Source of the DNA: Nitrosovibrio sp. Nv4
GTDB lineage: Bacteria; Bdellovibrionota; UBA1018; CAIMNF01
Length of the DNA: 64,000 nucleotides
Direction: 5' to 3'
NCBI GenBank assembly: GCA_943327105.2
Contig: CALPVV020000001.1
Coordinates: 3,276-67,275 of the forward strand
The notes under the pieces were generated by a model. The model made no database searches, was not told where the DNA came from, and saw only the letters and a program-made list of their open reading frames with translations. Positions within the stretch are counted from its first letter, which is position 1; every line of letters starts with the position of its first letter. The translations under genes and the position numbers were made by a program. Shown piece after piece: positions 1 through 64,000 of the stretch.

Positions 1-369
1 GACGAGCTTGCTAGGACATTTTCCAGCTCACTTCAGTTGCTAATGGTTGAACCGGCTGATCTAAATGAAAGTGGTAGGGCATCATTGGTAACGTTGGTTT
101 CAGCGAACGGTAAGCGCGTTAAGATTCGAGGTTCAGAGTTTAGAAGAACTTTGAGACTAAGAAGCACCTTGTTCGAGTTGAATACAATTATGGAAAACGG
201 CGTCAAGATGCTGCAGATCAAGGGCAAAGGGTTCGGACACGGGGTAGGAATGGCTCAAATAGGCGCAAAGGAATATGCTTCCCAGATGCGTTGGACTTTT
301 GATCAAATCGTGAAATTCTATTATACTGGCATCACGCTTGAACCAATCATCGATGAATATTCAGAATAA
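1..369 (+). CDS. SpoIID/LytB-domain protein, C-terminal fragment (5' end outside window)
   Basis: Frame 1 is open from base 1. The translation contains GKGFGHGVGMAQIGAKEYA, which is typical of the SpoIID/LytB amidase-enhancer domain. Confidence 0.7.
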   Translation, partial: DELARTFSSSLQLLMVEPADLNESGRASLVTLVSANGKRVKIRGSEFRRTLRLRSTLFELNTIMENGVKMLQIKGKGFGHGVGMAQIGAKEYASQMRWTFDQIVKFYYTGITLEPIIDEYSE

Positions 370-1210
370 TAGTGTACCCAATATTGCTGTAGTGATTACC
401 ACCTACAACAACCCGAAGAGCCTTGAGCTCTGTTTGTTGTCTTTTACGAACCAAACATTTAAGAATTTCGATATCTTTATTGCCGACGATGGCTCGGGAG
501 ATGAAACACGAGACTTGATCTTAAGGCTTAAGCGCGAAACAGATCTTACCATTTATCATATCTGGCACCCAGATCAGGGTTACCGCAAATCAAAGATCAA
601 TAATAATGTCTTTCGACAAATTGATCCGTCAAAACATCCGATCATTATCTGTGTCGATCATGATGTGGTTCTTCACTATCGTTTTGTGGAAGACCATTTC
701 AGGGCCCACCAACGAGAAAAATTCCAACCTTTGATGTTCATGGGAAGACGGGTTGACTTAAGCGAAGCTTTTACAAAAACAGTCAATGCCGAAAATGTAC
801 TTCAATTCAATAAAGGCCTTACTTTTGATTTACTTAAATCGGGGTTAAGTGGTGACACAAAAAATGTGATGCGTTCGGTTCGACTTGATCCACCTGACTG
901 GGTATTGAAGTTGATGAAGCGTGATCGGGTTCTTGATCTTCTGGGTTCTAACTTTTCAATTTCAGCCAGTGTTCTTCACGACGTGAACGGTTATAATGAA
1001 GACTTTAATTCTTATTGGGGTGAAGACGGTGACTTGTTCGTCAGGGTTAGAAATTCGGGCGTGAAGTTTTACGGTAAGATTGGTTATGCAGTTCAATGGC
1101 ACCTTTATCATAAGCGCCTAGAAGAAACGCCCGAACATATTGAAATGTATCGGGCGCTTCTTGGTAATAATGAATATAAGCGTTGTAAGAACGGTATTAC
1201 GAAAGCATGA
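338..1210 (+). CDS. Family 2 glycosyltransferase
   Basis: N-terminal VVITTYNNPKSLELCLLSFTNQT...IADDGSGDET is a classic GT-A/GT2 signature. An alternative start at 353 is possible. The 5' end overlaps the stop of the upstream gene. Confidence 0.8.
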   Translation: MNQSSMNIQNNSVPNIAVVITTYNNPKSLELCLLSFTNQTFKNFDIFIADDGSGDETRDLILRLKRETDLTIYHIWHPDQGYRKSKINNNVFRQIDPSKHPIIICVDHDVVLHYRFVEDHFRAHQREKFQPLMFMGRRVDLSEAFTKTVNAENVLQFNKGLTFDLLKSGLSGDTKNVMRSVRLDPPDWVLKLMKRDRVLDLLGSNFSISASVLHDVNGYNEDFNSYWGEDGDLFVRVRNSGVKFYGKIGYAVQWHLYHKRLEETPEHIEMYRALLGNNEYKRCKNGITKA

Positions 1211-3422
1211 GCATTTCGCGATACTTCGGCAATGGCCAGAAATCATCGGCGACATGATTCTCAAGCGCATCACATTCCTTACGGAGAGCTTCCATCTGAG
1301 GTTTTAATTCAGCAGCGATTTTTGAAGCCCTTTCTTCTTCATTTTCGAGTGCAAAAATTGAAGCGGTGATCCGTTCCAATTTCTTGAGTTCAGTTTGAGC
1401 TGAAGCAAGTACTTGGTTGAGTTTAGTCAAAGGCTCGGCCTGAGGTGCTGAAATTCCAGCCGCTTTCAATGCAGCAACACCCTGAGCAAGAATGCTTGAG
1501 TATTGATATGCTGCCGGAAGAATCTGGGTCTCAGCCATGGTTTGAAGACATTCCGCTTCGATCAGTAGTTTCTTGTTATAGATTTCAATTCTAACATGAA
1601 AACGAGACTTAACTTCTTCTTCTGAGAAAACACCCAGACTGGTGAGAAGTTTGATCGATTTAGCACTCTCAATTTCGTGCAAGGCTTCCGGTGTGGTTTT
1701 CAAATGAGGGAGTCCGCGTTTTTCAGCTTCTTTAACCCAATCATCTGAATAGCCGTTTCCTTCGAAACGGATGTTCTTGGTTTCCTTGATTGCATCTTTA
1801 ACCACCGCAAAAATCGCTTCTTCAGTTGATTTTGCAGTCTTCATTTTTGCTTCAAGTTGAGTGGTGATTTCATCAAGTGCATCAGCTACGGCGCAGTTGA
1901 TGATCGTCACTGGAAACGCACATGAAGAAGAAGAACCGACGGCTCTGAATTCAAACTTGTTTCCGGTGAATGCGAAAGGTGAAGTGCGGTTGCGGTCAGT
2001 ATTGTCTTTCATTACTGTCGGCAACTTGCTTACACCGAGTTTGATTACGACTTCTTTATAGTCGAGACTCTGGTGGGTGTCTTTTTCAATTTCATTCAAC
2101 ATGTTATCGAGCATGTTACCCATGAAAGCTGAAATAATCGCCGGAGGAGCTTCGTTTGCACCAAGACGGTGATCATTTCCAGGTGAAGCGATCGCTGCAC
2201 GAAGTAGTCCAGCATGTTTGTGAAGCCCTTTGAGGGTCGCCATGAGGAACAAAAGAAAGCGAAGGTTCTGGTGCGGTGTTTTTCCTGGATCAAGAAGGTT
2301 GATGCCTTCGAGTTCGAGTGGACCAGTGCCAATGCCGATAGACCAGTTATTGTGTTTTCCGCTTCCGTTAACACCTGCAAATGGTTTTTCGTGAAGAAGC
2401 ACTTCGAAATCATGTTTCTTTGCAATTCTGCGGAGAACTTCCATTGTCACATGGTTGTGATCGACGGCAACGTTGGAGTCTTCAAAAATCGGTGCCACTT
2501 CAAATTGCATTGGAGCAACTTCATTGTGACGAGTTTTAGAAGGGATTCCCAATTTGAAAAGTTCATATTCAACTTCAGTCATGAAGGTGAGTACGCGGCT
2601 TGGAATGCTTCCGAAGTAGTGATCTTCCAATTGTTGACCCTTTGGAGGACGGGCTCCAACCAGGGTTCTTCCTGACATGATGAGGTCTGGACGAAGAGCA
2701 TAGAATGCTCGGTCGATGAGGAAATATTCTTGTTCAGGGCCTAGGTTGGTAACAATGGAAGTTACACCTTTATCACCGATCAGATTGAGGAGTTTGATCG
2801 CTCTGTTAGTGATGGCTTCATTACTACGAAGCAGACCTGTTTTTTCATCCAATGCATCACCATGGTACGAGATGAATACGGAAGGAATGCAAAGGGTGCG
2901 TGTAGAGCCTGCATCAGCGATGAAGATCGGAGAGGTTGGGTCCCAAGCTGCATAACCGCGAGCTTCAAATGTGGTTCTCATTCCGCCGGATGGAAAGCTG
3001 GATGCATCCGGTTCAGATTGAATGAGCTGAGAGCCTGAAAAGCGTTCCATTGGTGAGCCTGAGCTATCGATGCTGAGAAACGCATCATGCTTTTCAGCTG
3101 TAGTACCGGTTTGTGGTTGGAACCAGTGAGTGTAATGGGTTACGCCGTTTTCAATTGCCCATTCTTTCACCGCATGGGCTACCACGTTCGCCACTTCAAT
3201 TTCGAGTTTCTTCCCTGACTGTATGGTTTGAACAAGGCGCTTATAGATATCGTTTGGAAGTTTTTGCTTCATCTGTTTCAGGCTGAAGGTATTGATTCCG
3301 TAAAAGTCTGAAATTTTGAGAGTATTTCCCTTTTCGTCTTTTGGCGCTTCCACGATTTTTGATTTGCGTGAAATGACGGTTTGGATTGCGTTGAATCTAG
3401 GCTGTGAATTCTGATTGGACAT
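1197..3422 (-). CDS. glnN: Type III glutamine synthetase
   Basis: 741 aa. THYTHWFQPQTG..AEKHDAF, ERFSGSQLIQSEPDASSFPSGGMRTTFEARGYAAWDP and NEAPPAIIS match the GSIII (GlnN) family in motifs and length. Confidence 0.93.
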   Translation of the reverse strand: MSNQNSQPRFNAIQTVISRKSKIVEAPKDEKGNTLKISDFYGINTFSLKQMKQKLPNDIYKRLVQTIQSGKKLEIEVANVVAHAVKEWAIENGVTHYTHWFQPQTGTTAEKHDAFLSIDSSGSPMERFSGSQLIQSEPDASSFPSGGMRTTFEARGYAAWDPTSPIFIADAGSTRTLCIPSVFISYHGDALDEKTGLLRSNEAITNRAIKLLNLIGDKGVTSIVTNLGPEQEYFLIDRAFYALRPDLIMSGRTLVGARPPKGQQLEDHYFGSIPSRVLTFMTEVEYELFKLGIPSKTRHNEVAPMQFEVAPIFEDSNVAVDHNHVTMEVLRRIAKKHDFEVLLHEKPFAGVNGSGKHNNWSIGIGTGPLELEGINLLDPGKTPHQNLRFLLFLMATLKGLHKHAGLLRAAIASPGNDHRLGANEAPPAIISAFMGNMLDNMLNEIEKDTHQSLDYKEVVIKLGVSKLPTVMKDNTDRNRTSPFAFTGNKFEFRAVGSSSSCAFPVTIINCAVADALDEITTQLEAKMKTAKSTEEAIFAVVKDAIKETKNIRFEGNGYSDDWVKEAEKRGLPHLKTTPEALHEIESAKSIKLLTSLGVFSEEEVKSRFHVRIEIYNKKLLIEAECLQTMAETQILPAAYQYSSILAQGVAALKAAGISAPQAEPLTKLNQVLASAQTELKKLERITASIFALENEEERASKIAAELKPQMEALRKECDALENHVADDFWPLPKYREMLMLS

Positions 3423-3547
3423 GTTCGGTCTTCTCCTCTGGGTATATCAATAGTTTTTCATTTCCTGGGTGTATTGACAATGGAGCTATTAAATAAAATC
3501 TGTTTAACTAATTTTACGCAATTAGTCAACACCCAAAAGGAGACTGT

Positions 3548-4741
3548 TTAAAACAGTTGGTAAATTCTGAATTCAGAGTCAAGATTCCCATTATGAAGCT
3601 TAAGCTTCTTGGATGGCTTCAGTGCAATCGCATGAAAAAGGGGTAATTCTGAGGTAATAATCCCACACTGCCACCCTTTATAATGGTGCTTTAGGGTACT
3701 TCCCATGTCCTGATAGGTCCTTTTGAGGGCTTCAACCTCGCTCAAACGAACACCGTATGGAGGGTTGCTGACGATCAAACCATTGTCGGTTTCGGGGCGG
3801 CTAGCCTCAAATGAAGTATGTTCAAGCTTCACAACGCCTTCTAGACCACAGTTTTTAAGGTTAGACAAAGTTGCCTGAAGAGCTTCTGGGTTGATGTCGG
3901 CGCCTTTCATCAATGGAAGTTTTGCAGTGTTTTTTTCAATCTTTGCCATCAAAGACTCCCGGACACGCTCAAATAGCGCCGGTTGGTGATCACGCCAGGA
4001 ATAAAACCCAAAAATACTGCGGTGAATAGCGGGTGGAGTATTGGTTGCAATCATGGCGGCTTCAATCAGTAACGTGCCTGAGCCACAAAATGGGTCCAAG
4101 AATGGAGTTTTCTTTTTAGCAAGCTCGTCCCATCCGGCAAGAAGTAATAATCCTGCAGCAAGATTCTCTTTGATTGGTGCCTCAAGAGTTTTGGTTCGAT
4201 AACCCCGTTCATGCAAACTTCTACCAGACAAATCGAGATATATTTTCAGAATATGGTTATGAAGATGGAGGCGAATTGAAATATCAGGAGTTTGTCGATC
4301 GACATCGGGACGTTCACCGAAACGGTCATTATAGTAATCGGCAATTGCGTCTTTGGCTTTCAAAGCCCAGTACTGAACATTGATGTTATTCTTGCGGGCA
4401 TTGTTGTTTGTTTCTGTGAAATAGACTGCAAAAGTACAATTAGCTGAGAAGATTCTGTGCCATTCAACGCTTTTCACAGCATCGTAGAGTTCTTCTGGTT
4501 GAAATACTTTTTTAAAATCTTGAATCAATAAAAGGATTCGAGAAGCAGTTCGCAATGATAGGCATGCCCGGTAAGCGATTTCAAGATTACCTTCAAATTC
4601 AACACCGCCCGGATAAACTTCCAAAATCTTAGCCCCAATTTGATCAACTTCCTTTTTTAAGACTTCATCAAGTCCACCAGGACAAATGGCAAAGAGACGA
4701 TATAAGGTTTCAGATTTTTTTCGAATAATGGTCTTGCTCAT
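3548..4741 (-). CDS. THUMP-domain class I SAM-dependent RNA methyltransferase (RlmL/YpsC-like)
   Basis: 397 aa with DPFCGSGTLLIEAA (SAM motif I) and a SNPPYGVRL catalytic motif after an N-terminal THUMP-like region. Confidence 0.85.
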   Translation of the reverse strand: MSKTIIRKKSETLYRLFAICPGGLDEVLKKEVDQIGAKILEVYPGGVEFEGNLEIAYRACLSLRTASRILLLIQDFKKVFQPEELYDAVKSVEWHRIFSANCTFAVYFTETNNNARKNNINVQYWALKAKDAIADYYNDRFGERPDVDRQTPDISIRLHLHNHILKIYLDLSGRSLHERGYRTKTLEAPIKENLAAGLLLLAGWDELAKKKTPFLDPFCGSGTLLIEAAMIATNTPPAIHRSIFGFYSWRDHQPALFERVRESLMAKIEKNTAKLPLMKGADINPEALQATLSNLKNCGLEGVVKLEHTSFEASRPETDNGLIVSNPPYGVRLSEVEALKRTYQDMGSTLKHHYKGWQCGIITSELPLFHAIALKPSKKLKLHNGNLDSEFRIYQLF

Positions 4742-4899
4742 TTTTTAATTTTCACTGGAATAGGTGTTGGCGTTGATATTGGTGCTTGTGTATCACTGAG
4801 CACATTCTTCGGTAAAGAGTAATAAGGTGTTGGAGCAGTCTTAACACCGCATGAAGCTGAAAAAATGAGTAATCCACAAAGCATTACGATTTTTACCAT
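4738..4899 (-). CDS. Small putative lipoprotein
   Basis: MVKIVMLCGLLIFSASC is signal peptide plus lipobox-like. Its stop overlaps the start of the downstream methyltransferase by 4 nt, and its start overlaps the stop of the upstream gene. Confidence 0.45.
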   Translation of the reverse strand: MVKIVMLCGLLIFSASCGVKTAPTPYYSLPKNVLSDTQAPISTPTPIPVKIKK

Positions 4900-6044
4900 T
4901 TGATGCTCAAACCTCCGGTGATTCGATCCCAACCGATATCAGCCCTGAAATACCATTGTGGGCCCAATGAAAAAAATGCACCTACGCCAAAATTTGGTTG
5001 AAGTCCCTGAAGGGTTTCTAGGCTATCACCTGGATTATCGGCAGAAGTCATATAATTGAACTGAATGCCTGCATAAGCGTTCATGGTAAACGTGCGAGAG
5101 AGATGCAATTGATAAAAAAGGTTTCCGTAAAATGGCAGAAGTGAATATCGATCATTCTTTCGGTCTTTGTTCAAAATCGAGTAATTGATGATACCACCCT
5201 CAAGAGAAAGTGAGTCTTGAACCGCTTTCTCACTGATAAATGCATCTGTGATCAACACTTTTGCAAATGAGATTGAAAATCCGTTACTGAGATAAGGCGA
5301 TGTGCTGAAGTTTGATGAATTGCCAAAAAAACCGGTGGTCACTGAGAACAGATTATTAAACGGATCAATCCGGGTCTGTTCGTCGTATTCAATTTCTTCA
5401 GGTTCCTCAAGATCGTCTTTTGGTGTTTCTTTGTCGATTTGATCGAGTTCTTTAATCGAAGCGGATTCGTCCAGTTCGGGGTCAGTTTTTTCAGGTTCTT
5501 TGAAATCGGCAGCTTGGGTAGGGTTTTCCTCTACTGTATTGTTTTCTGGAGGTTCAAGTGCGCTGGTTTCGGTTGCTGCTACTTTATTCGGGGACTCCGC
5601 TTGGGGTGGTGGCAATGCTGAATTATCAAGATCTTCATTGATGTTTGCGACGGGTGGTTTTTGTAAAGCAGGCGGTGGGGTAATGAGTTCACCTATTTTT
5701 TCAATCGATGAGTAGTTTTTCTTCAACTCAAGATCACCGGTGCCATCGTATCTCCGAACCCGCTTACCGACGAATTGCTTTTTTTCGTCATCGTTCTTCA
5801 ATACGCGAAAGGCCATTGCCGGTTTGCTATCATCATAAACCAGAATCAAATTGCCTGTTTTTGGAACGACAGTTGGAGAGTCGAAAAGATAGATTTTTCC
5901 ACTGCTGCTTTTTTGTGCCGGCTTGATTTCAAAACGACGTGCTTCAATTTCAGAAACAGGTATTTCCGATGCAGGTGAGTTCTCGGAAATCACCAAAAAG
6001 GTAAGAAGAAATGAAATCACAGTTCGTAACTGAATCGTTTTCAC
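4893..6044 (-). CDS. Hypothetical outer-membrane protein (N-terminal domain, acidic/Pro-rich linker, C-terminal beta-barrel-like region)
   Basis: Signal peptide, a low-complexity PPP/E/D-rich middle, alternating-hydrophobicity C-terminal strands, and a terminal aromatic residue (..GGLSIKW). Confidence 0.6.
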   Translation of the reverse strand: MKTIQLRTVISFLLTFLVISENSPASEIPVSEIEARRFEIKPAQKSSSGKIYLFDSPTVVPKTGNLILVYDDSKPAMAFRVLKNDDEKKQFVGKRVRRYDGTGDLELKKNYSSIEKIGELITPPPALQKPPVANINEDLDNSALPPPQAESPNKVAATETSALEPPENNTVEENPTQAADFKEPEKTDPELDESASIKELDQIDKETPKDDLEEPEEIEYDEQTRIDPFNNLFSVTTGFFGNSSNFSTSPYLSNGFSISFAKVLITDAFISEKAVQDSLSLEGGIINYSILNKDRKNDRYSLLPFYGNLFYQLHLSRTFTMNAYAGIQFNYMTSADNPGDSLETLQGLQPNFGVGAFFSLGPQWYFRADIGWDRITGGLSIKW

Positions 6045-6063
6045 GCTAGAATCAGTATAACGT

Positions 6064-6987
6064 ATGCGTAGAATAGCTGCACTTTTTTTAATGATGTTGA
6101 TCGTCGGTCAAAAACCTGTGTTTTCTGAAGAGTCAGTTCAAGACTGGTCAAAGAAGGTGATTGAGTTACAGGATAAAGAGGGTCAAAATTTTGAACAAGA
6201 CCTTACACTCGTCAAAGGTTTGTTGATTCTTCAGCGAAGAACAGAAGCTCTTACTTTGATCAATAAAACACTCAAAACATTTAATCGTAAAGATTCAAGG
6301 CTTACTGAACTTTTTGAAACGGCATTAGATCAGTTTTTCTTTCAAGACACCGCTGAGTTGCATGCTGAAGCAATTCAATACATCCGTGCTGAAAATTGGA
6401 ACGAGGCAAAAGACAAATTAGATACGGCCCTTCAAAAAGAGCCGGGTCATCGAATGACCACCATGCGTTCAATTCAAGTTGCTCTTGCCCTAGGAAATAA
6501 TTCAAAAGCAGCCGATTTGATTAAAACTGCCGATCAGTTCTTTCCCGAATCAGTCCCACTGAAGGTATATAAGGCTTGGTTTTATATTCAGTCAAAAAAT
6601 GCAAAAGAAGCAATTCGCATTATTTCTGCACTATGGATATCTGATCGAAAGTTGTTTGAAAAAAATGAGGCTGTAATGCTGGCATTTTTAAAAGCCATGG
6701 ACCTCAATAAATATCAACTGGATTGGGTCAATGTCAGCAAGATCATTCAAAAAAAACCGGAATGGGCTTGTGCCAGATTATTAAAGGCAAAGAATAAATT
6801 GATGACAACGGTTGAATACAAAAAAGAATTATTGGCGATCAAAGCCGTAATAGAAGCCTCTGCCAACTCAAAACTCAGATCAAAAGAGATCAAAGAGAAG
6901 TCAGATCAGTATCTTGGATTAATTCCACTCGATTCTTGTAAAAAAGAGCTTGAAGAAAGTATCGCAAAAATCAATGAAACAAAGTGA
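6064..6987 (+). CDS. Secreted TPR-like repeat protein (hypothetical)
   Basis: Signal peptide MRRIAALFLMMLIVGQKPVFS. Helical repeat segments such as AENWNEAKDKLDTALQKEPGH look TPR-like. Confidence 0.5.
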   Translation: MRRIAALFLMMLIVGQKPVFSEESVQDWSKKVIELQDKEGQNFEQDLTLVKGLLILQRRTEALTLINKTLKTFNRKDSRLTELFETALDQFFFQDTAELHAEAIQYIRAENWNEAKDKLDTALQKEPGHRMTTMRSIQVALALGNNSKAADLIKTADQFFPESVPLKVYKAWFYIQSKNAKEAIRIISALWISDRKLFEKNEAVMLAFLKAMDLNKYQLDWVNVSKIIQKKPEWACARLLKAKNKLMTTVEYKKELLAIKAVIEASANSKLRSKEIKEKSDQYLGLIPLDSCKKELEESIAKINETK

Positions 6988-7360
6988 TGCTTTGATTCGC
7001 CTTCAAAAGCTGGCTTGCTTCACGTTCATTGGTCTCTTGGCAATTTAAACAGAGAGTGGCGTCAGGACGAACACGAAGACGTTTTAATGGAATTTCCTCT
7101 TCGCAATCTTCGCAAATGCCGAACGTTCCAGATTCCATTCTATTGAGTGCATTATCAATTCGAATGAGTTCAAGCTTCCAATGCTGGTTCATGCGTTCTT
7201 TGGTGAACCATGCTTCTTCAGCATCAGAACGATCAACGACATCTTTCAATTCAGATTCATTTTCGATATCAGACTTTCTGGTTTGTGATTGAATCAGGCG
7301 TAGTGAATCACGTTTTTCTACCAGTTCTTTTTTAAGCGAGTCGATCGTTTTTAAGTTCAT
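6971..7360 (-). CDS. DksA/TraR-family C4 zinc-finger regulator
   Basis: C-terminal CEDCEEEIPLKRLRVRPDATLCLNCQ four-Cys finger, preceded by a coiled-coil region with DVVDRSDAEE. I chose the start at MNLKTID, because the longer ORF (to 7606) would run antisense into the kinase gene. Confidence 0.75.
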   Translation of the reverse strand: MNLKTIDSLKKELVEKRDSLRLIQSQTRKSDIENESELKDVVDRSDAEEAWFTKERMNQHWKLELIRIDNALNRMESGTFGICEDCEEEIPLKRLRVRPDATLCLNCQETNEREASQLLKANQSITLFH

Positions 7361-7498
7361 CAGGTTGTCGTTTGTAAGAGCAATTGAAAGATAAGTCAAT
7401 ATTCGCGCACTGCGAGAATTCGATGTTTTTTCGAGAAAGTGAAATGGTTTGTGTAATTCGTCTAGACAGTGAGCGTAACTCGAAGTTATGTACGGTGC

Positions 7499-8146
7499 AT
7501 GGTTAAGGGGAGTCAGAAGATTTTTGTAGCAGTAGCCGGAAACATTGGAACCGGAAAAACCACGTTGAGCAATATGCTGGCGAATCATTTTCGTTGGGAT
7601 GCTCACTTTGAATCAGTTTCGGATAATCCTTACCTCAGTGATTTTTATGTAGACATGAAGCGCTGGAGTTTTCCGCTTCAAATTTATTTCATGACTCACC
7701 GAGTGAAGTCTCATCAGAATATTACTGAAGGAACTTCAAGTGCGATTCAAGACCGCACGATCTACGAAGATGCAAATATTTTTGCTCGAAACCTCTTCGA
7801 ACAAAACCTGATGGAAGAGCGGGATTATCATAATTATCTGGAAGTTTATAAAGTGGTGACCAGCACCCTTCAGGCGCCTGATTTGATGATTTACCTTCGT
7901 AAGTCGCTTCCTAAGCTGAAAGAGCAGATTAAGAAGCGTGGCCGTGATTACGAACAAGACATGCCGGAAGACTATCTATCGAATTTAAATCGTTATTATG
8001 ACGAGTGGATTGATCGTTATGATCTGGGTAATAAGCTTGTTATCGAAAGTGATCATCTTGATTTTGTAGCTAATACCCAAGATTTTGACGCTATTTGTCA
8101 AAAAGTGGTTGAGTCTCTTGATCAACAAGATTTATTTCTTCGCTAA
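7499..8146 (+). CDS. Deoxynucleoside kinase (dGK/dAK/dCK family)
   Basis: P-loop VAGNIGTGKTTL, then NPYL..FY, a DR(T/S)IYED motif and an Arg-rich lid (RKSLPKLKEQIKKRGRDYE). Confidence 0.85.
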   Translation: MVKGSQKIFVAVAGNIGTGKTTLSNMLANHFRWDAHFESVSDNPYLSDFYVDMKRWSFPLQIYFMTHRVKSHQNITEGTSSAIQDRTIYEDANIFARNLFEQNLMEERDYHNYLEVYKVVTSTLQAPDLMIYLRKSLPKLKEQIKKRGRDYEQDMPEDYLSNLNRYYDEWIDRYDLGNKLVIESDHLDFVANTQDFDAICQKVVESLDQQDLFLR

Positions 8147-8190
8147 AGATCTTTGACGGTTTGGCCGATCCATCAAGTGGAGACCAAACT

Positions 8191-9234
8191 ATGAAATTAG
8201 CAAATCAGATTTTCATGCTGGGATTGTTTTTGTTGAGCACTATTTCGCTCACTGCTTGTTCACATAAGGCAGTAGGTAATGGAGATGCTCCGGAAGCAAC
8301 AAGTGAGTTGAGCTCGGATGTTCCGGCAGAAGCTTCAACTGATGCAGTTCCGGCTGCCGTACCAGATCAACTTGCCGCTGAAACCCCGGTCGAAAATGCA
8401 GCACCAATTTCAGATGCTCCAGCTTCAAGCGCACCGGTTGCAGATGCAGCGCCAGTCTCAGATTCTGTCGCTTCGAATGCTCCAGTGTCAGACGCACCGG
8501 TTGCAGATGCACCAGTAGCAGATGCACCAATTAGTGATATGCCGATTGCAGAGGCACCGATTTCTGATATGCCAGTAACTGATACTGCGTTGACCGATCA
8601 TGTGGTGGCTGATAATTCTGCGACAGCAGCGCCGGCTCCAGACGCACCAGCGGTGATTAGCACTACTCCGGCTAAAAAAGGCAAAAAATTTAAAAAAGGA
8701 AAGAAAGCTTCAGGCAAAGTTGCATCAAAAGCTTCAGCTGTTCCAGCAGGTGACCCAACTTCTTACGAAGTAAAAAAAGGCGATACTCTGATGAAAATTG
8801 CCTTTGAACAATATGGTGATGTTTATCGCTGGAAAGAAATTTACAACGCTAACCGTGATGCCATCAAAAACCCTAGTGATGTTCCTCCCGGTACCAAGCT
8901 CACTTTGAATGGTGCGGGCATGGTTGCGATCGAACGCAATGGTGAAAGTTATTTAATTAAAAGAGGCGATACTCTTGGTGTGATCTCCAATGATGTCTAC
9001 GGTACTACTCGCAAATGGAAAAAACTTTGGGAAAACAATCGCCAGTTGATCAAAGATCCGAACAGAATTTACGCTGGCTTCTATCTTTACTATGTTCCAG
9101 AAGGAAAGTTGACACGTGAAGAAGTGGCACCAGGACTGAAGAAGGACGATTCCGCAATGAATGCTCCAAAAGTAGGCGATGCGTCAAGAGTCCCGGCTTC
9201 AACACCAGTTGAAACTACTCCAGCAAAAAACTGA
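8191..9234 (+). CDS. LysM-domain lipoprotein with Ala/Pro/Asp pentapeptide repeat linker
   Basis: Lipobox LTAC. About 15 imperfect AP(V/I)(S/A)D repeats. Two C-terminal LysM domains (YEVKKGDTLMKIA...; YLIKRGDTLGVIS...). Confidence 0.8.
   Translation: MKLANQIFMLGLFLLSTISLTACSHKAVGNGDAPEATSELSSDVPAEASTDAVPAAVPDQLAAETPVENAAPISDAPASSAPVADAAPVSDSVASNAPVSDAPVADAPVADAPISDMPIAEAPISDMPVTDTALTDHVVADNSATAAPAPDAPAVISTTPAKKGKKFKKGKKASGKVASKASAVPAGDPTSYEVKKGDTLMKIAFEQYGDVYRWKEIYNANRDAIKNPSDVPPGTKLTLNGAGMVAIERNGESYLIKRGDTLGVISNDVYGTTRKWKKLWENNRQLIKDPNRIYAGFYLYYVPEGKLTREEVAPGLKKDDSAMNAPKVGDASRVPASTPVETTPAKN
8390..8590 (+). repeat. Imperfect 15-nt tandem repeats encoding (A-P-V/I-S/A-D)n
   Basis: Repeated gcaccNgtNgcagat-type units are visible in the sequence. 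Translation is APVSDAPVADAPVADAPISDMPIAEAPISDMPVTD. Confidence 0.8.
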
Positions 9235-9325
9235 TTTCGTTGACCCTTTCACTCAAAAGGGCAAAATTTTACCCCTGATTTTTTGGGCGATCCTTGGTAG
9301 TCTCTAAAGCTACAAAGGACAATTT

Positions 9326-9856
9326 ATGAACCAACTCAAAAATCGTAATTTCAATCCAGATTCAGTCGAAGGTGAATACAACCTACTTGAGATGTGGGCC
9401 GAAATCCGCGCCGCTCGTTGGAAAGCGGGTGCGCTCGCTGGAATTTTCGCCGGAGTGGTGACTTTGGTGGTCGGTGCGATCTTTTGTGCGATGAAAGGCA
9501 TGGACCCTACCATCCCAATGAGAATCATGGGCCTTCCTTATATCGGAAATGTCGCGATGGCATTCGGTGGAACCATTGGCCTTGTGGTTGGTCTACTTGG
9601 TTTTTTCTCTCTGACTATTTTTCTTGGTGTCGCTTACGCGCACTTTACTGGTGTGAACAATAAGAAAGCTCTTTTCGGTATGGGCCTTACTTGGGGCGCA
9701 TACGGATGGATCTTCATTACTTGTCTTTTCATGCCTGCTAACCGTGATTATTTCGCGGCTGAAATTCCTCGCGGCGTGATGTTCTTTGCTTGGCTTGTAT
9801 TCGGCCTTTCATTGATGTCTGTTGCTTGGTTCGATAAAGGCAATACACGCAAATAA
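9326..9856 (+). CDS. Hypothetical integral membrane protein (about 4 TM)
   Basis: 176 aa with four long hydrophobic segments. No recognisable catalytic motif. Confidence 0.6.
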   Translation: MNQLKNRNFNPDSVEGEYNLLEMWAEIRAARWKAGALAGIFAGVVTLVVGAIFCAMKGMDPTIPMRIMGLPYIGNVAMAFGGTIGLVVGLLGFFSLTIFLGVAYAHFTGVNNKKALFGMGLTWGAYGWIFITCLFMPANRDYFAAEIPRGVMFFAWLVFGLSLMSVAWFDKGNTRK

Positions 9857-9880
9857 AGTATTGATCTAAAAAGTTTGAGC

Positions 9881-9918
9881 AAAAAGCCCCCATGAAAAGT
9901 TTCACGGGGGCTTTTTTT
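9881..9918. terminator. Bidirectional rho-independent terminator candidate
   Basis: aaaaagcccccatgaaa..tttcacgggggcttttttt hairpin flanked by an A-run and a T-run, between convergent genes. Confidence 0.6.
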
Positions 9919-11089
9919 ATTCATTTTTTTCAGTTCCGAGTCCCATGAATTTTAAAATCTCGTTTTTTCGTTTCATGGTGTCGCTATACCCAAGTTCTAT
10001 CAGTGGTTTTGAGCATTCAGGAACAAAAGCAAGGTAACCGGTAAGGTTGCTCCCTTGTTTGTTGCTGGCGCCAATCCCGTGAAAGAGGAATCGCATCAAT
10101 GGTGGAAATCTCTTCATTGATGCAGGAATCAAACTTTGCAAATCGCGGCTTGGTCTTAGATGAAGATGGTCTACTTTTTTCAATGCCGAAGGATGTGTAC
10201 CATTCAATTGCTTTTCAATCATATCGACACTTTGATTGATGCTTTCTAGCCTTTCCATGTCGGTATCCATTGAATCAAGGAAAACAGCGGTCATGAGTTC
10301 GCCTGAAATTTGAGCTAGAGATGGTGGATTCAGCTGTTGTTTTACCAATGAGTTCATCTCATCATTTGAGTTGTTTTCATGGCGGATACCTATCGAGATG
10401 ATTCGCTCGGCGCCAAGATGAATAGCTGCACTCAGAGGAGTGGTTTGGCGTAAAGAACCATCACCATAATATTTCGAGTCGATTTCAATTGGTCTAAAAA
10501 AAATTGGAATCGCTGAAGAAGCCATGATGTGTCGGGAGTCGAGTTTCGTTCGGACTCCAAACCGATTGGCGCGTTTCCAAGGAATGATTTTTTCATCACC
10601 ATCGAAAAAAGTAATACTCGAAGTTGAGAAGTATTGAACCATGGTTACCGAAATAGCATAAAGATCGCCAGAACCGATGTTTGCATTGATGTTCTTGAAG
10701 TCGATGAATTGATCAAGGGTATGAAAGAGTGGTTTGGTGTCTAGAAGATAATTTGCCTGTGCATTTTTCAGAAAAAAACCACCAAATAGAGTTCTTGAGA
10801 CCCAACCGAGAGCAATCTTGATGATTGAAATGAGATCGGTTCTATACACTTGATCAAGAGTCAGCTCGGCCCATTTTTGCTGAAGCCTATTAGCTCCTAT
10901 ATTCCAATCGTGCGCATAACTCGCAATGGCTGCTGCATTGATAGCGCCAGCAGAAGTTCCGGCAATGATCTCAAAGGGTGACTTTTGAGAAGGCATGATC
11001 TCGGCAAGAGCTTTAATTGCCCCCGCTTGGTAGGCCGCCTTAGCACCACCTCCGGTAAGAACTAGTCCTGTTTTCTTTTTCATCATCAC
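9917..11089 (-). CDS. Patatin-like phospholipase
   Basis: Oxyanion GGGAKAAYQAG, GTSAG (GxSxG) nucleophile motif and a downstream DGS(L) catalytic Asp motif. Confidence 0.85.
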   Translation of the reverse strand: MMMKKKTGLVLTGGGAKAAYQAGAIKALAEIMPSQKSPFEIIAGTSAGAINAAAIASYAHDWNIGANRLQQKWAELTLDQVYRTDLISIIKIALGWVSRTLFGGFFLKNAQANYLLDTKPLFHTLDQFIDFKNINANIGSGDLYAISVTMVQYFSTSSITFFDGDEKIIPWKRANRFGVRTKLDSRHIMASSAIPIFFRPIEIDSKYYGDGSLRQTTPLSAAIHLGAERIISIGIRHENNSNDEMNSLVKQQLNPPSLAQISGELMTAVFLDSMDTDMERLESINQSVDMIEKQLNGTHPSALKKVDHLHLRPSRDLQSLIPASMKRFPPLMRFLFHGIGASNKQGSNLTGYLAFVPECSKPLIELGYSDTMKRKNEILKFMGLGTEKNE

Positions 11090-11185
11090 TCTTAGTCTAT
11101 CAAGAACAGATCACACTTGAAAAAATAATTCTTTAATCACCAGGTGATCGGGCATACGATTCCTTATACAGATTGGAAAAACAAC

Positions 11186-11731
11186 ATGAACCTAATAAAA
11201 ATTTTAATTCTAGCATTAACACTCATCGCGCTTCCAGCAATGGCTGAAGATCATGGAACCACCGCAGCAACCATTTCCGGACAAGAGATCAGTTTAATGG
11301 AAATTGATCACGGTTTTTCTGGAATGATCAAAAATACCCTTGTTTTTGGAACACTTGATGAAGAGTCAGGTAAAAGCACATTGGTTTTTAAAAAAGCTGG
11401 CAAGGTCTTCCATGCCGATTTCCAAAAAACAGATGGTTCGATGAAGGGTTTTTTGCAGTCTGAAGATGAAAATGGCATCGTAAAATTGACCCAGGTTGAA
11501 TTCCTTTCGGTTGATCGTGTCAGCCAAGTGATCACCGTTAAAATAGACAATGAAGAAGTAAAAGTTGCTATCAAGGCTGATCGTTTTGAGAATAACCATT
11601 TCTATAACCCGACCTATAGCGCGATCATGAAAGGAAAGTCGGTAGCGTTTTCACTGGCTGGCGGAAAAGCTTGCTATAATTTCTCAGCACATTTGATCAT
11701 GATGATATTTGGCGCAATGGCGCATTTATAA
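11186..11731 (+). CDS. Hypothetical secreted protein
   Basis: Signal peptide MNLIKILILALTLIALPAMA. No recognisable domain. Confidence 0.55.
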   Translation: MNLIKILILALTLIALPAMAEDHGTTAATISGQEISLMEIDHGFSGMIKNTLVFGTLDEESGKSTLVFKKAGKVFHADFQKTDGSMKGFLQSEDENGIVKLTQVEFLSVDRVSQVITVKIDNEEVKVAIKADRFENNHFYNPTYSAIMKGKSVAFSLAGGKACYNFSAHLIMMIFGAMAHL

Positions 11732-11752
11732 ATGAATTGAAATAAAACAGAT

Positions 11753-11783
11753 GGCCATTCGCTTTGTTGCGGATGGCCTTTTT
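11753..11783. terminator. Rho-independent terminator candidate
   Basis: ggccattcgc-tttgtt-gcggatggcc 10-bp stem followed by ttttt, between convergent genes. Confidence 0.6.
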
Positions 11784-12255
11784 ATTTCTTGGCAGAAATT
11801 TTATTGATCACGTTGCTGCTGCTACGGCCTTCTAGAAAAGGAATCGTTTTTACCTTGCCACCATTTTGGGTAACTTCAGCATAACCAACGATCTTTTTGA
11901 CTTCGTAGTCACCACCTTTGACCAAGACATCAGGAAGGATTTTTTGAATTAGTTTTAATGGTGTTTCCTCATTGAAGGAAATTACAAAACTGACACTTTC
12001 AAGCGCCGCAATGACTTTCGCTCGATCGGGTAGTGGATTGATCGGTCGGGTGGGGCCCTTCAGTCTACGGGTAGATTCATCGGTGTTGAGAGCTACGATC
12101 AGAAGATCTCCCTGTTTCCTCGCTTTTTCAAGATAAGTAACATGACCTGCATGAAGGATGTCAAAGCAGCCATTGGTAAAAACGACTTTTTTGTTACGCT
12201 GTTTCTTGAGGATCGTTAAAAGCTTATTGAGTGAGACGATCTTGGACTTGATCAT
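11782..12255 (-). CDS. rfaE2: D-glycero-beta-D-manno-heptose 1-phosphate adenylyltransferase (RfaE domain II-like cytidylyltransferase)
   Basis: 157 aa with VVFTNGCFDILHAGHVTYLEKAR (HxGH nucleotidyltransferase motif) and the LIVALNTDES pattern of the RfaE/HldE C-terminal domain. Confidence 0.8.
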   Translation of the reverse strand: MIKSKIVSLNKLLTILKKQRNKKVVFTNGCFDILHAGHVTYLEKARKQGDLLIVALNTDESTRRLKGPTRPINPLPDRAKVIAALESVSFVISFNEETPLKLIQKILPDVLVKGGDYEVKKIVGYAEVTQNGGKVKTIPFLEGRSSSNVINKISAKK

Positions 12256-12956
12256 TTGCTTTTCAATTGTACGTCAGCAAAGTGATCTTGTGGTCGGAAA
12301 AAGAAACCGACTATCAATATCGCTCCAATCATGAAAACGATTGAGCGTAAAAAGAGCGAAGAGGAAAAAAACGTTTTACGGTTGCGTTTGAATTCCAATC
12401 CGAAGAATGCCTTTCCGAATGAATTTTCAAATAAAGCTTCTTGCATGGCGATAAAAAACCATTGAGAAAAAAGAAAAAAAGAGCCAAAGCCTAACCAGTT
12501 TTGAGCAATCAAGTTGCCATCAATTTCAAGGTGAAGCCCCAAGCTTGCGGCAAGGGTGATGGTGATCCAAAAGGATAAGTGAACGACGGTATCAAGCAAG
12601 TAAGCAAAAAAACGTGTTCGAACCGGAGAATCTGTTTTCACTTCAAGCGATTTACCCGGAATGATCGGCTTGTTCTGGATGTTTGCTGAAGGGGTGATCG
12701 AGTTGATAGAGACTTTTTGTTCGCGCAATTGACGAGTCGTTTTAGGCATCGATGGAATCGAAAAAGATGGAATTCCTGCGCTGGTTGCTCCTGTAGATCT
12801 TGGAAGATCACGTGCCGCAATTGCCGTATTTGGTCGAGGTTTGGACTCTACTCGTGGTTCAGATTTGGTCTGTGGCGCGTATGGTAGGCCTTCTGAAAAA
12901 GGGTGGAAGCCGACACCTTCATGAAGCGGTTTGAACTTTATTTTGTCATTTTGCAT
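12252..12956 (-). CDS. Membrane protein, possibly RDD family
   Basis: Soluble N-terminal low-complexity region, then three hydrophobic segments beginning RFFAYLLDTVVHLSFW. The family assignment is tentative. Confidence 0.5.
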   Translation of the reverse strand: MQNDKIKFKPLHEGVGFHPFSEGLPYAPQTKSEPRVESKPRPNTAIAARDLPRSTGATSAGIPSFSIPSMPKTTRQLREQKVSINSITPSANIQNKPIIPGKSLEVKTDSPVRTRFFAYLLDTVVHLSFWITITLAASLGLHLEIDGNLIAQNWLGFGSFFLFSQWFFIAMQEALFENSFGKAFFGLEFKRNRKTFFSSSLFLRSIVFMIGAILIVGFFFRPQDHFADVQLKSK

Positions 12957-13711
12957 GTGAACACCGAAATTCCGAACAATGCAGCGGTTTCAGCCCTTAA
13001 AATGGCAGCACCAGCATGTGCTCTTTTTATCTCTTTTTTAGAAGGTTGCATCAAGCGGTTTTTTTCATTCGGACTAAAACCACCCTCAGGGCCGATCATC
13101 AATTCCGGTTCTTCCTGAATCGGATTTTTTAGTATTTCATCCGCGATTTCTGGCAGATAGTGGCGTTTCCACTGATCCATTTCGCGGGTGTAGGCCAATG
13201 TTTCATCTAGCCAGATGAGTTGAGTTTTTTTGAGAAGAATATTTTCAAAAGTTGTCGGCATTTGAATGGTCATTCGGCTTTGGCGACCGCATTGTTTCAA
13301 TGCTTGGTCAGCAATTTTCTGCCATCGTTCTTGAAAGGCCTCTGGGCCCTTCTTTCTTAGATCGACCACGGAGAACTCAGATTGAAACGGGGTAAGAGTG
13401 CGAACCCCGAGCTCAACAGCTTTTTCAACCACCCATTCCATTGCTTCACCCTTTAAAACAGCGAGCGATAAATGAAGAGGATAAGATTGAAGGTCAGCAG
13501 AACCGGTAGGCTCACTAGTCAATTCGGCAAATAAGGATTTGCCTTTGTAAAATAGAGTCGCTTGGGCGGTTTTGCCGTTGCCATCGAGAACTTCAATTGT
13601 GTCTTCGGGTTTTAGTCGGAGTACCGAAATCAAATGATTTGCCTCGGCTTGTGGGATCTCCACGCTTTTTCCGACCTTGTCGGGTAATTCAGTGCAAAGA
13701 GCCTTCCTCAT
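12938..13711 (-). CDS. rsmE: 16S rRNA (uracil1498-N3)-methyltransferase
   Basis: 257 aa. N-terminal PUA-like segment (EANHLISVLRLKPEDTIEVLDGNG) and C-terminal GPEGGFSPNE..A..LR.ETA SPOUT knot motif. Confidence 0.85.
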   Translation of the reverse strand: MRKALCTELPDKVGKSVEIPQAEANHLISVLRLKPEDTIEVLDGNGKTAQATLFYKGKSLFAELTSEPTGSADLQSYPLHLSLAVLKGEAMEWVVEKAVELGVRTLTPFQSEFSVVDLRKKGPEAFQERWQKIADQALKQCGRQSRMTIQMPTTFENILLKKTQLIWLDETLAYTREMDQWKRHYLPEIADEILKNPIQEEPELMIGPEGGFSPNEKNRLMQPSKKEIKRAHAGAAILRAETAALFGISVFTCKMTK

Positions 13712-13715
13712 GAAT

Positions 13716-14630
13716 TCATTGTAATTGAAGGGAGCTCAAAAAGCGAAACGAATAATCAAAACTCTCTTCAATGTCTTTCGGTGTTTTGACTCTTGGGTTC
13801 AAAAGTAAAGCGTGTTTCCAGCGAAAGAGAGGAATCAGTTGAGTGTGGGGAAGGTCGAGAATGTTTTTAACTCCCGGAAGAGATGTTGAAGAATAGAGAT
13901 CGAAATCCCTTTTCTTGATTTTTGCATAAAAAAGGGCGGGTTCATAAACATGAATTTCTATGGTGATACCGACTTTTTTTAAGGCTTCGCGAGTCAGGTA
14001 AGCCAGCTGCTGGCCTTCTCTGCTTGGAGTGGTGAGATAGCGCAAAGTGATTTCTTTAGTGGGAGCAAAAGAGCTTTCCGGACCGGTTAACAAGTCAGGA
14101 TCAGCTTCTTCAACCCAGCCAGAGAAGACTTTATCCATCCAGAGCTTGAGCGGGAGTGCTTGGGCTAAGGTTTTACGAAAAGAGGCATCCTGCAAGAGAG
14201 GGTTTTCTTCGTTCAAAGCCAACTGAGAGATTGCATCGCCTGAGCGAGATAGAATTCTGATTTGTTCAGGTCTCACTTTTTTTCTGATCCACTCGGTTTT
14301 AGCGATTGAAAGGTTATCGTAAAGAATATCTGCATCTTCTTTCAAAAAGATCAGCGCCCTGGTGTTTTCGTCACGAACGACCTGGAAGTGTAAAATGGGT
14401 CGAGAGGGATCTGGGTGAATCAGTTCAAAATCTTCACCGTGGCTTACGTAACGGTATGAGGATTCACGTATTAATGGCTCGATTCTAAGATTATGTTCAT
14501 CAACGGGTTTTTCGATCAGGATTCGAATTGTATTTTTGGGAACTTCCTGATGAAATGAATGGAATAGAATTGCGATGCAACTTGCAGAAAACAGGCCGGC
14601 AATGATGACCAAACTAATCTTTTTCTTCAT
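13716..14630 (-). CDS. Periplasmic protein resembling the C-terminal lobes of family-5 ABC substrate-binding proteins
   Basis: Signal peptide MKKKISLVIIAGLFSASC. Segments such as FQVVRDENTRALIFLKEDADILYD and ALKKVGITIEIHVYE resemble SBP_bac_5, but the protein is short (about 305 aa). The start is ambiguous (14648 or 14630). Confidence 0.45.
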   Translation of the reverse strand: MKKKISLVIIAGLFSASCIAILFHSFHQEVPKNTIRILIEKPVDEHNLRIEPLIRESSYRYVSHGEDFELIHPDPSRPILHFQVVRDENTRALIFLKEDADILYDNLSIAKTEWIRKKVRPEQIRILSRSGDAISQLALNEENPLLQDASFRKTLAQALPLKLWMDKVFSGWVEEADPDLLTGPESSFAPTKEITLRYLTTPSREGQQLAYLTREALKKVGITIEIHVYEPALFYAKIKKRDFDLYSSTSLPGVKNILDLPHTQLIPLFRWKHALLLNPRVKTPKDIEESFDYSFRFLSSLQLQ

Positions 14631-15675
14631 TCTTCTTGTGACCAGCATAGCGCATGCTGATGATTGGTCGCGAGCCCAAATTGACTTTTGGAAAAAGATT
14701 TACACCGAGCGCACCAGTCAAGAGTGGGTCATTCATGATTCCATGAACCTAAAGCATGTCTATCGAGTAGTGGTGGAAGGCCCTGATCGGGCGAAAAAGG
14801 AAGTAGCTACATTACTCAAGAGCATTTACCAAAAGAATAAAAATAGAAAATCGGTTGATGTGAATCAGCTCACCGAAGCGGAACGCCTGCTTTTTGATGC
14901 GATGGAAGCGAATGAGGACCCGCGAAGTTATGATTTTGCCTCTCAGTCTGGAAGAATCCGCGCCCAGCAAGGATTGAAAGACCGCCTTGATCAGGCTGTT
15001 GTCGTTTCTCGAAAATATCTTCCTCGTATGGAAGAAATGTTTGAAGAAGCGGGTGTGCCAAAAGAAATTACGAGGCTGCCATTTGTAGAGAGTTGTTTTG
15101 TAAGCGAGGCTTGTTCAATAAGCGGGGCTATTGGGATATGGCAATTCATGCCAAAAACAGCCCTGAAAACACTCCGAGTTGATCAGGCGATTGATGAAAG
15201 GTATGACCCATTGAAGTCGACCCGTGCAGCCGCAAGGTTTTTAAAAGATAACTATCGTATTGTTAAAAACTGGAATCTGGCTGTCATGGCCTATCATCAT
15301 GGTTCAGGTTTGGTCTCACGCGCCATGAAGCGTCTTAAAACGGATGATCCTTATCAGATCATTCGTTATTTCAAGGACCCTCAATTTAAGTTTGCTTCCA
15401 GAAACTACCTCTTCGAGTGGATGGCTATGGTAGAAGTCGATTCAAAACAGGGTTATGAGAAACTCCCCGAATTCATCACCATCAGCTTTCCGAAGAAATT
15501 AAAGATGAGTGAAGTGATTCAACGCTTTCAGTTACAGGAAAAAGAGATCAAAATGTTGAATCCGCACTTCAGAGCCCCGATTTGGACCGGAAAAGTTGAT
15601 GTTCCGGCGCATTATCCGGTTCGGTTATCCGGAATTACCCTTGAGGAGTTTCGTAAGCGCGGGTATTCTCTTTAA
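14602..15675 (+). CDS. Lytic murein transglycosylase (SLT domain, MltD-like)
   Basis: Signal peptide MMTKLIFFFILLVTSIAHA. Catalytic-region pattern FVESCF....S.SGAIGIWQFMPKTA, then AYHHGSG. The start is ambiguous (14575, 14602 or 14605). Confidence 0.8.
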   Translation: MMTKLIFFFILLVTSIAHADDWSRAQIDFWKKIYTERTSQEWVIHDSMNLKHVYRVVVEGPDRAKKEVATLLKSIYQKNKNRKSVDVNQLTEAERLLFDAMEANEDPRSYDFASQSGRIRAQQGLKDRLDQAVVVSRKYLPRMEEMFEEAGVPKEITRLPFVESCFVSEACSISGAIGIWQFMPKTALKTLRVDQAIDERYDPLKSTRAAARFLKDNYRIVKNWNLAVMAYHHGSGLVSRAMKRLKTDDPYQIIRYFKDPQFKFASRNYLFEWMAMVEVDSKQGYEKLPEFITISFPKKLKMSEVIQRFQLQEKEIKMLNPHFRAPIWTGKVDVPAHYPVRLSGITLEEFRKRGYSL

Positions 15676-15685
15676 ATCAAATATT

Positions 15686-16306
15686 ATGTACATCATCGGC
15701 ATTACGGGCGGATCCGGTTCCGGAAAAACCACGTTCACAGAAAAAGTATTGGCTCAGGTAAACAGTAAAGAAGTGGGAGTTCTTCACCAGGACTCGTACT
15801 ATCTTCCTCGTCACCCGGTAAACCTCAAAATCGGTGATGAGCCGAATTTTGATCATCCCGAAGCGTTTGATTGGGATTTGTTCCGGAAGGATCTGGCGGC
15901 ATTGCGTGCGGGCAAGAAAATCGAATGCCCTGTTTATGATTATAGTGCTTCTCGAAGAACCGCAAAGACAGTTCAGATGGGGCCATGCAAGGTCCTGATG
16001 GTAGAGGGTATTTTTACTTTGTGGGATGAGCAGATTCGTAAGCTCATGGATCTTAAATTCTATCTTCATGTTGAATCCGATATCCGCTTCATTCGTCGAT
16101 TGTTCCGTGACCTGAAAGATCGTTCACGAACCATGGAAGATATTATCAGGCAGTATTATGAAGCAGTAAGACCGATGCATCAAATTTATCTTGAGCCCAC
16201 CAAACAATACGCTGACATCATTGTTGGTGAAGAAACGGATTCAGCGGCAAGTATGCTTGCGGGAATGATCAAACAAAAGCTCTATGAAACAAAAGCTCCA
16301 AAATGA
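15686..16306 (+). CDS. udk: Uridine kinase
   Basis: MYIIGITGGSGSGKTT P-loop, DSYY, NFDHPEAFD, and typical length (about 206 aa). Confidence 0.9.
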   Translation: MYIIGITGGSGSGKTTFTEKVLAQVNSKEVGVLHQDSYYLPRHPVNLKIGDEPNFDHPEAFDWDLFRKDLAALRAGKKIECPVYDYSASRRTAKTVQMGPCKVLMVEGIFTLWDEQIRKLMDLKFYLHVESDIRFIRRLFRDLKDRSRTMEDIIRQYYEAVRPMHQIYLEPTKQYADIIVGEETDSAASMLAGMIKQKLYETKAPK

Positions 16307-17970
16307 ATAAAAAAATCACGATTACGCCTTACGGTGGACTAGGTGAGATCGGTATGAATTGCATGCTGATTGAAAGTGAGAACTCGGCAATTCTGATTGA
16401 TTGCGGTTTGATGTTTTCTGAACTTGATCACTTCGGTGTGGAGTTTGTCATTCCAAACTTTTCACATCTTCTTACTAAAAAAGATAAGATTCGCGCGATC
16501 TTTGCCACCCACGGCCATGAAGACCACATCGGTGCTTTGTCGTTTGCGCTGAGAGCCGGAATTCGTGCTCCTGTTTATTCATCCCAGTTTACTTCACTCA
16601 TGATCCGAGAGCGTTTACGCGAAACAGGAATTCTTGAGGCTACCGAATTGAAAGTAATGAACCCGGGTTCAAAGCTTGATTTCGGTGACTTCAAGGTAAC
16701 TGCAGCATCAGTGAATCACTCGATCATTGATTCGTACGCATTGTTCATTGATACCCCGATTGGAAAGATCATTCACACGGGTGATTTTAAGATGGATGCC
16801 TCGCCTTATTTTGGTGATGTCATGGATAAGAATGACTTCGAAAAAGCCGGCGAAGAGGGTGTTCTTTTATTGATGTCTGACTCGACGAATGTTGAGCGGG
16901 ACCACCATGCTCTGCAAGATGAACATATTGCTGAGCGTTTTGAGGAGTTGTTTAAAAAAGCTGAAGGCCTGATTCTGATCTCGATGTTCTCATCGAATGT
17001 GGGGCGCATGGCTAATATTTTTGAAATTGCCCGTAAAATGGGCAAGAAAATTGCACTTACAGGAAGAAGCATGGAACAAAATGTTCGACTTGCTCATGAA
17101 CGTGGTGTGATTTCTTTTGACTCAAGCTTGTTTGTGCCAATTGACGAAATTCGTCGTTATAACCGTAACGATCTGATTGTCATGTCGACGGGTTGTCAGG
17201 GTGAGCCACGCTCTGCGCTGAACCGCATTGCACATGATGAGCATGCTCATGTGAAGCTTGATCAGGGTGATTTGGTTATTTTGAGTTCAAGCCAGATTCC
17301 TGGTAACGAAGTTTCGATCAGTAAGCTCATTAATGAGTTGTTTAAATGTGGCGCTGAGATTTTGTACGATTCAATTGAAGATGTGCACACCAGCGGACAT
17401 GCAACAAAACCAGAATTGAAGAAAATGCTAGAAATGGTGAAGCCCAAGTTTTTCTTGCCTATTCATGGTGAATATCGCCACTTGGTGCATCATGCTGATC
17501 TTGCCGAAGAGACTGGTGTTAAGTCTGAAAACATCTGTATTGCCCAGAATGGCGATGTAGTTGAGCTATCGCCTGATACGATTGAGATCACTGATGAAGT
17601 TACCGAGCTTCGGGTGTTGGTTGCCGATCGTTCTGGAACCGAGATTACCAAGAGTTTGTTAAAGGATCGTCGTAGGCTTGCTGAAACAGGCGTTGTCTTT
17701 TGTCTGATGACTCGGGAAAAAGATTCTGGAAAAATACTTTCAAAGCCTGAAGTCATTGCCAAGGGGTTGATCAATGAGTCACTTGAACCATGGCTTGTCG
17801 GTGAATCGGTAAAAGTGATCGAAGAGCAGATCTTGAGATACAAGCAAGACCTGAAAAACGGCGTGAAGAACAAAGATTTCGCAGAAGAAGTGCGGATCGA
17901 AGTTCGTCGTTTTATAGAGCGAAATACAGGTAAAAAACCAACGGTGATTCCGCTCATCATGGACGTTTAA
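16303..17970 (+). CDS. rnj: Ribonuclease J
   Basis: 555 aa. MBL motif THGHEDHIGAL, beta-CASP region, SGH and LPIHGE motifs, plus the RNase J C-terminal domain. The start overlaps the udk stop (ATGA). Confidence 0.9.
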   Translation: MNKKITITPYGGLGEIGMNCMLIESENSAILIDCGLMFSELDHFGVEFVIPNFSHLLTKKDKIRAIFATHGHEDHIGALSFALRAGIRAPVYSSQFTSLMIRERLRETGILEATELKVMNPGSKLDFGDFKVTAASVNHSIIDSYALFIDTPIGKIIHTGDFKMDASPYFGDVMDKNDFEKAGEEGVLLLMSDSTNVERDHHALQDEHIAERFEELFKKAEGLILISMFSSNVGRMANIFEIARKMGKKIALTGRSMEQNVRLAHERGVISFDSSLFVPIDEIRRYNRNDLIVMSTGCQGEPRSALNRIAHDEHAHVKLDQGDLVILSSSQIPGNEVSISKLINELFKCGAEILYDSIEDVHTSGHATKPELKKMLEMVKPKFFLPIHGEYRHLVHHADLAEETGVKSENICIAQNGDVVELSPDTIEITDEVTELRVLVADRSGTEITKSLLKDRRRLAETGVVFCLMTREKDSGKILSKPEVIAKGLINESLEPWLVGESVKVIEEQILRYKQDLKNGVKNKDFAEEVRIEVRRFIERNTGKKPTVIPLIMDV

Positions 17971-17971
17971 T

Positions 17972-19375
17972 ATGGAATCTCCGATTACTTTCCATTTCAT
18001 GGGTGCGGCTGGCGAAGTAACGGGAAGCAAGACGGTGGTTCGATTCGAAGAGCAATCATTTCTGATCGATTACGGAATGTTCCAGGGCGAAAAAACTTCT
18101 AAACAAAAAAACTGGGAACCCTTCGGAGTCAACGCACGAAATCTGACTTCGGTGATCTTGACCCATGCGCACATGGACCATAGTGGTTTGGTGCCGAAAC
18201 TGGTTAAAGAAGGCTTCAAGGGTTCGATCTATTGCAGTAGTGGAACTGCAGATCTGTTGAAGATCATGCTCGAAGATTCCGCTCATCTTCAAATGGAAGA
18301 TGCTGAATTTGCAAACCGAACTGGTCACTCACACCATAAACCTGCATTACCGCTTTATGACCAAGATGATGTAGTCGATGCATTGAGGCTGTTTGAGCCC
18401 AAATCTTTAAATGAATGGCACCAAATTGGTGAACATGTACATTTTCAATTATTAAGAGCTGGTCATATTACAGGTTCAACGTTTGTTCGTTTACGCTTCA
18501 TGATTGATGGAAAACCAGTCTATGTGACGTTCAGTGGAGACATCGGCCATGATCGCCAGGTTACGGTGAAAAAACCGGAATCACTTCCGGAAACCGATTA
18601 TTTGGTTCTCGAATCAACTTATGGTGACCGAAAGCACGCAGATGAGAATTCGCTTGAATGCTTAAGTCAGTTCATTCATCGCATTGTTGAAACTAAGGGA
18701 GTATTGGTCATTCCGGCATTTGCGGTAGGGCGTGCCCAGGAAGTCATTTACATGATCCGCTCACTTGAGGATCAGAACCGAATTCCGAATATACCGATCA
18801 TTCTCGATTCTCCAATGTCACGTGAGGCGACCGCCGTGTATCTCGAGCATTCCGAGGATTTTCCAGAAAACGTGACTTATACTCAAAACCTACGAAAGTT
18901 TTTTCCGTTAAAGTTTGAAATGATTAAAAGTGCTAAGCAGTCAATTGATCTGGCTCAACGCCAAGGCCCAATGGTGATCATCTCTGCTTCGGGAATGTTG
19001 GAGGGGGGCCGCGTTCTTCATCATTTGAAAAATCACCTGCCATCTGAAAAGAATACAGTTTTGTTTGTTGGGTATCAGGCTGAGGGGACGAAAGGCCGGT
19101 ATCTTCAAGAAGAGGCAATTAAGCACGGTTTCATGAAAATTCACCACGAAGAAGTAAAGGTGAAGGCGAAAATTGAGATGTTATCAGCCCTGTCGGGGCA
19201 TGGCGACAGTGATGATCTGATTGCATGGGTTAAAACCTCATCAAAGATGCCGAAAAAGATTTTTTTGAATCACGGAAGCCCTCATTCAATGCAAAGTTTT
19301 GCTGTGAGAATGCAACAAGAATTGGGTGTTCCTTGCGAGCCGATTCTGGAAGCAAAAAAGTTCAACTTGATCTGA
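17972..19375 (+). CDS. Second beta-CASP metallo-beta-lactamase-fold RNA-metabolising hydrolase (CPSF73/Ysh1-like)
   Basis: 467 aa. THAHMDHSG, ESTYGDR, PAFAVGRAQE (beta-CASP motif A region) and SGHGD near the C-terminus. It starts 1 nt after the rnj stop. Confidence 0.85.
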   Translation: MESPITFHFMGAAGEVTGSKTVVRFEEQSFLIDYGMFQGEKTSKQKNWEPFGVNARNLTSVILTHAHMDHSGLVPKLVKEGFKGSIYCSSGTADLLKIMLEDSAHLQMEDAEFANRTGHSHHKPALPLYDQDDVVDALRLFEPKSLNEWHQIGEHVHFQLLRAGHITGSTFVRLRFMIDGKPVYVTFSGDIGHDRQVTVKKPESLPETDYLVLESTYGDRKHADENSLECLSQFIHRIVETKGVLVIPAFAVGRAQEVIYMIRSLEDQNRIPNIPIILDSPMSREATAVYLEHSEDFPENVTYTQNLRKFFPLKFEMIKSAKQSIDLAQRQGPMVIISASGMLEGGRVLHHLKNHLPSEKNTVLFVGYQAEGTKGRYLQEEAIKHGFMKIHHEEVKVKAKIEMLSALSGHGDSDDLIAWVKTSSKMPKKIFLNHGSPHSMQSFAVRMQQELGVPCEPILEAKKFNLI

Positions 19376-19421
19376 CACCATTGGTTGCTTTCAATCTAAA
19401 AAACAAATAGTTTGTATAGTT

Positions 19422-19892
19422 ATGACTGACAATCCTTTCATGAAGCGGGCAATCGAGCTTTCAAAGATCAATATGGAAACCAATGCGGGTGGGCCATTTG
19501 GTGCTGTGATCGTGAAAGATGGTAAAATTATTGGTGAAGGTTGGAATCAGGTGACTAGTACTAATGATCCGACAGCACATGCCGAGGTTCAGGCAATTCG
19601 CAATGCATGCAAGAATTTGAACACCTTTGATTTGCACGGAGCTGAGGTCTATACCAGTTGTGAACCTTGTCCGATGTGCCTTTCTGCCATTTATTGGGCT
19701 CGATGCACGAAAATTTATTACGGAAACACTAAAAAAGACGCCGCATCGATTAAATTCGACGATGACTTCATCTACCAGGAAATTGCAAAACCTTATCCTC
19801 AACGCTCCATTCCACTGGTTCCATTGATGCGTGATGAAGCCTTCAAAATCTTTCAAATCTGGGAACAAAAAGTCGACAAAATTCCTTACTGA
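19422..19892 (+). CDS. guaD: Guanine deaminase (CDA-fold, GuaD-like)
   Basis: 156 aa. GGPFGAVIVKDGKIIGEGWN.VT..NDPTAHAEV.AIR.AC and YTSCEPCPMCL.AIYWAR, with a C-terminal FDD.FIY.EI segment. It is close to collinear with my recollection of B. subtilis GuaD. Confidence 0.8.
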   Translation: MTDNPFMKRAIELSKINMETNAGGPFGAVIVKDGKIIGEGWNQVTSTNDPTAHAEVQAIRNACKNLNTFDLHGAEVYTSCEPCPMCLSAIYWARCTKIYYGNTKKDAASIKFDDDFIYQEIAKPYPQRSIPLVPLMRDEAFKIFQIWEQKVDKIPY

Positions 19893-19907
19893 TTTTAGTC
19901 TCATTCC

Positions 19908-22346
19908 ATGAGCTATCAGCCGTCTAAGATCGAACCCAAGTGGCAAAATCATTGGGAAAAAGAACATACTTTTAAAACTGAACAAACATCGTCAAAGCCG
20001 AAATACTACGTGCTTGATATGTTTCCCTATCCATCCAGCAGTGGTCTTCACGTGGGACACCCGGAAGGTTATACCGCAACTGATATTCTTGCCCGTTACA
20101 AACGAGCAAAAGGGTTCAATGTGCTTCACCCAATGGGGTGGGATGCATTCGGCTTACCTGCAGAACAATATGCGATCAAGACAGGTGTTCACCCGGCAAT
20201 CACCACGAACGAGGCAATCGGCAACTTTACTAAACAATTGAAGAGTCTTGGATTTAGCTTTGACTGGTCACGAGAAATCAGCACTTGTTCGCCAGAATAC
20301 TACAAATGGACTCAGTGGATTTTTCTCAAGCTCTACGACAAGGGACTCGCCTATCAAAAAGAAGTTCCGGTGAATTGGTGCCCTGAACTCAAAACAGTTC
20401 TTGCGAACGAAGAAGTGGTTGATGGCAAGAGTGAGCGTGGCGGTCACCCGGTGTTTCGTATTCCAATGAAACAATGGATGCTCAAAATTACCGAATATGC
20501 TGAGCGCCTGCTACAAGACCTTGATGGTCTTGATTGGCCAGAAGGAACAAAAGAGCTTCAACGTAACTGGATCGGTAAGAGCGTTGGGCTTCAAATGAAG
20601 TTCAAGGTTGATGGAAAAGCAGCCGATTTCGAAATTTTCACTACACGTCCTGATACACTTTGGGGTGTAAGCTATATGGCACTTGCGCCAGAGCATCCGT
20701 TGGTTGATGAAATTACCACCGCGGGACAAAAAGAAGCCGTTGAGAAATATAAGCTGGAGGCTTCTCAAAAATCAGAAATTGCCCGTCAGGACGCATCAAA
20801 GGAAAAATCAGGATGTTTCACCGGTGCATATGCGATTAACCCGGCAAATGGTGAAAAAGTTCAGATCTGGATCTCCGACTATGTTCTCATGACTTATGGA
20901 ACTGGTGCAGTGATGGCGGTTCCTGCGCATGATGAGCGGGATTTTGAGTTTGCGAAGAAGTTTGATCTTCCGATCAAGGTCGTCGTTCAAGGTGGAAAAG
21001 AAGGCGAATGCTTTTCAGGTGATGGAGTCGCTGTTCACTCAGGCTTTATCAGTGGCCTTAAAACTGTCGAAGCCACTGAAAAGGTAATTGAGTGGGCTGA
21101 GAAAGATAAGGTTGGAACGAAGTCGATTAAATACAAGCTTCGTGACTGGTTGTTCTCTCGCCAGCGTTATTGGGGTGAGCCGTTTCCAATCTTGAAAGAC
21201 AAAAATGGAAATATCATTCCTCTTAAAGACAATGAACTTCCAGTGACCTTGCCCGATGTGAAAAGCTATGAGCCGACCGGAACTGGTGAAAGTCCTCTTG
21301 CAGGCATCACCGCTTGGCGTGAAGTCAAAGATGAAAAAACCGGAGAATTATATCTTCGTGAAACTGATACCATGCCGGGATCTGCCGGATCTTCGTGGTA
21401 TTTTCTCCGTTACATTGATCCGCACAATTCGAAAGAAGCGTGGAGTAAGGACGCTGAAAAATACTGGATGCCGGTTGATCTTTACCTGGGTGGAGACGAG
21501 CATGCGGTAGGACATTTGCTCTATTCCCGTTTTTGGATGAAGGTTCTTTTCGATTGCGGTCTGGTGAGTCACTCAGAGCCATTCAAGAAACTCGTTCACC
21601 AAGGAATGATCCTGGGCGAAGACAATGAAAAAATGTCAAAATCACGTGGGAATGTGATCAACCCGGATGATGTGGTGAAGGAATACGGCGCAGATGCTCT
21701 ACGTATTTATGAAATGTTCCTTGGGCCGCTGGAAAAGGATAAACCCTGGTCTACTAAAGCGATCGAAGGCGTGTTTCGTTTCTTGAGTCGTGCTTATCGA
21801 CTGTACTTCTTTGATGACAAGGACGGTAATGAGTCACTAAAGGTGATCGATATGCCAATGTCGACAGAAGATCAAAAAATTCTGCATCAAACCATCAAGA
21901 AGGTTACCGAAGACATTGAGGGATTGCGCTTCAATACGGCTATTTCGCAAATGATGGTATTTGTGAATCACTTCACTGCGTTTGAAAAAACGCCTAAAGT
22001 AGCAATGAAGGTTTTTGCGCAGCTGTTGGCGCCTTTTTCTCCGCACGTGGCTGAAGAAATGTGGCAAGCGGTACATTCATTGGAAAATAGCAGTACAGTG
22101 CCTTCGCTTTCGTATTCCGAGTGGCCGACGTTCGATCCTGAACTGGTTAAGGCAAGTTCAGTAACCGTCGCTATTCAAGTTCTTGGAAAATTACGTGGAA
22201 CTCTTGAAGTTGAGCCGGGAACGGGTCAAGCAGTGCTTGAGCAGCAGGCAAAGGCACTTGAATCCGTATCAAGATTCCTTGAAGGCAAAGAAATTGTAAA
22301 AGTCGTATACGTTCAAAACAAGATTTTGAACTTTGTTGTGAAGTAG
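19908..22346 (+). CDS. leuS: Leucyl-tRNA synthetase
   Basis: 812 aa. YVLDMFPYPSSSGLHVGHPEGY (HIGH region), KMSKSRGN (KMSKS), and a CP1 editing-domain segment TTRPDTLWG. Confidence 0.97.
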   Translation: MSYQPSKIEPKWQNHWEKEHTFKTEQTSSKPKYYVLDMFPYPSSSGLHVGHPEGYTATDILARYKRAKGFNVLHPMGWDAFGLPAEQYAIKTGVHPAITTNEAIGNFTKQLKSLGFSFDWSREISTCSPEYYKWTQWIFLKLYDKGLAYQKEVPVNWCPELKTVLANEEVVDGKSERGGHPVFRIPMKQWMLKITEYAERLLQDLDGLDWPEGTKELQRNWIGKSVGLQMKFKVDGKAADFEIFTTRPDTLWGVSYMALAPEHPLVDEITTAGQKEAVEKYKLEASQKSEIARQDASKEKSGCFTGAYAINPANGEKVQIWISDYVLMTYGTGAVMAVPAHDERDFEFAKKFDLPIKVVVQGGKEGECFSGDGVAVHSGFISGLKTVEATEKVIEWAEKDKVGTKSIKYKLRDWLFSRQRYWGEPFPILKDKNGNIIPLKDNELPVTLPDVKSYEPTGTGESPLAGITAWREVKDEKTGELYLRETDTMPGSAGSSWYFLRYIDPHNSKEAWSKDAEKYWMPVDLYLGGDEHAVGHLLYSRFWMKVLFDCGLVSHSEPFKKLVHQGMILGEDNEKMSKSRGNVINPDDVVKEYGADALRIYEMFLGPLEKDKPWSTKAIEGVFRFLSRAYRLYFFDDKDGNESLKVIDMPMSTEDQKILHQTIKKVTEDIEGLRFNTAISQMMVFVNHFTAFEKTPKVAMKVFAQLLAPFSPHVAEEMWQAVHSLENSSTVPSLSYSEWPTFDPELVKASSVTVAIQVLGKLRGTLEVEPGTGQAVLEQQAKALESVSRFLEGKEIVKVVYVQNKILNFVVK

Positions 22347-22362
22347 AAAGAAGGAAGTCAGC

Positions 22363-22932
22363 ATGATTCTCACCGATCAGGAAATATTAAAAGAAATGGA
22401 AAAAGGAACAATCAAGATTGAACCTTTCCACCCCCATTGTATGGGCACCAATAGTTATGATGTTCACCTCGGAAAAACACTCGCGGTTTACGTTGATGAT
22501 GAACTTGATGCTAAGAAGCATAACAAGATTCGCAAGTTTGAGATTCCTGCCGAGGGTTTTGTGCTTCAGCCGGATGTGTTTTATCTCGGAGTAACGCTTG
22601 AATATACAGAAACTCATGCGCATGTGCCGTTCCTTGAAGGTAAGTCATCAACCGGACGACTTGGAATCGACATTCATGCAACTGCAGGTAAGGGCGACGT
22701 CGGTTTTTGTAACTTCTGGACATTGGAAATTTCAGTGCGTAAGCCCGTGCGTGTTTATGCGGGAATGCCGATTGGTCAGTTGATTTACTTTGTTGTCGAA
22801 GGCGATGTGAAGACGATGTACAACAGCAAACCAAATGCAAAATACAATTCACGCGCACCTGAACCTGTTGAATCAATGATGTGGAAAAACGTTGAATCGC
22901 CAACAGGTAAAGTGTGGCTTGATGTAGAGTAA
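22363..22932 (+). CDS. dcd: dCTP deaminase
   Basis: 189 aa. MILTDQEI.., SYDVHLG, EGKSSTGRLGI, and E in LEISV. All are typical of the Dcd/dUTPase-fold trimer family. Confidence 0.9.
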   Translation: MILTDQEILKEMEKGTIKIEPFHPHCMGTNSYDVHLGKTLAVYVDDELDAKKHNKIRKFEIPAEGFVLQPDVFYLGVTLEYTETHAHVPFLEGKSSTGRLGIDIHATAGKGDVGFCNFWTLEISVRKPVRVYAGMPIGQLIYFVVEGDVKTMYNSKPNAKYNSRAPEPVESMMWKNVESPTGKVWLDVE

Positions 22933-22954
22933 AAAAAGAGAAAATCAAAATTCA

Positions 22955-22990
22955 AAACCCCAAAACAGTTTTGCTGTCTTGGGGTTTTTT
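22955..22990. terminator. Rho-independent terminator candidate after dcd
   Basis: aaaaccccaaaacag-ttttg-ctgtcttggggtttttt: GC-rich stem with one mismatch, followed by a T6 run. Confidence 0.7.
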
Positions 22991-22998
22991 GTTGGGGA

Positions 22999-23163
22999 TT
23001 ATGCAGGTAATATAAAATCTTTATTAATCCTATACCACCATCTTGTCGCTTCTAATTGTGCAATCCTGATGCCATTTTTGTAACGAGCACGTTCAAGAAA
23101 AATGTTTGAAATTTCTTCAAAGGGGAATTCTTCCTTATTCACTAGGGGAAAATATTCCATCAT
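22999..23163 (-). CDS. Small hypothetical protein (uncertain)
   Basis: ORF only. The start is taken at MMEYFPLV to avoid overlap with the divergent regulator. No motif support. Confidence 0.25.
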   Translation of the reverse strand: MMEYFPLVNKEEFPFEEISNIFLERARYKNGIRIAQLEATRWWYRINKDFILPA

Positions 23164-23171
23164 GTTAATGG

Positions 23172-24593
23172 ATGGGCATGAACAGTGAAGCTCGTGCAAA
23201 AATTCTGGTAATTGATGATGATGTAGAAATTCAAGATCTTTTGATCGCTTTTTTTAAGCCGAAAGGTTTTGAGGTATTCATTCGTGATGACAGTCAAAAA
23301 GTGATTGATGAATTGTCATCGAAACAAATTGATCCTGATGTCATCATCTGTGATCTGCAATTGCCGAATATGACAGGAATAGAATTCACCCGAAAAACAA
23401 GGGAAATGGGAATTGAAATTCCGATCTTAGTAATAACAGGCACCAAAACCATAGAAACTGCAATCGAGGCAATCGATGCTGGTGCATATGATTTTGTGGT
23501 GAAGCCGATTCATCTTCAGCAATTACTGGTTTCAGTTGAAAGAGCATTGCATTTTAGAAATATCAAATCTGAAAATCAAACCTTGCGAACCGCAGTCCAG
23601 ATCAAAGAAGGAAATTATCCTGAAGGGATTATTGGTCGAAGTCCTGGATTCAAGAAAGTAATGGATCTTGCCAGACGTGTTGCTTCAAGCCAGGCAAACA
23701 TTTTCATTGGCGGTGAAAGTGGAACTGGTAAAGAGGTTGTTGCAAGAGCCATACACAATATGGGGCCAAGAGCGAAGAAGGAGTTTGTTGCCTTGAATTG
23801 CGCTTCGATTCCGGAGAGTTTGCTTGAGTCCGAGTTGTTTGGTTATGCAAAAGGATCCTTTACCGGTGCAATAGATAAACGAATAGGTCTTTTTGAAGAA
23901 GCTGATGGCGGTACGTTGTTTCTGGACGAGATTGGCGACTTGAGCCTGCCCTTACAGGCAAAGATTCTAAGGGTCTTACAGGAACGCCAGATCAAGAGAA
24001 TTGGCGAGAACAAGTATAGGACGATCGATGTACGTATCTTATCAGCGACACACCGAGATTTGCGCAAGGAAGTCGCTGAAGGACGTTTTCGAGAGGATTT
24101 ATTTTTTCGATTGAACGTAATTGAAATCAAAATCCCACCGCTTCGTGATCGAAAAGAAGACATTATGCCTTTGATTGATTTCTTTTTGAAGAAATTTTCA
24201 GTCTTGAATGGAATCAAAGTAAAAGGATTTTCTAAAGAGTCTCTTGAGGAAATACATGCCTATTCATGGCCTGGGAATGTGAGAGAGTTAGAAAACGCTG
24301 TGGAACGCGCGGTGATTCTCTGCGGTCCAGATGGATTGATTTTACCGGAAGATTTACCAGACTTTGGTTTTGGTTATACAAAAGAGGCGAGTCAAAGCGT
24401 TACCAATCCAGCTAAAGACCCTATTTACGCTGAAGCAGGAAAAACGATGACTATCGATGAGTTGGTAAAAAAGTATATAAAATTCATACTCGAAAAAAAT
24501 CAAGGCATGAAAGATAAGACCGCAATCGAGTTAAACATCGATCGGAAAACCTTATATCGAAAACTCAAGGAAATGGAGCTTGAAAGGCATTGA
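23172..24593 (+). CDS. Sigma-54-dependent Fis-family response regulator (NtrC-like: REC + AAA+ + HTH)
   Basis: Receiver (ILVIDDD..., DVIICDLQLPNMTG, KP). AAA+ Walker A GESGTGKE, ESELFGY (GAFTGA-region variant GSFTGA), Walker B LFLDEIG. C-terminal Fis-type HTH. Confidence 0.9.
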   Translation: MGMNSEARAKILVIDDDVEIQDLLIAFFKPKGFEVFIRDDSQKVIDELSSKQIDPDVIICDLQLPNMTGIEFTRKTREMGIEIPILVITGTKTIETAIEAIDAGAYDFVVKPIHLQQLLVSVERALHFRNIKSENQTLRTAVQIKEGNYPEGIIGRSPGFKKVMDLARRVASSQANIFIGGESGTGKEVVARAIHNMGPRAKKEFVALNCASIPESLLESELFGYAKGSFTGAIDKRIGLFEEADGGTLFLDEIGDLSLPLQAKILRVLQERQIKRIGENKYRTIDVRILSATHRDLRKEVAEGRFREDLFFRLNVIEIKIPPLRDRKEDIMPLIDFFLKKFSVLNGIKVKGFSKESLEEIHAYSWPGNVRELENAVERAVILCGPDGLILPEDLPDFGFGYTKEASQSVTNPAKDPIYAEAGKTMTIDELVKKYIKFILEKNQGMKDKTAIELNIDRKTLYRKLKEMELERH

Positions 24594-24600
24594 GTATTTT

Positions 24601-24640
24601 TGGGGGTGGGGGTTTTAGCAGGCTCCCACCCCCATCGTTT
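24601..24640. terminator. Bidirectional terminator candidate
   Basis: gggggtggg (24602-24610) pairs with cccaccccc (24625-24633). The hairpin is T-rich on both flanks and lies between convergent genes. Confidence 0.5.
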
Positions 24641-24680
24641 TCCCATCGCATCAGAGAAAGATCATCGATATCATCAGAAT

Positions 24681-25202
24681 TCAGATCTCTATCTTGTGGA
24701 TGTGTTTCAGGATGTTTTCGATCATGTTCTGCAAATTTCCGCTCTTTTTGCTGACAAATCCCGAGTAGCGGAAGTGTTTGGTGCTCGATGCTTTGCATTC
24801 GGTTCTCTCCCTGCCTGATAGAACGATCACTTTGACTTTTTTATCCTCCCATTCATAAGGAAGATTAGGGTCAGTTTTAAAAACTTGCTCGGTTTTACTT
24901 AAAGTTTCGGCACCGGTCATTTCAGGAAGTATCCAATCAAGAATGATGGCATCAACCACTTGATGGTTCAGTATTTCCATTGCTTCAAAGGGGTCTTCAG
25001 CAGTAAAAACCTTGATGCGTCGGTCTTCAAGAAGTTTACTTTTCAGTAACTCACTTATTTCTTTGTCATCATCGATAATCAAAATCCGTTTTACAAAATT
25101 CTCTTTATTAAGATTTCCTGAAAACGGATATAGTAACGGATTGAACGACGGGTAATAGGCGCAATTCAGCTGATCTAGCAACATGATGTAATCCTCCAAC
25201 AT
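24681..25202 (-). CDS. Single-domain response regulator (receiver) with about 45-aa N-terminal extension
   Basis: ILIIDDDKEISELL..., AIILDWILPEMTG (phospho-acceptor Asp), VIVLSG, FVSKK. The start is uncertain: the ORF opens with TTG at 25229, and ATG candidates are at 25202 and 25184. Confidence 0.75.
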   Translation of the reverse strand: MLEDYIMLLDQLNCAYYPSFNPLLYPFSGNLNKENFVKRILIIDDDKEISELLKSKLLEDRRIKVFTAEDPFEAMEILNHQVVDAIILDWILPEMTGAETLSKTEQVFKTDPNLPYEWEDKKVKVIVLSGRERTECKASSTKHFRYSGFVSKKSGNLQNMIENILKHIHKIEI

Positions 25203-25259
25203 ACTCTTGATAAGCAAGAGTGATGCCAAACGATCGCCTAGAGTGATTGAATGATTTTA

Positions 25260-25526
25260 TTAATTTGATAATTTGGTTATGAAGTTTCGATAAGACGAAA
25301 ATTGAAGCTGAATGGCATTGATGTCATGTTGTGTTGCCCCAGTTTCTACCAGTTCACCAAATGAACTGATTTCAGGAAAACCATACATTGCACCATTGCC
25401 CTTGAGCTGATGACCAATTTTGAAGAGTAGATCATATTCTTTATTATGAAGGGCTGATTCGATTTGATCCAGTTCTTCTATTCTTCTATTGATGTAGGAT
25501 TGGAGTAGCTTTTCCGGTATTTTCAT
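25260..25526 (-). CDS. Hpt (histidine phosphotransfer) domain protein
   Basis: 88 aa, all-helical, with the canonical HQLKGNGAMYGF phospho-His motif. Confidence 0.75.
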   Translation of the reverse strand: MKIPEKLLQSYINRRIEELDQIESALHNKEYDLLFKIGHQLKGNGAMYGFPEISSFGELVETGATQHDINAIQLQFSSYRNFITKLSN

Positions 25527-25531
25527 TTCAA

Positions 25532-26206
25532 TTATGCCTGAAAGCGATAGCCTTCTCCGGCGCTTGATCGGATCACATGGCAGTATCGATCAAGTTTTTT
25601 ACGAAGATAACAGATGTGTGCATCAACAGTGCGTGTAGTAACGTGAATATCCTTACCCCAGATTTTATCAAGAATCATTTCACGACTAAAAGTCTGTTTA
25701 GGGTTCTTTGCCAAAAGATGGAGAATCTTAAACTCCCTCGGTGTCAAAGTGATGGGCGATTTAAGTCCGCTCAATCGAATGCTTTGGCTATGAAGTTCTA
25801 GAGTGATAGGCCCAGCTTGAAGTTGATCCATTTCGGTCTGTTTAGCCAGTCTTCGCTCAACCCTGGCCCTGAGTTCAAGCAAGTGAAAGGGTTTCGTAAT
25901 GTAATCTTCAGCACCAAACGAGAAGGCATCTACTTTAGAGCTTAAATCACTATTTGCACTCATGATGATCATGGGTGTGTGACGGTTCTTTTCATTTGTA
26001 AGAGCCTGCTCCAACAGATCCATTCCCTTTCCGTCAGGAAGATTCAAATCAACCAATATCAGTGAAAACCCTTCGGAATTGATTTTTCCAATCGCGGCAC
26101 CCATTGAACTACAGGTTTCAACTGCCAAGCCAGAAAGCTCCAAGCTGGCTTTAACCAGGTTGCTGAGTTCGACATCATCTTCAATCATTAGTATTTTCTT
26201 ATTCAT
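25532..26206 (-). CDS. OmpR/PhoB-family DNA-binding response regulator
   Basis: Receiver (ILMIEDD, LILVDLNLPDGKG, MSA, KPF) plus winged-helix (LTPREFKILHLLAKNP..FSRE.ILDKIWG......RTVDAHI..LRKKL). Confidence 0.9.
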   Translation of the reverse strand: MNKKILMIEDDVELSNLVKASLELSGLAVETCSSMGAAIGKINSEGFSLILVDLNLPDGKGMDLLEQALTNEKNRHTPMIIMSANSDLSSKVDAFSFGAEDYITKPFHLLELRARVERRLAKQTEMDQLQAGPITLELHSQSIRLSGLKSPITLTPREFKILHLLAKNPKQTFSREMILDKIWGKDIHVTTRTVDAHICYLRKKLDRYCHVIRSSAGEGYRFQA

Positions 26207-26308
26207 CGACTACGGTCTACTGCAATGAAGGTACCAGTGTAAAATGATTAATTTCGGTGCTTAAAAATAAAAAACACAAGTCATCAATTCTTCAAAAAAT
26301 CTTTAAAT

Positions 26309-27478
26309 TCATTTAAATTCATAGGGTTTTGACTGAATTAAAAAACAGTTGGGAGTGCCCAGTTGTGATCCGCATGTGTGGCATGTTGCCGGAGTGGGTT
26401 TGTTTCTCCCCTCGTATCTGATTTCATCAATAATGCTTTTTTTTCCACAGTTAATGCATCTTTTACTTTGCGACTGGGTGGTAATCTTTCCTTTATCTTC
26501 CGGATGTTCCTGATTCAGCGACCTTACCATTTGAAAAGGTGAAGTAAACCTCATTTCACTCAAGTTAACTCCGTTCAAGAATATGGAAACGGGGCCATCT
26601 TCAGAAATGGTGATTACAATTGCATGGGACACATCATATGAAAATCGAATTGAAGAGGTATGTCTTGTCCCCTTGTAGTTTGGGATTATTTTTTTACTCT
26701 TTGAAGAATAACGAATTTGAACCCCTGAGCTCATCAATACACCTTGTTGATTGATGAAGGTAGCGCCATCCGTCTGCGCTAATAAATGAAAAATTAACTT
26801 TATATGAGATTCGTCCATGAATGAAAGCTGGAGTGGTTCCAGGATTCCATTGGTTTTCTGAGGTGAAAGAAACCAAACTAAGATAGCCCCTACGTGTTCG
26901 GTTGGACTCAATAGATGATACGAAAATTCAAGTAGATTCTGTAAAACCCGTTTGTTTGTTTTTTCAACGCAAAAGCTGATGTTAGATGCCACGTTCTTGA
27001 TGTTTGGTTTGATAAGCCAGTTTCTTCGATCATGCAGAATGATTCTATCACCTTGGTAAATTCTGCATGTTCCGTTATTACTTCGGTTTAATATCAACCC
27101 CCCGGAGAGTGGAAAAAATTTCAGCATTTGAATTTCAGTTGATGATGATTCAGGAATCTTAATCAAACCGTAAAATGAGTTTTGAATAAACAGTGAATAC
27201 CAGTTGAGTCCATCAGCCATTTTTCGTGAAGTCTCGATTTGTTCTGGAAGTAATTTGATTTTTTCAAATTTATCGAAGTCATCAATCGATTCAACAAAAA
27301 TTGCGCCGTAAGAAAAAACAAACCCTTCATGAATCTTAGGTGCAATTGCAAAGTAAATTTCATCTATAATTTCTGGCGTGTTCAACCAGATGTTCGTTTC
27401 AAAGTTAAAGCCATTCAATTTTAATTCTTGAACAAGTATGATTTTCTGGTTTTTTTTTTGCTCATCACTTTCATGCAT
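26309..27478 (-). CDS. Diadenylate-cyclase-like (DisA_N/DAC-fold) protein with uncharacterised N-terminal region and C-terminal zinc ribbon
   Basis: aa ~195-300 carry the ordered DAC motif series: HVGAILV (cf. GALIV), QTDGATFI (cf. HDGAVII), KGTRHTSS (cf. GTRHRAA), ITISEDGPVSIF (cf. VVSEETGxIS). The C-terminus has CINC...CHTC. Confidence 0.6.
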   Translation of the reverse strand: MHESDEQKKNQKIILVQELKLNGFNFETNIWLNTPEIIDEIYFAIAPKIHEGFVFSYGAIFVESIDDFDKFEKIKLLPEQIETSRKMADGLNWYSLFIQNSFYGLIKIPESSSTEIQMLKFFPLSGGLILNRSNNGTCRIYQGDRIILHDRRNWLIKPNIKNVASNISFCVEKTNKRVLQNLLEFSYHLLSPTEHVGAILVWFLSPQKTNGILEPLQLSFMDESHIKLIFHLLAQTDGATFINQQGVLMSSGVQIRYSSKSKKIIPNYKGTRHTSSIRFSYDVSHAIVITISEDGPVSIFLNGVNLSEMRFTSPFQMVRSLNQEHPEDKGKITTQSQSKRCINCGKKSIIDEIRYEGRNKPTPATCHTCGSQLGTPNCFLIQSKPYEFK

Positions 27479-27580
27479 GACGTTTCATGATAGCCATATG
27501 CCGTAAAGAACGCGTTTAAATTAATTTTATACTTTTAGCATATATATTGCTGGTAAGAGTGTGGGATCTTTGTCCTGGGG

Positions 27581-28024
27581 ATGGCTATGGTTTCAAATGG
27601 ACAGCACATGGCGGTGTTGATAGTGGAAGATGATATTGCTGCATCTACACTGATTGATCGCGTGATGAGAAGTATCAGTCAAGATGTAGAGCTTGATTGG
27701 ACCACTTCAGCGGAAGAAGCAATCGAAATCATCGATACAGCGCATCGCTTAAAAATAAAACGACCATATGATTTAATTGTTTCTGATTTTTATCTTGATG
27801 GTTCCAAAAATGGACTGGATTTTTGGAACACCTGTCGGGACTTATTTCCCGATATACCTTTTGTCCTCATGTCGTCTTATGAGCCTGATTTTTTCATGCA
27901 AGATGACAGTGGTGTTTTGGTCCCTTATTTCCTTAAAAAGCCATTTAATTTACGTCAATGCAGGGACTTCTTTTCAGGTTTTTTCAAAAACAGTCAAAAA
28001 CCTGGATTATTAAATCTAAAGTAA
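27581..28024 (+). CDS. Single-domain response regulator (receiver)
   Basis: VLIVEDDIAAS, DLIVSDFYLDGSKNG, VLMSS, LKKPF. Divergent from the DAC-like gene. Confidence 0.75.
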   Translation: MAMVSNGQHMAVLIVEDDIAASTLIDRVMRSISQDVELDWTTSAEEAIEIIDTAHRLKIKRPYDLIVSDFYLDGSKNGLDFWNTCRDLFPDIPFVLMSSYEPDFFMQDDSGVLVPYFLKKPFNLRQCRDFFSGFFKNSQKPGLLNLK

Positions 28025-28069
28025 CGTCAATTGGTCTGTTAATTGCTTTAAGTCCTTCATGGGGGGCTC

Positions 28070-28294
28070 ATGGATCAATTCAAATCAAATACAAATGAAC
28101 TTATAGATCAGGGGAAGGAAGCGCTAAAGGAAGTTGAAAAACTTACTTTTGATACTCTGTCAGAAGCTGCTGAAAGACTGAACGAATCCGGAAGGAAATT
28201 GAAAACGTTGGTAAGGGAAAACCCAGGTCTGACCATAGCTGCGGGAATTGCGGTTGGGTTTGTGATGGCCAAACTAGTAAAGGCAAAAAAATGA
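28070..28294 (+). CDS. DUF883 (ElaB/YqjD-like) tail-anchored membrane protein
   Basis: 74 aa. Helical N-terminus and C-terminal ENPGLTIAAGIAVGFVMAKLV anchor, typical of the YqjD/ElaB family. Confidence 0.7.
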   Translation: MDQFKSNTNELIDQGKEALKEVEKLTFDTLSEAAERLNESGRKLKTLVRENPGLTIAAGIAVGFVMAKLVKAKK

Positions 28295-28443
28295 AAAGAT
28301 ATGAGACATTTGTCAGCGATCATCCCTATGCAGCAGTACTTACATCTGTCGGATGCGGAGTCATACTTGGAACTATTTTCAGGGTTACTACCCTGATCCG
28401 CCTGGCTTCATTGGCCTATCGTAGGAGTGGGCATGAAAGATAG
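28291..28443 (+). CDS. Mini-protein (50 aa) resembling only the DUF883 C-terminal anchor
   Basis: I translated this by hand, since it is below the 60-aa track cutoff: MKRYETFVSDHPYAAVLTSVGCGVILGTIF.... It has an ATGA start/stop overlap with the preceding gene. Confidence 0.35.
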   Translation: MKRYETFVSDHPYAAVLTSVGCGVILGTIFRVTTLIRLASLAYRRSGHER

Positions 28444-28605
28444 ATTAATTAATAAAAATCAGCATGCTCTAAAACTTAAGATAGCTAGAGAAAGAAAGTT
28501 TTTCAGAAGGTTCATTGATATTGAACGATTGAAAATTAAGTTGATGATAGCCGAAAGTATCCATTTCAGAAGAAGACAAGCTGTAAATTTAAATAGGAGT
28601 GAACC

Positions 28606-29088
28606 ATGATCAATCAAGCAGATATCAATATTGGAATTTATGAAACAGACCGAAGAGAAGTTGCAACCCAACTTGCAGTGCTACTTGCAGACACTTATCT
28701 TCTCTATTTAAAAACCCAAAATTTTCATTGGAACGTAACTGGAAAAATGTTCGGAACACTTCATCTACTTTTTGAGAACCATTATAAAGAAATGGCTGAG
28801 TCGATTGATGACATTGCTGAAAGTATCAGAGAGCTTGGATTTCATGCCCCGGCTACTTTTGAAGAGTTTCAGAAAAGAACTGCGATTCGTGAACCCGTTG
28901 GAATTCCCAAAGCCCAAGAGATGATACTTGAATTGGTGGTGGGCCATGAAGTGGTGATTGAAACAGCTCGAATACTGTTAGAAACTGCTCAAGTTGCAGG
29001 TGATTCTGCTACGGCTGATCTGGCAGTGAGAAGAATCCAAGCTCATGAAAAAGCGGCATGGATGCTAAGAAGCCATCTTGAAGATTGA
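28606..29088 (+). CDS. dps: Dps-family DNA-binding ferritin-like protein
   Basis: LADTYLLYLKTQNFHWNVTG..F..LH..FE..Y ferroxidase-site pattern. 160 aa. Confidence 0.9.
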   Translation: MINQADINIGIYETDRREVATQLAVLLADTYLLYLKTQNFHWNVTGKMFGTLHLLFENHYKEMAESIDDIAESIRELGFHAPATFEEFQKRTAIREPVGIPKAQEMILELVVGHEVVIETARILLETAQVAGDSATADLAVRRIQAHEKAAWMLRSHLED

Positions 29089-29091
29089 TGA

Positions 29092-29898
29092 TCAATAGTT
29101 GATCATTGAATCTTTTTGTTTTGCTTCCTGTTCAAGGTCCACCGCGCCTTTTTGCTCTGTATTTTTTATTTCTGGTGCAGAAGCAGGAACTCTTTCCGGT
29201 TGTTCCAATGGGTTTAATCCACTTGCTACTGTCGGTGTCATGCTAATACCGTATTTTGAGAATACCGAATCACTGCTATTAGCTTTTGATTCGAGTGAAA
29301 TCCACGGTTCCATTGATGAACCATTCAGGCCTTGCATTACCGCAATGCTGTTTTCAGAGTTTGGGGTAACTTTTCGGAAAAAAACCCATTCTGAAATTTT
29401 AGAATAATATTGAGTTGCCCAACGTAAATATCTGGAATCGTGATAAAGGTCTAGAAATGCATTTGCAACGGGAGTAATGAACCCAAAGGTTTCAAATACC
29501 TTTTTCTGTCTGTCACCCCAAGTGGTATCAGATTGAAGTGTTTCTTGTAGCTTTGAAATTTTTGAATAAAAGCACCAGTGCATCCTTTCCGGGTCGCCAG
29601 ATACCAATTCAGTTGCACCTTTTTTACGTTCCTCGATGCTATTGGTTAGTGTAGTCAGTTTTTGGAATTCAGAATCACAATTAGTCGCAAATTCGCCTTC
29701 GGCATCCATTGGTGCTAAAGGACTGTGAAAAATCGACCTTAAGCTGGCAAGTTCAAAACTTGCCGGATGGGGTACTTTTACATATTCAGGAACTTCAGGA
29801 AGAGCAGGTCGTTCCTGCACAATTGTAGTGCTGGAGCATCCTGTGATCATCGTCAGAACTAAAACGGTTATTACCCTGCCTTGAATTTCAAGTCTCAT
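29092..29898 (-). CDS. Hypothetical lipoprotein
   Basis: MRLEIQGRVITVLVLTMITGCSS lipobox. No recognisable domain. Divergent from the operon at 30021. Confidence 0.55.
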   Translation of the reverse strand: MRLEIQGRVITVLVLTMITGCSSTTIVQERPALPEVPEYVKVPHPASFELASLRSIFHSPLAPMDAEGEFATNCDSEFQKLTTLTNSIEERKKGATELVSGDPERMHWCFYSKISKLQETLQSDTTWGDRQKKVFETFGFITPVANAFLDLYHDSRYLRWATQYYSKISEWVFFRKVTPNSENSIAVMQGLNGSSMEPWISLESKANSSDSVFSKYGISMTPTVASGLNPLEQPERVPASAPEIKNTEQKGAVDLEQEAKQKDSMINY

Positions 29899-30020
29899 AT
29901 ATTCGATCCTCACCTTCTCACTTATCGTCAACTTCTTGAAAAACGTTAATTTTATGTCGCTATTTTAATATTGTTATTTTTTTTCAAGAACTTAATGGGT
30001 GTGTCCGATCAGCAATTGTG

Positions 30021-31121
30021 ATGAACCGAAGACACTTAAAAACAGGCGCTTTGAAAGTATTTTCATCGGTATTGGCAATCGTTGTGGGATCAATGAATTC
30101 CGCAGCCGCAGCTGAACCACCGGCTCCGAATGGTGCAAGAAACTTCTATGGAGTACTCGATGAAGTTCTTGCTGATTTCGAATATGACCTCAAGTCGGGT
30201 CAAGTGACAGGGTTGAAGGATCTTTCGATCCGAAATATTGCCACCAGCGAGAATGTACCTTCTTCATTCAAACCTCATTTGGAACTTTTGATCACTGAGC
30301 GGATCATGAAAACTACAAAGACTAGAATCGTACATTGTGTCTCATGTAGGGCTAAAAAGACCACCCTCGATTCCCAGTCGATGGTGATTTCGTCACCAGA
30401 CTCAAGCGGTCCTGAAATGCAGAGAATTGCAAAAATGAACGGTATTCAGAATTATATGGATATCGCTTTTGCTTATCAGCCTTCAGGGATGATTCTTTCA
30501 CTTCAAATCAGTGATGCAGAATCAAATAGTACCGTTTGGACTAGAAGTTATAATTCTGAAAATACCAGAGCATCGGCTATGAGACGTGGAGTGGATCCGC
30601 AACAGGCTGAAGAAGCAAAGTTCAAGATGGAATACATGCCGACACTACAGGTGAAACCAACGATATACACACTCATGGCACCAAAAGCTGGTAGTGGTTA
30701 TTCGACTTCCCTTGGGTTGGGTTTGCGGATGATGGAAAGATACGACAATCGCCAAAAAGAAGTTGGATTTGAAATGAACTACTACATGGACATTTCAAAA
30801 CTGATCGGAATAACCCAATCGGATAATAACGTCTGGGCCAAATTCAACCTGACGATGCTATTCATGCATGCTTGGGGACTTTTTGGAGAAGAAGAAAATT
30901 TCAATAAAACTCGTGGTGTGATTCACGCCGGAATTGGAGGCAGTTATGCATCCGGATTCTTGGGTGGTCTGGTTAGAGGTGGTTATGAATGGCGTTTTGC
31001 CAAGCATTGGACCCTGACTTCTTTCCTGGGTTATCGCCCAAAAGCAACGGTATTAATTTCTGGTACACAATCATCTTTGACAGGTGTTGAAGGAGGACTC
31101 GGTGTTGGCTACATATTCTAA
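30021..31121 (+). CDS. Outer-membrane protein: N-terminal alpha/beta periplasmic domain plus C-terminal beta-barrel-like region (hypothetical)
   Basis: Signal peptide ..SMNSAAAA. The C-terminal half has alternating-hydrophobicity strands rich in G/Y and ends in ..GLGVGYIF (terminal Phe, an OMP signature). Confidence 0.6.
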   Translation: MNRRHLKTGALKVFSSVLAIVVGSMNSAAAAEPPAPNGARNFYGVLDEVLADFEYDLKSGQVTGLKDLSIRNIATSENVPSSFKPHLELLITERIMKTTKTRIVHCVSCRAKKTTLDSQSMVISSPDSSGPEMQRIAKMNGIQNYMDIAFAYQPSGMILSLQISDAESNSTVWTRSYNSENTRASAMRRGVDPQQAEEAKFKMEYMPTLQVKPTIYTLMAPKAGSGYSTSLGLGLRMMERYDNRQKEVGFEMNYYMDISKLIGITQSDNNVWAKFNLTMLFMHAWGLFGEEENFNKTRGVIHAGIGGSYASGFLGGLVRGGYEWRFAKHWTLTSFLGYRPKATVLISGTQSSLTGVEGGLGVGYIF

Positions 31122-31125
31122 ATTC

Positions 31126-31821
31126 ATGATGGCGCTTCTGGCTGTAATGACCGTAAGCGGTTGTGCAACCCGTAATCAACAGGAAAAGTTCCGCCCGATC
31201 GACAATCCCTTTGCCGAATCAGGTTGGCAAGCAAGTGATGAAAATAAAAATCTCACTTTCAGAACTAAAAACGGAGATCAAACTGTAGAAGTGGAGATTC
31301 CACATCAGTATGATTCTGATCTTTCGGTGCCAATGAACTTGAATAAGAGCACTGTGAAGGATCAAAAATCAAACGCCGGTGTTGATTACTCATATTCTGA
31401 AATGAAACCTTCCATAGCAGACCGAGAAATCGCATCTACGTTTAATTCTACAGGAACATTTGAAGACGAAAGACGTAAACGCGAAATCGAACAGGGCCTA
31501 GGACTTCAGGAAGTCGATGAGCTGCCTAAGATGGATGAAAGTTATCTTGGAAAGTTAGATGTAGTGAAGCAGCTTTTTAAAAACAAACGTATGGAAGCAT
31601 CTTTGATTGAAATCGACAAAATGATCAAGGATTACCCGACTGATGCAAAGTTATTTGAAATGCGTGGTACGGTACTCGATCGCCTCGGATACCGTGATCT
31701 TGCTCTTCGCTCCTGGAAGCAATCGTTAGAGTTTAAACCAGAACAAATTGCACTTAAAAAAGTAGTGGATAAGCGTGAAGCACAGCGTTCTGTTGCATCA
31801 GAAAAAATGGAGAATAAATAG
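31126..31821 (+). CDS. TPR-repeat lipoprotein
   Basis: MMALLAVMTVSGC lipobox. C-terminal TPR-like units (DAKLFEMRGTVLDRLGYRDLALRSWKQSLEFKPE). The gene starts 4 nt after the upstream stop. Confidence 0.7.
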   Translation: MMALLAVMTVSGCATRNQQEKFRPIDNPFAESGWQASDENKNLTFRTKNGDQTVEVEIPHQYDSDLSVPMNLNKSTVKDQKSNAGVDYSYSEMKPSIADREIASTFNSTGTFEDERRKREIEQGLGLQEVDELPKMDESYLGKLDVVKQLFKNKRMEASLIEIDKMIKDYPTDAKLFEMRGTVLDRLGYRDLALRSWKQSLEFKPEQIALKKVVDKREAQRSVASEKMENK

Positions 31822-34134
31822 ATGAAATCGAATTTGATGACAATCCTCACATTCATCGCCATGATTCATACCGCTCATGCGGCTCCATCGACACTCGATG
31901 TGAAAAAACACGGCGAACAAGAAATCAAACAAGTGATTGAACCGATCGTAGAAAAATACTGCCATGAGCAGTGCCGCGTGGTTCACATTGAAACTGAAGT
32001 TGATCTCGCGGTTGATGATCTGACCACACCTGGCTTTGAAGATGGCGGCGGTAAGGTTACTTTGGCACCGGCAAGCGGCAAGGTTAAATTATTGATTGAT
32101 GAAAATCTTGGTAGCAAAAACCGTGGAATGATTATTGATTTGATGAAAGAACACTTTCTTTCATTGAATTTTCCTGTAGAGCTTGATGTTAAGGTTTCCA
32201 GGTTTCCACAGCCGGCATCATCTAACTATAAGACGGCTGAATTACGGGATAAGGTATCTCGCGACATTAAAAACTCCATCAACTCGCTTCTTACTCAATT
32301 CTGTTCAAAGCACTGTGTATTGGGTGAATTCGATGTTCAAACTGAGGCAGTCAACCCTGAAGATATTGACTATGCTTCCAATCAAGAATACTTCCAGGAC
32401 GGGCCTGCCGCTGTACGTGTGAAAAGTGTTAAGGCCAATATTATGGTTGATGAGATGATGCCATCGGCAGAAGCCGCAGGAATTATTGAAATGGCCAAAG
32501 TAAAAGTTGCTCAGTTCAAGAATGCAGACATTACTAGTCAAACCATGAAGTTTCCTAAAAGTGCAGAAGAGTTGAATGCTGCAATCGCATCAGCTGAAAC
32601 CAATGGCAAGAATGGCCGTATGCCTTCTTCAACGACTACTAATGACAACAAGGAAATGCGTGACAGTAAAGAAGTACACGACAGCAAGGAAGTCAAAGAT
32701 TCCAGAGAAATGAAAGACTCTAAAGAGTCTAAAACCGAAAATATTACCAAAAATGAAACCGGTAATAGAAGTGAACGATTTGAAAAATACGAAAAAATTG
32801 AACGGGTTGAAAATGGTGATGCGGTTCAGAAAACACTGGATAAGTTCCGTCTCTACGGAATCATCATCTCGGCAATCATTCTTGCTCTACTCTGTACTCT
32901 GGTTGTAACTTCGTTCCGGAAGCAGATCTTCACTACACTTGGGTTTCCAGGTGGTGGTGGCGATGGAAAAAGCAACGAAAGCAAGATTACACATTCATAT
33001 TCTTATGGTGGACTGAGTGATCCTTCCCTGACTAGTGATGAGAAGGGCGCTTTGATTGCACGTCGAATCGAAGCAAGCAACCTTTATAATGAGATGATCA
33101 ACATTTTCGGTGAGCAACCGAAAGTGGCGAAACATGTCTTTACCAATATTCTCACCGAAGAGGGAGTTGAAGAGGTTGCTAAATACCTTGAAATGTTTGG
33201 TGAGTCGGTGATGATGGATCTTTTGAAGGATCCTGGTCTTCAAACCGATTGTGCCGAGTTGATGGAATTTTACAGCAAAAACACATTCGAACTTTCTGAA
33301 GATGAAAAATTCAATCTTTTGAAGCGTCTTCACCATAGAACAACCACTGCCAAGATGCAGATCTTTGGAAGTAGATCGGCGACATTGTTCGATTTCCTTG
33401 CCGAAATGGAATCAAATCAGATTTCAGATATGGTCAAGAACGAGTCAAATACGGTCAAGGCGATCATTCTTACTCAATGTGATCAGAAAAAGCGCCAAGC
33501 TGTATTCAATTCTTATGATGAGGGCTTGAGATTAAAGTTGATGACAGAGTTGTCGCGAATCGATCATTTGCCTAAGAACTATATCTTTAACGTAGCATCG
33601 GCGCTACGTCGTAAAAAGGCAGAAAATCCGAAGTACAATACTGAAGCATTGCCAGGTTCAGATGTATTGGTTTCTTTCCTTGAGAAATCAGGTCTTGAAA
33701 CACAAAAGGCGATTGTTCAGCAATTGATGAGTTCTTCCAGCGGTGATGCGATTCATGCACTCAAGTCGAAATTGGCAAGTCTTGAATCGATACGCTACAT
33801 GAAGGACAGTCAGGTGACTGAGATTGCAACAAGCTTGAAGCACGACGAGTTCGTTCAATTTGTCAAAGGTACAACCGCTGACATCCGTGATGCGATCTTG
33901 AATAAAGTTTCACATGACTTGGCGATCGAGTTGTCTGAAGAAATTGATCTGGTTGAGGCTGTTGGTAGAGATACCTTCCTTTCGATTGAGCGTAAGATTC
34001 TGAATAAAATCAAAATTCTTGCAAACCAGGGTCAGATCAATCTCGCAGAAGTGAATGAAAAGATGTTTGCCAATGAGTTCGGTTTCGACACCACAAGTGA
34101 AATCGATGCATCAGACATGAAGAGAGTAGGATAA
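31822..34134 (+). CDS. Membrane-anchored FliG homologue: signal peptide + about 320-aa periplasmic domain + 1 TM + FliG N/M/C-like cytoplasmic domains
   Basis: The C-terminal ~400 aa are collinear with FliG. LTSDEKGALIA (cf. LTGxEKAAILL), FDFL..M...Q..DMVKNES.TVKAIILTQ.D...R..V....DE.LR..LM.E.SR, and VKGTTADIRDAILNKVSHDLAIELSEEIDL..AVGR....IERKIL.....LANQGQI (cf. E. coli LKGA...LREKFLRNMSQRAADILRDDLANRGPVR...VENEQKAIL...RRLAETGEM). TM helix at 32851-32916. Confidence 0.7.
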   Translation: MKSNLMTILTFIAMIHTAHAAPSTLDVKKHGEQEIKQVIEPIVEKYCHEQCRVVHIETEVDLAVDDLTTPGFEDGGGKVTLAPASGKVKLLIDENLGSKNRGMIIDLMKEHFLSLNFPVELDVKVSRFPQPASSNYKTAELRDKVSRDIKNSINSLLTQFCSKHCVLGEFDVQTEAVNPEDIDYASNQEYFQDGPAAVRVKSVKANIMVDEMMPSAEAAGIIEMAKVKVAQFKNADITSQTMKFPKSAEELNAAIASAETNGKNGRMPSSTTTNDNKEMRDSKEVHDSKEVKDSREMKDSKESKTENITKNETGNRSERFEKYEKIERVENGDAVQKTLDKFRLYGIIISAIILALLCTLVVTSFRKQIFTTLGFPGGGGDGKSNESKITHSYSYGGLSDPSLTSDEKGALIARRIEASNLYNEMINIFGEQPKVAKHVFTNILTEEGVEEVAKYLEMFGESVMMDLLKDPGLQTDCAELMEFYSKNTFELSEDEKFNLLKRLHHRTTTAKMQIFGSRSATLFDFLAEMESNQISDMVKNESNTVKAIILTQCDQKKRQAVFNSYDEGLRLKLMTELSRIDHLPKNYIFNVASALRRKKAENPKYNTEALPGSDVLVSFLEKSGLETQKAIVQQLMSSSSGDAIHALKSKLASLESIRYMKDSQVTEIATSLKHDEFVQFVKGTTADIRDAILNKVSHDLAIELSEEIDLVEAVGRDTFLSIERKILNKIKILANQGQINLAEVNEKMFANEFGFDTTSEIDASDMKRVG
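32650..32735 (+). repeat. About four imperfect 21-nt tandem repeats encoding KE(M/V)xDS(K/R)
   Basis: Translation is KEMRDSKEVHDSKEVKDSREMKDSKESK. It lies in the periplasmic juxtamembrane linker of the FliG-like protein. Confidence 0.7.
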
Positions 34135-34138
34135 CCGT

Positions 34139-34924
34139 ATGAATATTTCATCTTTAGTCGGAGTATTGGTTGGTCTTGCGGTAGTAGCCGCATCTCTCAC
34201 TGAAACAGGAATGGATCTGAAGTTCTTCCTGAACTTCCACGGAGTGGTGATTGTCTGTGGTGGAACATTCGCTGCAGCTGCAATCAGCTATCCATTGAAC
34301 AAGATCTTTATGTTGACGAAGGTGTTCTTCAATCGGTTGCTGGGTAAATCTAAAATCGATTACCAGGCAACAATTGAACAGATGCTCGATATCAATAAGA
34401 AGTTTTCACTAGGTCTTGTGAGCGGCAACGATGCTGCCAACCTAGCAACACACCCTTTCTTGAAAGAGGCTGTGATCTTGGTTGCAGACGGAGTGCTTTC
34501 AGAAAAAGAAATTCGTGCCGTGCTGGAGCAGCGATTAAAAACAATCGAATATCAGTATCATCATGAGGCGCAAATGTTCAAAGCACTCGGAAAGTATCCG
34601 CCGGCTTTTGGACTTCTTGCAACTACGCTTGGTATGATCGCATTACTTCAAAAAATCGGACAGCCGGGCGCGGAGAAACTAATTGGACCGGCGATGGCAA
34701 TCGGTCTTGTTGGAACCCTTTATGGAATTGGCTTGGCAAACTTGTTCTTCATTCCAGTATCGGATGCACTTGTTGATAAAACGGAAGATGAAATGGCGCT
34801 TCGAAGAATGATGGTAGAAGGTGCGGTTTTGCTCAAACAAAGAGTGAACCCATTATTCATGCGCGAAAACCTGAATTCCTTCCTGATGCCAAAAGACCGT
34901 ATTCGCAGAAAGTCGGCAGCTTAA
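34139..34924 (+). CDS. MotA/PomA-like stator channel subunit (4 TM with long TM2-TM3 cytoplasmic loop)
   Basis: 261 aa. Two N-terminal TM helices, an ~100-aa loop, then YPPAFGLLATTLGMIALL and IGLVGTLYGIGLANLFFIPVSD (MotA_ExbB channel signature including the conserved Pro positions). Confidence 0.85.
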   Translation: MNISSLVGVLVGLAVVAASLTETGMDLKFFLNFHGVVIVCGGTFAAAAISYPLNKIFMLTKVFFNRLLGKSKIDYQATIEQMLDINKKFSLGLVSGNDAANLATHPFLKEAVILVADGVLSEKEIRAVLEQRLKTIEYQYHHEAQMFKALGKYPPAFGLLATTLGMIALLQKIGQPGAEKLIGPAMAIGLVGTLYGIGLANLFFIPVSDALVDKTEDEMALRRMMVEGAVLLKQRVNPLFMRENLNSFLMPKDRIRRKSAA

Positions 34925-34925
34925 T

Positions 34926-35720
34926 ATGGCAGTCATTCGAAAGCTTGAAAAGCCACAAGAAGAAAATACGCTCTATATCATCGACAAGAAAAGGTCGAAG
35001 GAAGAGCATAGTGATTCAAACTGGATTATCAGTTACGCGGACATGATGACCCTGCTCTGTATTTTTTTCATCATGCTTTTCAGCATGTCGAAGATGAATA
35101 CACCCGAATTTGAATCGGTAAAGAAAGAAGTATCCGAACACTTTGGTGCAAAGTATGAGTCACCTACGGAAGATCTGGGTAAATTCATCAATATGGTTTT
35201 AGTTGAAGCCGGAGTTGAAAAACAGGTGACGATGACCAGCGATGGTACCAGTGTGAGTGTGGCTTTCCATTCAACGATGTTTTTCGATACTTTGAGTGCA
35301 GAGATTTCACCAGCTGGTAAAGAGATCGTTGAAAAAATAGCGACCAAGCTGAATGAGTATCAAACAAAGAAGAACAAAAAATATAAAATCGTGATCGAGG
35401 GTCATACTGATAGTCAAGCTGTTGTCGGTGGTCCTTTCCCGAGTAACTGGGAACTTTCCAGTGCCCGTGCTACACGAGTAGTGCGCCTGTTTATTGATAA
35501 GAGCTTTGACCCTAAAGTGATGTTACCGATTGGTTTTGCTGATACACAGCCTCTCGGGGCTGATCGCAATTCAGATGGAACTTGGAATGGTGAAAACTTG
35601 GCGAAAAACCGTCGCGTGATACTGAAGATTCTTTTGCCAGAGGCTGAGAATGTCACATTTGGTAAAAAAGAAACGCAAACTCCAGCGCCTGCCTCAGTTC
35701 CAGAACCAGTAAAGCAATAG
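34926..35720 (+). CDS. MotB-like stator subunit with OmpA-type peptidoglycan-binding domain
   Basis: NWIISYADMMTLLCIFFIMLF (single TM with the conserved ion-binding Asp). C-terminal IEGHTDS...SNWELSSARATRV...NRRV OmpA-like motif. It starts 1 nt after the motA-like stop. Confidence 0.85.
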   Translation: MAVIRKLEKPQEENTLYIIDKKRSKEEHSDSNWIISYADMMTLLCIFFIMLFSMSKMNTPEFESVKKEVSEHFGAKYESPTEDLGKFINMVLVEAGVEKQVTMTSDGTSVSVAFHSTMFFDTLSAEISPAGKEIVEKIATKLNEYQTKKNKKYKIVIEGHTDSQAVVGGPFPSNWELSSARATRVVRLFIDKSFDPKVMLPIGFADTQPLGADRNSDGTWNGENLAKNRRVILKILLPEAENVTFGKKETQTPAPASVPEPVKQ

Positions 35721-35748
35721 GAAAATCTTACCGGCTGATTTCGGCCTA

Positions 35749-35979
35749 ATGACATGGGAACATGAAATGATGAAATTGAAGAACAGATTCAAAAAACCTG
35801 CTTCGAGAATAAAGGCACAAGATATCTGGGCTGAGAAAGCACCTTTATTTATTTCTCTTTTCCTTTTTGCGTTCGGAATGGGAATGATCGCCGATGGTAA
35901 AAAGATGTATGCAAATCAACTTCGGTTGTCTGAACGCGTTGATTACCGTGCTACTTTCAATCCTTTCCCGAAGAATTAA
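35749..35979 (+). CDS. Small hypothetical membrane protein
   Basis: 76 aa with one hydrophobic helix (APLFISLFLFAFGMGMIA). Possibly the last gene of the upstream operon. Confidence 0.4.
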   Translation: MTWEHEMMKLKNRFKKPASRIKAQDIWAEKAPLFISLFLFAFGMGMIADGKKMYANQLRLSERVDYRATFNPFPKN

Positions 35980-36101
35980 AAAAAAACCCAACCGGAATCA
36001 CAAATTGCTTTATGAGTTCGACTGGGTTTCCAGGTTGGATGTTTTAACTTGGTGTCGTACGGCCAACACTAAAAATTTTAATTACATTGCTGTAAAAAAA
36101 A

Positions 36102-36176
36102 TGGCTCAGGAGGAGGGATTCGAACCCCCGACCAATCGGTTAACAGCCGATTGCTCTACCACTGAGCTACTCCTGA
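36102..36176 (-). tRNA. tRNA-Asn (anticodon GTT)
   Basis: The reverse complement reads TCAGGAG-TA-GCTC-AGTGGTA-GAGC...CGGCTGTTAACCG (loop CTGTTAA)...GGGGGTTCGAATCCCTC-CTCCTGA-G-CCA. Full cloverleaf with 7-bp acceptor stem and encoded CCA. Confidence 0.95.
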
Positions 36177-36261
36177 ATAAAAAGTAGTTGTATAAAATAA
36201 GTAACGAAAAACGGTCGCGTTGTCTATAGCTTTTAAATCGAAGTCTCGTTACCTTTAAAGA

Positions 36262-37965
36262 ATGAAAAGGATTTCTAACTTTATTCCCACTTTTTTTGTG
36301 GTTTTTGCAGTGTTTCATTTTTCGGATTTAAATGCTCAACCGTTTGATAAGCGTGCGTCAAAGTCGGTTTCCAAATCAAAATCATTGAAAATGCCCCCTT
36401 TACGCCAGCCCGCTGAGTATCGGCTTCTTGAGAAGATCAAAAAAGAGACCAATTTATCGAAGTTAACGGTCCAGCAGATTCAGTCTCACCAACGAGAGCT
36501 GAAAAATCTGGAATGGACCTCGACCAATAAGACTTTTGAAAAAGAAATCGAAGATCTTTTTTGGTATTTGGAAATTGTTCGGGCTGAAAAGCAGGGTGGA
36601 ACCGCTGCACTGAATGCGTGGATGAAGGCTTTGAGTTCACTCAATCAATTCAAATGGATTTATGGTTGGACCGAAACGACTTCTAAGTCTTTGGTCTCCA
36701 TTTGCAAGAAATCAAAGCCTGCAAAAACCTTCGCCCAAAAACAAATAGAGGAAAAATGCGCTTATCTTTCAAAAAAAGTGAATGATGCGTTTCCGAAAGG
36801 CGCGCTTGAAACCCAGTCGCTGAAAGAGCTGATAGCTGAACAAAATGGTGCAATCGATGCTGTGACCGATCGCTTTGATCGTTTGGGCCAATCCTATACT
36901 GAAAAAACTGAAAAAGACGAAGATGAGTTTGTAGAGGTGCTTGATCACTACTTGAACCATCGTGATAGTGACCTTTATCGGGCTGGAAAAACGTTTATCG
37001 AAACGTATCCAAAGTCGATGCTTCGCTTTCGAACTTTGTTTTTGATTGCAGAAAGACAATTTGCAAACGGAGATAAAAAAGAGGCTGAAAAAAACTATCT
37101 ACAAATCATCAATCAGGTTCCTTACGGATATTACTCGATCGTTTCGAGTGAGCGTCTTGGGCTTTCTTTGCCTGAAAAACTTGAAAAAGCGCCTTTAGCG
37201 CCACTCGAGGATCTTTCCGATGCAAAACTGACCTTGATGGAAAAAGATGCATTGTGCCGGGTTGAGAATCTGGTACAGCTGAAAAAGCAGGAACCCGTTT
37301 CCATCGAGCTTGAACAATTTTCCCGCATCAGATCTTATCCGACCACATTCTTGATTCACTTGCTTAAGCAGGCGAATCAGTCAGGGCAAGATCTGGCAGG
37401 GTTTCGTTTTGCCACCGAGATTTTACAGCGAAAAGGCGAAGCCCCATTGAATGCAGGGTTTGTTGATTTGATATTCCCCGATCGTTTTCAAAAAGAAATT
37501 GCACAGCAGGCGAGCCTTTCAAAGATCGACCCCCTTTTGGTGATTTCTCTGATGAAGCAAGAGTCGGGTTTTAAGCGGTCGATTCTTTCAAGCTCTGGGG
37601 CCGTCGGCCTGATGCAGTTGATGCCATTTACAGCGCTTGAGGTGCAGAAGGATCTTTATCTTCGTAATTTGCGTGAGCCTGCTAAAAACATCGAAGTCGG
37701 TACGAAGTATCTTGCATCGCTATTGAATGAAAAATTCAATGGCAATGTCGTTTATGCGCTAGCCGGTTACAATGCCGGTCCGCATCGAGTGGGTAAGTGG
37801 AAAAAAGAAGTCAAGACCGACTGGGGAATGCAGGAGTTCATCGAGTCGATTCCTTACAAAGAAACGCGGGATTATGTGATGTCGATTCTCAGAAATCGCT
37901 ACTGGTACCAGTATCGCAAGGGAATGAAGCCACAAAGCGTATTTGAAGCATGGCGTTCGCCTTGA
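36262..37965 (+). CDS. Soluble lytic murein transglycosylase (Slt70-like: superhelical N-domain + SLT catalytic domain)
   Basis: Signal peptide. C-terminal LMKQESGF....S.SGAVGLMQLMPFTA ... AGYNAGPHRV catalytic signature. Confidence 0.85.
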   Translation: MKRISNFIPTFFVVFAVFHFSDLNAQPFDKRASKSVSKSKSLKMPPLRQPAEYRLLEKIKKETNLSKLTVQQIQSHQRELKNLEWTSTNKTFEKEIEDLFWYLEIVRAEKQGGTAALNAWMKALSSLNQFKWIYGWTETTSKSLVSICKKSKPAKTFAQKQIEEKCAYLSKKVNDAFPKGALETQSLKELIAEQNGAIDAVTDRFDRLGQSYTEKTEKDEDEFVEVLDHYLNHRDSDLYRAGKTFIETYPKSMLRFRTLFLIAERQFANGDKKEAEKNYLQIINQVPYGYYSIVSSERLGLSLPEKLEKAPLAPLEDLSDAKLTLMEKDALCRVENLVQLKKQEPVSIELEQFSRIRSYPTTFLIHLLKQANQSGQDLAGFRFATEILQRKGEAPLNAGFVDLIFPDRFQKEIAQQASLSKIDPLLVISLMKQESGFKRSILSSSGAVGLMQLMPFTALEVQKDLYLRNLREPAKNIEVGTKYLASLLNEKFNGNVVYALAGYNAGPHRVGKWKKEVKTDWGMQEFIESIPYKETRDYVMSILRNRYWYQYRKGMKPQSVFEAWRSP

Positions 37966-37996
37966 TTAATTTGTCGAAACACAGGAAGCTTTGGTT

Positions 37997-38962
37997 ATGC
38001 AACGAAATCGTGAATGGGTCCTTCTGACTGGTAGTGCTCACCCTGAACTGGCTAATAAAATCAGCGAACATTTGAACCGGCCTTTAAGCCCGGTAGAAAT
38101 TCGTCGCTTCAGCGACGGTGAGATTTTTGCAGAAGTGAAAGAGAATGTCCGTGGTCGTTCTGTTTATCTGATTCAAAGTACCTGTGCTCCGGTAAATGAC
38201 TCATTGATGGAACTCTTGATCATCATGGATGCGCTGAAAAGGGCAAGTGCCAAAGAGATCAATGTGATCACACCTTACTATGGTTACTCACGACAAGATC
38301 GAAAGGTTTCACCTCGAACACCGATCAGCGCAAAGTTGACCGCAGATTTGTTAACCGTTGCGGGAGCGACTCGTGTCGTTTCAGTCGATCTTCATGCCGG
38401 TCAGATTCAGGGGTTCTTCAATATTCCGTTTGATAACCTTTATGCAATGCCGGTGCTTCAGGAATATTTCCAGAAGAGTCCTGAATTCAGTGCGATCAAA
38501 CCCGATGAATTGGTGATCGTGAGTCCGGATGCGGGCGGTATGTTGAGAGCAAGAAGTCTTGCGAAGCGAATGAACACGCATGTTGCTTTGATTGATAAAC
38601 GTCGTACTGGCCCGAATGTTGCGATTGCGATGAATATTGTCGGTGATGTCAGCGGAAAAACAGCACTCATTTTAGATGACATGATTGATACGGCGGGAAC
38701 GCTGACCGAAGCCGCTAATGCTGTAACCAAAGCCGGTGCAACCCGGGTGCTTGCGATGGCGACTCATGGTGTTTTGTCTGGACCAGCGGTTGAGCGAATT
38801 GAAAAATCGGCGATCGATAAATTGATCGTTACCGATACGATCCCGTTGACCGAGGCGGCAAAAGCTTCAGATAAAATCATTCAGGTGTCTGTTGCCCCGC
38901 TACTTGCTGAGGCGATCAATCGAATTCACAATTACGATTCAGTGAGTAGTTTGTTCACATGA
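37997..38962 (+). CDS. prs: Ribose-phosphate pyrophosphokinase
   Basis: RFSDGE, YYGYSRQDRK, VSVDLHAGQIQGFF, and the PRPP loop ALILDDMIDTAGT. Confidence 0.95.
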   Translation: MQRNREWVLLTGSAHPELANKISEHLNRPLSPVEIRRFSDGEIFAEVKENVRGRSVYLIQSTCAPVNDSLMELLIIMDALKRASAKEINVITPYYGYSRQDRKVSPRTPISAKLTADLLTVAGATRVVSVDLHAGQIQGFFNIPFDNLYAMPVLQEYFQKSPEFSAIKPDELVIVSPDAGGMLRARSLAKRMNTHVALIDKRRTGPNVAIAMNIVGDVSGKTALILDDMIDTAGTLTEAANAVTKAGATRVLAMATHGVLSGPAVERIEKSAIDKLIVTDTIPLTEAAKASDKIIQVSVAPLLAEAINRIHNYDSVSSLFT

Positions 38963-39543
38963 AGTTGATTGTCGGTTTGGGTAACCCTGGTGCTAAATAC
39001 GAGCAAACCCGTCACAACATCGGTTTTCTTTGCATTGATTACCTCGCTGATCAGTGGCGAGCCCAAGGACCGTTGCAGAAAAACCAGGCCGAATACTGGC
39101 AATGTACGGTTGATGGTGAGCAAGTTCTACTGATCAAGCCCCAGACATTCATGAACCTTTCCGGCCGTTCGGTCGCGCCTTTTTACCAGTTCTTTAAGTG
39201 CACACCTGCCGATGTGATTGTGATTCATGACGAGCTCGATATTCCGCCCAATGAAATTCGCTTCAAGGTGGGTGGTAGCAATGGTGGGCATAATGGGCTC
39301 AAGTCAATCGATGAGTGCTTAGGCTCGATGAATACGAATTATACTCGGATTCGCTTGGGAATTGGCCACCCTCGTAATTTCAACCCGAATATCGGGGTCA
39401 GTGACTGGGTGTTGGGTAAAATCCCGAATTCTGATTGGGATGGCCTACCAGATCTCTTTGATAAGGCTGAAAAGGGCGTACGTCTTGTTTTAAAGGACGA
39501 TATCAAGAAGGCAATGGCCCTTTTTCATCGTAAAACACCCTAA
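38959..39543 (+). CDS. pth: Peptidyl-tRNA hydrolase
   Basis: MKLIVGLGNPG.KY..TRHNIGF, HDELD, GGHNGLKSI. The start overlaps the prs stop. Confidence 0.95.
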   Translation: MKLIVGLGNPGAKYEQTRHNIGFLCIDYLADQWRAQGPLQKNQAEYWQCTVDGEQVLLIKPQTFMNLSGRSVAPFYQFFKCTPADVIVIHDELDIPPNEIRFKVGGSNGGHNGLKSIDECLGSMNTNYTRIRLGIGHPRNFNPNIGVSDWVLGKIPNSDWDGLPDLFDKAEKGVRLVLKDDIKKAMALFHRKTP

Positions 39544-39584
39544 GACCTTGCTTGATTCCCTACCATTGATTAAGGTAAGGGCCT

Positions 39585-40685
39585 ATGAGTTTACAGTGTG
39601 GAATTGTTGGTTTGCCAAACGTTGGCAAGAGTACGATCTTTAATGCCCTCACCAATGCGAAGGCCGAAGCGGCGAATTATCCGTTTTGTACCATTGAGCC
39701 TAATACCGGTATGGTGAAGGTACCTGATCCAAGACTTGAAGATATTTCTAAATTCATTCCACCTCAAAAATTGATTCCAGCGGTGATGACTTTTGTCGAT
39801 ATCGCGGGTCTTGTTCGTGGAGCTTCAAAAGGGGAAGGTCTTGGAAACCAGTTCCTTGGTCACATTCGTGAAACCGATGCAATCGCACACGTGGTACGTT
39901 GTTTTGAAGACGGAAACATCATTCACGTTGAAGGTAGTGTGAACCCGATTCGTGATATCGAAACAATCGATACTGAATTGATTCTTTGTGACCTCGAAGC
40001 GATTCTCAAGAAATTCAACTCTACTCAGAAGCTTGCCAAAACAGGTGATAAAAAAGCCATGGCCATGATTGGAGTGATGGAAAAACTGAAAGTCGGCCTC
40101 GACCAAGGTAAAACGGCTCGTGCCTGTGGTCTCACTGATGAAGAAAAAGTGGCAATCCATGATCTTCATCTTTTGACCATTAAGCCCGTGATGTATGTGG
40201 CAAACCTTGATGAGGCTTCTATCGGTAATCCTGAATCTAACGCTCATTACATGAAAGTGGTTGAGCACGCGAAAACCGAGAATGCTCCGGTCGTAGCAAT
40301 CTGTGGAAAGATCGAATCTGAAATCGCAGAGCTGGAGCCTGAAGAAAAGTCTGAATTCTTGAAAGACCTCGGAATGAAAGAACCTGGTCTTGCACGCGTG
40401 ATTCGTGCCGGCTATGAGCTTCTGGGCCTTCAGACCTATTTCACTGCAGGTGAAGTAGAAGTACGTGCTTGGACGATTCATAAAGGCGATAAAGCCCCTC
40501 AGGCTGCTGGTGTGATTCACACTGACTTCGAACGTGGATTTATTCGTGCCGAAGTTTATCACTATAGTGATTTGATGAAGTACAAGAACGAAAATGCGAT
40601 CAAGGATGCAGGCGCCCTTCGCGTAGAGGGTAAAGAATACGTAGTTAAAGACGGCGATATCATGCATTTCCGTTTCAACGTTTAA
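39585..40685 (+). CDS. ychF: Redox-regulated ATPase YchF
   Basis: GIVGLPNVGKSTIFNALT, FCTIEPN, DIAGLV.GAS.GEGLGN.FL, TGS-like C-terminus, 366 aa. Confidence 0.97.
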   Translation: MSLQCGIVGLPNVGKSTIFNALTNAKAEAANYPFCTIEPNTGMVKVPDPRLEDISKFIPPQKLIPAVMTFVDIAGLVRGASKGEGLGNQFLGHIRETDAIAHVVRCFEDGNIIHVEGSVNPIRDIETIDTELILCDLEAILKKFNSTQKLAKTGDKKAMAMIGVMEKLKVGLDQGKTARACGLTDEEKVAIHDLHLLTIKPVMYVANLDEASIGNPESNAHYMKVVEHAKTENAPVVAICGKIESEIAELEPEEKSEFLKDLGMKEPGLARVIRAGYELLGLQTYFTAGEVEVRAWTIHKGDKAPQAAGVIHTDFERGFIRAEVYHYSDLMKYKNENAIKDAGALRVEGKEYVVKDGDIMHFRFNV

Positions 40686-40711
40686 TTAATTGTTACAGAA
40701 TTTTTAAAATA

Positions 40712-40746
40712 AAAAGGGGAACCTGCTAACCACAGGTTCCCCTTTT
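40712..40746 (+). terminator. Rho-independent terminator after ychF
   Basis: ggggaacctg (40716-40725) pairs with caggttcccc (40733-40742), followed by tttt. Confidence 0.75.
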
Positions 40747-40899
40747 CATACTCACAGATGCTTATGTCGTTCGTTGCTGTGTTTCTACCGGTATGAGCTT
40801 AAAAAAAGCCTCCGGATGAGTAAAAAACGAAATGTTGCAGAGGATAATAATGCAAAAGAATGATTCTAGTCAATTATTTTTTAAACAAATGCTATTTGG

Positions 40900-41802
40900 T
40901 TAATTTGCTTGCAGACGACTGATCCGTACAATTGCAATGATTAAAATAAATCCTGCCAATAATTGAATGTTTTCAAGGTGTAAGTTCAGAAACCTGGAAT
41001 TGACGAACACGGCACAAAGTGGAAAAGAAAGTTCCAAAATGGTTGCAACGGAAGCTTTCATTCGAGTCAGACCACGATAGTAAAGTGAAACCCCAAAAAA
41101 CCCAGGCACTAAGGCCATGAAGAAAAGCGAGCGCATGATCTCTGGCTGAGTAGAAATCAGAGTGATTTCAATTTTTGAAGATGAATTCGTGTTGATCAAT
41201 AACCAAAGCGTGATGAAACCGAATAGAAAACGCCATAATGCCAAATGGGTGCTAGGCATGGTCTTTAACGTGAATTTACCAACGACGGTACTGATCGCCC
41301 AAAGACAGGCTGCCAGTAAGGACAGCATGACTCCGGCAAGATCGCCGTTTTGAAATTCATGAGTAGGAAAACCCTTTGGAAAGCTCATGAAATAAGCCGA
41401 AATCACGGCAATTGTTCCCCAGACGAAAAAATTGAGGCTCAGTTTTTCACCCAAGAAAGCCCAAGACAGAAAAATCACCACAATGGGCTGAATTTTTTGA
41501 AGAAGAATGGAAACACTCGGGTTCACGAATTGAAAGCTCATCGTGAAAAAAAGAGTCGCAAGGGCAGAGCCGAGAATGCCGATCATCGCAGCGCCAAACA
41601 TGGGTAGCGGCTCAAGGTTTATTTTCTTTTTCTGAATGACAAAAACCCAGAGTGAAGTGATGAAAAGAGCAAAAAAATGTTCGATGAAAACAATCGATAG
41701 CGAAGAGATCTGATGACTCATCGGATGCCGAAACAAGGTATCGGTGGCCCAAAGAGCCGCACCCAGTGCTACGAAAATTGAGTTGAGCATTCTTTCATCC
41801 AA
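40900..41802 (-). CDS. EamA/DMT-family transporter
   Basis: 300 aa, about 10 TM segments in two similar halves. This is the typical drug/metabolite transporter layout. Confidence 0.75.
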   Translation of the reverse strand: MDERMLNSIFVALGAALWATDTLFRHPMSHQISSLSIVFIEHFFALFITSLWVFVIQKKKINLEPLPMFGAAMIGILGSALATLFFTMSFQFVNPSVSILLQKIQPIVVIFLSWAFLGEKLSLNFFVWGTIAVISAYFMSFPKGFPTHEFQNGDLAGVMLSLLAACLWAISTVVGKFTLKTMPSTHLALWRFLFGFITLWLLINTNSSSKIEITLISTQPEIMRSLFFMALVPGFFGVSLYYRGLTRMKASVATILELSFPLCAVFVNSRFLNLHLENIQLLAGFILIIAIVRISRLQAN

Positions 41803-43127
41803 GTGTTGAAAAACAAGGGAGCTTGTCTCGCCATCTCTTCCCGTGTTTTTTCACGGTCAAGCCCATCTAGATTTTCGAAATACTTCGGGTCAAACAATGA
41901 AAACTGAATGTTGTTTGGCTGATAGTTTTTAATTTCACTTGCGGTGACATGGCTCAATAGCGCACCGAGTGCGGTATTGGCTGGTGGCGCAAGGTGGGGT
42001 AGTCCCAATAAGCGTTGTTCAATGAAAATCGCGGCTAGCATTCCACTTGCAGCCGATTCCAAATAACCCTCAACACCGGTAATTTGCCCTGCAAAATAAA
42101 TACGCGGATGATTTTTAAGAGAAAGGTCAGGACGAAGAACTTTCGGGCCGCAAACATAGGTATTGCGGTGAATAGACCCCATTCTCAAAAACTCGGCGTT
42201 CTTGAGTGCTGGAATCATGCGAAGCACTTTCATTTGTGAGCCATACTTGAGTCGGGTTTGAAAACCTACGATGTTGTAGCAGGTTTTTGCACGGTTCTCG
42301 GTTCTAAGTTGAACGTTCGCATAAGGGCGTCTTCCCGTACGAGGGTCATCGAGTCCTACCGGTTTCATCGGGCCGAACCGCAGACTGTCTTTTCCTGTTT
42401 TGGCAATTGCTTCAATCGGCTGACAGCCCTGAAAGAATTTCTCTTTTTCAAAGTTTTTAGGTGGGACCATATCGCCAGAAAGAAGAGCCTCAATAAACGC
42501 GTCGTATTCTTCCTTGCTCATCGGGCAATTGATGTATGCGTCTTCTCCGCCCTTGTTGTAGCGGTTCGCAATAAATGCAGAATTCATATCGATGCTGGTG
42601 GTATCAACAATCGGGGCGATCGCATCATAGAAGTAGCAACCATCGCTGCCTGCTTCCTGCATGATCCAGTTGGTGAGGGTTTCACTCGTCAATGGACCCG
42701 TGCAAATAAGCGTGATCTCATCGTGATCAATGAACGGTTTTTCAACTTCACCTGCAATGAACTCAATGTTCGGATGATTGCGGATTTTTTCGGTAATCAA
42801 ATTTGAAAAAAGATCGCGGTCAACAGCGAGCGCTTCACCTGCGGGTACAGAAAACTGTTCAGCTGCATCGAGAATGAGTGAGCCAATCATTCTCATCTCG
42901 GCTTTCATCATGCCGGGCGCCGATACGGGTGATTTTGATTTAAGTGAATTTGAACAGACAAGCTCTGCGCACATGCCGGTCTTATGTGCCTCGGTATATT
43001 TGTCAGGACGCATTTCGTGAAGAATCACTGAAATACCTTTTTGCGCCAAATAATAGGCGGCCTCAGATCCGGCTAAACCGGCCCCGATAATATGAACTTT
43101 TGCTTTAGGCTTGATACTGTCCGACAT
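41769..43127 (-). CDS. trmFO: Methylenetetrahydrofolate--tRNA-(uracil54-C5)-methyltransferase
   Basis: VHIIGAGLAGSEAAYYLA FAD fold, ELVCSNS, FAGQITGVEGY.ESAASG, 452 aa. TrmFO/Gid family. Confidence 0.93.
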   Translation of the reverse strand: MSDSIKPKAKVHIIGAGLAGSEAAYYLAQKGISVILHEMRPDKYTEAHKTGMCAELVCSNSLKSKSPVSAPGMMKAEMRMIGSLILDAAEQFSVPAGEALAVDRDLFSNLITEKIRNHPNIEFIAGEVEKPFIDHDEITLICTGPLTSETLTNWIMQEAGSDGCYFYDAIAPIVDTTSIDMNSAFIANRYNKGGEDAYINCPMSKEEYDAFIEALLSGDMVPPKNFEKEKFFQGCQPIEAIAKTGKDSLRFGPMKPVGLDDPRTGRRPYANVQLRTENRAKTCYNIVGFQTRLKYGSQMKVLRMIPALKNAEFLRMGSIHRNTYVCGPKVLRPDLSLKNHPRIYFAGQITGVEGYLESAASGMLAAIFIEQRLLGLPHLAPPANTALGALLSHVTASEIKNYQPNNIQFSLFDPKYFENLDGLDREKTREEMARQAPLFFNTWMKECSTQFS

Positions 43128-43168
43128 TGCTTTTGATTTACCATATTTCGGCTTATTCTAATACAAGA

Positions 43169-44092
43169 ATGGCGATTTCAGGCATGGACCTTACAGAATG
43201 GTCCCGAGCATTTCTTGATTTTGGTCGCAACGAAAAGCATTGGAGCGAGGAAACACTGCGCGCCTATGAAGTGGATTTGTCTCAATTCTGCCATTTTGTA
43301 CTGAGCGAGTTTCCGGAATTACATTCGAATCCTTCAAGCAAGGTGACTTCTGGTCATTTTCGTTCATTCGGTAGCCACATGATGGACTCAAACCAGTCGA
43401 TCTCAATTGCTAGAAAATTGAGCACACTTCGAACCTTTTTTCGGTACCTGAAAAGGAAAAAAGTGGTGTCTCAGAATTGGATCGCACTGATGCCTTCGCC
43501 CAAGATCCAAAAAAAGCTTCCTAAGTTCTTGAAAGTTGAAGAGGTTCTAGAATTGATGAAAGCGCCTGATGTCAGCCATTGGATGGGTAAGCGCGATCGG
43601 GCCTTACTTGAACTGATGTATGGTTGCGGCCTTCGGGTGAGCGAGGTTTCAGAATTGACCCGTAGTCAGCTTCAAGCACGCTCAAAGTGGGTCAGGGTCA
43701 TTGGTAAGGGTGATAAAGAACGGTGGGTGCCACTTAATGATGTGGCAGAGGGCGCCTTAACAGATTACTTTGCTACACGCCCAGCAGTTGAAGACTCAGA
43801 GCTGGTTTTTGTGAATCACCGGCTGACCCGATTGACTGCGAGAAGTATTGCTCGAATTCTGGCTCGCCAGTTGATTCGTGCCACTCAAATTATGTCAGGT
43901 AATTTACAAGCGTCTCCTCACGCGCTCAGGCACAGTTTTGCTACCCATTTATTAAGTGCAGGTGCTGATCTTAGGAGTATTCAAGAATTATTAGGTCATG
44001 CTAGTCTTTCCACAACGCAGCGTTACACACATTTGGATTTGGGTGAGTTGATGGATTCATATCGAAATGCACATCCGCTTTCAAAAAAGTGA
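43169..44092 (+). CDS. xerC: Tyrosine site-specific recombinase, XerC/XerD type
   Basis: RDRALLELMYGCGLRVSE (Arg I), HALRHSFATHLL..GADLRSIQELLGHASLSTTQRYTH (H-x-x-R, catalytic Tyr). Choosing XerC over XerD is tentative. The ORF opens with TTG at 43127, and I prefer the ATG at 43169. Confidence 0.8.
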   Translation: MAISGMDLTEWSRAFLDFGRNEKHWSEETLRAYEVDLSQFCHFVLSEFPELHSNPSSKVTSGHFRSFGSHMMDSNQSISIARKLSTLRTFFRYLKRKKVVSQNWIALMPSPKIQKKLPKFLKVEEVLELMKAPDVSHWMGKRDRALLELMYGCGLRVSEVSELTRSQLQARSKWVRVIGKGDKERWVPLNDVAEGALTDYFATRPAVEDSELVFVNHRLTRLTARSIARILARQLIRATQIMSGNLQASPHALRHSFATHLLSAGADLRSIQELLGHASLSTTQRYTHLDLGELMDSYRNAHPLSKK

Positions 44093-44133
44093 AAATTCGT
44101 GTCTACTAACATGCAGGAAATACTGGATTCAGC

Positions 44134-44742
44134 ATGAACTACATCGTCGACTTCCTGATCGATTATTCGAACGGGCCAATTCCTTATCTCGCGATATTCC
44201 TCATCCTCTTGGCATGTGGTCTTGGTATCCCTATTCCTGAAGACATCACTCTCTTTGCAGCGGGTGTACTCACTTATTATGGCGTTTGTGATGTCTGGAC
44301 GATGATCGCTGTTTGTTTGATTGGCGTCATGATCGGTGACACCTTCGTGTTTTGGCTTGGTCACCGTTTTGGTCGACGCCTGATGGCCAAATGGCCGTTT
44401 CGACTGTTTCTCGATGAAAAAAAAATTGAAACTGTTCGTGAAAAATTACATGCACATGGTGGCAAATTGTTGTTTTCCGCGCGATTCATGCCCGGGTTTC
44501 GAGCAACAATCTTTTTCACTACGGGGTTGTTACACATGCCGTACCGAACCCTGCTCATTTATGATGGTATGGCGGCCCTGATCAGTGTGCCGGCGATCGT
44601 TTATTCAGTTTATTATTTTGGAGATCTTTTGGAACACGTCATCGCCATGATTAAAAAAGTCGAAGGCGGAATTGTTGGCGTTATCCTGTTGGTTGTTTTA
44701 TTCTTTGTTGTGCGACACTTTTATAGAAAGAAAAAGGCATGA
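44134..44742 (+). CDS. DedA-family (SNARE-associated/VTT) membrane protein
   Basis: 202 aa. PIPEDITLFAAG, GD...FWLGHRFG, ARFMPGFR. These are the DedA signature segments. Confidence 0.85.
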   Translation: MNYIVDFLIDYSNGPIPYLAIFLILLACGLGIPIPEDITLFAAGVLTYYGVCDVWTMIAVCLIGVMIGDTFVFWLGHRFGRRLMAKWPFRLFLDEKKIETVREKLHAHGGKLLFSARFMPGFRATIFFTTGLLHMPYRTLLIYDGMAALISVPAIVYSVYYFGDLLEHVIAMIKKVEGGIVGVILLVVLFFVVRHFYRKKKA

Positions 44743-45635
44743 TCAAGAACCTTGCTGTAGTTGCTTTAATGATCGCCATGATTGGCACCTCAAATGCGGG
44801 TCGGATTGAAAAAAATCCGACAGAGCTTTGTACTGCTCTCGATCAGGCCTTTATCAAGCGTAAATGGGGCTCAGAATCTTGCTCTTTAGGTGGTGAACAG
44901 CAAATTTGGCAGGTTGGTGGCACATCGGTTAAAGGTCGCCCCTTAATGTATGCTGTTTTCGGAAAAGAAGAGGCCTCAAACACCACGCTTATTTTTTCGA
45001 TGGTACACTCAGATGAAATCACGCCGTTGTATCTTGGTTTTCAAATTGCTGCTTGGGCAAAAGAGAATATGCCAAACCTTCCAGATGCAAAGTTGATCAT
45101 TGCGCCGTTAGTAAACCCAGATGGCTTCATGGATGTCCCTAAGACCAGAACCAACGCAAAGGGTGTCGATTGCAATCGCAATTTTGCAACTAAAGACTGG
45201 CATCGTGATGCGCTCAAAGCGTGGAAGACAAAATTTCATTCAAATAAAAGACGCTTTCCCGGTCATAAGCCGAACTCCGAACCTGAAACGCTTTTTCAAA
45301 AGATGTTGGTCGAAAAATTCAATCCGAGCAAAATCATCTCGATTCACTCGCCTTTGAATGTGATCGATTATGATGGCCCTGATTCCCTGAAGCTCAACGT
45401 GTTTTCAAAAGATTATGTGCAAAAATGCGAAGAGCTTCGCAAAAAGGTAAAGGCCAATTCATCCGGGTTTTTCCCGGGCTCACTTGGAAATTATACCGGT
45501 CGCGAGCTGGGTATTCCGACAATTACCCTTGAGTTGCCAACAGCCAGAGCTGAAAAAGCGATAGAATACTGGAATCAGCTGAAAAAAGGGATACTCACTG
45601 TAGTCAGCCACGTGGTTCCACCCAAAGAAAAGTAA
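44739..45635 (+). CDS. Secreted M14-family zinc carboxypeptidase / murein-peptide amidase-like (MpaA-like)
   Basis: Signal peptide. HSDE (HxxE zinc ligands), NPDG, CNRNF, SIHSP (third His) and TLELP (catalytic Glu). Confidence 0.8.
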   Translation: MIKNLAVVALMIAMIGTSNAGRIEKNPTELCTALDQAFIKRKWGSESCSLGGEQQIWQVGGTSVKGRPLMYAVFGKEEASNTTLIFSMVHSDEITPLYLGFQIAAWAKENMPNLPDAKLIIAPLVNPDGFMDVPKTRTNAKGVDCNRNFATKDWHRDALKAWKTKFHSNKRRFPGHKPNSEPETLFQKMLVEKFNPSKIISIHSPLNVIDYDGPDSLKLNVFSKDYVQKCEELRKKVKANSSGFFPGSLGNYTGRELGIPTITLELPTARAEKAIEYWNQLKKGILTVVSHVVPPKEK

Positions 45636-45644
45636 TCACCCACC

Positions 45645-46238
45645 ATGCATTCCTTATTTACGACCTTTATCGAACAAAAATCACTCAAGATTCCCACAAA
45701 GCAGATCGCGCAGATGAAATGGACGGCATCGCAGATGCCCGGAGTTGATCTTGAAGGAGTAAAGTGGAGCCGTAAAAACTATCTCGGTGGTTATACTTCT
45801 TATGGTTCCATTTCCCGCATCGATCAGCACTTCAGTGTGTTTGAAAATCTGAAGAAAAAGATCGATCAAGAAGTGAAGAAGTACGTAAAAAAAATCGGTC
45901 TTCAGTTCGATACCGGTTCGCTTGAGCTGTCAGCAATGTGGGTCAATGTGATGCCAAAGAATGTGTATCACGCGTTTCATCTTCATCCGTTATCGGTGAT
46001 CAGCGGTACTTTCTATGTTTCAGTAGGGAAGGGCGGGAAATCGAGCCCTCTCCGTGTTGAAGACCCCCGTGCCTCTTTGTTCATGGGTTCACCGGCGCGT
46101 CCGATTCAAGTAGATCTTAAGCCTAAGAACGGAGATCTGATCTTGTTTGAAAGCTGGATGAAACACGAAGTACCTCCGCATCAAAACAACGAAGATCGAA
46201 TCAGTGTCAGTTTCAACTATGACTGGATCAATCGCTAA
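45645..46238 (+). CDS. Putative 2OG-Fe(II)-oxygenase-fold protein (TIGR02466-like family)
   Basis: 197 aa. H.HP...ISGTFYV and LFESWMKHEV form an HxH/D...H jelly-roll pattern. The family call is from memory of this conserved hypothetical family. Confidence 0.55.
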   Translation: MHSLFTTFIEQKSLKIPTKQIAQMKWTASQMPGVDLEGVKWSRKNYLGGYTSYGSISRIDQHFSVFENLKKKIDQEVKKYVKKIGLQFDTGSLELSAMWVNVMPKNVYHAFHLHPLSVISGTFYVSVGKGGKSSPLRVEDPRASLFMGSPARPIQVDLKPKNGDLILFESWMKHEVPPHQNNEDRISVSFNYDWINR

Positions 46239-47579
46239 TTATTGAACGATATTGAATTCAACGCGACGGTTGATTTCAATCGCTTTAGGGTCGGTATTCG
46301 GAACTTTTGGTTTCATTTGTCCGAATCCACGTGCTTCAAGAATATTTGAAGCGACCCCTTTGCTAATAAGGTATTTCTTTACCGCGCGCGATCGATTCAA
46401 CGATAGCTGCAAGTTGTGAGTTTCTCCGCCATTGTTATTGGTATGACCATCGATTTGAATTTTCTTCAGGCTGGCTTTGTTTTGGTTAATGAGTGTTGCC
46501 ACTTCATTAAGTAATCCTTTGCCTTCATCAGTCAGCACTGCGCTGTCTTCCTGAAATTTTACCGGTTCAGAAACTTCAATTTGTTTTGGTTTCAATACCA
46601 CTCGAGGGGTTGGAGCTAGAGCGGGTAATTGGGATGCCGGCGTGATTGGAGTTTCTTCAGCTTCATAGAGATTGAAGCGAATTCCTGCAACGATACGGTA
46701 GTTCTGGCCAGCGGTTCCGCCGAATTTACCCAGTGAACCACCAAGGGTGGCTACACCACTCTCTGAAAACTGGTGTCGAACCCCCGCGTAGAGTTCATTC
46801 GGGTTGTTGTTTGCATCAAATGGAATCATGCTTTCGCTGTTAAATTCGACCGATGCTCCCCAAAGATCATTGAATGGAACATAACCACCGATTCCAAAAA
46901 TCAACCGCTTGCGATAATCAATCGGGTTCAAGCCGGTACCCGGATTGTAAATTGAATTTGAAGCTGCAGCAAAACCCAGGTTGGTGTTTAAAGTGAATTT
47001 TTTGAACTCGCGCTCAATGATACCGCGGATGGCAAGATAAGTTGAAGCATCTGAAACAAAATTAGCGGTATTGCCTGTCGGAAGATGAATTTCCGGGATC
47101 AATGCGATGTGTACGTTTGAATCATCATTAGTGAGTCGAATTTTACCCAGGATTTTCATATCACCAATTGTAGTGTTGCTTACGGCAGTTGATTGATTGG
47201 TTAAGAGTCTTGACCCAACTGGGTAATTTACGATGTGAAACGGAAGCCCAAAGAAAATACCAAAGCGAGAGGAAAGTTTAAACCCAAGCATCAGGTCAAC
47301 GCTTTGGATCGGGTCAATCAAGGTGCGATCTTTTTCACCGGTAGCCGCATTGATAGAAACAAAGGGCTCGCTCACATAGTTATAATTGAGGCCGAAGTAG
47401 GTTTTTGGTTTCTTGGGCCACTCGCTACGAAATGCATCTTCAAGAAAAACAAAGTGATTTGAAGTAGAAGGGTTGAATGTTTGTACGTTGATGCTGTTGA
47501 CTTGTGAGCTTGTAGTTTGAGCAAGTGCTTGTGCTGACAAAGCTGTTCCTAGCAAAACCGAGAGCATGATTTTTTTCAT
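46239..47579 (-). CDS. OmpA-family outer-membrane protein (N-terminal beta-barrel + C-terminal OmpA domain)
   Basis: Signal peptide. C-terminal IQIDGHTNN.G....N..LS..R..AV..YL...G......L.ARGFG...P......NRRVEF. Confidence 0.85.
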   Translation of the reverse strand: MKKIMLSVLLGTALSAQALAQTTSSQVNSINVQTFNPSTSNHFVFLEDAFRSEWPKKPKTYFGLNYNYVSEPFVSINAATGEKDRTLIDPIQSVDLMLGFKLSSRFGIFFGLPFHIVNYPVGSRLLTNQSTAVSNTTIGDMKILGKIRLTNDDSNVHIALIPEIHLPTGNTANFVSDASTYLAIRGIIEREFKKFTLNTNLGFAAASNSIYNPGTGLNPIDYRKRLIFGIGGYVPFNDLWGASVEFNSESMIPFDANNNPNELYAGVRHQFSESGVATLGGSLGKFGGTAGQNYRIVAGIRFNLYEAEETPITPASQLPALAPTPRVVLKPKQIEVSEPVKFQEDSAVLTDEGKGLLNEVATLINQNKASLKKIQIDGHTNNNGGETHNLQLSLNRSRAVKKYLISKGVASNILEARGFGQMKPKVPNTDPKAIEINRRVEFNIVQ

Positions 47580-47609
47580 AAACTCAGTTTAACATCGGAA
47601 AATTCCGAT

Positions 47610-48290
47610 TTAAAACGGTTTTTCAGGGATTCCGTGAATCATCAAAGCGCGATCAAAATGACGGAAGTTTTGAGCGGCATCATCAAGAATTTTTCGACCG
47701 GGACAAAGAATTGGCTCATCCGGAAAATCAAGTTCTTCATCGCTGGTTTGTAGTGCAGCGGGAATTTTTTGACGGATTTCTTCAAGGCAAAGATTAAACC
47801 AACGCTGGTCACGTTCTTCAGTGAGTTCAACTTCGGCAATGCCTTCCGGGACATAGCGATAAAATGAAGGGACTTCACGTGACCACAATAACGGTGGTGA
47901 ATACTTCGGTTTATGGAGTTGGTTCTTATGATCTTTTTTCCGATGAGAAACGCTGGTGTTCAGGTCAACGACTTCTCCGGAGTTTGTTGCAATCCAGAAG
48001 TGTGAGTTCTGCCCCCAGCAACCGGCCCAGACCAGACTCATGTCTTCCATGACTTCAATCCAGGCTGCTTGACCGTAAAAGATATTTGCATTCACACCGG
48101 CTAGTTTCAGCGCTTCAAGAGCAACAAGGTTTACCAATAGTGGAAACTCAGAACGATCGCCCGAAATGCGATCGGTGATTTTGGTGGTCAGGCGTGATAC
48201 CGCGGCAATGACATTCAGTGGGGTGGGGCTATAATTGTTTTGCATGTAATCCGAATCCGATCCAGGCAATGATGAATGAAAGTCCTCCAA
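47610..48290 (-). CDS. Hypothetical cytoplasmic protein
   Basis: ORF only (226 aa, or starting at MQNNYS at 48245). No recognisable motif. Confidence 0.5.
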   Translation of the reverse strand: MEDFHSSLPGSDSDYMQNNYSPTPLNVIAAVSRLTTKITDRISGDRSEFPLLVNLVALEALKLAGVNANIFYGQAAWIEVMEDMSLVWAGCWGQNSHFWIATNSGEVVDLNTSVSHRKKDHKNQLHKPKYSPPLLWSREVPSFYRYVPEGIAEVELTEERDQRWFNLCLEEIRQKIPAALQTSDEELDFPDEPILCPGRKILDDAAQNFRHFDRALMIHGIPEKPF

Positions 48291-48591
48291 GTGGAGTAAT
48301 CATTCCGAATGCCTTGATGCCAGTGAAAACGATTAGGTACAGACTTCCGGAAAATAATACCATTCCAAGTAAGAATAGTTTTCCTGGCCAGATACCAGTG
48401 GTTTTATTCATCAGCTTACAGAACAAGCCATAAAAGAGAATGGCCATCGAATGAATGAACAAGTAGTGACTGGCAGTCTGGTAAGTTTCAAACAAAACAG
48501 GTTCAACACTGTTTTTAACTCCGTGGGCTCCGAAAGCACCAAGAACCACACTAAGGGCTGATAAAAATGCACCAATACTAATGAAGTTCAT
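48229..48591 (-). CDS. DUF423 (YgdD-like) membrane protein
   Basis: 120 aa, 4 TM. GAFGAHG near TM1 and a Y...H segment, as in the DUF423 family. Confidence 0.75.
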   Translation of the reverse strand: MNFISIGAFLSALSVVLGAFGAHGVKNSVEPVLFETYQTASHYLFIHSMAILFYGLFCKLMNKTTGIWPGKLFLLGMVLFSGSLYLIVFTGIKAFGMITPLGGLSFIIAWIGFGLHAKQL

Positions 48592-50327
48592 GACAATAAA
48601 TCCAAGCCCATTTTGATTTGTTCGCTGACTTTTTTATTTTGTTGGGCAATTAGGTTGAGTTTTACTTTGAGTTCGGCAATTCGAACGCTCTCGGGTTGCT
48701 GAGCGATAAACAGCTCAAGCAATTCAAGTTGCAGCAACCATACGGTTGAAAAACGGTATTGCGCTTCTTGATATAGGGTTTCAAGTTCGAACGGGTAATT
48801 TTCGTTTTTCTCACGGTATGCGCGAACGCGTGTGTAAAGTTCGTTTACGGCTTGGTTTGCATCTGTTGCATTTGATTTGTGTGCTTTGACTTTCTTCTTG
48901 TGATTGGAATGGCGAAGCGCGAATTCCTTGCGGTCGGCAGCTCCGCCGAACACAGACACCACTTTACTGCCTAATACAAATGGATAAGGACGGGTGCGTT
49001 CTTCAAAAACAACTTTGCCATCAGGGGTGGTGATTTTAACTTTTTCAAGCACCACCACTCGGCCACCGGTGCCGATGCGGATTTCTTTTTTGAAATGTCC
49101 TTTGATGATATTGCCGTTCTTCGTGGTCAAGCCGCTGCCATGAATCTTCTTCAGAATGTCTTCAAGTGGCACTGCTGCGATCGATGGGTCAAACATCGGG
49201 AAATAAATCTTGTCGCTGAAAAGGGAGTGAGCCATCTCGCCCATAGCTTCTTCATGATAAGAAAATTGCTTTGAGCCTTTAAGATTAAATGACATGACTT
49301 CGCCCTCATCGGTAACTTCATAACCGGCTACGACACCGGTAAGTTGCATTCCGCTATCGAGGGTGACTGTTGCGGTAGCATCTGCTTTTTTTGCAACACT
49401 TAAGCCATATGCTCCGCCACGTCTGAAGCTCATATGATTGGCAAATTCGTCTAGTGCCTTAGTCAATGAATCAAAATCTTCGGCCACGAACAATTGCGGC
49501 TGTGGACGAGTAATGTCATAAGAAGTTCGAATTACACCTTCAAGTGTAAATGGAACTTTTTTCACAGCCGGTAAAACGCAGCTGTGACTTTCAATTACCG
49601 AAGAAAGTAAGCCCGCGCCATAAATCATTGGGCGGCCATTTACGTCGATCATTCCGTATTCAGAGGTCCACCAGTACATGCGTGCCAGTAGTGCCGCTTC
49701 AGAGGCATCTCGAATCGACTCGGCCACTTCTTCAAATCGTTTTTGTGCCTCAGTGATTTCGGTCTCAGTAGCCTTCGGGTTTTCTTTCACTTCAGAGAGG
49801 TGAAAAATGGCGTCATATAATTCGATGTCTTTTTTACTGATGATTGCATTGCGTGCCACTTGTCCGTACGCCTCAAGGTAAGCACGAAACTTAGGGTCAA
49901 AAATGATTGGCGCATGACCTGCCGCCTCGTGAACAATATCTGGCGACGGAGTGTAGCCCAGGTTTTCAATTTTTCTGATGTCGCAATTGATCGGCAATAG
50001 TTTCAACGACTGCATCTCAAGAAATACACTTGGCGGAATGAAGCCATTCACAGCAACTGCTCCCCAGCCCATTTTAGAAAGAGCGGCATTCATTTCTTCA
50101 ATCAGTGGAATGCGTTCTGTTGAAATTCCTGTGGCCTCAAGACCTTTTAGGTAAAGAGGGTGTGCGTGTTCAGCAAAAAACTGGCGAGATACACGCATCA
50201 CGAAGCGCCAAGTGGCTTGATCTTCGGGTGTGTATAACGAGGGATCTTGCTCCGTGATGTATTCAAGGAGGTGTTCTGGAAGTTGAGATTGAGAAAGCGA
50301 CTGATTAGGAGAGCTTGTTTTGGTCAT
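48588..50327 (-). CDS. Long-form biopterin-dependent aromatic amino acid hydroxylase-like protein (N-terminal catalytic core + ~250-aa C-terminal extension)
   Basis: SPDIVHEAAGHAPII (H-x4-H iron ligands; cf. PD..HE..GH.P.L) and YWWTSEYG (Glu ligand region). I take the start at MTKTSSPNQ, because the upstream part of the 613-aa ORF overlaps tatA. Confidence 0.75.
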   Translation of the reverse strand: MTKTSSPNQSLSQSQLPEHLLEYITEQDPSLYTPEDQATWRFVMRVSRQFFAEHAHPLYLKGLEATGISTERIPLIEEMNAALSKMGWGAVAVNGFIPPSVFLEMQSLKLLPINCDIRKIENLGYTPSPDIVHEAAGHAPIIFDPKFRAYLEAYGQVARNAIISKKDIELYDAIFHLSEVKENPKATETEITEAQKRFEEVAESIRDASEAALLARMYWWTSEYGMIDVNGRPMIYGAGLLSSVIESHSCVLPAVKKVPFTLEGVIRTSYDITRPQPQLFVAEDFDSLTKALDEFANHMSFRRGGAYGLSVAKKADATATVTLDSGMQLTGVVAGYEVTDEGEVMSFNLKGSKQFSYHEEAMGEMAHSLFSDKIYFPMFDPSIAAVPLEDILKKIHGSGLTTKNGNIIKGHFKKEIRIGTGGRVVVLEKVKITTPDGKVVFEERTRPYPFVLGSKVVSVFGGAADRKEFALRHSNHKKKVKAHKSNATDANQAVNELYTRVRAYREKNENYPFELETLYQEAQYRFSTVWLLQLELLELFIAQQPESVRIAELKVKLNLIAQQNKKVSEQIKMGLDLLS

Positions 50328-50472
50328 CGTCTTCGCTCTTGCCTTCAAGCCCCTTTTTAAAGGCATGAATGCCTTTACCCAAGGCTGAGCCAAGTTCTGG
50401 TAATCTACGGCTTCCGAAAAGAAGCACAACGACTGCTAAAATGAGTAAATGTCCACCGCTTAATCCAAACAT
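50305..50472 (-). CDS. tatA: Twin-arginine translocase subunit TatA/E
   Basis: I translated this by hand (55 aa, below the track cutoff): MFGLSGGHLLILAVVVLLFGSRRLPELGSALGKGIHAFKKGLEG.... This is the canonical TatA TM helix, FG hinge and amphipathic helix. Confidence 0.8.
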   Translation of the reverse strand: MFGLSGGHLLILAVVVLLFGSRRLPELGSALGKGIHAFKKGLEGKSEDDDQNKLS

Positions 50473-50533
50473 ACCGAACAATCTACCACATAAAAGGCTG
50501 GATTAAGAGGGTAATTTTAGCTAGAAACGGTGC

Positions 50534-51310
50534 ATGGAAACCACCAAAGAAAAAGTTAAACCAATTGTCGTTGATGCCAAACTTCTCTCCCGTAAGCAGC
50601 TCACCGCGGATGTGTTTGAGATGAAGCTTGAATCTTCACTTCCGTTCACCTTTTTACCGGGCCAATTTATCAGCGTTGTGGTGCCAGGTGCTGGCCCAGG
50701 GGGCCGTGATCTCCGTCGTGCATATTCAATTGCATCTTCCCCAGAGTTAATGCCGAGCGATAACGTGTTTGAGCTTTGTGTGAAGCTTGTTGAAGGTGGC
50801 CCAGGAACCAACTACTTGAACAATATGAAGGTGGGCGAAAGCCTGAAGGGGAGCGTTCCTTTCGGAGACTTCGTTTATAAAACTTCAAGCAGCAAACATG
50901 TGATTTTCATCGCTACCGGTACCGGTATTGCTCCATTTCGGTCCATGGTGCTTTCTAAAGTTTTTAATGAAAACAAACCGTTGTCGGCGAAGATCTTATT
51001 TGGTGCACGTGACGCGAATGACCTATTCTATGCTGATGAAATGGTACCGCTGTTGGGTAACGGATTCGTGGAAACCCTTTCTCGACCTACCGGTAATTGG
51101 TCTGGTTTTAAAGGCCGAGTAACCGACTGGCTTCGTCAAAACAGTAATGCGATTGATTGGAAAAACACCGATTTCTATCTTTGCGGTAACGGCGCCATGA
51201 TTGATGAAGTGAAGCAGATTCTGACCACAAACGAAGTTGATAAGTCGGCTATTCACCAAGAGGTTTATTATAAAGTAAAACCAGGCGAAACCCACACGAG
51301 TCAGGATTAA
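50534..51310 (+). CDS. Ferredoxin-NADP reductase-like FAD/NAD(P)-binding oxidoreductase
   Basis: RAYSIAS (RxYS FAD motif), GPGTNYL, ATGTGIAPF (NAD(P) motif), C-terminal CGNGAM. Confidence 0.8.
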   Translation: METTKEKVKPIVVDAKLLSRKQLTADVFEMKLESSLPFTFLPGQFISVVVPGAGPGGRDLRRAYSIASSPELMPSDNVFELCVKLVEGGPGTNYLNNMKVGESLKGSVPFGDFVYKTSSSKHVIFIATGTGIAPFRSMVLSKVFNENKPLSAKILFGARDANDLFYADEMVPLLGNGFVETLSRPTGNWSGFKGRVTDWLRQNSNAIDWKNTDFYLCGNGAMIDEVKQILTTNEVDKSAIHQEVYYKVKPGETHTSQD

Positions 51311-51312
51311 AA

Positions 51313-51335
51313 AAAGGTACCCGGTGCCTTTTGCA
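51313..51335 (+). terminator. Weak terminator candidate after the oxidoreductase gene
   Basis: aaggtac-ccg-gtgcctt short hairpin (one G-U pair) followed by tt(t). The stem is short and the loop small. Confidence 0.35.
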
Positions 51336-51428
51336 GAATTGACAACTGACAATTAATATTGAAAAGTAAGAGAACAATTTACATACACACTCTGTCGAAC
51401 GCAGGTCCGTTTTCAATAAGCAAAGAGC

Positions 51429-51518
51429 GGGGAGATGGCAGAGTGGTTGAATGCACCGGTTTTGAAAACCGGCAACGGGGCAACCTGTTCGGGGGTTCAA
51501 ATCCCTCTCTCCCCGCCA
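51429..51518 (+). tRNA. tRNA-Ser (anticodon TGA)
   Basis: GGGGAGA acceptor, GGCAGAGTGGTTGAATGC D-arm, anticodon stem-loop CCGGT-TTTGAAA-ACCGG, long variable arm, GGGGGTTCAAATCCCTC T-arm, TCTCCCC-G-CCA. 90 nt. Confidence 0.95.
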
Positions 51519-51539
51519 CTAAAAAACTCAACTCTATTT

Positions 51540-51953
51540 TTAATTAAAAAATTGCTTCAAGATTTTGCAGCTCGGGATCTTTTTTGCCATGTTGTATACC
51601 GACGAGTGGCCGTTAAGATGAACAGGTACCACTACTCCTAAAGGAATTGGGTATGGAAGTCTTAAGTCGATGCATTTGCCGTTCACTTCATATTTCTTCG
51701 ATGACTTGAAATCACCGATGCTTCCGTAAGCGATAGTGATGCCGCTTAAAAATTGGTCGATGAATAAATCTACACTCAATAAATAATCCGCCTCATCGGC
51801 ATTATCGGTGAAGCGAGAGCCGAGAACTTCACTAATCGTACTCACTTGATCTTCGGTCAAAACGTTTCGTTCGTTGTAGATCCCGATTTTGCAAACGCGT
51901 GCAAAAGAAGGAGTGCTGAACAGTACCAAAGATAACATGAGTGCATATTTCAT
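51540..51953 (-). CDS. Hypothetical secreted protein
   Basis: Signal peptide MKYALMLSLVLFSTPSFA. No recognisable domain. Confidence 0.5.
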   Translation of the reverse strand: MKYALMLSLVLFSTPSFARVCKIGIYNERNVLTEDQVSTISEVLGSRFTDNADEADYLLSVDLFIDQFLSGITIAYGSIGDFKSSKKYEVNGKCIDLRLPYPIPLGVVVPVHLNGHSSVYNMAKKIPSCKILKQFFN

Positions 51954-52097
51954 TCTAAATCTCCATAAAACGACGAAACCCCAGATGTGATTCAAGATGA
52001 ATCGCCGATTAGCCTGAGCGAATGTATCAAATTTTATCTATTTTTTGTTTAAAAAGTTGATCGAGCTGAAAAATTCAATCAAAAAGGTAGAATGCGG

Positions 52098-52679
52098 TCA
52101 GGCCCTGATACTTTGAGCGTAGGTCATGACCAGATAGAGTCGTGCTTCAGTAGTGCCAATGTTTTTGTAGCTGTGTGCGCTTTCCGCTTTGAATAAAATC
52201 GAATCACCTTCGTTCAAAAGTTGAGGAAGGTGACCATTGATTAGAATTTCAACCGTTCCTGAACTTACGACTAAGTTTTCAGTGGTTCCAGCAGCATGCG
52301 CTTCTGCCATTTCTTCATGTCCTGGTGCAATTTTAAGTTCATAAAACTCAACCTTGCGTTCTTCATCAAACGGAAAAAGTGCTCGTGATTTAAAGCGACC
52401 ACCATTGGAGTCGAGAGTTTTTGAGTTCTCGTGTTTTAACACGTAGACCTCACTCGCTTCTTTATTGTTGATCAGGGTTGCAAATGGAACCTCTAAAGCC
52501 CCGGCAACTTTCCAAAGTAGACTGATGGTGGGGGTGCTTTTTCCGGTTTCAATCTGCCCAAGCATTGCACGGCTGACCCCTGAAAGCTTTGCAAGTGCAT
52601 CTAATGAATAGCCTTTTTGGATTCTTAAGTTCTTTAAGTTCCGGCCAACAATGATGGAAAGCTCATCTTGATTAAACAT
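52098..52679 (-). CDS. XRE-family transcriptional regulator with C-terminal cupin domain
   Basis: HTH_3 segment LRIQKGYSLDALAKLSGVSRAMLGQIETGKSTPTISLL. The C-terminal beta-rich region with H..H and G....F fits cupin_2. Confidence 0.85.
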   Translation of the reverse strand: MFNQDELSIIVGRNLKNLRIQKGYSLDALAKLSGVSRAMLGQIETGKSTPTISLLWKVAGALEVPFATLINNKEASEVYVLKHENSKTLDSNGGRFKSRALFPFDEERKVEFYELKIAPGHEEMAEAHAAGTTENLVVSSGTVEILINGHLPQLLNEGDSILFKAESAHSYKNIGTTEARLYLVMTYAQSIRA

Positions 52680-52769
52680 ATCAACTATGTTCTGCTAAAT
52701 TAGAAAATATGTCAATATAGCGGAAATAAGCATTGACGCAGCGCAGAACATGCGTTAATTTGCACTCAC

Positions 52770-52881
52770 GCCGATTTGATTGCAGCTTGCGGGCGATACC
52801 GCTAAAGCGCTACTGGGAATGGTTCATCCGTTTCCGAAGTCCCCTTCTTGGGGGCGGTCTCTTCGGCAAGAGGAGAAAACC
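52770..52881 (+). promoter_or_regulatory. Structured 5' leader of metNIQ (candidate cis-regulatory RNA, class unassigned)
   Basis: Hairpin 52785-52808. Hairpin 52834-52866 is mutually exclusive with hairpin 52858-52873, which pairs with the first bases of the AGGAG Shine-Dalgarno (52871-52875). Confidence 0.3.
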
Positions 52882-53616
52882 ATGATCACAGTCACTAACA
52901 TTTCTAAAAAATTCGGTAAGGGTAAAGACGCAGTTACAGCGCTAGACCAAGTGAGCTTCAATGTATGTGAAGGCGAGATCGTAGCGTTGATTGGACTTTC
53001 AGGTGCGGGTAAAACAACGGCACTGCGCAGTCTTAATCTTCTCGAGCAACCTGATTCAGGTTCAATCAAGTTCAACGGAAAAGAGCTGCTGACTTTAGGT
53101 GCATTGGAGCTGAGACAACTTCGCACACGGATCGGAATTATTTTTCAACAGTTCAACCTGATTTCAAATCGTACTGTTTTTGAAAATGTGGCATTTCCAC
53201 TTGAAGTTGCAGGTTATAGCAAAGAGGCTCTGGTCGCTCGTGTTGAAGAATGTCTTCGCGTGGTTGGGCTTTATGAAAAACGGGATGTTTACCCAGCGCA
53301 ACTCTCCGGAGGACAAAAACAAAGGGTAGCGATTGCGCGAGGAATTGCCAACCGTCCGCATGTGCTATTAGCAGATGAGCCAACCAGTGCACTTGACCCA
53401 CTGACAAAAGAAGAAGTGTTGACTTGCCTACGTGACATCAATCAAAAACTTGGAGTCACGATCGTCATTGCCACTCATGAAATCAACATTGTGAAAAGGC
53501 TAGCCAGTCGTGCGGTGATCTTCAGTGGAGGTCGAATCATTGAAGAACTTCAGGTAAAGAACCAAAAAATCGAAGCCAAGCATGAATTCACTAAGCGCTT
53601 CCTGGAGGTCGCATGA
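52882..53616 (+). CDS. metN: Methionine ABC transporter ATP-binding protein (short form, no C-terminal NIL domain)
   Basis: AGGAG RBS 7 nt upstream. Walker A GLSGAGKTT, Q-loop, LSGGQKQRVAIARG, Walker B LLADEPTSALD. Operon context with metI and metQ. Confidence 0.88.
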   Translation: MITVTNISKKFGKGKDAVTALDQVSFNVCEGEIVALIGLSGAGKTTALRSLNLLEQPDSGSIKFNGKELLTLGALELRQLRTRIGIIFQQFNLISNRTVFENVAFPLEVAGYSKEALVARVEECLRVVGLYEKRDVYPAQLSGGQKQRVAIARGIANRPHVLLADEPTSALDPLTKEEVLTCLRDINQKLGVTIVIATHEINIVKRLASRAVIFSGGRIIEELQVKNQKIEAKHEFTKRFLEVA

Positions 53617-54287
53617 GCTCAGCACTAATAGAAAACTTATTGAATATTTTGCCCGATTTTATCCAGGCCTCAAAAGAAACAGGCATCATGTTGCTGGTGG
53701 GTTTGTCTTCAGCCGCCATTTTTGGTGGGGCATTGGGTACATTCCTTTACCTTTGGCGGGAAGGTGGTCTTCTTCAAAACCGAGTTCTTTATTTCCTGGT
53801 TGGTGGTCTGGTGAATGTTACCCGTTCGTTTCCATTCGTGATTTTGATGATCACGGTGATTCCACTCACGAAAAAACTTGCAGGCACTTCAATTGGACCC
53901 TTGGCCGCGGCAGTGCCGCTCTCGATTGCGGCAATCGCTTATTTTGCAAGATTGGTAGAGCTTGCATTGAATGAAATACCACGCGGGGTAATTGAGGCTG
54001 CAGAATCAATGGGCGCAAGTGTACCGAAGATTGTATTTAGTGTTTTATATGTCGAAGCGCGCTCGCCTTTGATTCTTGCACTGACCTCACTCACGGTAAG
54101 CTTTTTATCTTATACCGCAGCGGCAGGCATTGTCGGTGGCGGCGGAATCGGTGATCTTGCAATTCGATTCGGTTACTACCGGTTTCAAACCGAAATCATG
54201 GTTGTAACCACTCTTACACTGATCGTGCTCGTGCAATTGATTCAAGTGAGCGGAAATATATTAGCAAAACAATTCAACCATAAATGA
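53613..54287 (+). CDS. metI: Methionine ABC transporter permease
   Basis: 224 aa, 5 TM. EAA-loop-like segment IEAAESMGAS.....F.V...EA.P. Confidence 0.88.
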   Translation: MSSALIENLLNILPDFIQASKETGIMLLVGLSSAAIFGGALGTFLYLWREGGLLQNRVLYFLVGGLVNVTRSFPFVILMITVIPLTKKLAGTSIGPLAAAVPLSIAAIAYFARLVELALNEIPRGVIEAAESMGASVPKIVFSVLYVEARSPLILALTSLTVSFLSYTAAAGIVGGGGIGDLAIRFGYYRFQTEIMVVTTLTLIVLVQLIQVSGNILAKQFNHK

Positions 54288-54300
54288 GAGAGAACAAAAA

Positions 54301-55155
54301 ATGAGTATCAATGAAACAAAAAATGAAATAGTGGCAGTCACCAAGTTTGCCTTGAAATTGGCAATCATTGCAGCAGTGGTTTTGATCGGAGCAAATTTCA
54401 CAAAAAAGTCGCACGCATACGATGAAAAAAACAAAGTGATCACGATTGGTACCACGGTAGGTGATTTTTCAATTTTAGTGAATCAAGGGCTAAAGCCAGA
54501 GCTTGAAAAAAGAGGGTACAAGATCAAACACATTGAATTCACTGATTATGTCAGGCCAAACATCGCACTCTCGGAAGGTGCGCTTGATGTAAATATTTTC
54601 CAGCATAAGCCTTATCTCGACGAATTTGCGAAAGAGAAGAATCTTCAGCTGTCGGTGTTGGCGCCAGTGCCAACGGCGCCGCTTGGCTTGTATCCTGGGA
54701 AATTGAAAACGCTTGCAGACTTTAAAGAGGGTGGTTCAGTTGCGATTCCAAACGACCCTACGAACCTTGCTCGAGCATTGGTTATTTTTCATGAACTTGG
54801 CTGGATCAAGCTCGCAAAAAGCGTAAACCCGCTAAAAGCATCTGTAAAAGATATTGAAAAGAATCTGAAAAACATCAAGATCGTGCAATTAGAAGCAGCT
54901 CAATTACCGCGGTCATTGACTGATGTTGATTTTGCAGTGATTAATGGCAACTATGCCACCGCTTCGGGCATTGCCATCGCATCAGCCCTTGCACGTGAGA
55001 AAAACGACAATTACATCAATTATGCGGTTGTGCGTTCAACAGACCTGAAGGTTGGTTTTGCCAAGGATTTTGCAGATGTTCTTAGGTCTTTAACACTCAA
55101 GACTTTTGCAAAAAATCGTTTTAAAGGTTACAAGTTTCCTGCTGAATGGAAGTAA
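54301..55155 (+). CDS. metQ: MetQ/NlpA-family methionine-binding protein (N-terminal TM anchor, no lipobox Cys)
   Basis: ITIGTT.GDFS, F.DYV.PN.AL..G.LDVN.FQH.PYL, V.IPNDPTN..RAL. This matches the NlpA/MetQ family pattern. Confidence 0.88.
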   Translation: MSINETKNEIVAVTKFALKLAIIAAVVLIGANFTKKSHAYDEKNKVITIGTTVGDFSILVNQGLKPELEKRGYKIKHIEFTDYVRPNIALSEGALDVNIFQHKPYLDEFAKEKNLQLSVLAPVPTAPLGLYPGKLKTLADFKEGGSVAIPNDPTNLARALVIFHELGWIKLAKSVNPLKASVKDIEKNLKNIKIVQLEAAQLPRSLTDVDFAVINGNYATASGIAIASALAREKNDNYINYAVVRSTDLKVGFAKDFADVLRSLTLKTFAKNRFKGYKFPAEWK

Positions 55156-55512
55156 TCAAGCTGCTTTTTGTTGATTAAATTTTTTAAAGTAATCAATTGT
55201 TTCAATCACTTGATTGGTTTCAGCCGACTTGTGAATAATCATATGAAACGGGTAAGTGGTTTTGATATCGAGTTCACCAGTGATTAATATGATAGGCTTG
55301 CTAACATTCATCACTGTGGCAACCTGTTCTCCGGTTGTGCCGGGAAGGCGATAATCGATGAACATCAGGTCAGGAGGATTCGCCCTGACCGCTTCAATTG
55401 CCGCTTCAGGATTGGTAAAAGCCTCAACTTCAACCTCATCTGAAGCGTGCAGGTCTTTGAAGTTTTCACAAAGTACCGCTTCATCATCAATGTAAAAGAT
55501 TCTAAGCCGCAT
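55156..55512 (-). CDS. Single-domain response regulator
   Basis: MRLRIFYIDDE, DLMFIDYRLPGTTG, ILITG. The start overlaps the kinase stop by 11 nt. Confidence 0.8.
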   Translation of the reverse strand: MRLRIFYIDDEAVLCENFKDLHASDEVEVEAFTNPEAAIEAVRANPPDLMFIDYRLPGTTGEQVATVMNVSKPIILITGELDIKTTYPFHMIIHKSAETNQVIETIDYFKKFNQQKAA

Positions 55513-58000
55513 GGCTAGCTGCCCCTTTTTTCTTAAACATGATTTCAAAACAGGTGTTTGAATCTTCAGGAACAACACGAATCATGCCCTGGTGCTCTTC
55601 AATAATTCCTTTAACAATTGAAAGTCCCAGGCCTGTTCCTTCACCAACCGGCTTCGTGGTATAAAAGGGGTTGAACATCTTTTCAACAATGTCAGGCTTG
55701 ATGCCGTTTCCAGAGTCACGAATTAGCAAAACCACATGATCGTTGGAATCTTCAATGGTGAGCTTGATCCATTTCTCGCTTAATTCCTTAATCGCATCAA
55801 TACTGTTGTTGATCATGTTGATGATGATTTGTTCAATCTCGATATCATTGCATTCAATGGTCAAATCATTTTTAACCTCGAGTTCTACTAAGATTGAATA
55901 GCGGCTGGCCTTATTTTCAGTAAGAATGATTGATTCGCGCACAATTTCAGCCAGAGAGTATTCTCGATTGAGTGTTTTAACGGAAGCTCTTGAAAATTTT
56001 CTTAGACCGGTGACAATCTTTGAAATTCTTTCAGCCGCTTTCAGTATGTTTTCGACTTTCTGATTGAATTTTTCAGGGTTGCTAAGAAATCTCGGAATGA
56101 GAATAGCAGAGCCGTGGATGATCGAAAGTGGGTTATTGATTTCATGAGCAACGCTTGCTGCTAACTCACCAAGAGTTGCAAGTTTTGAACTTTGAATGCT
56201 TTTTGCACGCTCAAGCTCAAGCGCTTCTTGTGTTGCTAACTCCGTGGTGATGTCATTGGCGATTCCCATGACGTATCGTGGTTCACCACTTTCATCATTG
56301 ATCGCGACCTTTTGAGTTACGATGGTTCTAAAGCCATCTTTAGTTTCAAGTTTGTCAGTTTGTTGTGTGATGCTTCCCGAAAGTTTCAAAGTTTCTTCAT
56401 CTGCAGTATAGAAACCCTCTGCGATTTCCTTAGGAAATAATTCAAAATCATTTTTTCCAATCACTTCTTTGAGGCCAAGTTTGAAAAACTTTTCCCCATT
56501 TTTATTGATCAACGAATAGGCAAAATTCTTTTTCTTGTCTTTTACGAAAATAATCGAAGGAATATTTTCCAGAATGACTTCAAGAAACTTTTGTCGCTCT
56601 TGAAGTTCATTTTCTTTTGTCATGAGGTCATTGACGTTCTGAATGGTACCAGAAACTTCAGAGACGTTACCGAATTGATCCAAGCTTGAATGAATTGCTG
56701 CCTCGACCCAATTGATAATTCCGTTTGCTGTGAGTCTGACTCGAGCTGTTGTTGAATGTTTTGTTGTAAGGCAATATCTGAAATTATCCAAAAAAAGACT
56801 ACGATCTTCATGATGGATTTTTTCTGAAAGACGTTCAAAAGTCGGTTCAAGTAAGTCGGGACTTTCACCGAGCAAACGGAACATTTGTTTTGACCACTGT
56901 ATTTGTCTATGTTTTACATGGTAATTCCAGCTTCCAATATCAGCAGTTTGTTGTGCTTCTTCCAGCTGTTCACGGAGTTGTTCTTTTTCTCCGCGTGCAA
57001 TTACCAGATCAGACATGTCGCGGCCAATTCCGTAAATTGTGGTCATGCCTGGTGTGTATTGGCAGCTCCAAGAGATCGTTTTGTAGCTGCCATCCTTGCA
57101 CTGACAGCGATTTTCAAAGTTTAGAACCGGTTCACCTCTGATGATCATTTTCACGATAGCTTTTGATTTTCTTATGTCATCAGGATGAACAAGTGATAAA
57201 AATGGTTTTTCTTTTAGTTCGTTTTCTGAATATCCCAAAACCCTACAAAAGCTCGGATTGACTTCCTTGAAATAGCCGTCCGGTCGAGCAACGCCCATCA
57301 AGTCCGGTGATGTATGAAAAAAATCATTCAACTGTTTGTTTGCTTTTTTAAGTTCTTCATCACTTTTGATTTTTTCATCGAATGCCTGTTTTACTTGCTT
57401 CTTTGCTTCTCTTTCAATTTCAATACGATAATCTTTTTCCCGTGCACTACGAGTCAAGATGATTAGGAATGCCAACGTCATTCCTGCCGCACCGATGAAG
57501 TTCAGGTGGTTTAATTGTTCTAAGTTGAAGTTATTCAGATCAATTGGATAAGGATATCGAATAAAACCGGCAAATTTGATCATCGACCAAGTACAAAATG
57601 GCAGAATTACGCTTACGGAAAAATAGTAGGGATTTTTCAGGTCGAAAAATACCATCGCCATCAAGATTGCGGGCGCAGCATAAACATCATTATTGATTTT
57701 ATGCGCAAATATCAGAGAGGTCAGATAAATATATGCATGGCTGGTTGCCAGTAATAAAAAACGGGAAAAGTTGTTTTTCCCTGCTTTGTTGATGTAATAA
57801 GCAAGTGGACAAATCACAACTACGCCAAAACCCATGATCATGGACGGCAGGTATATTCCTTTTAAATTGTAATAAAAGCAGTAGAGCGTAAAGGTGAAGG
57901 CAACACTGATCAAAATATTATGAAAGATCTTGTGGTTGGCAGATTGTGGTGCCGTTACGTCGAGTTTTTCGTAAGTTTCTTTTGTAATCTTCAGCATCAC
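55502..58000 (-). CDS. Multi-PAS sensor histidine kinase with polytopic N-terminal membrane domain
   Basis: About 6 TM helices, a coiled coil and three PAS-like modules. HisKA box AASVAHEINNPL. HATPase N box (NMINNSIDA), G1 (RDSGNGI) and G2 (GTGLGLS). Confidence 0.9.
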   Translation of the reverse strand: MMLKITKETYEKLDVTAPQSANHKIFHNILISVAFTFTLYCFYYNLKGIYLPSMIMGFGVVVICPLAYYINKAGKNNFSRFLLLATSHAYIYLTSLIFAHKINNDVYAAPAILMAMVFFDLKNPYYFSVSVILPFCTWSMIKFAGFIRYPYPIDLNNFNLEQLNHLNFIGAAGMTLAFLIILTRSAREKDYRIEIEREAKKQVKQAFDEKIKSDEELKKANKQLNDFFHTSPDLMGVARPDGYFKEVNPSFCRVLGYSENELKEKPFLSLVHPDDIRKSKAIVKMIIRGEPVLNFENRCQCKDGSYKTISWSCQYTPGMTTIYGIGRDMSDLVIARGEKEQLREQLEEAQQTADIGSWNYHVKHRQIQWSKQMFRLLGESPDLLEPTFERLSEKIHHEDRSLFLDNFRYCLTTKHSTTARVRLTANGIINWVEAAIHSSLDQFGNVSEVSGTIQNVNDLMTKENELQERQKFLEVILENIPSIIFVKDKKKNFAYSLINKNGEKFFKLGLKEVIGKNDFELFPKEIAEGFYTADEETLKLSGSITQQTDKLETKDGFRTIVTQKVAINDESGEPRYVMGIANDITTELATQEALELERAKSIQSSKLATLGELAASVAHEINNPLSIIHGSAILIPRFLSNPEKFNQKVENILKAAERISKIVTGLRKFSRASVKTLNREYSLAEIVRESIILTENKASRYSILVELEVKNDLTIECNDIEIEQIIINMINNSIDAIKELSEKWIKLTIEDSNDHVVLLIRDSGNGIKPDIVEKMFNPFYTTKPVGEGTGLGLSIVKGIIEEHQGMIRVVPEDSNTCFEIMFKKKGAASHAA

Positions 58001-58070
58001 CGACTTATCGGCAAATTAAAGTAAATTCTTCAAAATGTCTGTCGGTATTGCGTCGTAAATTTGACGGCTG

Positions 58071-58868
58071 TTATTTCTTCACTCCGACAACATACGCAAG
58101 CCAGTCTCGACGATTATCACCATGTTCTTGAGGCAAAAATTCATCAGCTTCATCATCACTATGTTCCCAAAGAACCATAGATTGTTTGAATCCTGCTTCT
58201 TCAAGAATTTCTCGGGTCTCGCGAATTTCCCAAATTCGCCAATGGTATGTAAAGGCGTCTTCCAGCCATTTCCCATCTGGTAATTTGAAATGAATGGCGT
58301 AGTCGTTGACCTGAGTTACGGGGTCATACTGTTTTTGCTGCCAAACCGATTGAACAGTGCCAACGCCATCTACTTTAAATTTCTTCTTATCGCTGATGTT
58401 TTCCTTAAAGCCTTCACCGCCCGCCATCTCTAAAAAGAAGACCCCCTTTTTTTCGAGAGACTCATATACTGCCTTGAAGTATTTTAAAAGTGTCTTGCGC
58501 TCGTGAAAGGTATAGAACGAAAAATTATATGCCCCGATCCAATCGAATTTTTCACGAGTAGGTTTCAAAACATCCTGCTTCAAAAGCTTAATTCGTTTTT
58601 TTTCAGCGGGGGTCATGTCGGCCATATTCACTTTTTTGGCGTATTCAAGTGTTTTGGCGTCAAGGTCCAAACCTGTTGCACGGTGTTTGGGTGATATCTT
58701 TACCCATTCACAAGAAATGCGTGCAGTTCCACAAAAATCTTCGCGCATCGTTGTGGGTGGCTTTCCGAAAAGCCAAGTATAATATTGAGGCAGATAATTG
58801 GCCTGCCACTCAGGGCTTTGTACGGCTTCTTCGTAAAGTTTGAATTTTGAGATGCTTGATTTTTTCAT
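58071..58868 (-). CDS. Class I SAM-dependent methyltransferase
   Basis: MREDFCGTA (motif I variant) and a Rossmann-like alternation. 265 aa. Substrate unknown. Confidence 0.65.
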   Translation of the reverse strand: MKKSSISKFKLYEEAVQSPEWQANYLPQYYTWLFGKPPTTMREDFCGTARISCEWVKISPKHRATGLDLDAKTLEYAKKVNMADMTPAEKKRIKLLKQDVLKPTREKFDWIGAYNFSFYTFHERKTLLKYFKAVYESLEKKGVFFLEMAGGEGFKENISDKKKFKVDGVGTVQSVWQQKQYDPVTQVNDYAIHFKLPDGKWLEDAFTYHWRIWEIRETREILEEAGFKQSMVLWEHSDDEADEFLPQEHGDNRRDWLAYVVGVKK

Positions 58869-59624
58869 TTACGGCAGAGTAGCAAGAAACTCCTCGAATT
58901 TCGAGGCAATCTGTTCATCTGAGCGACATGCCTGATGATTCAATGCTGTTGCCACCGTTTCGCGGTATTTGGCCAATGAACTAGGTTCAATGGAGTCATC
59001 TCTATATCGAGCAAGATAAGTACGATAAAGGGAATTTCCAAGATCATTCATTTTTTTACGAAGGCATGACTGAAGTTTTGAATAACGATCAGCGGATAGT
59101 GGTTCTGCGTTCAACGCAGCTTTTGAATCTGTTCTACCGGTCAGTGTTTTCATATAGAATTTTAAAGCCAGATTCTTCGCTGAAGTATCGATTGTGGGAG
59201 TCCCGGTTACCGGAGCTTTTGAAAGATTCAACCCTTTGTCATTAAATACATCTCCCATTTCACCGACAATATTTACTCTGAAGTAAAAGGTCTTATTTTC
59301 AAGATTGAAACGATAAAGCGTTGGTTCTAGGCCACCTTTATAGTCGACATGGGTTTTTTCAAACATGTGATAAGCGCCGTTTGTCGTTAAAATATAGTGG
59401 TTACGACCGAGATTGTAATTGTCGTCACAGGTAATGAAATACATGCTTTCGTCATCATCGCTGGGAAAGCCCTCTGAAAATCGGTCACCCTCGATGTTTA
59501 CGGATAAGGCTCTTGCGCAAGCCCGAAGTGGGGTGAGGTCTTGAGCTTGGGCTATTGGCCCAATATTCAATAAAGAGAGTGAAGCGAGCGCGAATAGACT
59601 GGTAAACTTAATTTGTTTAATCAT
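58869..59624 (-). CDS. Hypothetical secreted protein
   Basis: Signal peptide ..LNIGPIAQA. No recognisable domain. Its stop abuts the downstream start. Confidence 0.55.
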
Positions 59625-59812
59625 GCACGACGAGGTTTAACAGGGGTGGTGCAAAAAGCCAATCAAATATTAAACTAAATGTATTTAATCTCTTGCCTGG
59701 GGGGGTCTTTGTACCCGACAATAAAGATCGGACAAGCGTAAAGATTACTAATAAAATTAATAGTGTAACCTTCTTTCATGAGATGTCGTATTTAATGGAT
59801 GGAAGGGCAGTT

Positions 59813-60850
59813 ATGAAAAAATTGTTAGTCTTTTGTAGCATCATCATTTTCAGCGCTCTCAGTGAAGGACAAATATCCATGGCAGCCGATTCATCCTCAA
59901 ACAAAAGTGATCTTTTGAAGAAACTCACACCTGAGCAATTTGCGGTAACGCAGCAATGTTCAACCGAGCCACCATTTCGGAACAAATACTGGGATCATCA
60001 CGAACCAGGAATTTATGTCGATGTCGTCGATGGAAAACCACTTTTCTCATCGAAAGACAAATTTGACTCTGGTTCGGGTTGGCCGAGTTTTACTCGCCCC
60101 ATTGAAAGCGGCCTTGTAGACAATATCAAAGATACAAGTCATGGAATGATTCGTATCGAGGTGAAATCAAAAGAAGCGCAATCACACCTAGGACATGTTT
60201 TTGATGATGGCCCCGGTCCTGATCATCAACGATACTGCATCAACTCGGCGTCGCTTAAATTCATTCATGCCCGCGATCTTGAAAAAGAAGGCTATGGCAA
60301 ATATCTGAAAGATTTTCCTGAGTTTCAAAAAAAATCACCGATCGATAAAAACACCAAAGTTAAAACTGAAGAAGTTATAGTCGCTGGTGGTTGCTTTTGG
60401 GGTGTCCAGGAACTCATCAGAAAAATTCCCGGTGTGATCGACACGAAGGTCGGCTACTCAGGTGGTACATTAAAAAATGCCACTTACAACGATGTGAAGA
60501 AAGGTGATACCGGTCATGCAGAATCGGTTAAGGTTGTTTTTGATCCTGCAAAAGTGACCATTGAGGCATTGCTTGATCACTTCTTTGCCTTGCATGATCC
60601 GACCACTTTGAACCGTCAAGGAAATGATATTGGACACCCTTATCGTTCGGCGATTTTTTTTGAAAATGATCATCAAAAGGAAGTGGCGCTCAAGAAGATC
60701 AAAGAGTGGAATGAATCAAAAAAATGGAAAAACCCGATTGTGACTGAAGTCAAAAAAGCGGGCGACTTTTTTTTGGCGGAAGAGTATCACCAGGATTATC
60801 TGGTGAAAAATCCGAACGGCTATACTTGTCACTTTTATCGGAAGTTCTGA
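59813..60850 (+). CDS. msrAB: Exported bifunctional methionine sulfoxide reductase (MsrB then MsrA domains)
   Basis: Signal peptide [16 protein letters not shown]. The MsrB/SelR domain has [34 protein letters not shown] and RYCINS. The MsrA domain has [20 protein letters not shown] and YHQ.YL. Confidence 0.9.
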
Positions 60851-60897
60851 TCGTGGTATGATGGTTGCTATACAAACCAGTGAAAGGATTCACGACC

Positions 60898-62049
60898 ATG
60901 ATCGGCTTCGAACTCTCAGAAGATCAAAAACAACTTCAAGACCTCGCTCGTAAATTTGCAAAAGATGAAATGATTCCCCATGCGGAACACCATGATCGTA
61001 CCGGTGAGTTTCCTTATGAAGTAACCAAAAAAGCATGGGAACTCGGTTTGATGAACACTCACGTTCCGGCAGAGTACGGTGGACTTGGTTTAAGTGTTCT
61101 TGATGGCATCATCATCACCGAAGAGCTTGCTTATGGCTGTACCGGAATTGCTACCGCGATGGAAGCAAACTCACTTGCTTCAGCGCCAGTGATGGTTGCA
61201 GGCAATGACGAACAGAAGAAACAATTTTTGGGAATGCTCACCGGAGAGCCAAAATATGCTGCTTACTGCGTGACTGAACCCGGAGCTGGATCTGATGTTG
61301 CGGGTATTGCAACCACTGCAAAAAAAGTGGGCGATGACTATGTGATCAATGGATCAAAGATGTGGATCACCAACGCCAACGTGGCAAGCTGGTACTTCGT
61401 ACTTGCCTATACTGACCCATCCCTAAAACACAAAGGAATGACGGGATTTCTTGTTCCACGCGATACGCCGGGTATCACAGTCGGTAAAAAGGAAGACAAC
61501 CTCGGTCAAAGAGCTTCAGACACACGAGCGATCACATTTGAAGATGTGAAGATTCCTTCGAAGTACCGCCTTGGTAACGAAGGTGAAGGATTTAAAATTG
61601 CAATGAGTGCCTTCGACCACACCCGTCCGGTGGTGGCTGCTGGTGCCGTTGGTCTTGCTCGACGTGCAATGGATGAAGCAATCAAATATGCGCTCACCCG
61701 TAAAACATTTGGTCAGCCAATCGCAGCCTATCAGGCAATTAGTTTCATGATAGCCGATATGGCAAAAGACATCGAAGCGGCCCGTCACCTGGTGTGGCGT
61801 GCTGGTTGGGAAATCGACCAAGGTCGCCGCAATACCAAGTTTGCAGCGATGGCAAAAGCCTTTGCTGCCGATATGGCAATGCAAGTGACTACGAATGCGG
61901 TTCAAGTGTTTGGTGGTTACGGATATTCAAAAGAATATCCGGTAGAGAAGCTCATGCGTGATGCGAAGATTTATCAGATTTACGAAGGTACTTCACAGAT
62001 TCAGCGCATGATCATTGCCAAAGACGCTTTTGATAATGCAAAAGGATAA
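60898..62049 (+). CDS. Acyl-CoA dehydrogenase (short/medium-chain type)
   Basis: [45 protein letters not shown]. 383 aa. Confidence 0.9.
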
Positions 62050-62058
62050 GTTAGAGAA

Positions 62059-62961
62059 CTAACGGTTCTCGTCTTCAAGCCCTTGCTTGATTCTTAAATA
62101 GCTATGATAACGGGAGAGCCCTTCGATGCTCTCCCGTTTTTGTTGAACTTCATAAAGTTCCGGGAAGTGCTGGATCAGGTCGTTTGGTTTGATGCCGAAA
62201 AGTCCGAACTCTTTAATGCCAGGGGTATCGATAAAGCGAGTGCCTGGTTCAGGTTGAAGCAGCAACGAAACCGTAGTGGTGTGTTTACCCTTGCCTGTGT
62301 AAGAATTCACGCTTCCGATCTTGCCTATTTTTTCACCGAATAATTCTTGTAATAGTGATGTTTTACCAACGCCCGAGTGTCCGCAAAAAACAGAAGTTTT
62401 GCCTCGCACCTTTTCACGTAAAATTTCAAGAGATACCGGGTCATGTGCTGAAACCGGGAAGCATTGATAGCCCATGTCTGAATATAGCTTCCATGGGGTC
62501 TTGTCGGTGACGGACGGATCTTCTGCAAGGTCCATCTTGTTGATCACGATGAGTGGAACGATTTCTTCTTGTTGAGTCGCAATCAAAAAACGATCAATCA
62601 AGCCCGGTGAAAAGGGCGGGTCAAGAAATGCTGAAACGATCACTACTTGATCGACGTTTGCGGCAATCGTGTGAAGAACCTGGCCTTCGCGGCCCGGAGC
62701 TTTTCTTTGAATTTTGTTTTTGCGAGGAATCAGGTTCTCAACCACCCCGTCTTTCGAGCCGAGTACTTTGATCTCGACACGGTCACCAGGAGCGACCGGA
62801 GATCTTTCGCGCCATTCGACTTTCTTATTCAAAAACTGAGAACGACGGTAAGAGCAAAGTAGTTTTTTATCGGTATCGTGATCAAGAATCACATTGCATT
62901 GATTCGGAAAAACTTCACTGACAACGCCGCTAACCAGGTTTGATGTATTTTGTGGTTCCAT
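62059..62961 (-). CDS. rsgA: Ribosome small-subunit-dependent GTPase A
   Basis: OB-fold N-terminus. Circularly permuted GTPase (INKMDL ... GHSGVGKTSLL ... GKHTTT ... DTPG). Confidence 0.9.
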   Translation of the reverse strand: MEPQNTSNLVSGVVSEVFPNQCNVILDHDTDKKLLCSYRRSQFLNKKVEWRERSPVAPGDRVEIKVLGSKDGVVENLIPRKNKIQRKAPGREGQVLHTIAANVDQVVIVSAFLDPPFSPGLIDRFLIATQQEEIVPLIVINKMDLAEDPSVTDKTPWKLYSDMGYQCFPVSAHDPVSLEILREKVRGKTSVFCGHSGVGKTSLLQELFGEKIGKIGSVNSYTGKGKHTTTVSLLLQPEPGTRFIDTPGIKEFGLFGIKPNDLIQHFPELYEVQQKRESIEGLSRYHSYLRIKQGLEDENR

Positions 62962-63611
62962 TATTTTCTCGCTAACGCGCCGGCAACGCGTTTGCCTTGG
63001 TCATCGTATTCTTTGTAGGTGATCATTTGAAAATCTTTTAGCAGCTCTTGCAATTCGTTACTCTTAACCCAGAATAGTGACGGGGCTTTTTTGGGGTCAC
63101 CATTATAGACCTCTTCATAGAGCATGATGTAACCGCCCTTTTTTAGAGATTTTTTCAGGCTCGGTAATAGGCTTTTATCGAAAAAGAGGGAAATGAAAAT
63201 AAAGTCGAATTGGTTTTCTGGGAATTTGTATTCCTTCAAGTCAACAACCGATGCCTTGAGTTTGAGATTCATTTTCTTGGCCATGACCTTGGCTTTGTCG
63301 ACAGCGATGTCAGAAATGTCATTTCCGATGACATCGAAACCGTTCTTTGCCAGGAACAGCGCGTTTCGCCCTTCGCCCATTGCAGGAACGAATGCTTTCC
63401 CTCTGGGAATCTTAGAGAGGTTCTCTTTTAAAAACCCGACCGCTTCTTTACCGAATGCGTTGTCTTTTTGTTTGTAAAAGGAATCCCAAAAAGATCTCTC
63501 TTCATCGGCACTTTCACCGGTGATTGCTTCATAGGTGTTGTGCTCGATGGGTTTGCCAACGGGCTGGGCATGAGCCACTTGGGCCATAAAGATCAATAGA
63601 AACCAATTCAC
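62961..63611 (-). CDS. Class I SAM-dependent methyltransferase (TehB-like) with N-terminal signal-peptide-like segment
   Basis: MNWFLLIFMAQVAHAQ, then AFVPAMGEGRNALFLAKNGFDVIGNDIS (motif I / post-I). The stop shares 1 nt with the rsgA start (TAATG). Confidence 0.7.
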   Translation of the reverse strand: MNWFLLIFMAQVAHAQPVGKPIEHNTYEAITGESADEERSFWDSFYKQKDNAFGKEAVGFLKENLSKIPRGKAFVPAMGEGRNALFLAKNGFDVIGNDISDIAVDKAKVMAKKMNLKLKASVVDLKEYKFPENQFDFIFISLFFDKSLLPSLKKSLKKGGYIMLYEEVYNGDPKKAPSLFWVKSNELQELLKDFQMITYKEYDDQGKRVAGALARK

Positions 63612-63722
63612 ACCCTCAGCCTATGTCAGATGAGTGTCGTCATGCAAGATTTCACATGGGTAGAACGTCAAAAAAAGCACTCTCGTAAGTCTTTAAAAGA
63701 TATCAGAAAATGAAAATTACAG

Positions 63723-64000
63723 ATGGTTCAAGAGCTTCGGTGTTCCCGCTATACGGCATTTCTTACTTATTTCATGGTGGCCTTCCCGGTCACCTATTTG
63801 CTATTTGCATCGTTTATCTTTGAGTTGGGTTCTCAAGGCATTTTGAATGTGGTCCTTTCGCCGTTGTTTTATCTATCATCATTCTTCTGGATCGCGACCG
63901 GCGTCGGGTTGAGAACCTTGCGAAAATGGTCTTGGCGGACGTTCATCGTCGCGCAATTTTTCATCACTTATCTGAATGCACTCAATTTGGTTCAGCATAG
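63723..64000 (+). CDS. Hypothetical membrane protein, N-terminal fragment (runs off window)
   Basis: I translated this by hand: MVQELRCSRYTAFLTYFMVAFPVTYLLFASFIFELG...WIATGVGL...FIVAQFFITYLN. It is open to the window end and has several hydrophobic helices. Confidence 0.4.
   Translation, partial: MVQELRCSRYTAFLTYFMVAFPVTYLLFASFIFELGSQGILNVVLSPLFYLSSFFWIATGVGLRTLRKWSWRTFIVAQFFITYLNALNLVQH

Follow-up and report, generated by a model that had tools for sequence, protein, structure and literature searches.

How is a protein to be read that carries altered motifs of a diadenylate cyclase (DAC), has further domains on both sides of them, and is encoded among two-component genes? The question is raised by an open reading frame for 389 amino acids in the window, by which we mean the whole stretch of 64,000 nucleotides analysed here. 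As far as its sequence goes, the protein is a member of the DACNK-DAC family (PF21753 + PF02457), which is catalogued and for which no experimental assay of any member was found in the searchable literature, and it is placed in a zinc-ribbon-bearing subfamily of Bdellovibrionota and a few other phyla. On balance we lean towards reading it as a cytoplasmic, active c-di-AMP synthase that is gated by a phosphorelay in the Bdellovibrionota clade. Gene calls on two metagenome scaffolds of ENA (ENA/Logan contigs), independent of one another, gave a protein identical to it (P0001). The AF2 model of the whole protein (pLDDT 92, pTM 0.86) shows DACNK, DAC and a Cys4 ribbon as three domains, tightly packed, and the gene, its domains and its motifs are located in the window as follows.

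26309..27478, minus strand: DACNK-DAC-zinc-ribbon gene (ORF, 389 aa, ATG start)
27014..27430, minus strand: DACNK domain, residues 17-155 (structural domain to about residue 172), by Pfam PF21753
26570..26896, minus strand: DAC catalytic domain, residues 195-303, by Pfam PF02457, Foldseek and profile alignment
26762..26770, minus strand: DGA motif, D237-G238-A239, aligned to the DGA of CdaA
26645..26671, minus strand: GTRHTSSIR, residues 270-278, counterpart of RHR, aligned to GTRHRAA of CdaA
26591..26605, minus strand: SEDGP, residues 292-296, counterpart of SEETG (SeD.GPV aligned to SEEtGgv)
26324..26485, minus strand: zinc-ribbon-like domain, residues 332-385, with Cys 341, 344, 366 and 369, from the CxxC-21-CxxC pattern and the model

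The original prediction recognised no domain in the first ~190 residues, but residues 17-155 match PF21753, the "Probable sensor domain DACNK", with 38.8 bits (cut-off 27, E 9.8e-10, profile positions 4-143 of 146), and the isolated domain scores 41.6 bits. The N-terminus is thus a catalogued Pfam domain and the protein falls into a DAC family that had been defined before, presumably the "CdaK" of the Galperin 2023 scheme, in which DACNK-DAC is reportedly one of 22 DAC families. The HMM search and the structure prediction that had been proposed as checks were both run; the former returned DisA_N (PF02457) together with this sensor domain, and the latter a fold that matches the catalytic domains of DisA and CdaA. 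A DACNK profile search of 1.84 billion representatives gave 430 clusters at 50% identity, and among the best 150 of the 430 matches DACNK is almost always N-terminal in proteins of 300-430 aa. In nearly all of 79 homolog clusters DAC comes directly after it, and the protein is soluble and about 300-430 aa long; the short members of Acidimicrobiia type end straight after the DAC domain and have no ribbon. The conserved residues of DACNK in a 34-sequence alignment are E18, L19, H50, E51, G58, G90 (in ADG 88-90) and W154. All family-specific residues are present in the window protein, namely HEG, xDG and W in DACNK, and GTRHTS..R and SxDGP in DAC.

PF02457 matches the central part of the protein with 43.7 bits (curated gathering cut-off 27, E 2.4e-11) over profile positions 11-117 of 119. 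The only significant Foldseek matches in the PDB are catalytic domains of DisA and CdaA (prob 1.00, E 2e-5 to 5e-4), from Mtb and T. maritima DisA and from Bs, Sp, Ef and Sm CdaA, and no other fold came below E 0.1 among the whole-protein PDB matches. The DAC profile aligns to the sequences of solved CdaA and DisA, and the motifs match CdaA residue for residue. GAILV (residues 197-201), DGA, GTRHTS (270-275) and SEDGP all stand where they had been claimed, and the DAC match is far too strong to be due to chance.

Two of these motifs are altered, as the original prediction had pointed out, and both changes are borne out by the CdaA alignment. The canonical RHR is replaced by R272-H273-T274, which keeps the first Arg and His and has Thr274 at position 3. 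In SEDGP, Asp294 aligns with the second Glu of SEETG and one residue is deleted. Position 3 of RHR is Thr in 138 and Arg in none of the 154 full-length representatives with a G[TS]RH motif. G[TS]RH[TS] occurs in 79/79 clusters, and an Arg at i+4 (Arg278 here) in 78/79 clusters and in 144 of those 154 representatives. Asp at position 294 is found in 78/79 clusters, the residue before it being variable, and in 139/154 representatives. DGA is invariant both in the 34-sequence alignment and in 79/79 clusters; in that alignment G270, T271, R272, H273, S275 and S292 are invariant together with D237, G238 and A239, and D294 is at least 90% conserved. This conservation of the DAC motifs holds at about 25% overall identity. 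The spacing from DGA to RH is 35 in 77/79 clusters, which is near canonical, CdaA and DisA having about 32-33 (2-3 fewer).

By these alignments GTRHT(S) and S-x-D-G-P with a near-invariant i+4 Arg are the majority signatures of the family and no peculiarity of the window protein, which is therefore not singled out by its variant motifs. The family is shown in the same alignments to keep the core residues of solved DACs, i.e., the Asp-Gly of DGA, GTRH, the Ser and the acidic residue at the SEE position. Arg278 lies one helical turn after Thr274 and, judging from helical periodicity, may compensate for the second Arg of RHR, and the Glu-to-Asp change with its one-residue deletion is plausibly functional. 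All DACs need a head-to-head pair of DAC domains. If the protein is catalytically active, two of its DAC domains would meet head-to-head and condense two ATP into c-di-AMP.

The motif variants had been taken as a hint of a divergent enzyme, of another product or of a non-catalytic binder. The variants are real, and their strict conservation across the family argues against a decayed, non-catalytic binder. RHR has been described as essential for ATP binding, and we counted this report against our main reading; in the RHR-to-AAA mutant all three residues were exchanged, which does not separate the second Arg. PanS, the DAC of the Panoptoo/PanDA defence, has non-canonical DGF and GGR and yet is experimentally active. 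It retains only DG(F) and GGR, i.e., the Asp-Gly and the first Arg, so both the His and the second Arg are dispensable for DAC chemistry, and Mtb DisA G73A likewise remains active. We think it unlikely that the DAC domain is a pseudo-cyclase that binds a nucleotide or c-di-AMP and serves the phosphorelay as receptor or scaffold, even though the canonical RHR and SEE are both altered and DACNK, in the same protein, already looks like a degenerate DAC module. It is usual for pseudo-enzymes to have lost the first Arg and the catalytic Asp, and here D237, G238, R272, H273, S292 and D294 are retained as described above. The second Arg appears relocated and not lost, active PanS tolerates far greater motif divergence, and genuine decay of a DAC-like domain can be seen in DACNK, whose catalytic residues are gone.

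Another explanation accepts an active enzyme and gives it a product other than 3'3'-c-di-AMP, either mixed (e.g., cUA) or linear of pApA type, made through the remodelled RHT with Arg278, SxDGP and the slightly longer loop after DGA. The family does have the 2-3 extra residues between DGA and RH, and the position aligned to the Tyr of CdaA that we take to be adenine-stacking is not conserved in it. With a remodelled "lid" loop from DGA to the Arg motif, a DAC domain can make 3'3'-cUA, as PanS does. The insertion in our family is smaller than that of PanS (D71 to R108 = 37), however, and the changes lie at phosphate and metal contacts and not at base-contacting positions. Most DAC families studied make c-di-AMP, and the locus has neither a defence-island context nor a PADLOC match. 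Such a product is accordingly improbable to us. PanS, moreover, consists of a DAC domain alone, 150 aa in length and with its lid loop extended, synthesises cUA or c-di-AMP constitutively and is paired with a membrane effector, whereas the window protein has 389 aa, three domains and a two-component context.

The N-terminal module may itself derive from a DAC domain. Modelled alone, DACNK reached pLDDT 90.9. In a Foldseek comparison with the PDB, each of its 14 best matches is a DAC domain (prob up to 0.95, E 1e-2, TM about 0.4). The comparison of the two halves by HHalign gave P 0.012 and probability 3.6% in a collinear register with 154 sequences, probability 1% with 34 sequences, and no match in global mode. 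Relaxed HHalign recovers GAIFVES~GAILVW, an echo on which the original prediction had based its weak inference of an internal duplication, and GGLILNRSNNGTCRIY is aligned with AIVITISEDGPVSIF in the register of DACNK against DAC. The second echo it had proposed, FFPLSGGLILNRSNNGTCRIY with PLHDGAVII, is in the wrong register, the equivalent of DG being ADG 88-90. Among DACNK domains no match to Pfam DAC was found, sub-threshold matches included, and DACNK keeps no catalytic residues of DAC. With so weak a signal of homology at the sequence level, the duplication rests on fold similarity and a weak collinear alignment. DACNK is thus probably a degenerate DAC-like sensor module, and an ancient internal duplication of DACNK and DAC has fold-level support from the models, which goes beyond the databases searched.

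At the other end of the protein, the four-Cys ribbon that had been noticed as absent from DisA, CdaA and CdaS agrees both in its Cys positions and in its modelled hairpins. Its knuckles are CINC (341-344) and CHTC (366-369) with 21 residues between them. It is modelled as two beta-hairpins with pLDDT 93-97 (AF2), in which C341 and C344 lie between strands 332-340 and 347-355, and C366 and C369 precede strands 372-374 and 380-385. CxxC-21/22-CxxC occurs in 42/79 clusters, with a spacer of exactly 21 in 40 of the 42, and a Cys4 ribbon is present in 99/154 representatives. A Pfam search of the ribbon tail gave no family at cut-off, the best matches being DUF6510 (22.4 vs 26.4, with the tail of a relative) and Zn_ribbon_4 (16.6 vs 30.3). 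By its putative zinc ribbon a large subfamily can be recognised that is covered by no Pfam model, a finding that goes beyond the databases searched.

As compared to the other members of the DACNK-DAC family, the window protein has the same domain order, GTRHTS..R, S-x-D-G-P and the fixed spacing from DGA to RH, and nothing excludes its membership; it differs from the Acidimicrobiia type in being longer and in having the C-terminal Cys4 ribbon. With CdaA, DisA, CdaS and DacZ it shares the catalytic fold, DGA, GTRH and the Ser-acidic motif, and head-to-head dimers are presumably needed too. It lacks, however, the transmembrane N-terminus of CdaA, the HhH DNA-binding domain of DisA, the helices of CdaS and the PK_C-like DacZ_N domain, and it differs from all four in RHT for RHR, in SEDGP for SEETG with the one-residue deletion, and in the extra ribbon. 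An equivalog of CdaA, CdaS or DacZ was rejected on the NCBIfam scores (CdaA 15.8 vs 188.8, CdaS 13.8 vs 225, DacZ 11.6 vs 430). CdaG (DACNG-DACNH-DAC) of the CBASS-type DS-2 defence operons likewise has its DAC after an uncharacterised N-terminal module, and the DACNH of CdaG has been described as a very distant, non-catalytic relative of DAC. By analogy DACNK seems to be another case of this kind, although the N-terminal Pfam families of CdaG are others and DACNK domains give no match to DACNG or DACNH. An anti-phage DAC (CdaG/DS-2C or PanS) was rejected as well, there being no PADLOC match, an NCBIfam DS2_3 score of 12.8 bits against a cut-off of 630, and no defence context.

The control of the predicted cyclase has to be sought in its surroundings, where the following features were mapped.

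27581..28024, plus strand: stand-alone receiver (REC), 147 aa, by Pfam Response_reg
27479..27580, no strand: intergenic region of 102 nt that separates the DAC gene from the stand-alone REC gene and presumably holds divergent promoters
26207..26308, no strand: gap of 102 nt from the DAC stop to the start of the OmpR-type response regulator, with no terminator-like hairpin
25532..26206, minus strand: OmpR-type response regulator, by Pfam Response_reg and Trans_reg_C
25260..25526, minus strand: Hpt phosphotransfer protein, 88 aa, HQLKG motif, by Pfam Hpt (34.1 bits)
24681..25229, minus strand: second stand-alone receiver, downstream of Hpt, by Pfam Response_reg

The genes named in the original prediction are all in place. 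The distance of 102 nt to the OmpR-type regulator is exact, the gap to the divergent receiver is likewise 102 nt, and Pfam confirms the regulator, Hpt and receiver identities. The scan for terminator-like hairpins found none between the DAC gene and the downstream genes, and no sigma-70 consensus site was scored in either 102-nt gap by a scan that is uninformative for this lineage. The stand-alone receiver is intact, with the acidic pair (EDD), the phospho-acceptor Asp (DLIVSD), the S/T (LMSS) and the Lys (LKKP), and its phospho-acceptor residues are all conserved in the alignment of its orthologs. For the second receiver the gene callers give 167 aa with a later start, and it has orthologs in L001 and L084.

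Specific orthologs of the stand-alone REC (E 1e-20 to 1e-41) adjoin the DAC gene in 12 of the 14 loci of the Bdellovibrionota clade. The cyclases of this clade are 36-51% identical, and the adjacency is kept despite differing outer flanks; at L086 the orientation has changed and REC lies on the same strand as the cyclase with a 10-nt gap. Hpt is downstream in 10/14 loci, and in those that lack OmpR it is the next gene after DAC, at a distance of 6-110 nt. A hybrid kinase adjoins the cyclase locus in L084. The OmpR gene stands between DAC and Hpt in the closest relatives only (the window, P0005, P0008 and L001) and is absent at L002, L003, L005, L006, L084 and L092. The idea that the cyclase gene heads an OmpR/Hpt operon therefore holds for Hpt, whose link is conserved, and was overstated for OmpR. 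The conserved partners of the cyclase gene in the clade are the divergent stand-alone REC and Hpt, not OmpR. The conserved neighbourhood makes a functional link plausible, in line with the cross-talk to two-component signalling that had been suggested. Dps, CsbD and DUF883-type stress genes recur near cyclase loci, and the neighbours in the window are two-component, stress and housekeeping genes.

The cyclase might also be unrelated to these neighbours, with synteny inherited in one lineage and control exerted only by a ligand of DACNK and/or the zinc or redox state of the ribbon. Most of the family has neither REC nor Hpt nearby: the link was absent at the Acidimicrobiia short-form, cyanobacterial and other loci examined outside the Bdellovibrionota clade, and the zinc ribbon is present without a REC neighbour in other phyla. 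REC is also absent at two clade loci, L004 and L091, and it is the stress genes that recur near cyclases of the family instead. The link cannot therefore be intrinsic to the family. On the other hand, the REC adjacency has outlasted rearranged outer flanks and an inversion of orientation among cyclases as divergent as those of the clade, the short distance from the cyclase stop to the Hpt start in the OmpR-less loci is typical of co-transcription, and even the REC-less L091 is flanked by two sensor kinases. We accordingly regard an unrelated cyclase as hardly likely.

Under the preferred reading, that of an active c-di-AMP synthase under phosphorelay control, the input in the Bdellovibrionota clade would run from a hybrid kinase to Hpt and on to the receivers. 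The receiver encoded next to the cyclase consists of a single domain, with no output domain attached, and would bind the cyclase depending on its phosphorylation; the DACNK module and the zinc ribbon would control the formation of productive DAC-DAC dimers, and c-di-AMP synthesis would thereby become an output of two-component signalling. Gene adjacency alone is no proof of physical interaction; it would be just as compatible with a cyclase that is a transcriptional target or is simply co-regulated. The REC-GGDEF proteins of PleD/WspR type offer an analogy only: in them receiver phosphorylation controls a dimerisation-dependent synthesis of cyclic dinucleotides, but the GGDEF fold is unrelated and the receiver is fused in one polypeptide, whereas here it has a gene of its own beside that of the cyclase, and an interaction of the two is hypothetical. 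As a tentative and more specific proposal, the Hpt-fed receiver of predatory Bdellovibrionota may dock onto the DACNK pseudo-DAC, an ancient degenerate duplicate, and/or onto the ribbon, and so release or enforce inhibition by an intramolecular pseudo-dimer. C-di-AMP, or another dinucleotide made through the RHT/SxDGP site, would then be a direct two-component output and the protein the first phosphorelay-wired diadenylate cyclase.

The known controls of c-di-AMP synthesis are membrane partners (CdaR, GlmM), DNA structures (DisA) and sporulation helices (CdaS). We know of no cyclase under the control of two-component phosphotransfer, and literature searches likewise found none; the adjacent stand-alone receiver and Hpt are a concrete candidate regulator for a diadenylate cyclase. 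The family is also a natural experiment on which residues of RHR and SEE are needed for DAC chemistry, and it may be a second case, after DACNH, of a DAC catalytic domain of which a duplicate degenerated to become its regulatory module. To our knowledge the work on cyclic dinucleotides in Bdellovibrio-like predators concerns c-di-GMP and cGAMP, and the locus would open c-di-AMP signalling in these bacteria.

The gene at 26309..27478 is present as the original prediction described it; it lies on the minus strand, starts with ATG and encodes 389 aa. Two independent ENA metagenome scaffolds, of 325 kb and 231 kb, and a Logan contig encode the identical protein, flanked by identical neighbours. 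The product has a diadenylate cyclase (DAC) domain, which matched Pfam at residues 195-303 with 43.7 bits (E 2.4e-11, curated cut-off 27), and the motifs were found at the positions first proposed:

residues 197-201, GAILV
residues 237-239, DGA
residues 270-275, GTRHTS
residues 292-296, SEDGP
residues 341-344 and 366-369, CINC and CHTC

The AF2 model, computed from a family alignment of 34 sequences, was confident throughout (mean pLDDT 92, pTM 0.86). In the PDB its only significant fold matches were DisA and CdaA catalytic domains (prob 1.00, E 2e-5 to 5e-4), which together with the Pfam match bears out the DAC identity. The N-terminal region had been described as lacking a recognisable domain; this was wrong, because residues 17-155 match PF21753, 'Probable sensor domain DACNK' (38.8 bits, cut-off 27), which gives the cyclase the catalogued DACNK-DAC architecture. 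Among 5.8 billion proteins, a word-indexed search gave 79 homologue clusters, nearly all annotated with PF21753 and PF02457. When a DACNK-only profile was run exhaustively with HMMER against 1.84 billion representatives, 430 clusters scored E <= 1e-3, of which 268 also reached E <= 1e-10; in nearly all of the matches listed, DACNK is the N-terminal part of a protein of 300-430 aa. Two long proteins, P0083 (1518 aa) and P0189 (934 aa), matched this profile in 24 and 13 short stretches of about 25-30 profile positions each; these stretches most likely reflect repeats or composition, not genuine DACNK domains. In the scheme of Galperin (2023), as cited by others, DAC enzymes fall into 22 families by N-terminal domain and CdaG is named after DACNG, so the DACNK-DAC family is presumably 'CdaK'; no experimental work on it was found in the literature searched. 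The cyclase shows every testable feature of this family and does not qualify as CdaA, CdaS, DacZ or a defence DAC; the canonical RHR, taken strictly, is absent from it and likewise from the bulk of the family. It is a further member of a catalogued, experimentally unstudied family.

The original prediction singled out the Thr in place of the second Arg of RHR and the SEDGP in place of SEETG. Both are present, but they are majority signatures of the family rather than peculiarities of this protein, as shown by censuses of the 79 clusters and of 154 full-length representatives with G[TS]RH at <=50% identity.

Active-site residues in the two motif censuses
Residue after RH: Thr or Ser in 79/79 clusters; Thr 138, Ser 5, Asn 4, Ala 3, other 4, Arg 0 among the 154 representatives
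Arg four residues past that position (R278): 78/79 clusters; 144/154 representatives
S-x-D-G-P: Asp kept in 78/79 clusters, preceding residue variable; Asp in 139/154 representatives

Thr after RH is a majority state and not an absolute rule, because a minor sister subset (P0155, P0168, P0172, P0176, P0218) carries DLA for DGA together with G[ML]RHRSA, the canonical second Arg being present; P0128 and P0134 combine DLA with GARHTSA. From these sequences, the Gly of DGA and the third RHR position seem to co-vary in part of the family. Profile-to-PDB alignment matched DGA to DGA, GTRHTSa to GTRHRaA and SeD-GPV to SEEtGgv; Asp294 thereby takes the place of the second Glu, and one residue is deleted. 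In the 34-sequence alignment, where distant members share only ~25% identity overall, D237, G238, A239, G270, T271, R272, H273, S275, S280, D282, S292, G295 and G303 are invariant, and T274, R278, D294, P296 and V297 are conserved at 90% or more. That the Asp, the first Arg, the His and the Ser-acid pair are so strictly conserved speaks for retained catalysis. In the AF2 model a helix begins at residue 271; by helical periodicity R278 (i+4) would lie on the same face, and it may replace the lost second Arg. Two phosphate and metal contacts of the DAC are remodelled in a family-specific way. PanS, an experimentally active minimal DAC whose conserved catalytic sites are only DGF and GGR, with D71 and R108 touching the phosphodiester, is a precedent for activity with non-canonical motifs; in Mtb DisA, G73A was active and the 'RHR essential' result came from a triple AAA mutant. 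A DAC domain reduced to a non-catalytic binder, which the original prediction had allowed for in view of the variant motifs, is therefore unlikely given the conserved catalytic residues. DGA-to-RH spacing is 35 residues in 77/79 clusters, between the ~32-33 of CdaA and DisA and the 37 of PanS (from published numbering), whose longer lid loop permits cUA synthesis. This intermediate spacing leaves some room for another nucleotide product, which we consider improbable, and c-di-AMP is the most probable product of the cyclase.

The DACNK domain looks like a degenerate DAC. When residues 12-175 were modelled alone (24-sequence alignment, no templates, pLDDT 90.9), each of the top 14 Foldseek matches among 350,542 PDB chains was to a DAC catalytic domain. 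These matches cover three subfamilies (Mtb and M. smegmatis DisA, Mycoplasma DacM, and CdaA), and their scores were modest (prob 0.54-0.95, best E 1e-2, TM ~0.4, none at E 1e-3). HHalign of DACNK against the DAC half gave a probability of 1% with 34 sequences and 3.6% (P 0.012) with 154; its global mode yielded no DACNK-DAC alignment, and none of the DACNK domains tested gave a sub-threshold Pfam DAC match. Relaxed local HHalign gave a 110-column alignment whose register is the one that the order of secondary-structure elements predicts, pairing YGAIFVES with VGAILVWF (G58 with G197), MADG with TDGA (D89-G90 with D237-G238), and GGLILNRSNNGTCRIY with HAIVITISEDGPVSIF. The internal duplication suggested earlier is therefore supported at fold level by the matches of the model, and its sequence evidence, the collinear local alignment included, is weak; of the two motif echoes proposed in the N-terminal half, the first (GAIFVES) was right and the second was in the wrong register.

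The four Cys of the putative ribbon at the C-terminus were also confirmed, with both Cys knuckles at modelled beta-hairpins (pLDDT 93-97), and no Pfam family reached its cut-off on this tail. CxxC-21/22-CxxC occurs in 42/79 clusters (spacer of 21 residues in 40/42) and in 99/154 full-length representatives, and is missing from the Acidimicrobiia-type short form, whose proteins stop after the DAC domain. Zinc-dependent stability, oligomerisation and partner docking are candidate roles.

Pfam bore out the identities proposed for the neighbouring genes:

25532-26206, same strand as the cyclase, OmpR-type regulator
25260-25526, same strand as the cyclase, Hpt
24681-25229, minus strand, receiver
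27581-28024, divergent from the cyclase, stand-alone receiver

The gaps on both sides of the cyclase gene are 102 nt each, and no terminator-like hairpin was found between it and the downstream genes. For the downstream receiver, the longest ORF spans 182 aa. Gene callers gave 167 aa on the identical metagenome contigs, and the Pfam match begins at residue 49; the true start is probably a later ATG. The 87-nt gap separating this gene (ending at 24681) from a convergent NtrC-type regulator gene (ending at 24593) holds a strong terminator-like hairpin (24601-24634, plus; 15-bp G-rich stem with 9 GC pairs), probably a bidirectional terminator closing the cyclase-side gene string.

Relatives are encoded at 229 loci in 185,579 GTDB species genomes; the closest (36-42% identity) belong to Bdellovibrionales, Bacteriovorax and Oligoflexia MAGs, and most others to Acidimicrobiia. 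Synteny of the window with the Bdellovibrionales MAG locus L001 is extended (NtrC-type regulator E 2e-249, OmpR E 7e-90), and the DNA thus most probably comes from a bacterium of the Bdellovibrionota. We surveyed 14 distinct loci of the zinc-ribbon clade, with cyclases 36-51% identical to that of the window. In 12/14 the stand-alone receiver has a specific ortholog directly beside the cyclase (phmmer E 1e-20 to 1e-41 in loci with DNA sequence), usually divergent, but on the same strand and 10 nt upstream in L086; these orthologs retain the acidic pair, phospho-acceptor Asp, Ser/Thr and Lys. Hpt lies downstream in 10/14, directly after the cyclase (6-110 nt) where OmpR is absent. The two-component link of the original prediction thus stands for the receiver and Hpt but not as an 'OmpR operon', since only the window, P0005, P0008 and L001 have an OmpR-type regulator between the cyclase gene and Hpt. 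The link was not found outside the clade in the loci of Acidimicrobiia, a cyanobacterium and others examined. Together, the data support a clade-specific functional coupling of cyclase, receiver and Hpt, not a property of the whole family. A coincidental neighbourhood has a low probability: the outer flanks vary (MscL and lipase in L085, a hybrid kinase in L084, kinases in L086) and L091 is without the receiver, yet the adjacency to phosphorelay parts is conserved, and L091 itself is flanked by PAS and GAF sensor kinases.

Other genes recur around these loci. An NtrC-type sigma-54 activator (REC-AAA-HTH_8; window 23172-24593, plus) lies beside the cluster in most Bdellovibrionota loci (window, P0005, P0008, L001, L002, L084, L090, L092), in L092 in the same strand string directly after Hpt, and may be a transcriptional output of the same phosphorelay. 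Small general-stress-type genes, namely a 74-aa DUF883_C-like protein and Dps/ferritin (window 28070-29088, plus), CsbD and a DUF883_C-like gene (L090, 5384-5938) and CsbD (L092, 1426-1701), could point to a stress or osmotic regulon at the cyclase locus. At 31822-35720 (plus), a 770-aa protein with FliG_M (weak) and FliG_C matches, unusually large for a FliG-like protein, is directly followed by a stator pair of MotA/ExbB type (34139-34924) and MotB_plug/OmpA type (34926-35720); the P0005 contig has a similar-sized set (760, 232 and 367 aa, no Pfam matches on record) ahead of its cyclase locus. A cyanobacterial zinc-ribbon member (L087, Symploca sp. contig, 3106-3930) beside a phage-type integrase and several ORFs without Pfam matches suggests that some DACNK-DAC members are on mobile elements.

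The protein is a soluble three-domain DAC with a conserved, apparently intact catalytic core. Head-to-head dimers are the general DAC mechanism, and the cyclase would synthesise c-di-AMP through them; dimer formation would be gated by the pseudo-DAC DACNK domain and the ribbon, and the phosphorylated single-domain receiver may provide the input through protein-protein contact. Relative to the databases and papers searched (the Galperin 2023 family paper lying outside them), the zinc-ribbon subfamily, the Bdellovibrionota REC/Hpt linkage and the DAC-like fold modelled for DACNK are new. The cyclase is less strange than its sequence alone implied, and its locus is a candidate in which two-component control of c-di-AMP synthesis could be tested cleanly.

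What the first reader, a model, noticed from the sequence alone, without database searches (positions are those of the whole stretch)
30021..35979. Envelope-spanning five-gene operon couples a MotA/MotB stator pair to a membrane-anchored FliG homologue, with no other flagellar genes nearby
Five genes are packed with gaps of 0-4 nt. They encode an OM protein with a beta-barrel C-terminus ending in Phe, a TPR lipoprotein, a 770-aa bitopic protein whose cytoplasmic half is collinear with FliG, a 4-TM MotA/PomA-type channel subunit, and a MotB-type subunit with the conserved TM Asp and an OmpA-like PG anchor. FliG is the rotor component that MotA pushes on in flagella. Here the rotor-like and stator-like parts are encoded together with an OM component and a periplasmic TPR component. 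There is no FliM/N, export apparatus, rod, hook or filament gene within at least 25 kb either side. This would fit an ion-motive-force-driven trans-envelope machine distinct from the flagellum, Tol-Pal, ExbBD-TonB, Agl-Glt and GldLM. I do not recognise it as a described system. A divergent lipoprotein gene (29092-29898) and a small TM protein (35749-35979) may belong to it.
Basis: partly seen in the sequence, partly recalled or inferred. Interest (0 to 1): 0.85.

Follow-up and report, generated by a model that had tools for sequence, protein, structure and literature searches.

The report
Flagellar-type motor without a flagellum
A gene cluster conserved across the predatory phylum Bdellovibrionota encodes a membrane-anchored protein resembling a fusion of the flagellar rotor proteins FliF and FliG, its own MotA/MotB ion-driven stator, and outer-membrane partners, but no other flagellar parts, which points to an undescribed envelope-spanning, probably rotary, machine.

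Summary
Five tightly packed genes (30021-35720), plus a divergent lipoprotein gene, encode:
- an outer-membrane protein with a TolB-N-like domain and an 8-stranded barrel;
- a lipoprotein with a short, weakly detected TPR-like C-terminus;
- a 770-aa protein;
- flagellar-type MotA and MotB.

The 770-aa protein is more than an anchored FliG. Its predicted fold is a signal peptide, two FliF/SctJ-like ring-building motifs, one TM helix, and a full FliG N/M/C module.

The gene set is syntenic in about 80 Bdellovibrionota species. Much more distant versions, with rearranged gene order, occur in high-GC genomes.

A FliA (sigma-28, attack-phase) promoter motif lies upstream of the first gene in 50 of 53 loci. 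Most relatives also carry a cNMP-binding protein gene between the rotor-like and stator genes.

No other flagellar gene lies within 25 kb. The FliM-binding HPQ residues are replaced, and the canonical MotA R90/E98 and FliG R281 charges are altered.

I found no description of this system in the literature. The closest natural precedent is the chlamydial FliF-FliG fusion, for which that paper lists no stator genes.

My best reading (confidence about 0.5) is a private rotor-stator pair forming a non-flagellar envelope-spanning motor. A flagellar accessory role is not excluded.

The parts
29092..29898 (-). Divergently transcribed lipoprotein (268 aa; lipobox ITGC; conserved Cys pair and HWCFY motif). 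No family assignment.
   Evidence: ORF. A homologue is present at the same divergent position in most of the 60 loci where it was found (59 in the clustering); contig ends account for some absences. Alignment A6. No Pfam, NCBIfam or PADLOC hit.
29984..30011 (+). FliA (sigma-28)-type promoter motif, TCAAG-N16-TCCGATCA. It ends 6-9 nt before the start codon of the first gene.
   Evidence: The motif T[N]AA-N14-17-CCGA[AT] is on the + strand upstream of the OM-protein gene in 50 of 53 loci. Expected counts are 1.4 +/- 0.9 (shuffles) and 2.8 +/- 1.1 (random segments). The strict form occurs only once in the 64-kb window, on either strand. It matches the B. bacteriovorus attack-phase/FliA consensus TTAAG-N16-CCGATA (PMC3627812).
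30021..31121 (+). Outer-membrane protein: signal peptide, periplasmic alpha/beta domain (about aa 40-200, invariant CxxC) with a TolB-N/LpoB-like fold, and a C-terminal 8-stranded beta-barrel (about aa 209-364) ending GYIF.
   Evidence: AF2 model, pLDDT 81.9. Foldseek: TolB 1.4e-6, OmpW 6e-6, NspA 1e-4 (TMt 0.66), OmpX, OmpA-TM, LpoB C-domain 4e-4. Alignments A3 and A5, 55-57% mean column identity. No sequence-level family or PDB hit.
31126..31821 (+). Lipoprotein (lipobox VSGC, Ala at +2) with an invariant PIxNPF motif, a beta segment and a short C-terminal TPR-like helical region.
   Evidence: Alignment A4. Weak NlpI/PilW/MamA hits, 1e-3 to 1e-2. Present in 76 of 81 loci.
31822..34134 (+). 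770-aa bitopic rotor-like protein: signal peptide, two RBM-like domains, a disordered linker, a conserved juxtamembrane helix plus TM, and FliG N/M/C.
31891..32547 (+). Two tandem alpha-beta-beta-alpha-beta domains (aa 24-126 and 132-242), each with a CxxxC motif. FliF/SctJ-type ring-building-motif fold, periplasmic.
   Evidence: AF2 secondary structure with high block-mean pLDDT over most of this region. Foldseek to FliF MS-ring chains 7bk0_B 7e-5 and 6scn_A 4e-4, weaker to YscD and EscJ. No sequence-level hit to FliF or SctJ.
32773..32922 (+). One of the most conserved segments: the periplasmic juxtamembrane motif ERFEKYEKIERVENGDAVQ, continuous with the single TM helix (aa about 345-367).
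   Evidence: Invariant columns E324-A334 in 62 sequences. Predicted as one helix, aa 333-369.
33034..34077 (+). Cytoplasmic module: a long helix (aa 405-431, possibly the counterpart of the FliF C-terminal tail) followed by FliG N, M and C domains (aa 433-752).
   Evidence: Pfam FliG_M and FliG_C. TIGR00207 1.1e-15 over profile positions 106-330. PDB FliG 3hjl 6e-13. Foldseek to full-length FliG 8umx_B 9e-8 over 317 columns. Motif analysis.
34139..34924 (+). MotA/PomA/MotP-type stator A subunit (261 aa).
   Evidence: Pfam MotA_ExbB 7.5e-18. NCBIfam MotP 1.6e-41, MotA 7e-38, PomA 5e-35, all below equivalog cut-offs. PDB C. sporogenes MotA 1.6e-31 full length. Loop conservation in 118 orthologues.
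34926..35720 (+). MotB-type stator B subunit (264 aa): TM with Asp39, plug, and an OmpA-like peptidoglycan-binding domain.
   Evidence: Pfam MotB_plug 8.1e-17 and OmpA 1.7e-14. NCBIfam MotD and MotS. PDB MotB and MotS.
35749..35979 (+). 76-aa single-TM protein. Found only in the window's close clade, so membership is uncertain.
   Evidence: A homologue follows MotB in 10 loci of the close clade only. No family hit.

Best explanation
The cluster encodes a self-contained motor of flagellar ancestry that spans the envelope and is driven by ion-motive force.

Proposed mechanism:
1. The 770-aa protein is exported by a signal peptide.
2. Its two periplasmic FliF/SctJ-like ring-building motifs oligomerise, probably into a ring in or on the inner membrane. 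This presents a ring of FliG N/M/C modules on the cytoplasmic face.
3. The co-encoded MotA5B2-type stator is anchored to peptidoglycan through MotB. It conducts ions through the Asp39 channel, and its MotA cytoplasmic loops push on the acidic torque helix of the FliG module. The fusion-protein assembly therefore moves, most likely rotates, relative to the wall.
4. The motion or force is passed through the RBM domains and the highly conserved juxtamembrane helix to the outer-membrane partners: the TolB-N-like domain of the 8-stranded barrel protein and the two lipoproteins.
5. The operon is transcribed from a FliA/sigma-28 promoter, which in Bdellovibrio drives the motile attack-phase programme.
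6. In most lineages, though not in this window's clade, a small cNMP-binding protein encoded between the rotor and stator genes probably gates the motor.

Shown: domain homologies, predicted folds and topology, synteny, the promoter motif, and the lack of flagellar neighbours.

Inferred: ring formation, the MotA-FliG contact, rotation, coupling to the OM proteins, and regulation.

The cellular output is unknown. Candidates are surface movement, prey contact, or outer-membrane/sheath dynamics.
For: (1) Rotor-like protein.
- FliG_M and FliG_C score above the Pfam thresholds.
- The profile matches PDB FliG at 6e-13.
- Foldseek aligns full-length FliG over 317 columns, and FliF MS-ring chains at 7e-5 and 4e-4.
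- AF2 shows two alpha-beta-beta-alpha-beta domains, one TM helix and an all-helical FliG region.

(2) Stator.
- MotA aligns full length to flagellar MotA and PomA structures, 1.6e-31.
- MotB has the plug, the Asp and the OmpA domain.

(3) Dedicated pairing.
- MotAB is adjacent to the FliG-like gene in every locus long enough to show it. In clustering, MotA is in 69 and MotB in 67 of 79 loci.
- The pairing persists in distant relatives with a different gene order, MotA-MotB-FliG-like, at 17-24% identity.

(4) Altered interface on both partners.
- MotA lacks a basic residue at the R90 position and has N/K/H/Q at the E98 position. It keeps K87/K88 and D/E98.
- The FliG position equivalent to R281 is D/E699. 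The D288/D289 equivalents remain acidic (E706/E707). R716 sits one residue from the R297 position.

(5) The HPQ residues of the FliM-binding EHPQR motif are replaced (E-S-x-T-V) while E541 and R579 stay invariant. No fliM or fliN is nearby.

(6) OM components.
- The barrel plus TolB-N-like domain.
- Two lipoproteins with lipoboxes.
- Conserved Cys pairs are present in the 770-aa protein's periplasmic domains, the OM protein's N-terminal domain and the divergent lipoprotein, but not in the TPR-like lipoprotein.

(7) The FliA-type promoter motif is found in 50 of 53 loci.

(8) A cNMP-binding protein gene lies between the rotor and stator genes in 61 of 79 loci.

(9) Engineered FliF-FliG fusions assemble rings (abstracts of PMC10941966 and PMC6079021, listed).
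Against: - No oligomer or complex could be modelled, so ring formation and the MotA-FliG contact are inferences.
- RBM homology rests on a predicted fold only. There was no Pfam YscJ_FliF hit and no FliF or SctJ sequence hit.
- The protein has no RBM3 or beta-collar.
- The sigma-28 promoter, the flagellar-type stator and the fact that known carriers are flagellated (the FG magnetotactic Bdellovibrionota) are equally compatible with a flagellum-associated role.
- The residue equivalences at the interface depend on alignments that could be off by one or two positions.
- The output function is unknown.
- Co-transcription was not tested. The generic promoter and terminator scans were uninformative.
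Confidence: 0.5

Rival explanations
1. Accessory module of the sheathed polar flagellum. The MotAB pair would be an extra stator set for the ordinary flagellar rotor. The FliF/FliG-like protein, OM barrel and lipoproteins would form a scaffold, reservoir, brake or second ring around the basal body, comparable to the extra rings of Vibrio and Campylobacter motors.
For: - FliA-type promoter in 50 of 53 loci.
- The stator is of the flagellar MotA/PomA/MotP type, not TolQ or ExbB.
- Carriers that have been imaged have a thick polar flagellum (PMC13200544).
- BALO genomes carry 1-4 motAB pairs as separate small clusters (PMC11323537).
Against: - In B. bacteriovorus FliA controls about two thirds of attack-phase promoters, including many non-flagellar genes. 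The promoter is therefore not specific to flagella.
- A TM-anchored FliG fused to its own RBM domains cannot occupy the C-ring position under FliF.
- The HPQ residues of the FliM-binding motif are replaced.
- MotA lacks the canonical R90 and E98, which argues against it driving an ordinary FliG.
- No hit to FlgO/P/T, MotX/Y or PflA/B families.
- Flagellated B. bacteriovorus HD100 appears to lack the system. The neighbours of motAB1 are unrelated, only one genuine fliG (Bd3403) is evident among its flagellar gene clusters, where a second entry labelled fliG (Bd3319) sits at the flhG position and looks like a mislabel, and no complete-genome contig appears among the listed homologues.
- Distant versions occur in a 7.5-Mb, 67% GC genome with a myxobacteria-type OM barrel. 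Its taxonomy is unproven.
Confidence: 0.25
2. Non-rotary force transducer in the manner of Tol-Pal or ExbBD-TonB. The FliG-like protein does not form a ring. Single copies or small oligomers are tugged by the rotating MotA pentamer, and the conformational change is relayed through the periplasmic domain to the TolB-N-like OM protein and lipoproteins, for outer-membrane tethering, remodelling or uptake.
For: - The OM protein's periplasmic domain has a TolB-N/LpoB-like fold.
- OM lipoproteins with a TPR-like region and an OmpA-type PG anchor recall Tol-Pal logic.
- The distant operons include a protein with a weak TonB_C match, E about 0.007.
- There is no RBM3 or beta-collar.
Against: - In Tol and Ton systems the transducer contacts the motor through its TM helix, not through a cytoplasmic FliG-MotA interface.
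- All three FliG domains are retained, as are two RBM-fold domains, whose known role is ring building.
- The MotA here is clearly of the flagellar clade.
Confidence: 0.15
3. Inner-membrane ring of an unrecognised secretion or assembly apparatus. It would be SctJ-like, in the way chlamydial FliF-FliG is proposed to associate with the injectisome, with MotAB supplying energy.
For: - SctJ-like topology: signal peptide, two RBMs and a C-terminal TM.
- Natural precedent of a FliF-FliG fusion in non-flagellated Chlamydiaceae (PMC4768692).
Against: - No export-gate, ATPase, secretin or substrate-like genes in any of the 79 loci.
- The chlamydial protein has only a FliG_M-like region, and that paper lists only FliF, FliL and FlhA as flagellar genes, so no stator.
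Confidence: 0.05
4. Decaying remnant of a duplicated flagellar gene set with no function of its own.
For: Scores are below the equivalog cut-offs for FliG, MotA and MotB.
Against: - Intact ORFs and conserved order in 79 loci spanning 32-83% identity. MotA is kept at 51-91% identity, and there are dozens of invariant residues in every component.
- A conserved promoter.
Confidence: 0.02

Closest known systems
Bacterial flagellar rotor-stator core (FliF MS-ring, FliG, MotA5B2/PomA5B2)
   Same: - FliG N/M/C fold.
- RBM-fold periplasmic domains on the other side of the membrane.
- A stator of the flagellar MotA/PomA/MotP type with plug, channel Asp and OmpA-like PG anchor.
- An acidic pair on the torque helix.
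- A sigma-28 promoter.
   Different: - Rotor parts are fused in one 770-aa polypeptide with a cleavable signal peptide and one TM helix.
- No RBM3 or beta-collar.
- The HPQ residues of EHPQR are replaced.
- MotA R90 and E98 and FliG R281 are not conserved at their canonical positions.
- No FliM/N, export apparatus, rod, hook or filament genes in the operon or within 25 kb.
- Partners are an OM barrel protein, two lipoproteins and, in most lineages, a cNMP-binding protein.
Chlamydiaceae FliF-FliG fusion protein (Bergeron 2016, PMC4768692)
   Same: A natural single polypeptide with RBM-type periplasmic domains, a TM helix and a C-terminal FliG-like region, in a genome context without a flagellum.
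   Different: - The chlamydial protein is about 330 aa with two TM helices and only a FliG_M-like region, so it has no torque-generating FliG_C.
- The paper lists only FliF, FliL and FlhA as chlamydial flagellar genes, so no MotAB.
- It is thought to associate with the injectisome.
- The protein here has full FliG N/M/C and a dedicated stator.
Engineered FliF-FliG fusions of Salmonella and Vibrio (e.g. PDB 8z4d; PMC10941966, PMC6079021)
   Same: They show that covalent FliF-FliG fusions still assemble rings (paper abstracts). The PDB entry for one such fusion matched the profile at 5e-7.
   Different: They are artificial, contain complete FliF with RBM3, and work inside a complete flagellum.
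Other 5:2 ion-driven motor systems coupled to the outer membrane (TolQRA-TolB-Pal, ExbBD-TonB, AglRQS-Glt, GldLM-T9SS, ZorAB)
   Same: The general logic is the same: an inner-membrane ion-driven A5B2 motor energises a process at or beyond the outer membrane through periplasm-spanning partners. TPR proteins, small OM barrels and a TolB-N-like fold recur.
   Different: - The A/B subunits here belong to the flagellar clade, not TolQ/ExbB/AglR/GldL/ZorA.
- The driven partner is a FliG module engaged on the cytoplasmic side, which none of those systems has.
YcgR-type second-messenger brakes of the flagellar motor
   Same: A small nucleotide-binding protein is encoded between the rotor-like and stator genes in 61 of 79 loci. 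This suggests second-messenger control at the rotor-stator interface.
   Different: - The domain is cNMP_binding (CAP-type), not PilZ.
- It is absent from this window's clade.
- Binding and effect are untested.

Membership tests
FliG (flagellar motor switch protein) | FliG_M and FliG_C domains detectable above curated Pfam thresholds | tested here: met
   FliG_C 40.3 bits (cut-off 23.3). FliG_M 28.2 bits (cut-off 25). PDB FliG 6e-13. Foldseek to full-length FliG 9e-8.
FliG (flagellar motor switch protein) | Equivalog-level similarity (TIGR00207 cut-off 226.7 bits) and a soluble architecture of about 330 aa | tested here: not met
   57.8 bits. The protein is 770 aa with a signal peptide, periplasmic domains and a TM helix.
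FliG (flagellar motor switch protein) | EHPQR motif of FliG_M that binds FliM | tested here: not met
   E541 and R579 are invariant, but HPQ is replaced by S-x-T (E-S-x-T-V-K) in 62 sequences.
FliG (flagellar motor switch protein) | Charged torque-helix residues (E. coli R281, D288, D289, R297) | tested here: inconclusive
   The acidic pair is kept (E706/E707). The R281 position is D/E699. The R297 position is S/G715, with R716 next to it. Additional conserved residues are K695 and E703. The equivalences depend on the alignment.
FliG (flagellar motor switch protein) | Encoded with fliF, fliH, fliM, fliN and other flagellar genes | tested here: not met
   No such genes in window 1-61310 or in the flanks of the related loci.
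FliF / SctJ (YscJ_FliF, ring-building motif proteins) | Sequence match to PF01514 or to FliF/SctJ chains | tested here: not met
   No Pfam hit at E <= 1. No FliF or SctJ among the PDB sequence hits with the full-length or RBM-only profile. The RBM-only profile run against 1.84 billion representatives gave 147 hits; the ten examined all proved to be FliG-like fusion proteins, not FliF.
FliF / SctJ (YscJ_FliF, ring-building motif proteins) | Alpha-beta-beta-alpha-beta RBM fold in the periplasm next to a TM helix | tested here: met
   Two such domains in the AF2 model. Foldseek: FliF 7bk0_B 7e-5, 6scn_A 4e-4, YscD 0.05, EscJ 0.11. This rests on a predicted structure only.
FliF / SctJ (YscJ_FliF, ring-building motif proteins) | RBM3 with beta-collar (FliF-specific) and assembly into a ring | tested here: not met
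   After RBM2 the model shows only a disordered, low-complexity linker, aa 262-331. Ring assembly itself is not testable with these tools.
Flagellar stator MotA/PomA | Full-length similarity to flagellar A subunits rather than to TolQ or ExbB | tested here: met
   All seven NCBIfam hits are flagellar (MotP, MotA, PomA), best 1.6e-41, but all fall below the equivalog cut-offs. PDB MotA and PomA, 1.6e-31 to 7e-25, over residues 1-254.
Flagellar stator MotA/PomA | Conserved cytoplasmic-loop charges R90 and E98 that contact FliG | tested here: not met
   The R90 position is A/L/F and the E98 position is N/K/H/Q in 118 orthologues. K87/K88 and D/E98 nearby are conserved.
Flagellar stator MotB/PomB | TM Asp, plug helix and OmpA-like PG-binding domain | tested here: met
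   D39 in YADMMTLL. MotB_plug 8.1e-17. OmpA 1.7e-14. Equivalog cut-offs are not reached.
Tol-Pal / ExbBD-TonB | TolQ/ExbB-type A subunit with TolA/TonB, TolB and Pal partners | tested here: not met
   No TolQ, ExbB, TolA, TonB, TolB or Pal family hit for any window protein. Only the fold of the OM protein's N-domain resembles the TolB N-domain.
Zorya anti-phage system | ZorA with a long tail, ZorB, and ZorC/D or ZorE/F/G | tested here: not met
   PADLOC: only generic ZorB-type matches to MotB. No ZorA or other Zor protein.
FliA (sigma-28) regulon of Bdellovibrionota | Promoter TTAAG-N16-CCGATA upstream of the transcription start | tested here: met
   Window 29984-30011. 50 of 53 loci against about 1-3 expected. 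Consensus from PMC3627812. Use of the promoter in vivo was not tested.

The most novel reading that the evidence does not exclude
A free-standing, flagellum-independent rotary nanomachine. A ring of RBM-FliG fusion protein is turned by private MotAB stators and is mechanically coupled through the periplasm to an outer-membrane barrel/lipoprotein complex. It is switched on with the attack-phase programme and gated by a cyclic nucleotide.

It would be the first FliG/MotAB torque generator known outside a flagellum. It would be either a stripped-down descendant of the flagellar motor or a surviving relative of its pre-secretion rotor-stator core. Its likely use would be a surface or envelope task such as gliding, prey contact, or outer-membrane/sheath dynamics.
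Probability: 0.4. Interest if true: 0.92.

Novelty: new variant of a known kind. Interest (0 to 1): 0.8.

Why it matters
In every characterised case I know of, the FliG-MotA interface works only as part of a complete flagellum. A conserved module that keeps only the torque-generating pair would change that picture. Here the pair is fused to FliF-like ring domains and wired to outer-membrane proteins.

- It would show that the rotor-stator core can be deployed on its own.
- It would add a new member to the small set of 5:2 ion-driven envelope machines: flagellum, Tol, Ton, Agl-Glt, GldLM and Zorya.
- It would give a minimal system of about six genes for studying torque generation and ring assembly.
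- It bears on the origin of the flagellar motor, namely whether rotation or export came first, and makes that question experimentally approachable.
- It concerns Bdellovibrionota biology. A 2026 review states that the gliding machinery of Bdellovibrio remains unidentified (PMC13104615). I did not test any link between this operon and gliding or prey entry.

Tried and rejected
- **Literature.** Nine full-text searches found no description of this operon. The nearest item is the chlamydial FliF-FliG fusion.
- **B. bacteriovorus HD100.**
  - The Morehouse 2011 paper is not held.
  - The gene table in a Karunker 2013 supplementary file shows motA1 (Bd0144) preceded by a phosphatase and followed by 370-aa and 311-aa hypothetical proteins, so motAB1 is not in this operon.
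  - That table is cut off before the motAB2 and motAB3 region.
  - No complete-genome contig appears among the 120 best FliG-like or MotA homologues.
  - Absence from HD100 is therefore likely but not proven.
- **Sequence-level searches.** Searches with the OM protein, both lipoproteins and the small protein gave nothing useful.
- **RBM-only profile.** I expected it to reach FliF. It found instead a shorter, one-RBM FliG-fusion subfamily.
- **Promoter and terminator scans.** A sigma-54 promoter search found none. Generic sigma-70 and terminator scans did not differ from shuffled expectation.
- **Taxonomy of the distant loci L085 and L087-L089.** It could not be established. Cluster look-ups returned no organism names. 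The only hints are 61-67% GC, a 7.5-Mb contig and a TIGR04565 OMP_myx_plus hit.
- **Zorya membership** was rejected.
- **cNMP-binding gene.** I considered that the window might have relocated it. tblastn found none in the 64 kb.

Full report

Yes. The six-frame ORF list gives the following genes:
- an outer-membrane (OM) protein, 30018/30021-31121, 366-367 aa;
- a lipoprotein, 31126-31821. The longest ORF starts at 31084, but the lipobox VSGC follows the internal Met;
- a 770-aa protein, 31822-34134;
- MotA, 34139-34924;
- MotB, 34926-35720;
- a 76-aa TM protein, 35749-35979;
- a divergent lipoprotein, 29092-29898 on the minus strand.

The gaps between the five core genes are 4, 0, 4 and 1 nt.

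Pfam places FliG_M (2.2e-6) and FliG_C (4.3e-10), both above the gathering thresholds, at residues 532-741 of the 770-aa protein. It also finds MotA_ExbB (7.5e-18) in the fourth protein, and MotB_plug (8.1e-17) plus OmpA (1.7e-14) in the fifth.

NCBIfam gives TIGR00207 fliG at 1.1e-15. For the stator it gives only flagellar models (MotP, MotA, PomA, MotD, MotS). All of these fall well below the equivalog cut-offs.

Gene calls with precomputed Pfam annotation are available on contigs that carry identical proteins: a 69-kb JGI/ENA contig and a 325-kb ENA scaffold. They cover window positions 1-61310 and contain no other flagellar gene.
- Upstream lie leuS, dcd, a sigma-54 activator, several response regulators, an Hpt protein, a diadenylate cyclase and a Dps-like protein.
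- Downstream lie tRNA-Asn, an Slt-type transglycosylase, prs, pth and ychF.

**2. What the 770-aa protein is**

I built an AlphaFold2 model from a 62-sequence alignment (mean pLDDT 75.6). It shows, in order:
- a signal peptide;
- two tandem alpha-beta-beta-alpha-beta domains (aa 24-126 and 132-242), each with a conserved CxxxC motif;
- a disordered Ser/Lys/Glu-rich linker (aa 262-331);
- a single long helix (aa 333-369) made of one of the most conserved motifs in the family, EKIERVENGDAVQ, running into the only TM segment;
- a disordered cytoplasmic linker;
- a 27-residue helix (aa 405-431);
- an all-helical region (aa 433-752).

Foldseek against the PDB returns two groups of hits:
- full-length FliG chains from C-ring cryo-EM structures (8umx_B 9e-8, 317 aligned columns);
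- separately, FliF MS-ring chains (7bk0_B 7e-5; 6scn_A 4e-4), with weaker YscD and EscJ hits.

A sequence profile matches Aquifex FliG from residue 67 to the C-terminus at 6e-13.

The protein is therefore a natural analogue of a FliF-FliG fusion. It has an SctJ-like topology (signal peptide, two ring-building motifs, a C-terminal TM helix) joined to a complete FliG N/M/C module. The helix at 405-431 sits where the FliF C-terminal tail would bind FliG_N. That last point is inference.

The RBM assignment rests on the predicted fold only. No sequence search reached FliF or SctJ.

**3. Motifs**

In 62 family members:
- The FliM-binding EHPQR motif keeps E541 and R579, but HPQ is replaced by S-x-T.
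- The Gly-Gly linker region is PG, inside an invariant NTEALPG motif.
- The MFXF hinge is L-V-S-[LIV].
- On the torque helix, the E. coli D288/D289 positions stay acidic (E706/E707). The R281 position is D/E699. The R297 position is S/G, with R716 adjacent. K695 and E703 are also conserved.

In 118 MotA orthologues:
- The R90 position is A/L/F.
- The E98 position is N/K/H/Q.
- K87/K88 and D/E98 are conserved.

One of the two canonical rotor-stator charge pairs (MotA E98 with FliG R281) is thus altered on both partners. I read this as a private, co-adapted interface. This is inference and it depends on the alignment.

MotB keeps the channel Asp (D39), the plug and the OmpA-like domain.

**4. 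The outer-membrane partners**

The first protein models well (pLDDT 81.9). Its C-terminal half is an 8-stranded OM barrel. Foldseek matches OmpW 6e-6, NspA 1e-4 with TM-score 0.66, OmpX, OmpA-TM, Ail and PagL. The barrel ends in GYIF. Its N-terminal alpha/beta domain resembles the TolB N-domain and the LpoB C-domain.

It has no sequence-level family yet is very conserved, with 55-57% mean column identity and an invariant CxxC.

The second protein is a lipoprotein with an invariant PIxNPF motif and a short TPR-like C-terminus.

The divergent gene encodes a third conserved envelope protein, a lipoprotein with two invariant Cys residues.

Both lipoproteins lack Asp at position +2. By the E. coli sorting rule this suggests OM targeting, which is inference.

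**5. Conservation and distribution**

The FliG-like protein has at least 124 homologues at 38-100% identity, all about 740-840 aa. Wherever a source gives an organism name, it is Bdellovibrionota or a broader label.

A scan of one genome per GTDB species found 88 species, and 79 distinct loci were fetched. Most are labelled Bdellovibrionales, Bacteriovoracaceae or Oligoflexia. A few carry broader or other labels such as Proteobacteria, Lysobacteraceae and Alphaproteobacteria. They include the magnetotactic 'Bdellonasia' genomes FG-1 and FG-2, whose cells have a single thick polar flagellum.

Of the 81 loci compared (these 79 plus two fetched earlier, L001 and L002), the order lipoprotein(-) | OM protein - lipoprotein - FliG-like - MotA - MotB recurs in essentially every locus long enough to show it.

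| Gene | Loci with the gene (of 81) |
|---|---|
| FliG-like | 81 |
| TPR-like lipoprotein | 76 |
| MotA | 73 |
| OM protein | 72 |
| MotB | 69 |
| Divergent lipoprotein | 60 |

Unbiased clustering of all ORFs in the loci added two components:
- a 170-aa cNMP_binding protein (Pfam 3.6e-18) between the FliG-like gene and motA, in 61 of 79 loci;
- a protein of about 320 aa with a weak zinc-ribbon match, a central hydrophobic segment and a bacterial SH3 domain just under the Pfam threshold, downstream of motB, in 48 loci.

The window's clade has lost the cNMP gene, and none is found elsewhere in the 64 kb. Instead it carries the 76-aa TM protein.

I ran a profile of the two RBM domains alone against 1.84 billion representative proteins. 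It found only 147 proteins, 93 of them at E <= 1e-10. Those examined, apart from evident fragments, are FliG-like fusions, so the domain appears to be specific to this family.

The weaker hits form a shorter subfamily of 567-611 aa with one RBM, a Pro-rich linker, a TM helix and a FliG-like region.

Their loci again place the gene next to MotA and MotB, but in the order MotA-MotB-FliG-like. The operons have roughly ten to eleven genes and include small OM barrels, TPR proteins and a protein with a weak TonB_C match. These loci have 61-67% GC. One lies on a 7.5-Mb contig whose barrel protein matches TIGR04565 (OMP_myx_plus). The taxonomy is not established.

A 986-aa variant sits in a five-gene arrangement, 387 aa - 272 aa - MotA - MotB - FliG-like.

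The MotAB/FliG-like/OM-protein association therefore survives gene-order changes and divergence down to 17-24% identity.

**6. Regulation**

A motif T[C/T/A]AAG-N15-17-CCGA[A/T] lies on the coding strand just upstream of the OM-protein gene in 50 of 53 loci. The expectation is 1.4 +/- 0.9 in shuffles and 2.8 +/- 1.1 in random segments.

In the window it is TCAAGAACTTAATGGGTGTGTCCGATCA, at 29984-30011. This is the only strict match in the 64 kb on either strand.

It equals the experimentally derived B. bacteriovorus attack-phase promoter consensus, TTAAG-N16-CCGATA, which is attributed to FliA/sigma-28. That consensus controls flagellar genes and many non-flagellar attack-phase genes (PMC3627812).

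The motif ends 6-9 nt before the start codon. This suggests a very short leader or none, which is inference.

No sigma-54 motif was found. The distant high-GC operons lack the FliA motif.

**7. Is it the ordinary flagellar rotor and stator, or part of it?**

The architecture is not that of FliG or FliF, and it fails several defining tests (see the membership table).

B. bacteriovorus HD100 has canonical fliF and fliG (Bd3404 and Bd3403) inside a large flagellar cluster, plus three motAB pairs (PMC11323537 supplement). The neighbours of its motAB1 are unrelated to this operon. No complete-genome contig appears among the listed homologues. The best-studied flagellated, sheathed, gliding predator therefore probably lacks the system.

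I could not examine the rest of the window's genome. I cannot exclude an accessory role at the flagellar motor.

**8. Mechanism proposed**

*Shown:* the parts list, predicted topology, homologies, synteny and the promoter motif.

*Inferred:*
- The RBM domains oligomerise into an inner-membrane ring that carries a cytoplasmic FliG ring.
- PG-anchored MotA5B2 units, gated by the plug and powered through D39, push on the acidic torque helix.
- The movement, most likely rotation, is transmitted by the periplasmic domains and the invariant juxtamembrane helix to the TolB-N-like domain of the OM barrel protein and to the lipoproteins.
- Expression is FliA-dependent.
- The cNMP-binding protein, where present, acts as a clutch or brake.

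The output is unknown. My confidence is about 0.5 for a dedicated non-flagellar rotor-stator machine, and lower for rotation as such.

**9. Comparison with known systems, and novelty**

The closest systems are:
- the flagellar FliF/FliG/MotAB core;
- the chlamydial FliF-FliG fusion (PMC4768692). It has only a FliG_M-like region, and that paper lists no stator genes;
- engineered FliF-FliG fusions, which form rings (abstracts listed);
- more loosely, the other 5:2 motor systems: Tol, Ton, Agl-Glt, GldLM and Zorya.

The system is not a member of the Tol, Ton or Zorya groups. I found no paper describing it.

I classify it as a new variant of a known kind: a FliG/MotAB torque pair in a new, flagellum-less architecture. 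There is a substantial chance that it is a categorically new stand-alone machine.

Noticed in passing
window 23172-28024: A signalling gene cluster lies between leuS/dcd and the operon. It has a sigma-54-dependent response regulator (473 aa), three further receiver proteins, an Hpt protein and a 389-aa diadenylate cyclase (DAC plus DACNK domains). More distant relatives such as L001 lack it; there leuS abuts the divergent lipoprotein gene.
   Followed up: partly
L026:10293-10805 (and 60 other loci): A 170-aa single-domain cNMP_binding protein is encoded between the FliG-like gene and motA in 61 of 79 loci. It is absent from the window and its closest clade, where the gap is 4 nt. It is a candidate second-messenger clutch or brake.
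   Followed up: yes
L026:12449-13393 (48 loci): A protein of about 320 aa follows motB in most of the more distant loci. It has a weak N-terminal zinc-ribbon match, a central hydrophobic segment and a C-terminal bacterial SH3 domain scoring just under the Pfam threshold. In the window's clade an unrelated 76-aa TM protein occupies that place.
   Followed up: partly
L085:1120-13365, L087:1126-13205, L088:1627-13423: A distant, high-GC (61-67%) version of the system has roughly ten to eleven genes: small OM barrels (one matching TIGR04565 OMP_myx_plus), TPR proteins, MotA, MotB, a one-RBM FliG-like protein of 567-611 aa, a protein of 317-388 aa, and a protein of about 180 aa with a weak TonB_C match. 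One locus lies on a 7.5-Mb contig. The taxonomy is unknown, possibly Myxococcota-like.
   Followed up: partly
window 29984-30021: The -10 element of the FliA-type promoter motif ends only 6-9 nt before the GTG/ATG start of the OM-protein gene. The mRNA may be leaderless or nearly so in this clade. Other clades leave about 30 nt or more.
   Followed up: no
window 36102-36176 (-): tRNA-Asn (GTT) lies on the opposite strand between the 76-aa gene and the Slt-type lytic transglycosylase gene (36262-37965). It marks the 3' boundary of the operon in this clade.
   Followed up: no
B. bacteriovorus HD100, Bd0144-Bd0147 (Karunker 2013 supplementary gene table): HD100 motA1 and motB1 are PomA/MotP-sized (262 and 249 aa). 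They are followed, with no gap, by two hypothetical proteins of 370 and 311 aa (Bd0146, Bd0147). I could not check whether these relate to the system described here.
   Followed up: no
L014:2288-3794: A second, very divergent MotA/MotB-like pair (22-26% identity to the window proteins) lies about 4 kb upstream of the operon in one relative. It is probably a TolQR, ExbBD or AglRS-type pair. I did not examine it.
   Followed up: no
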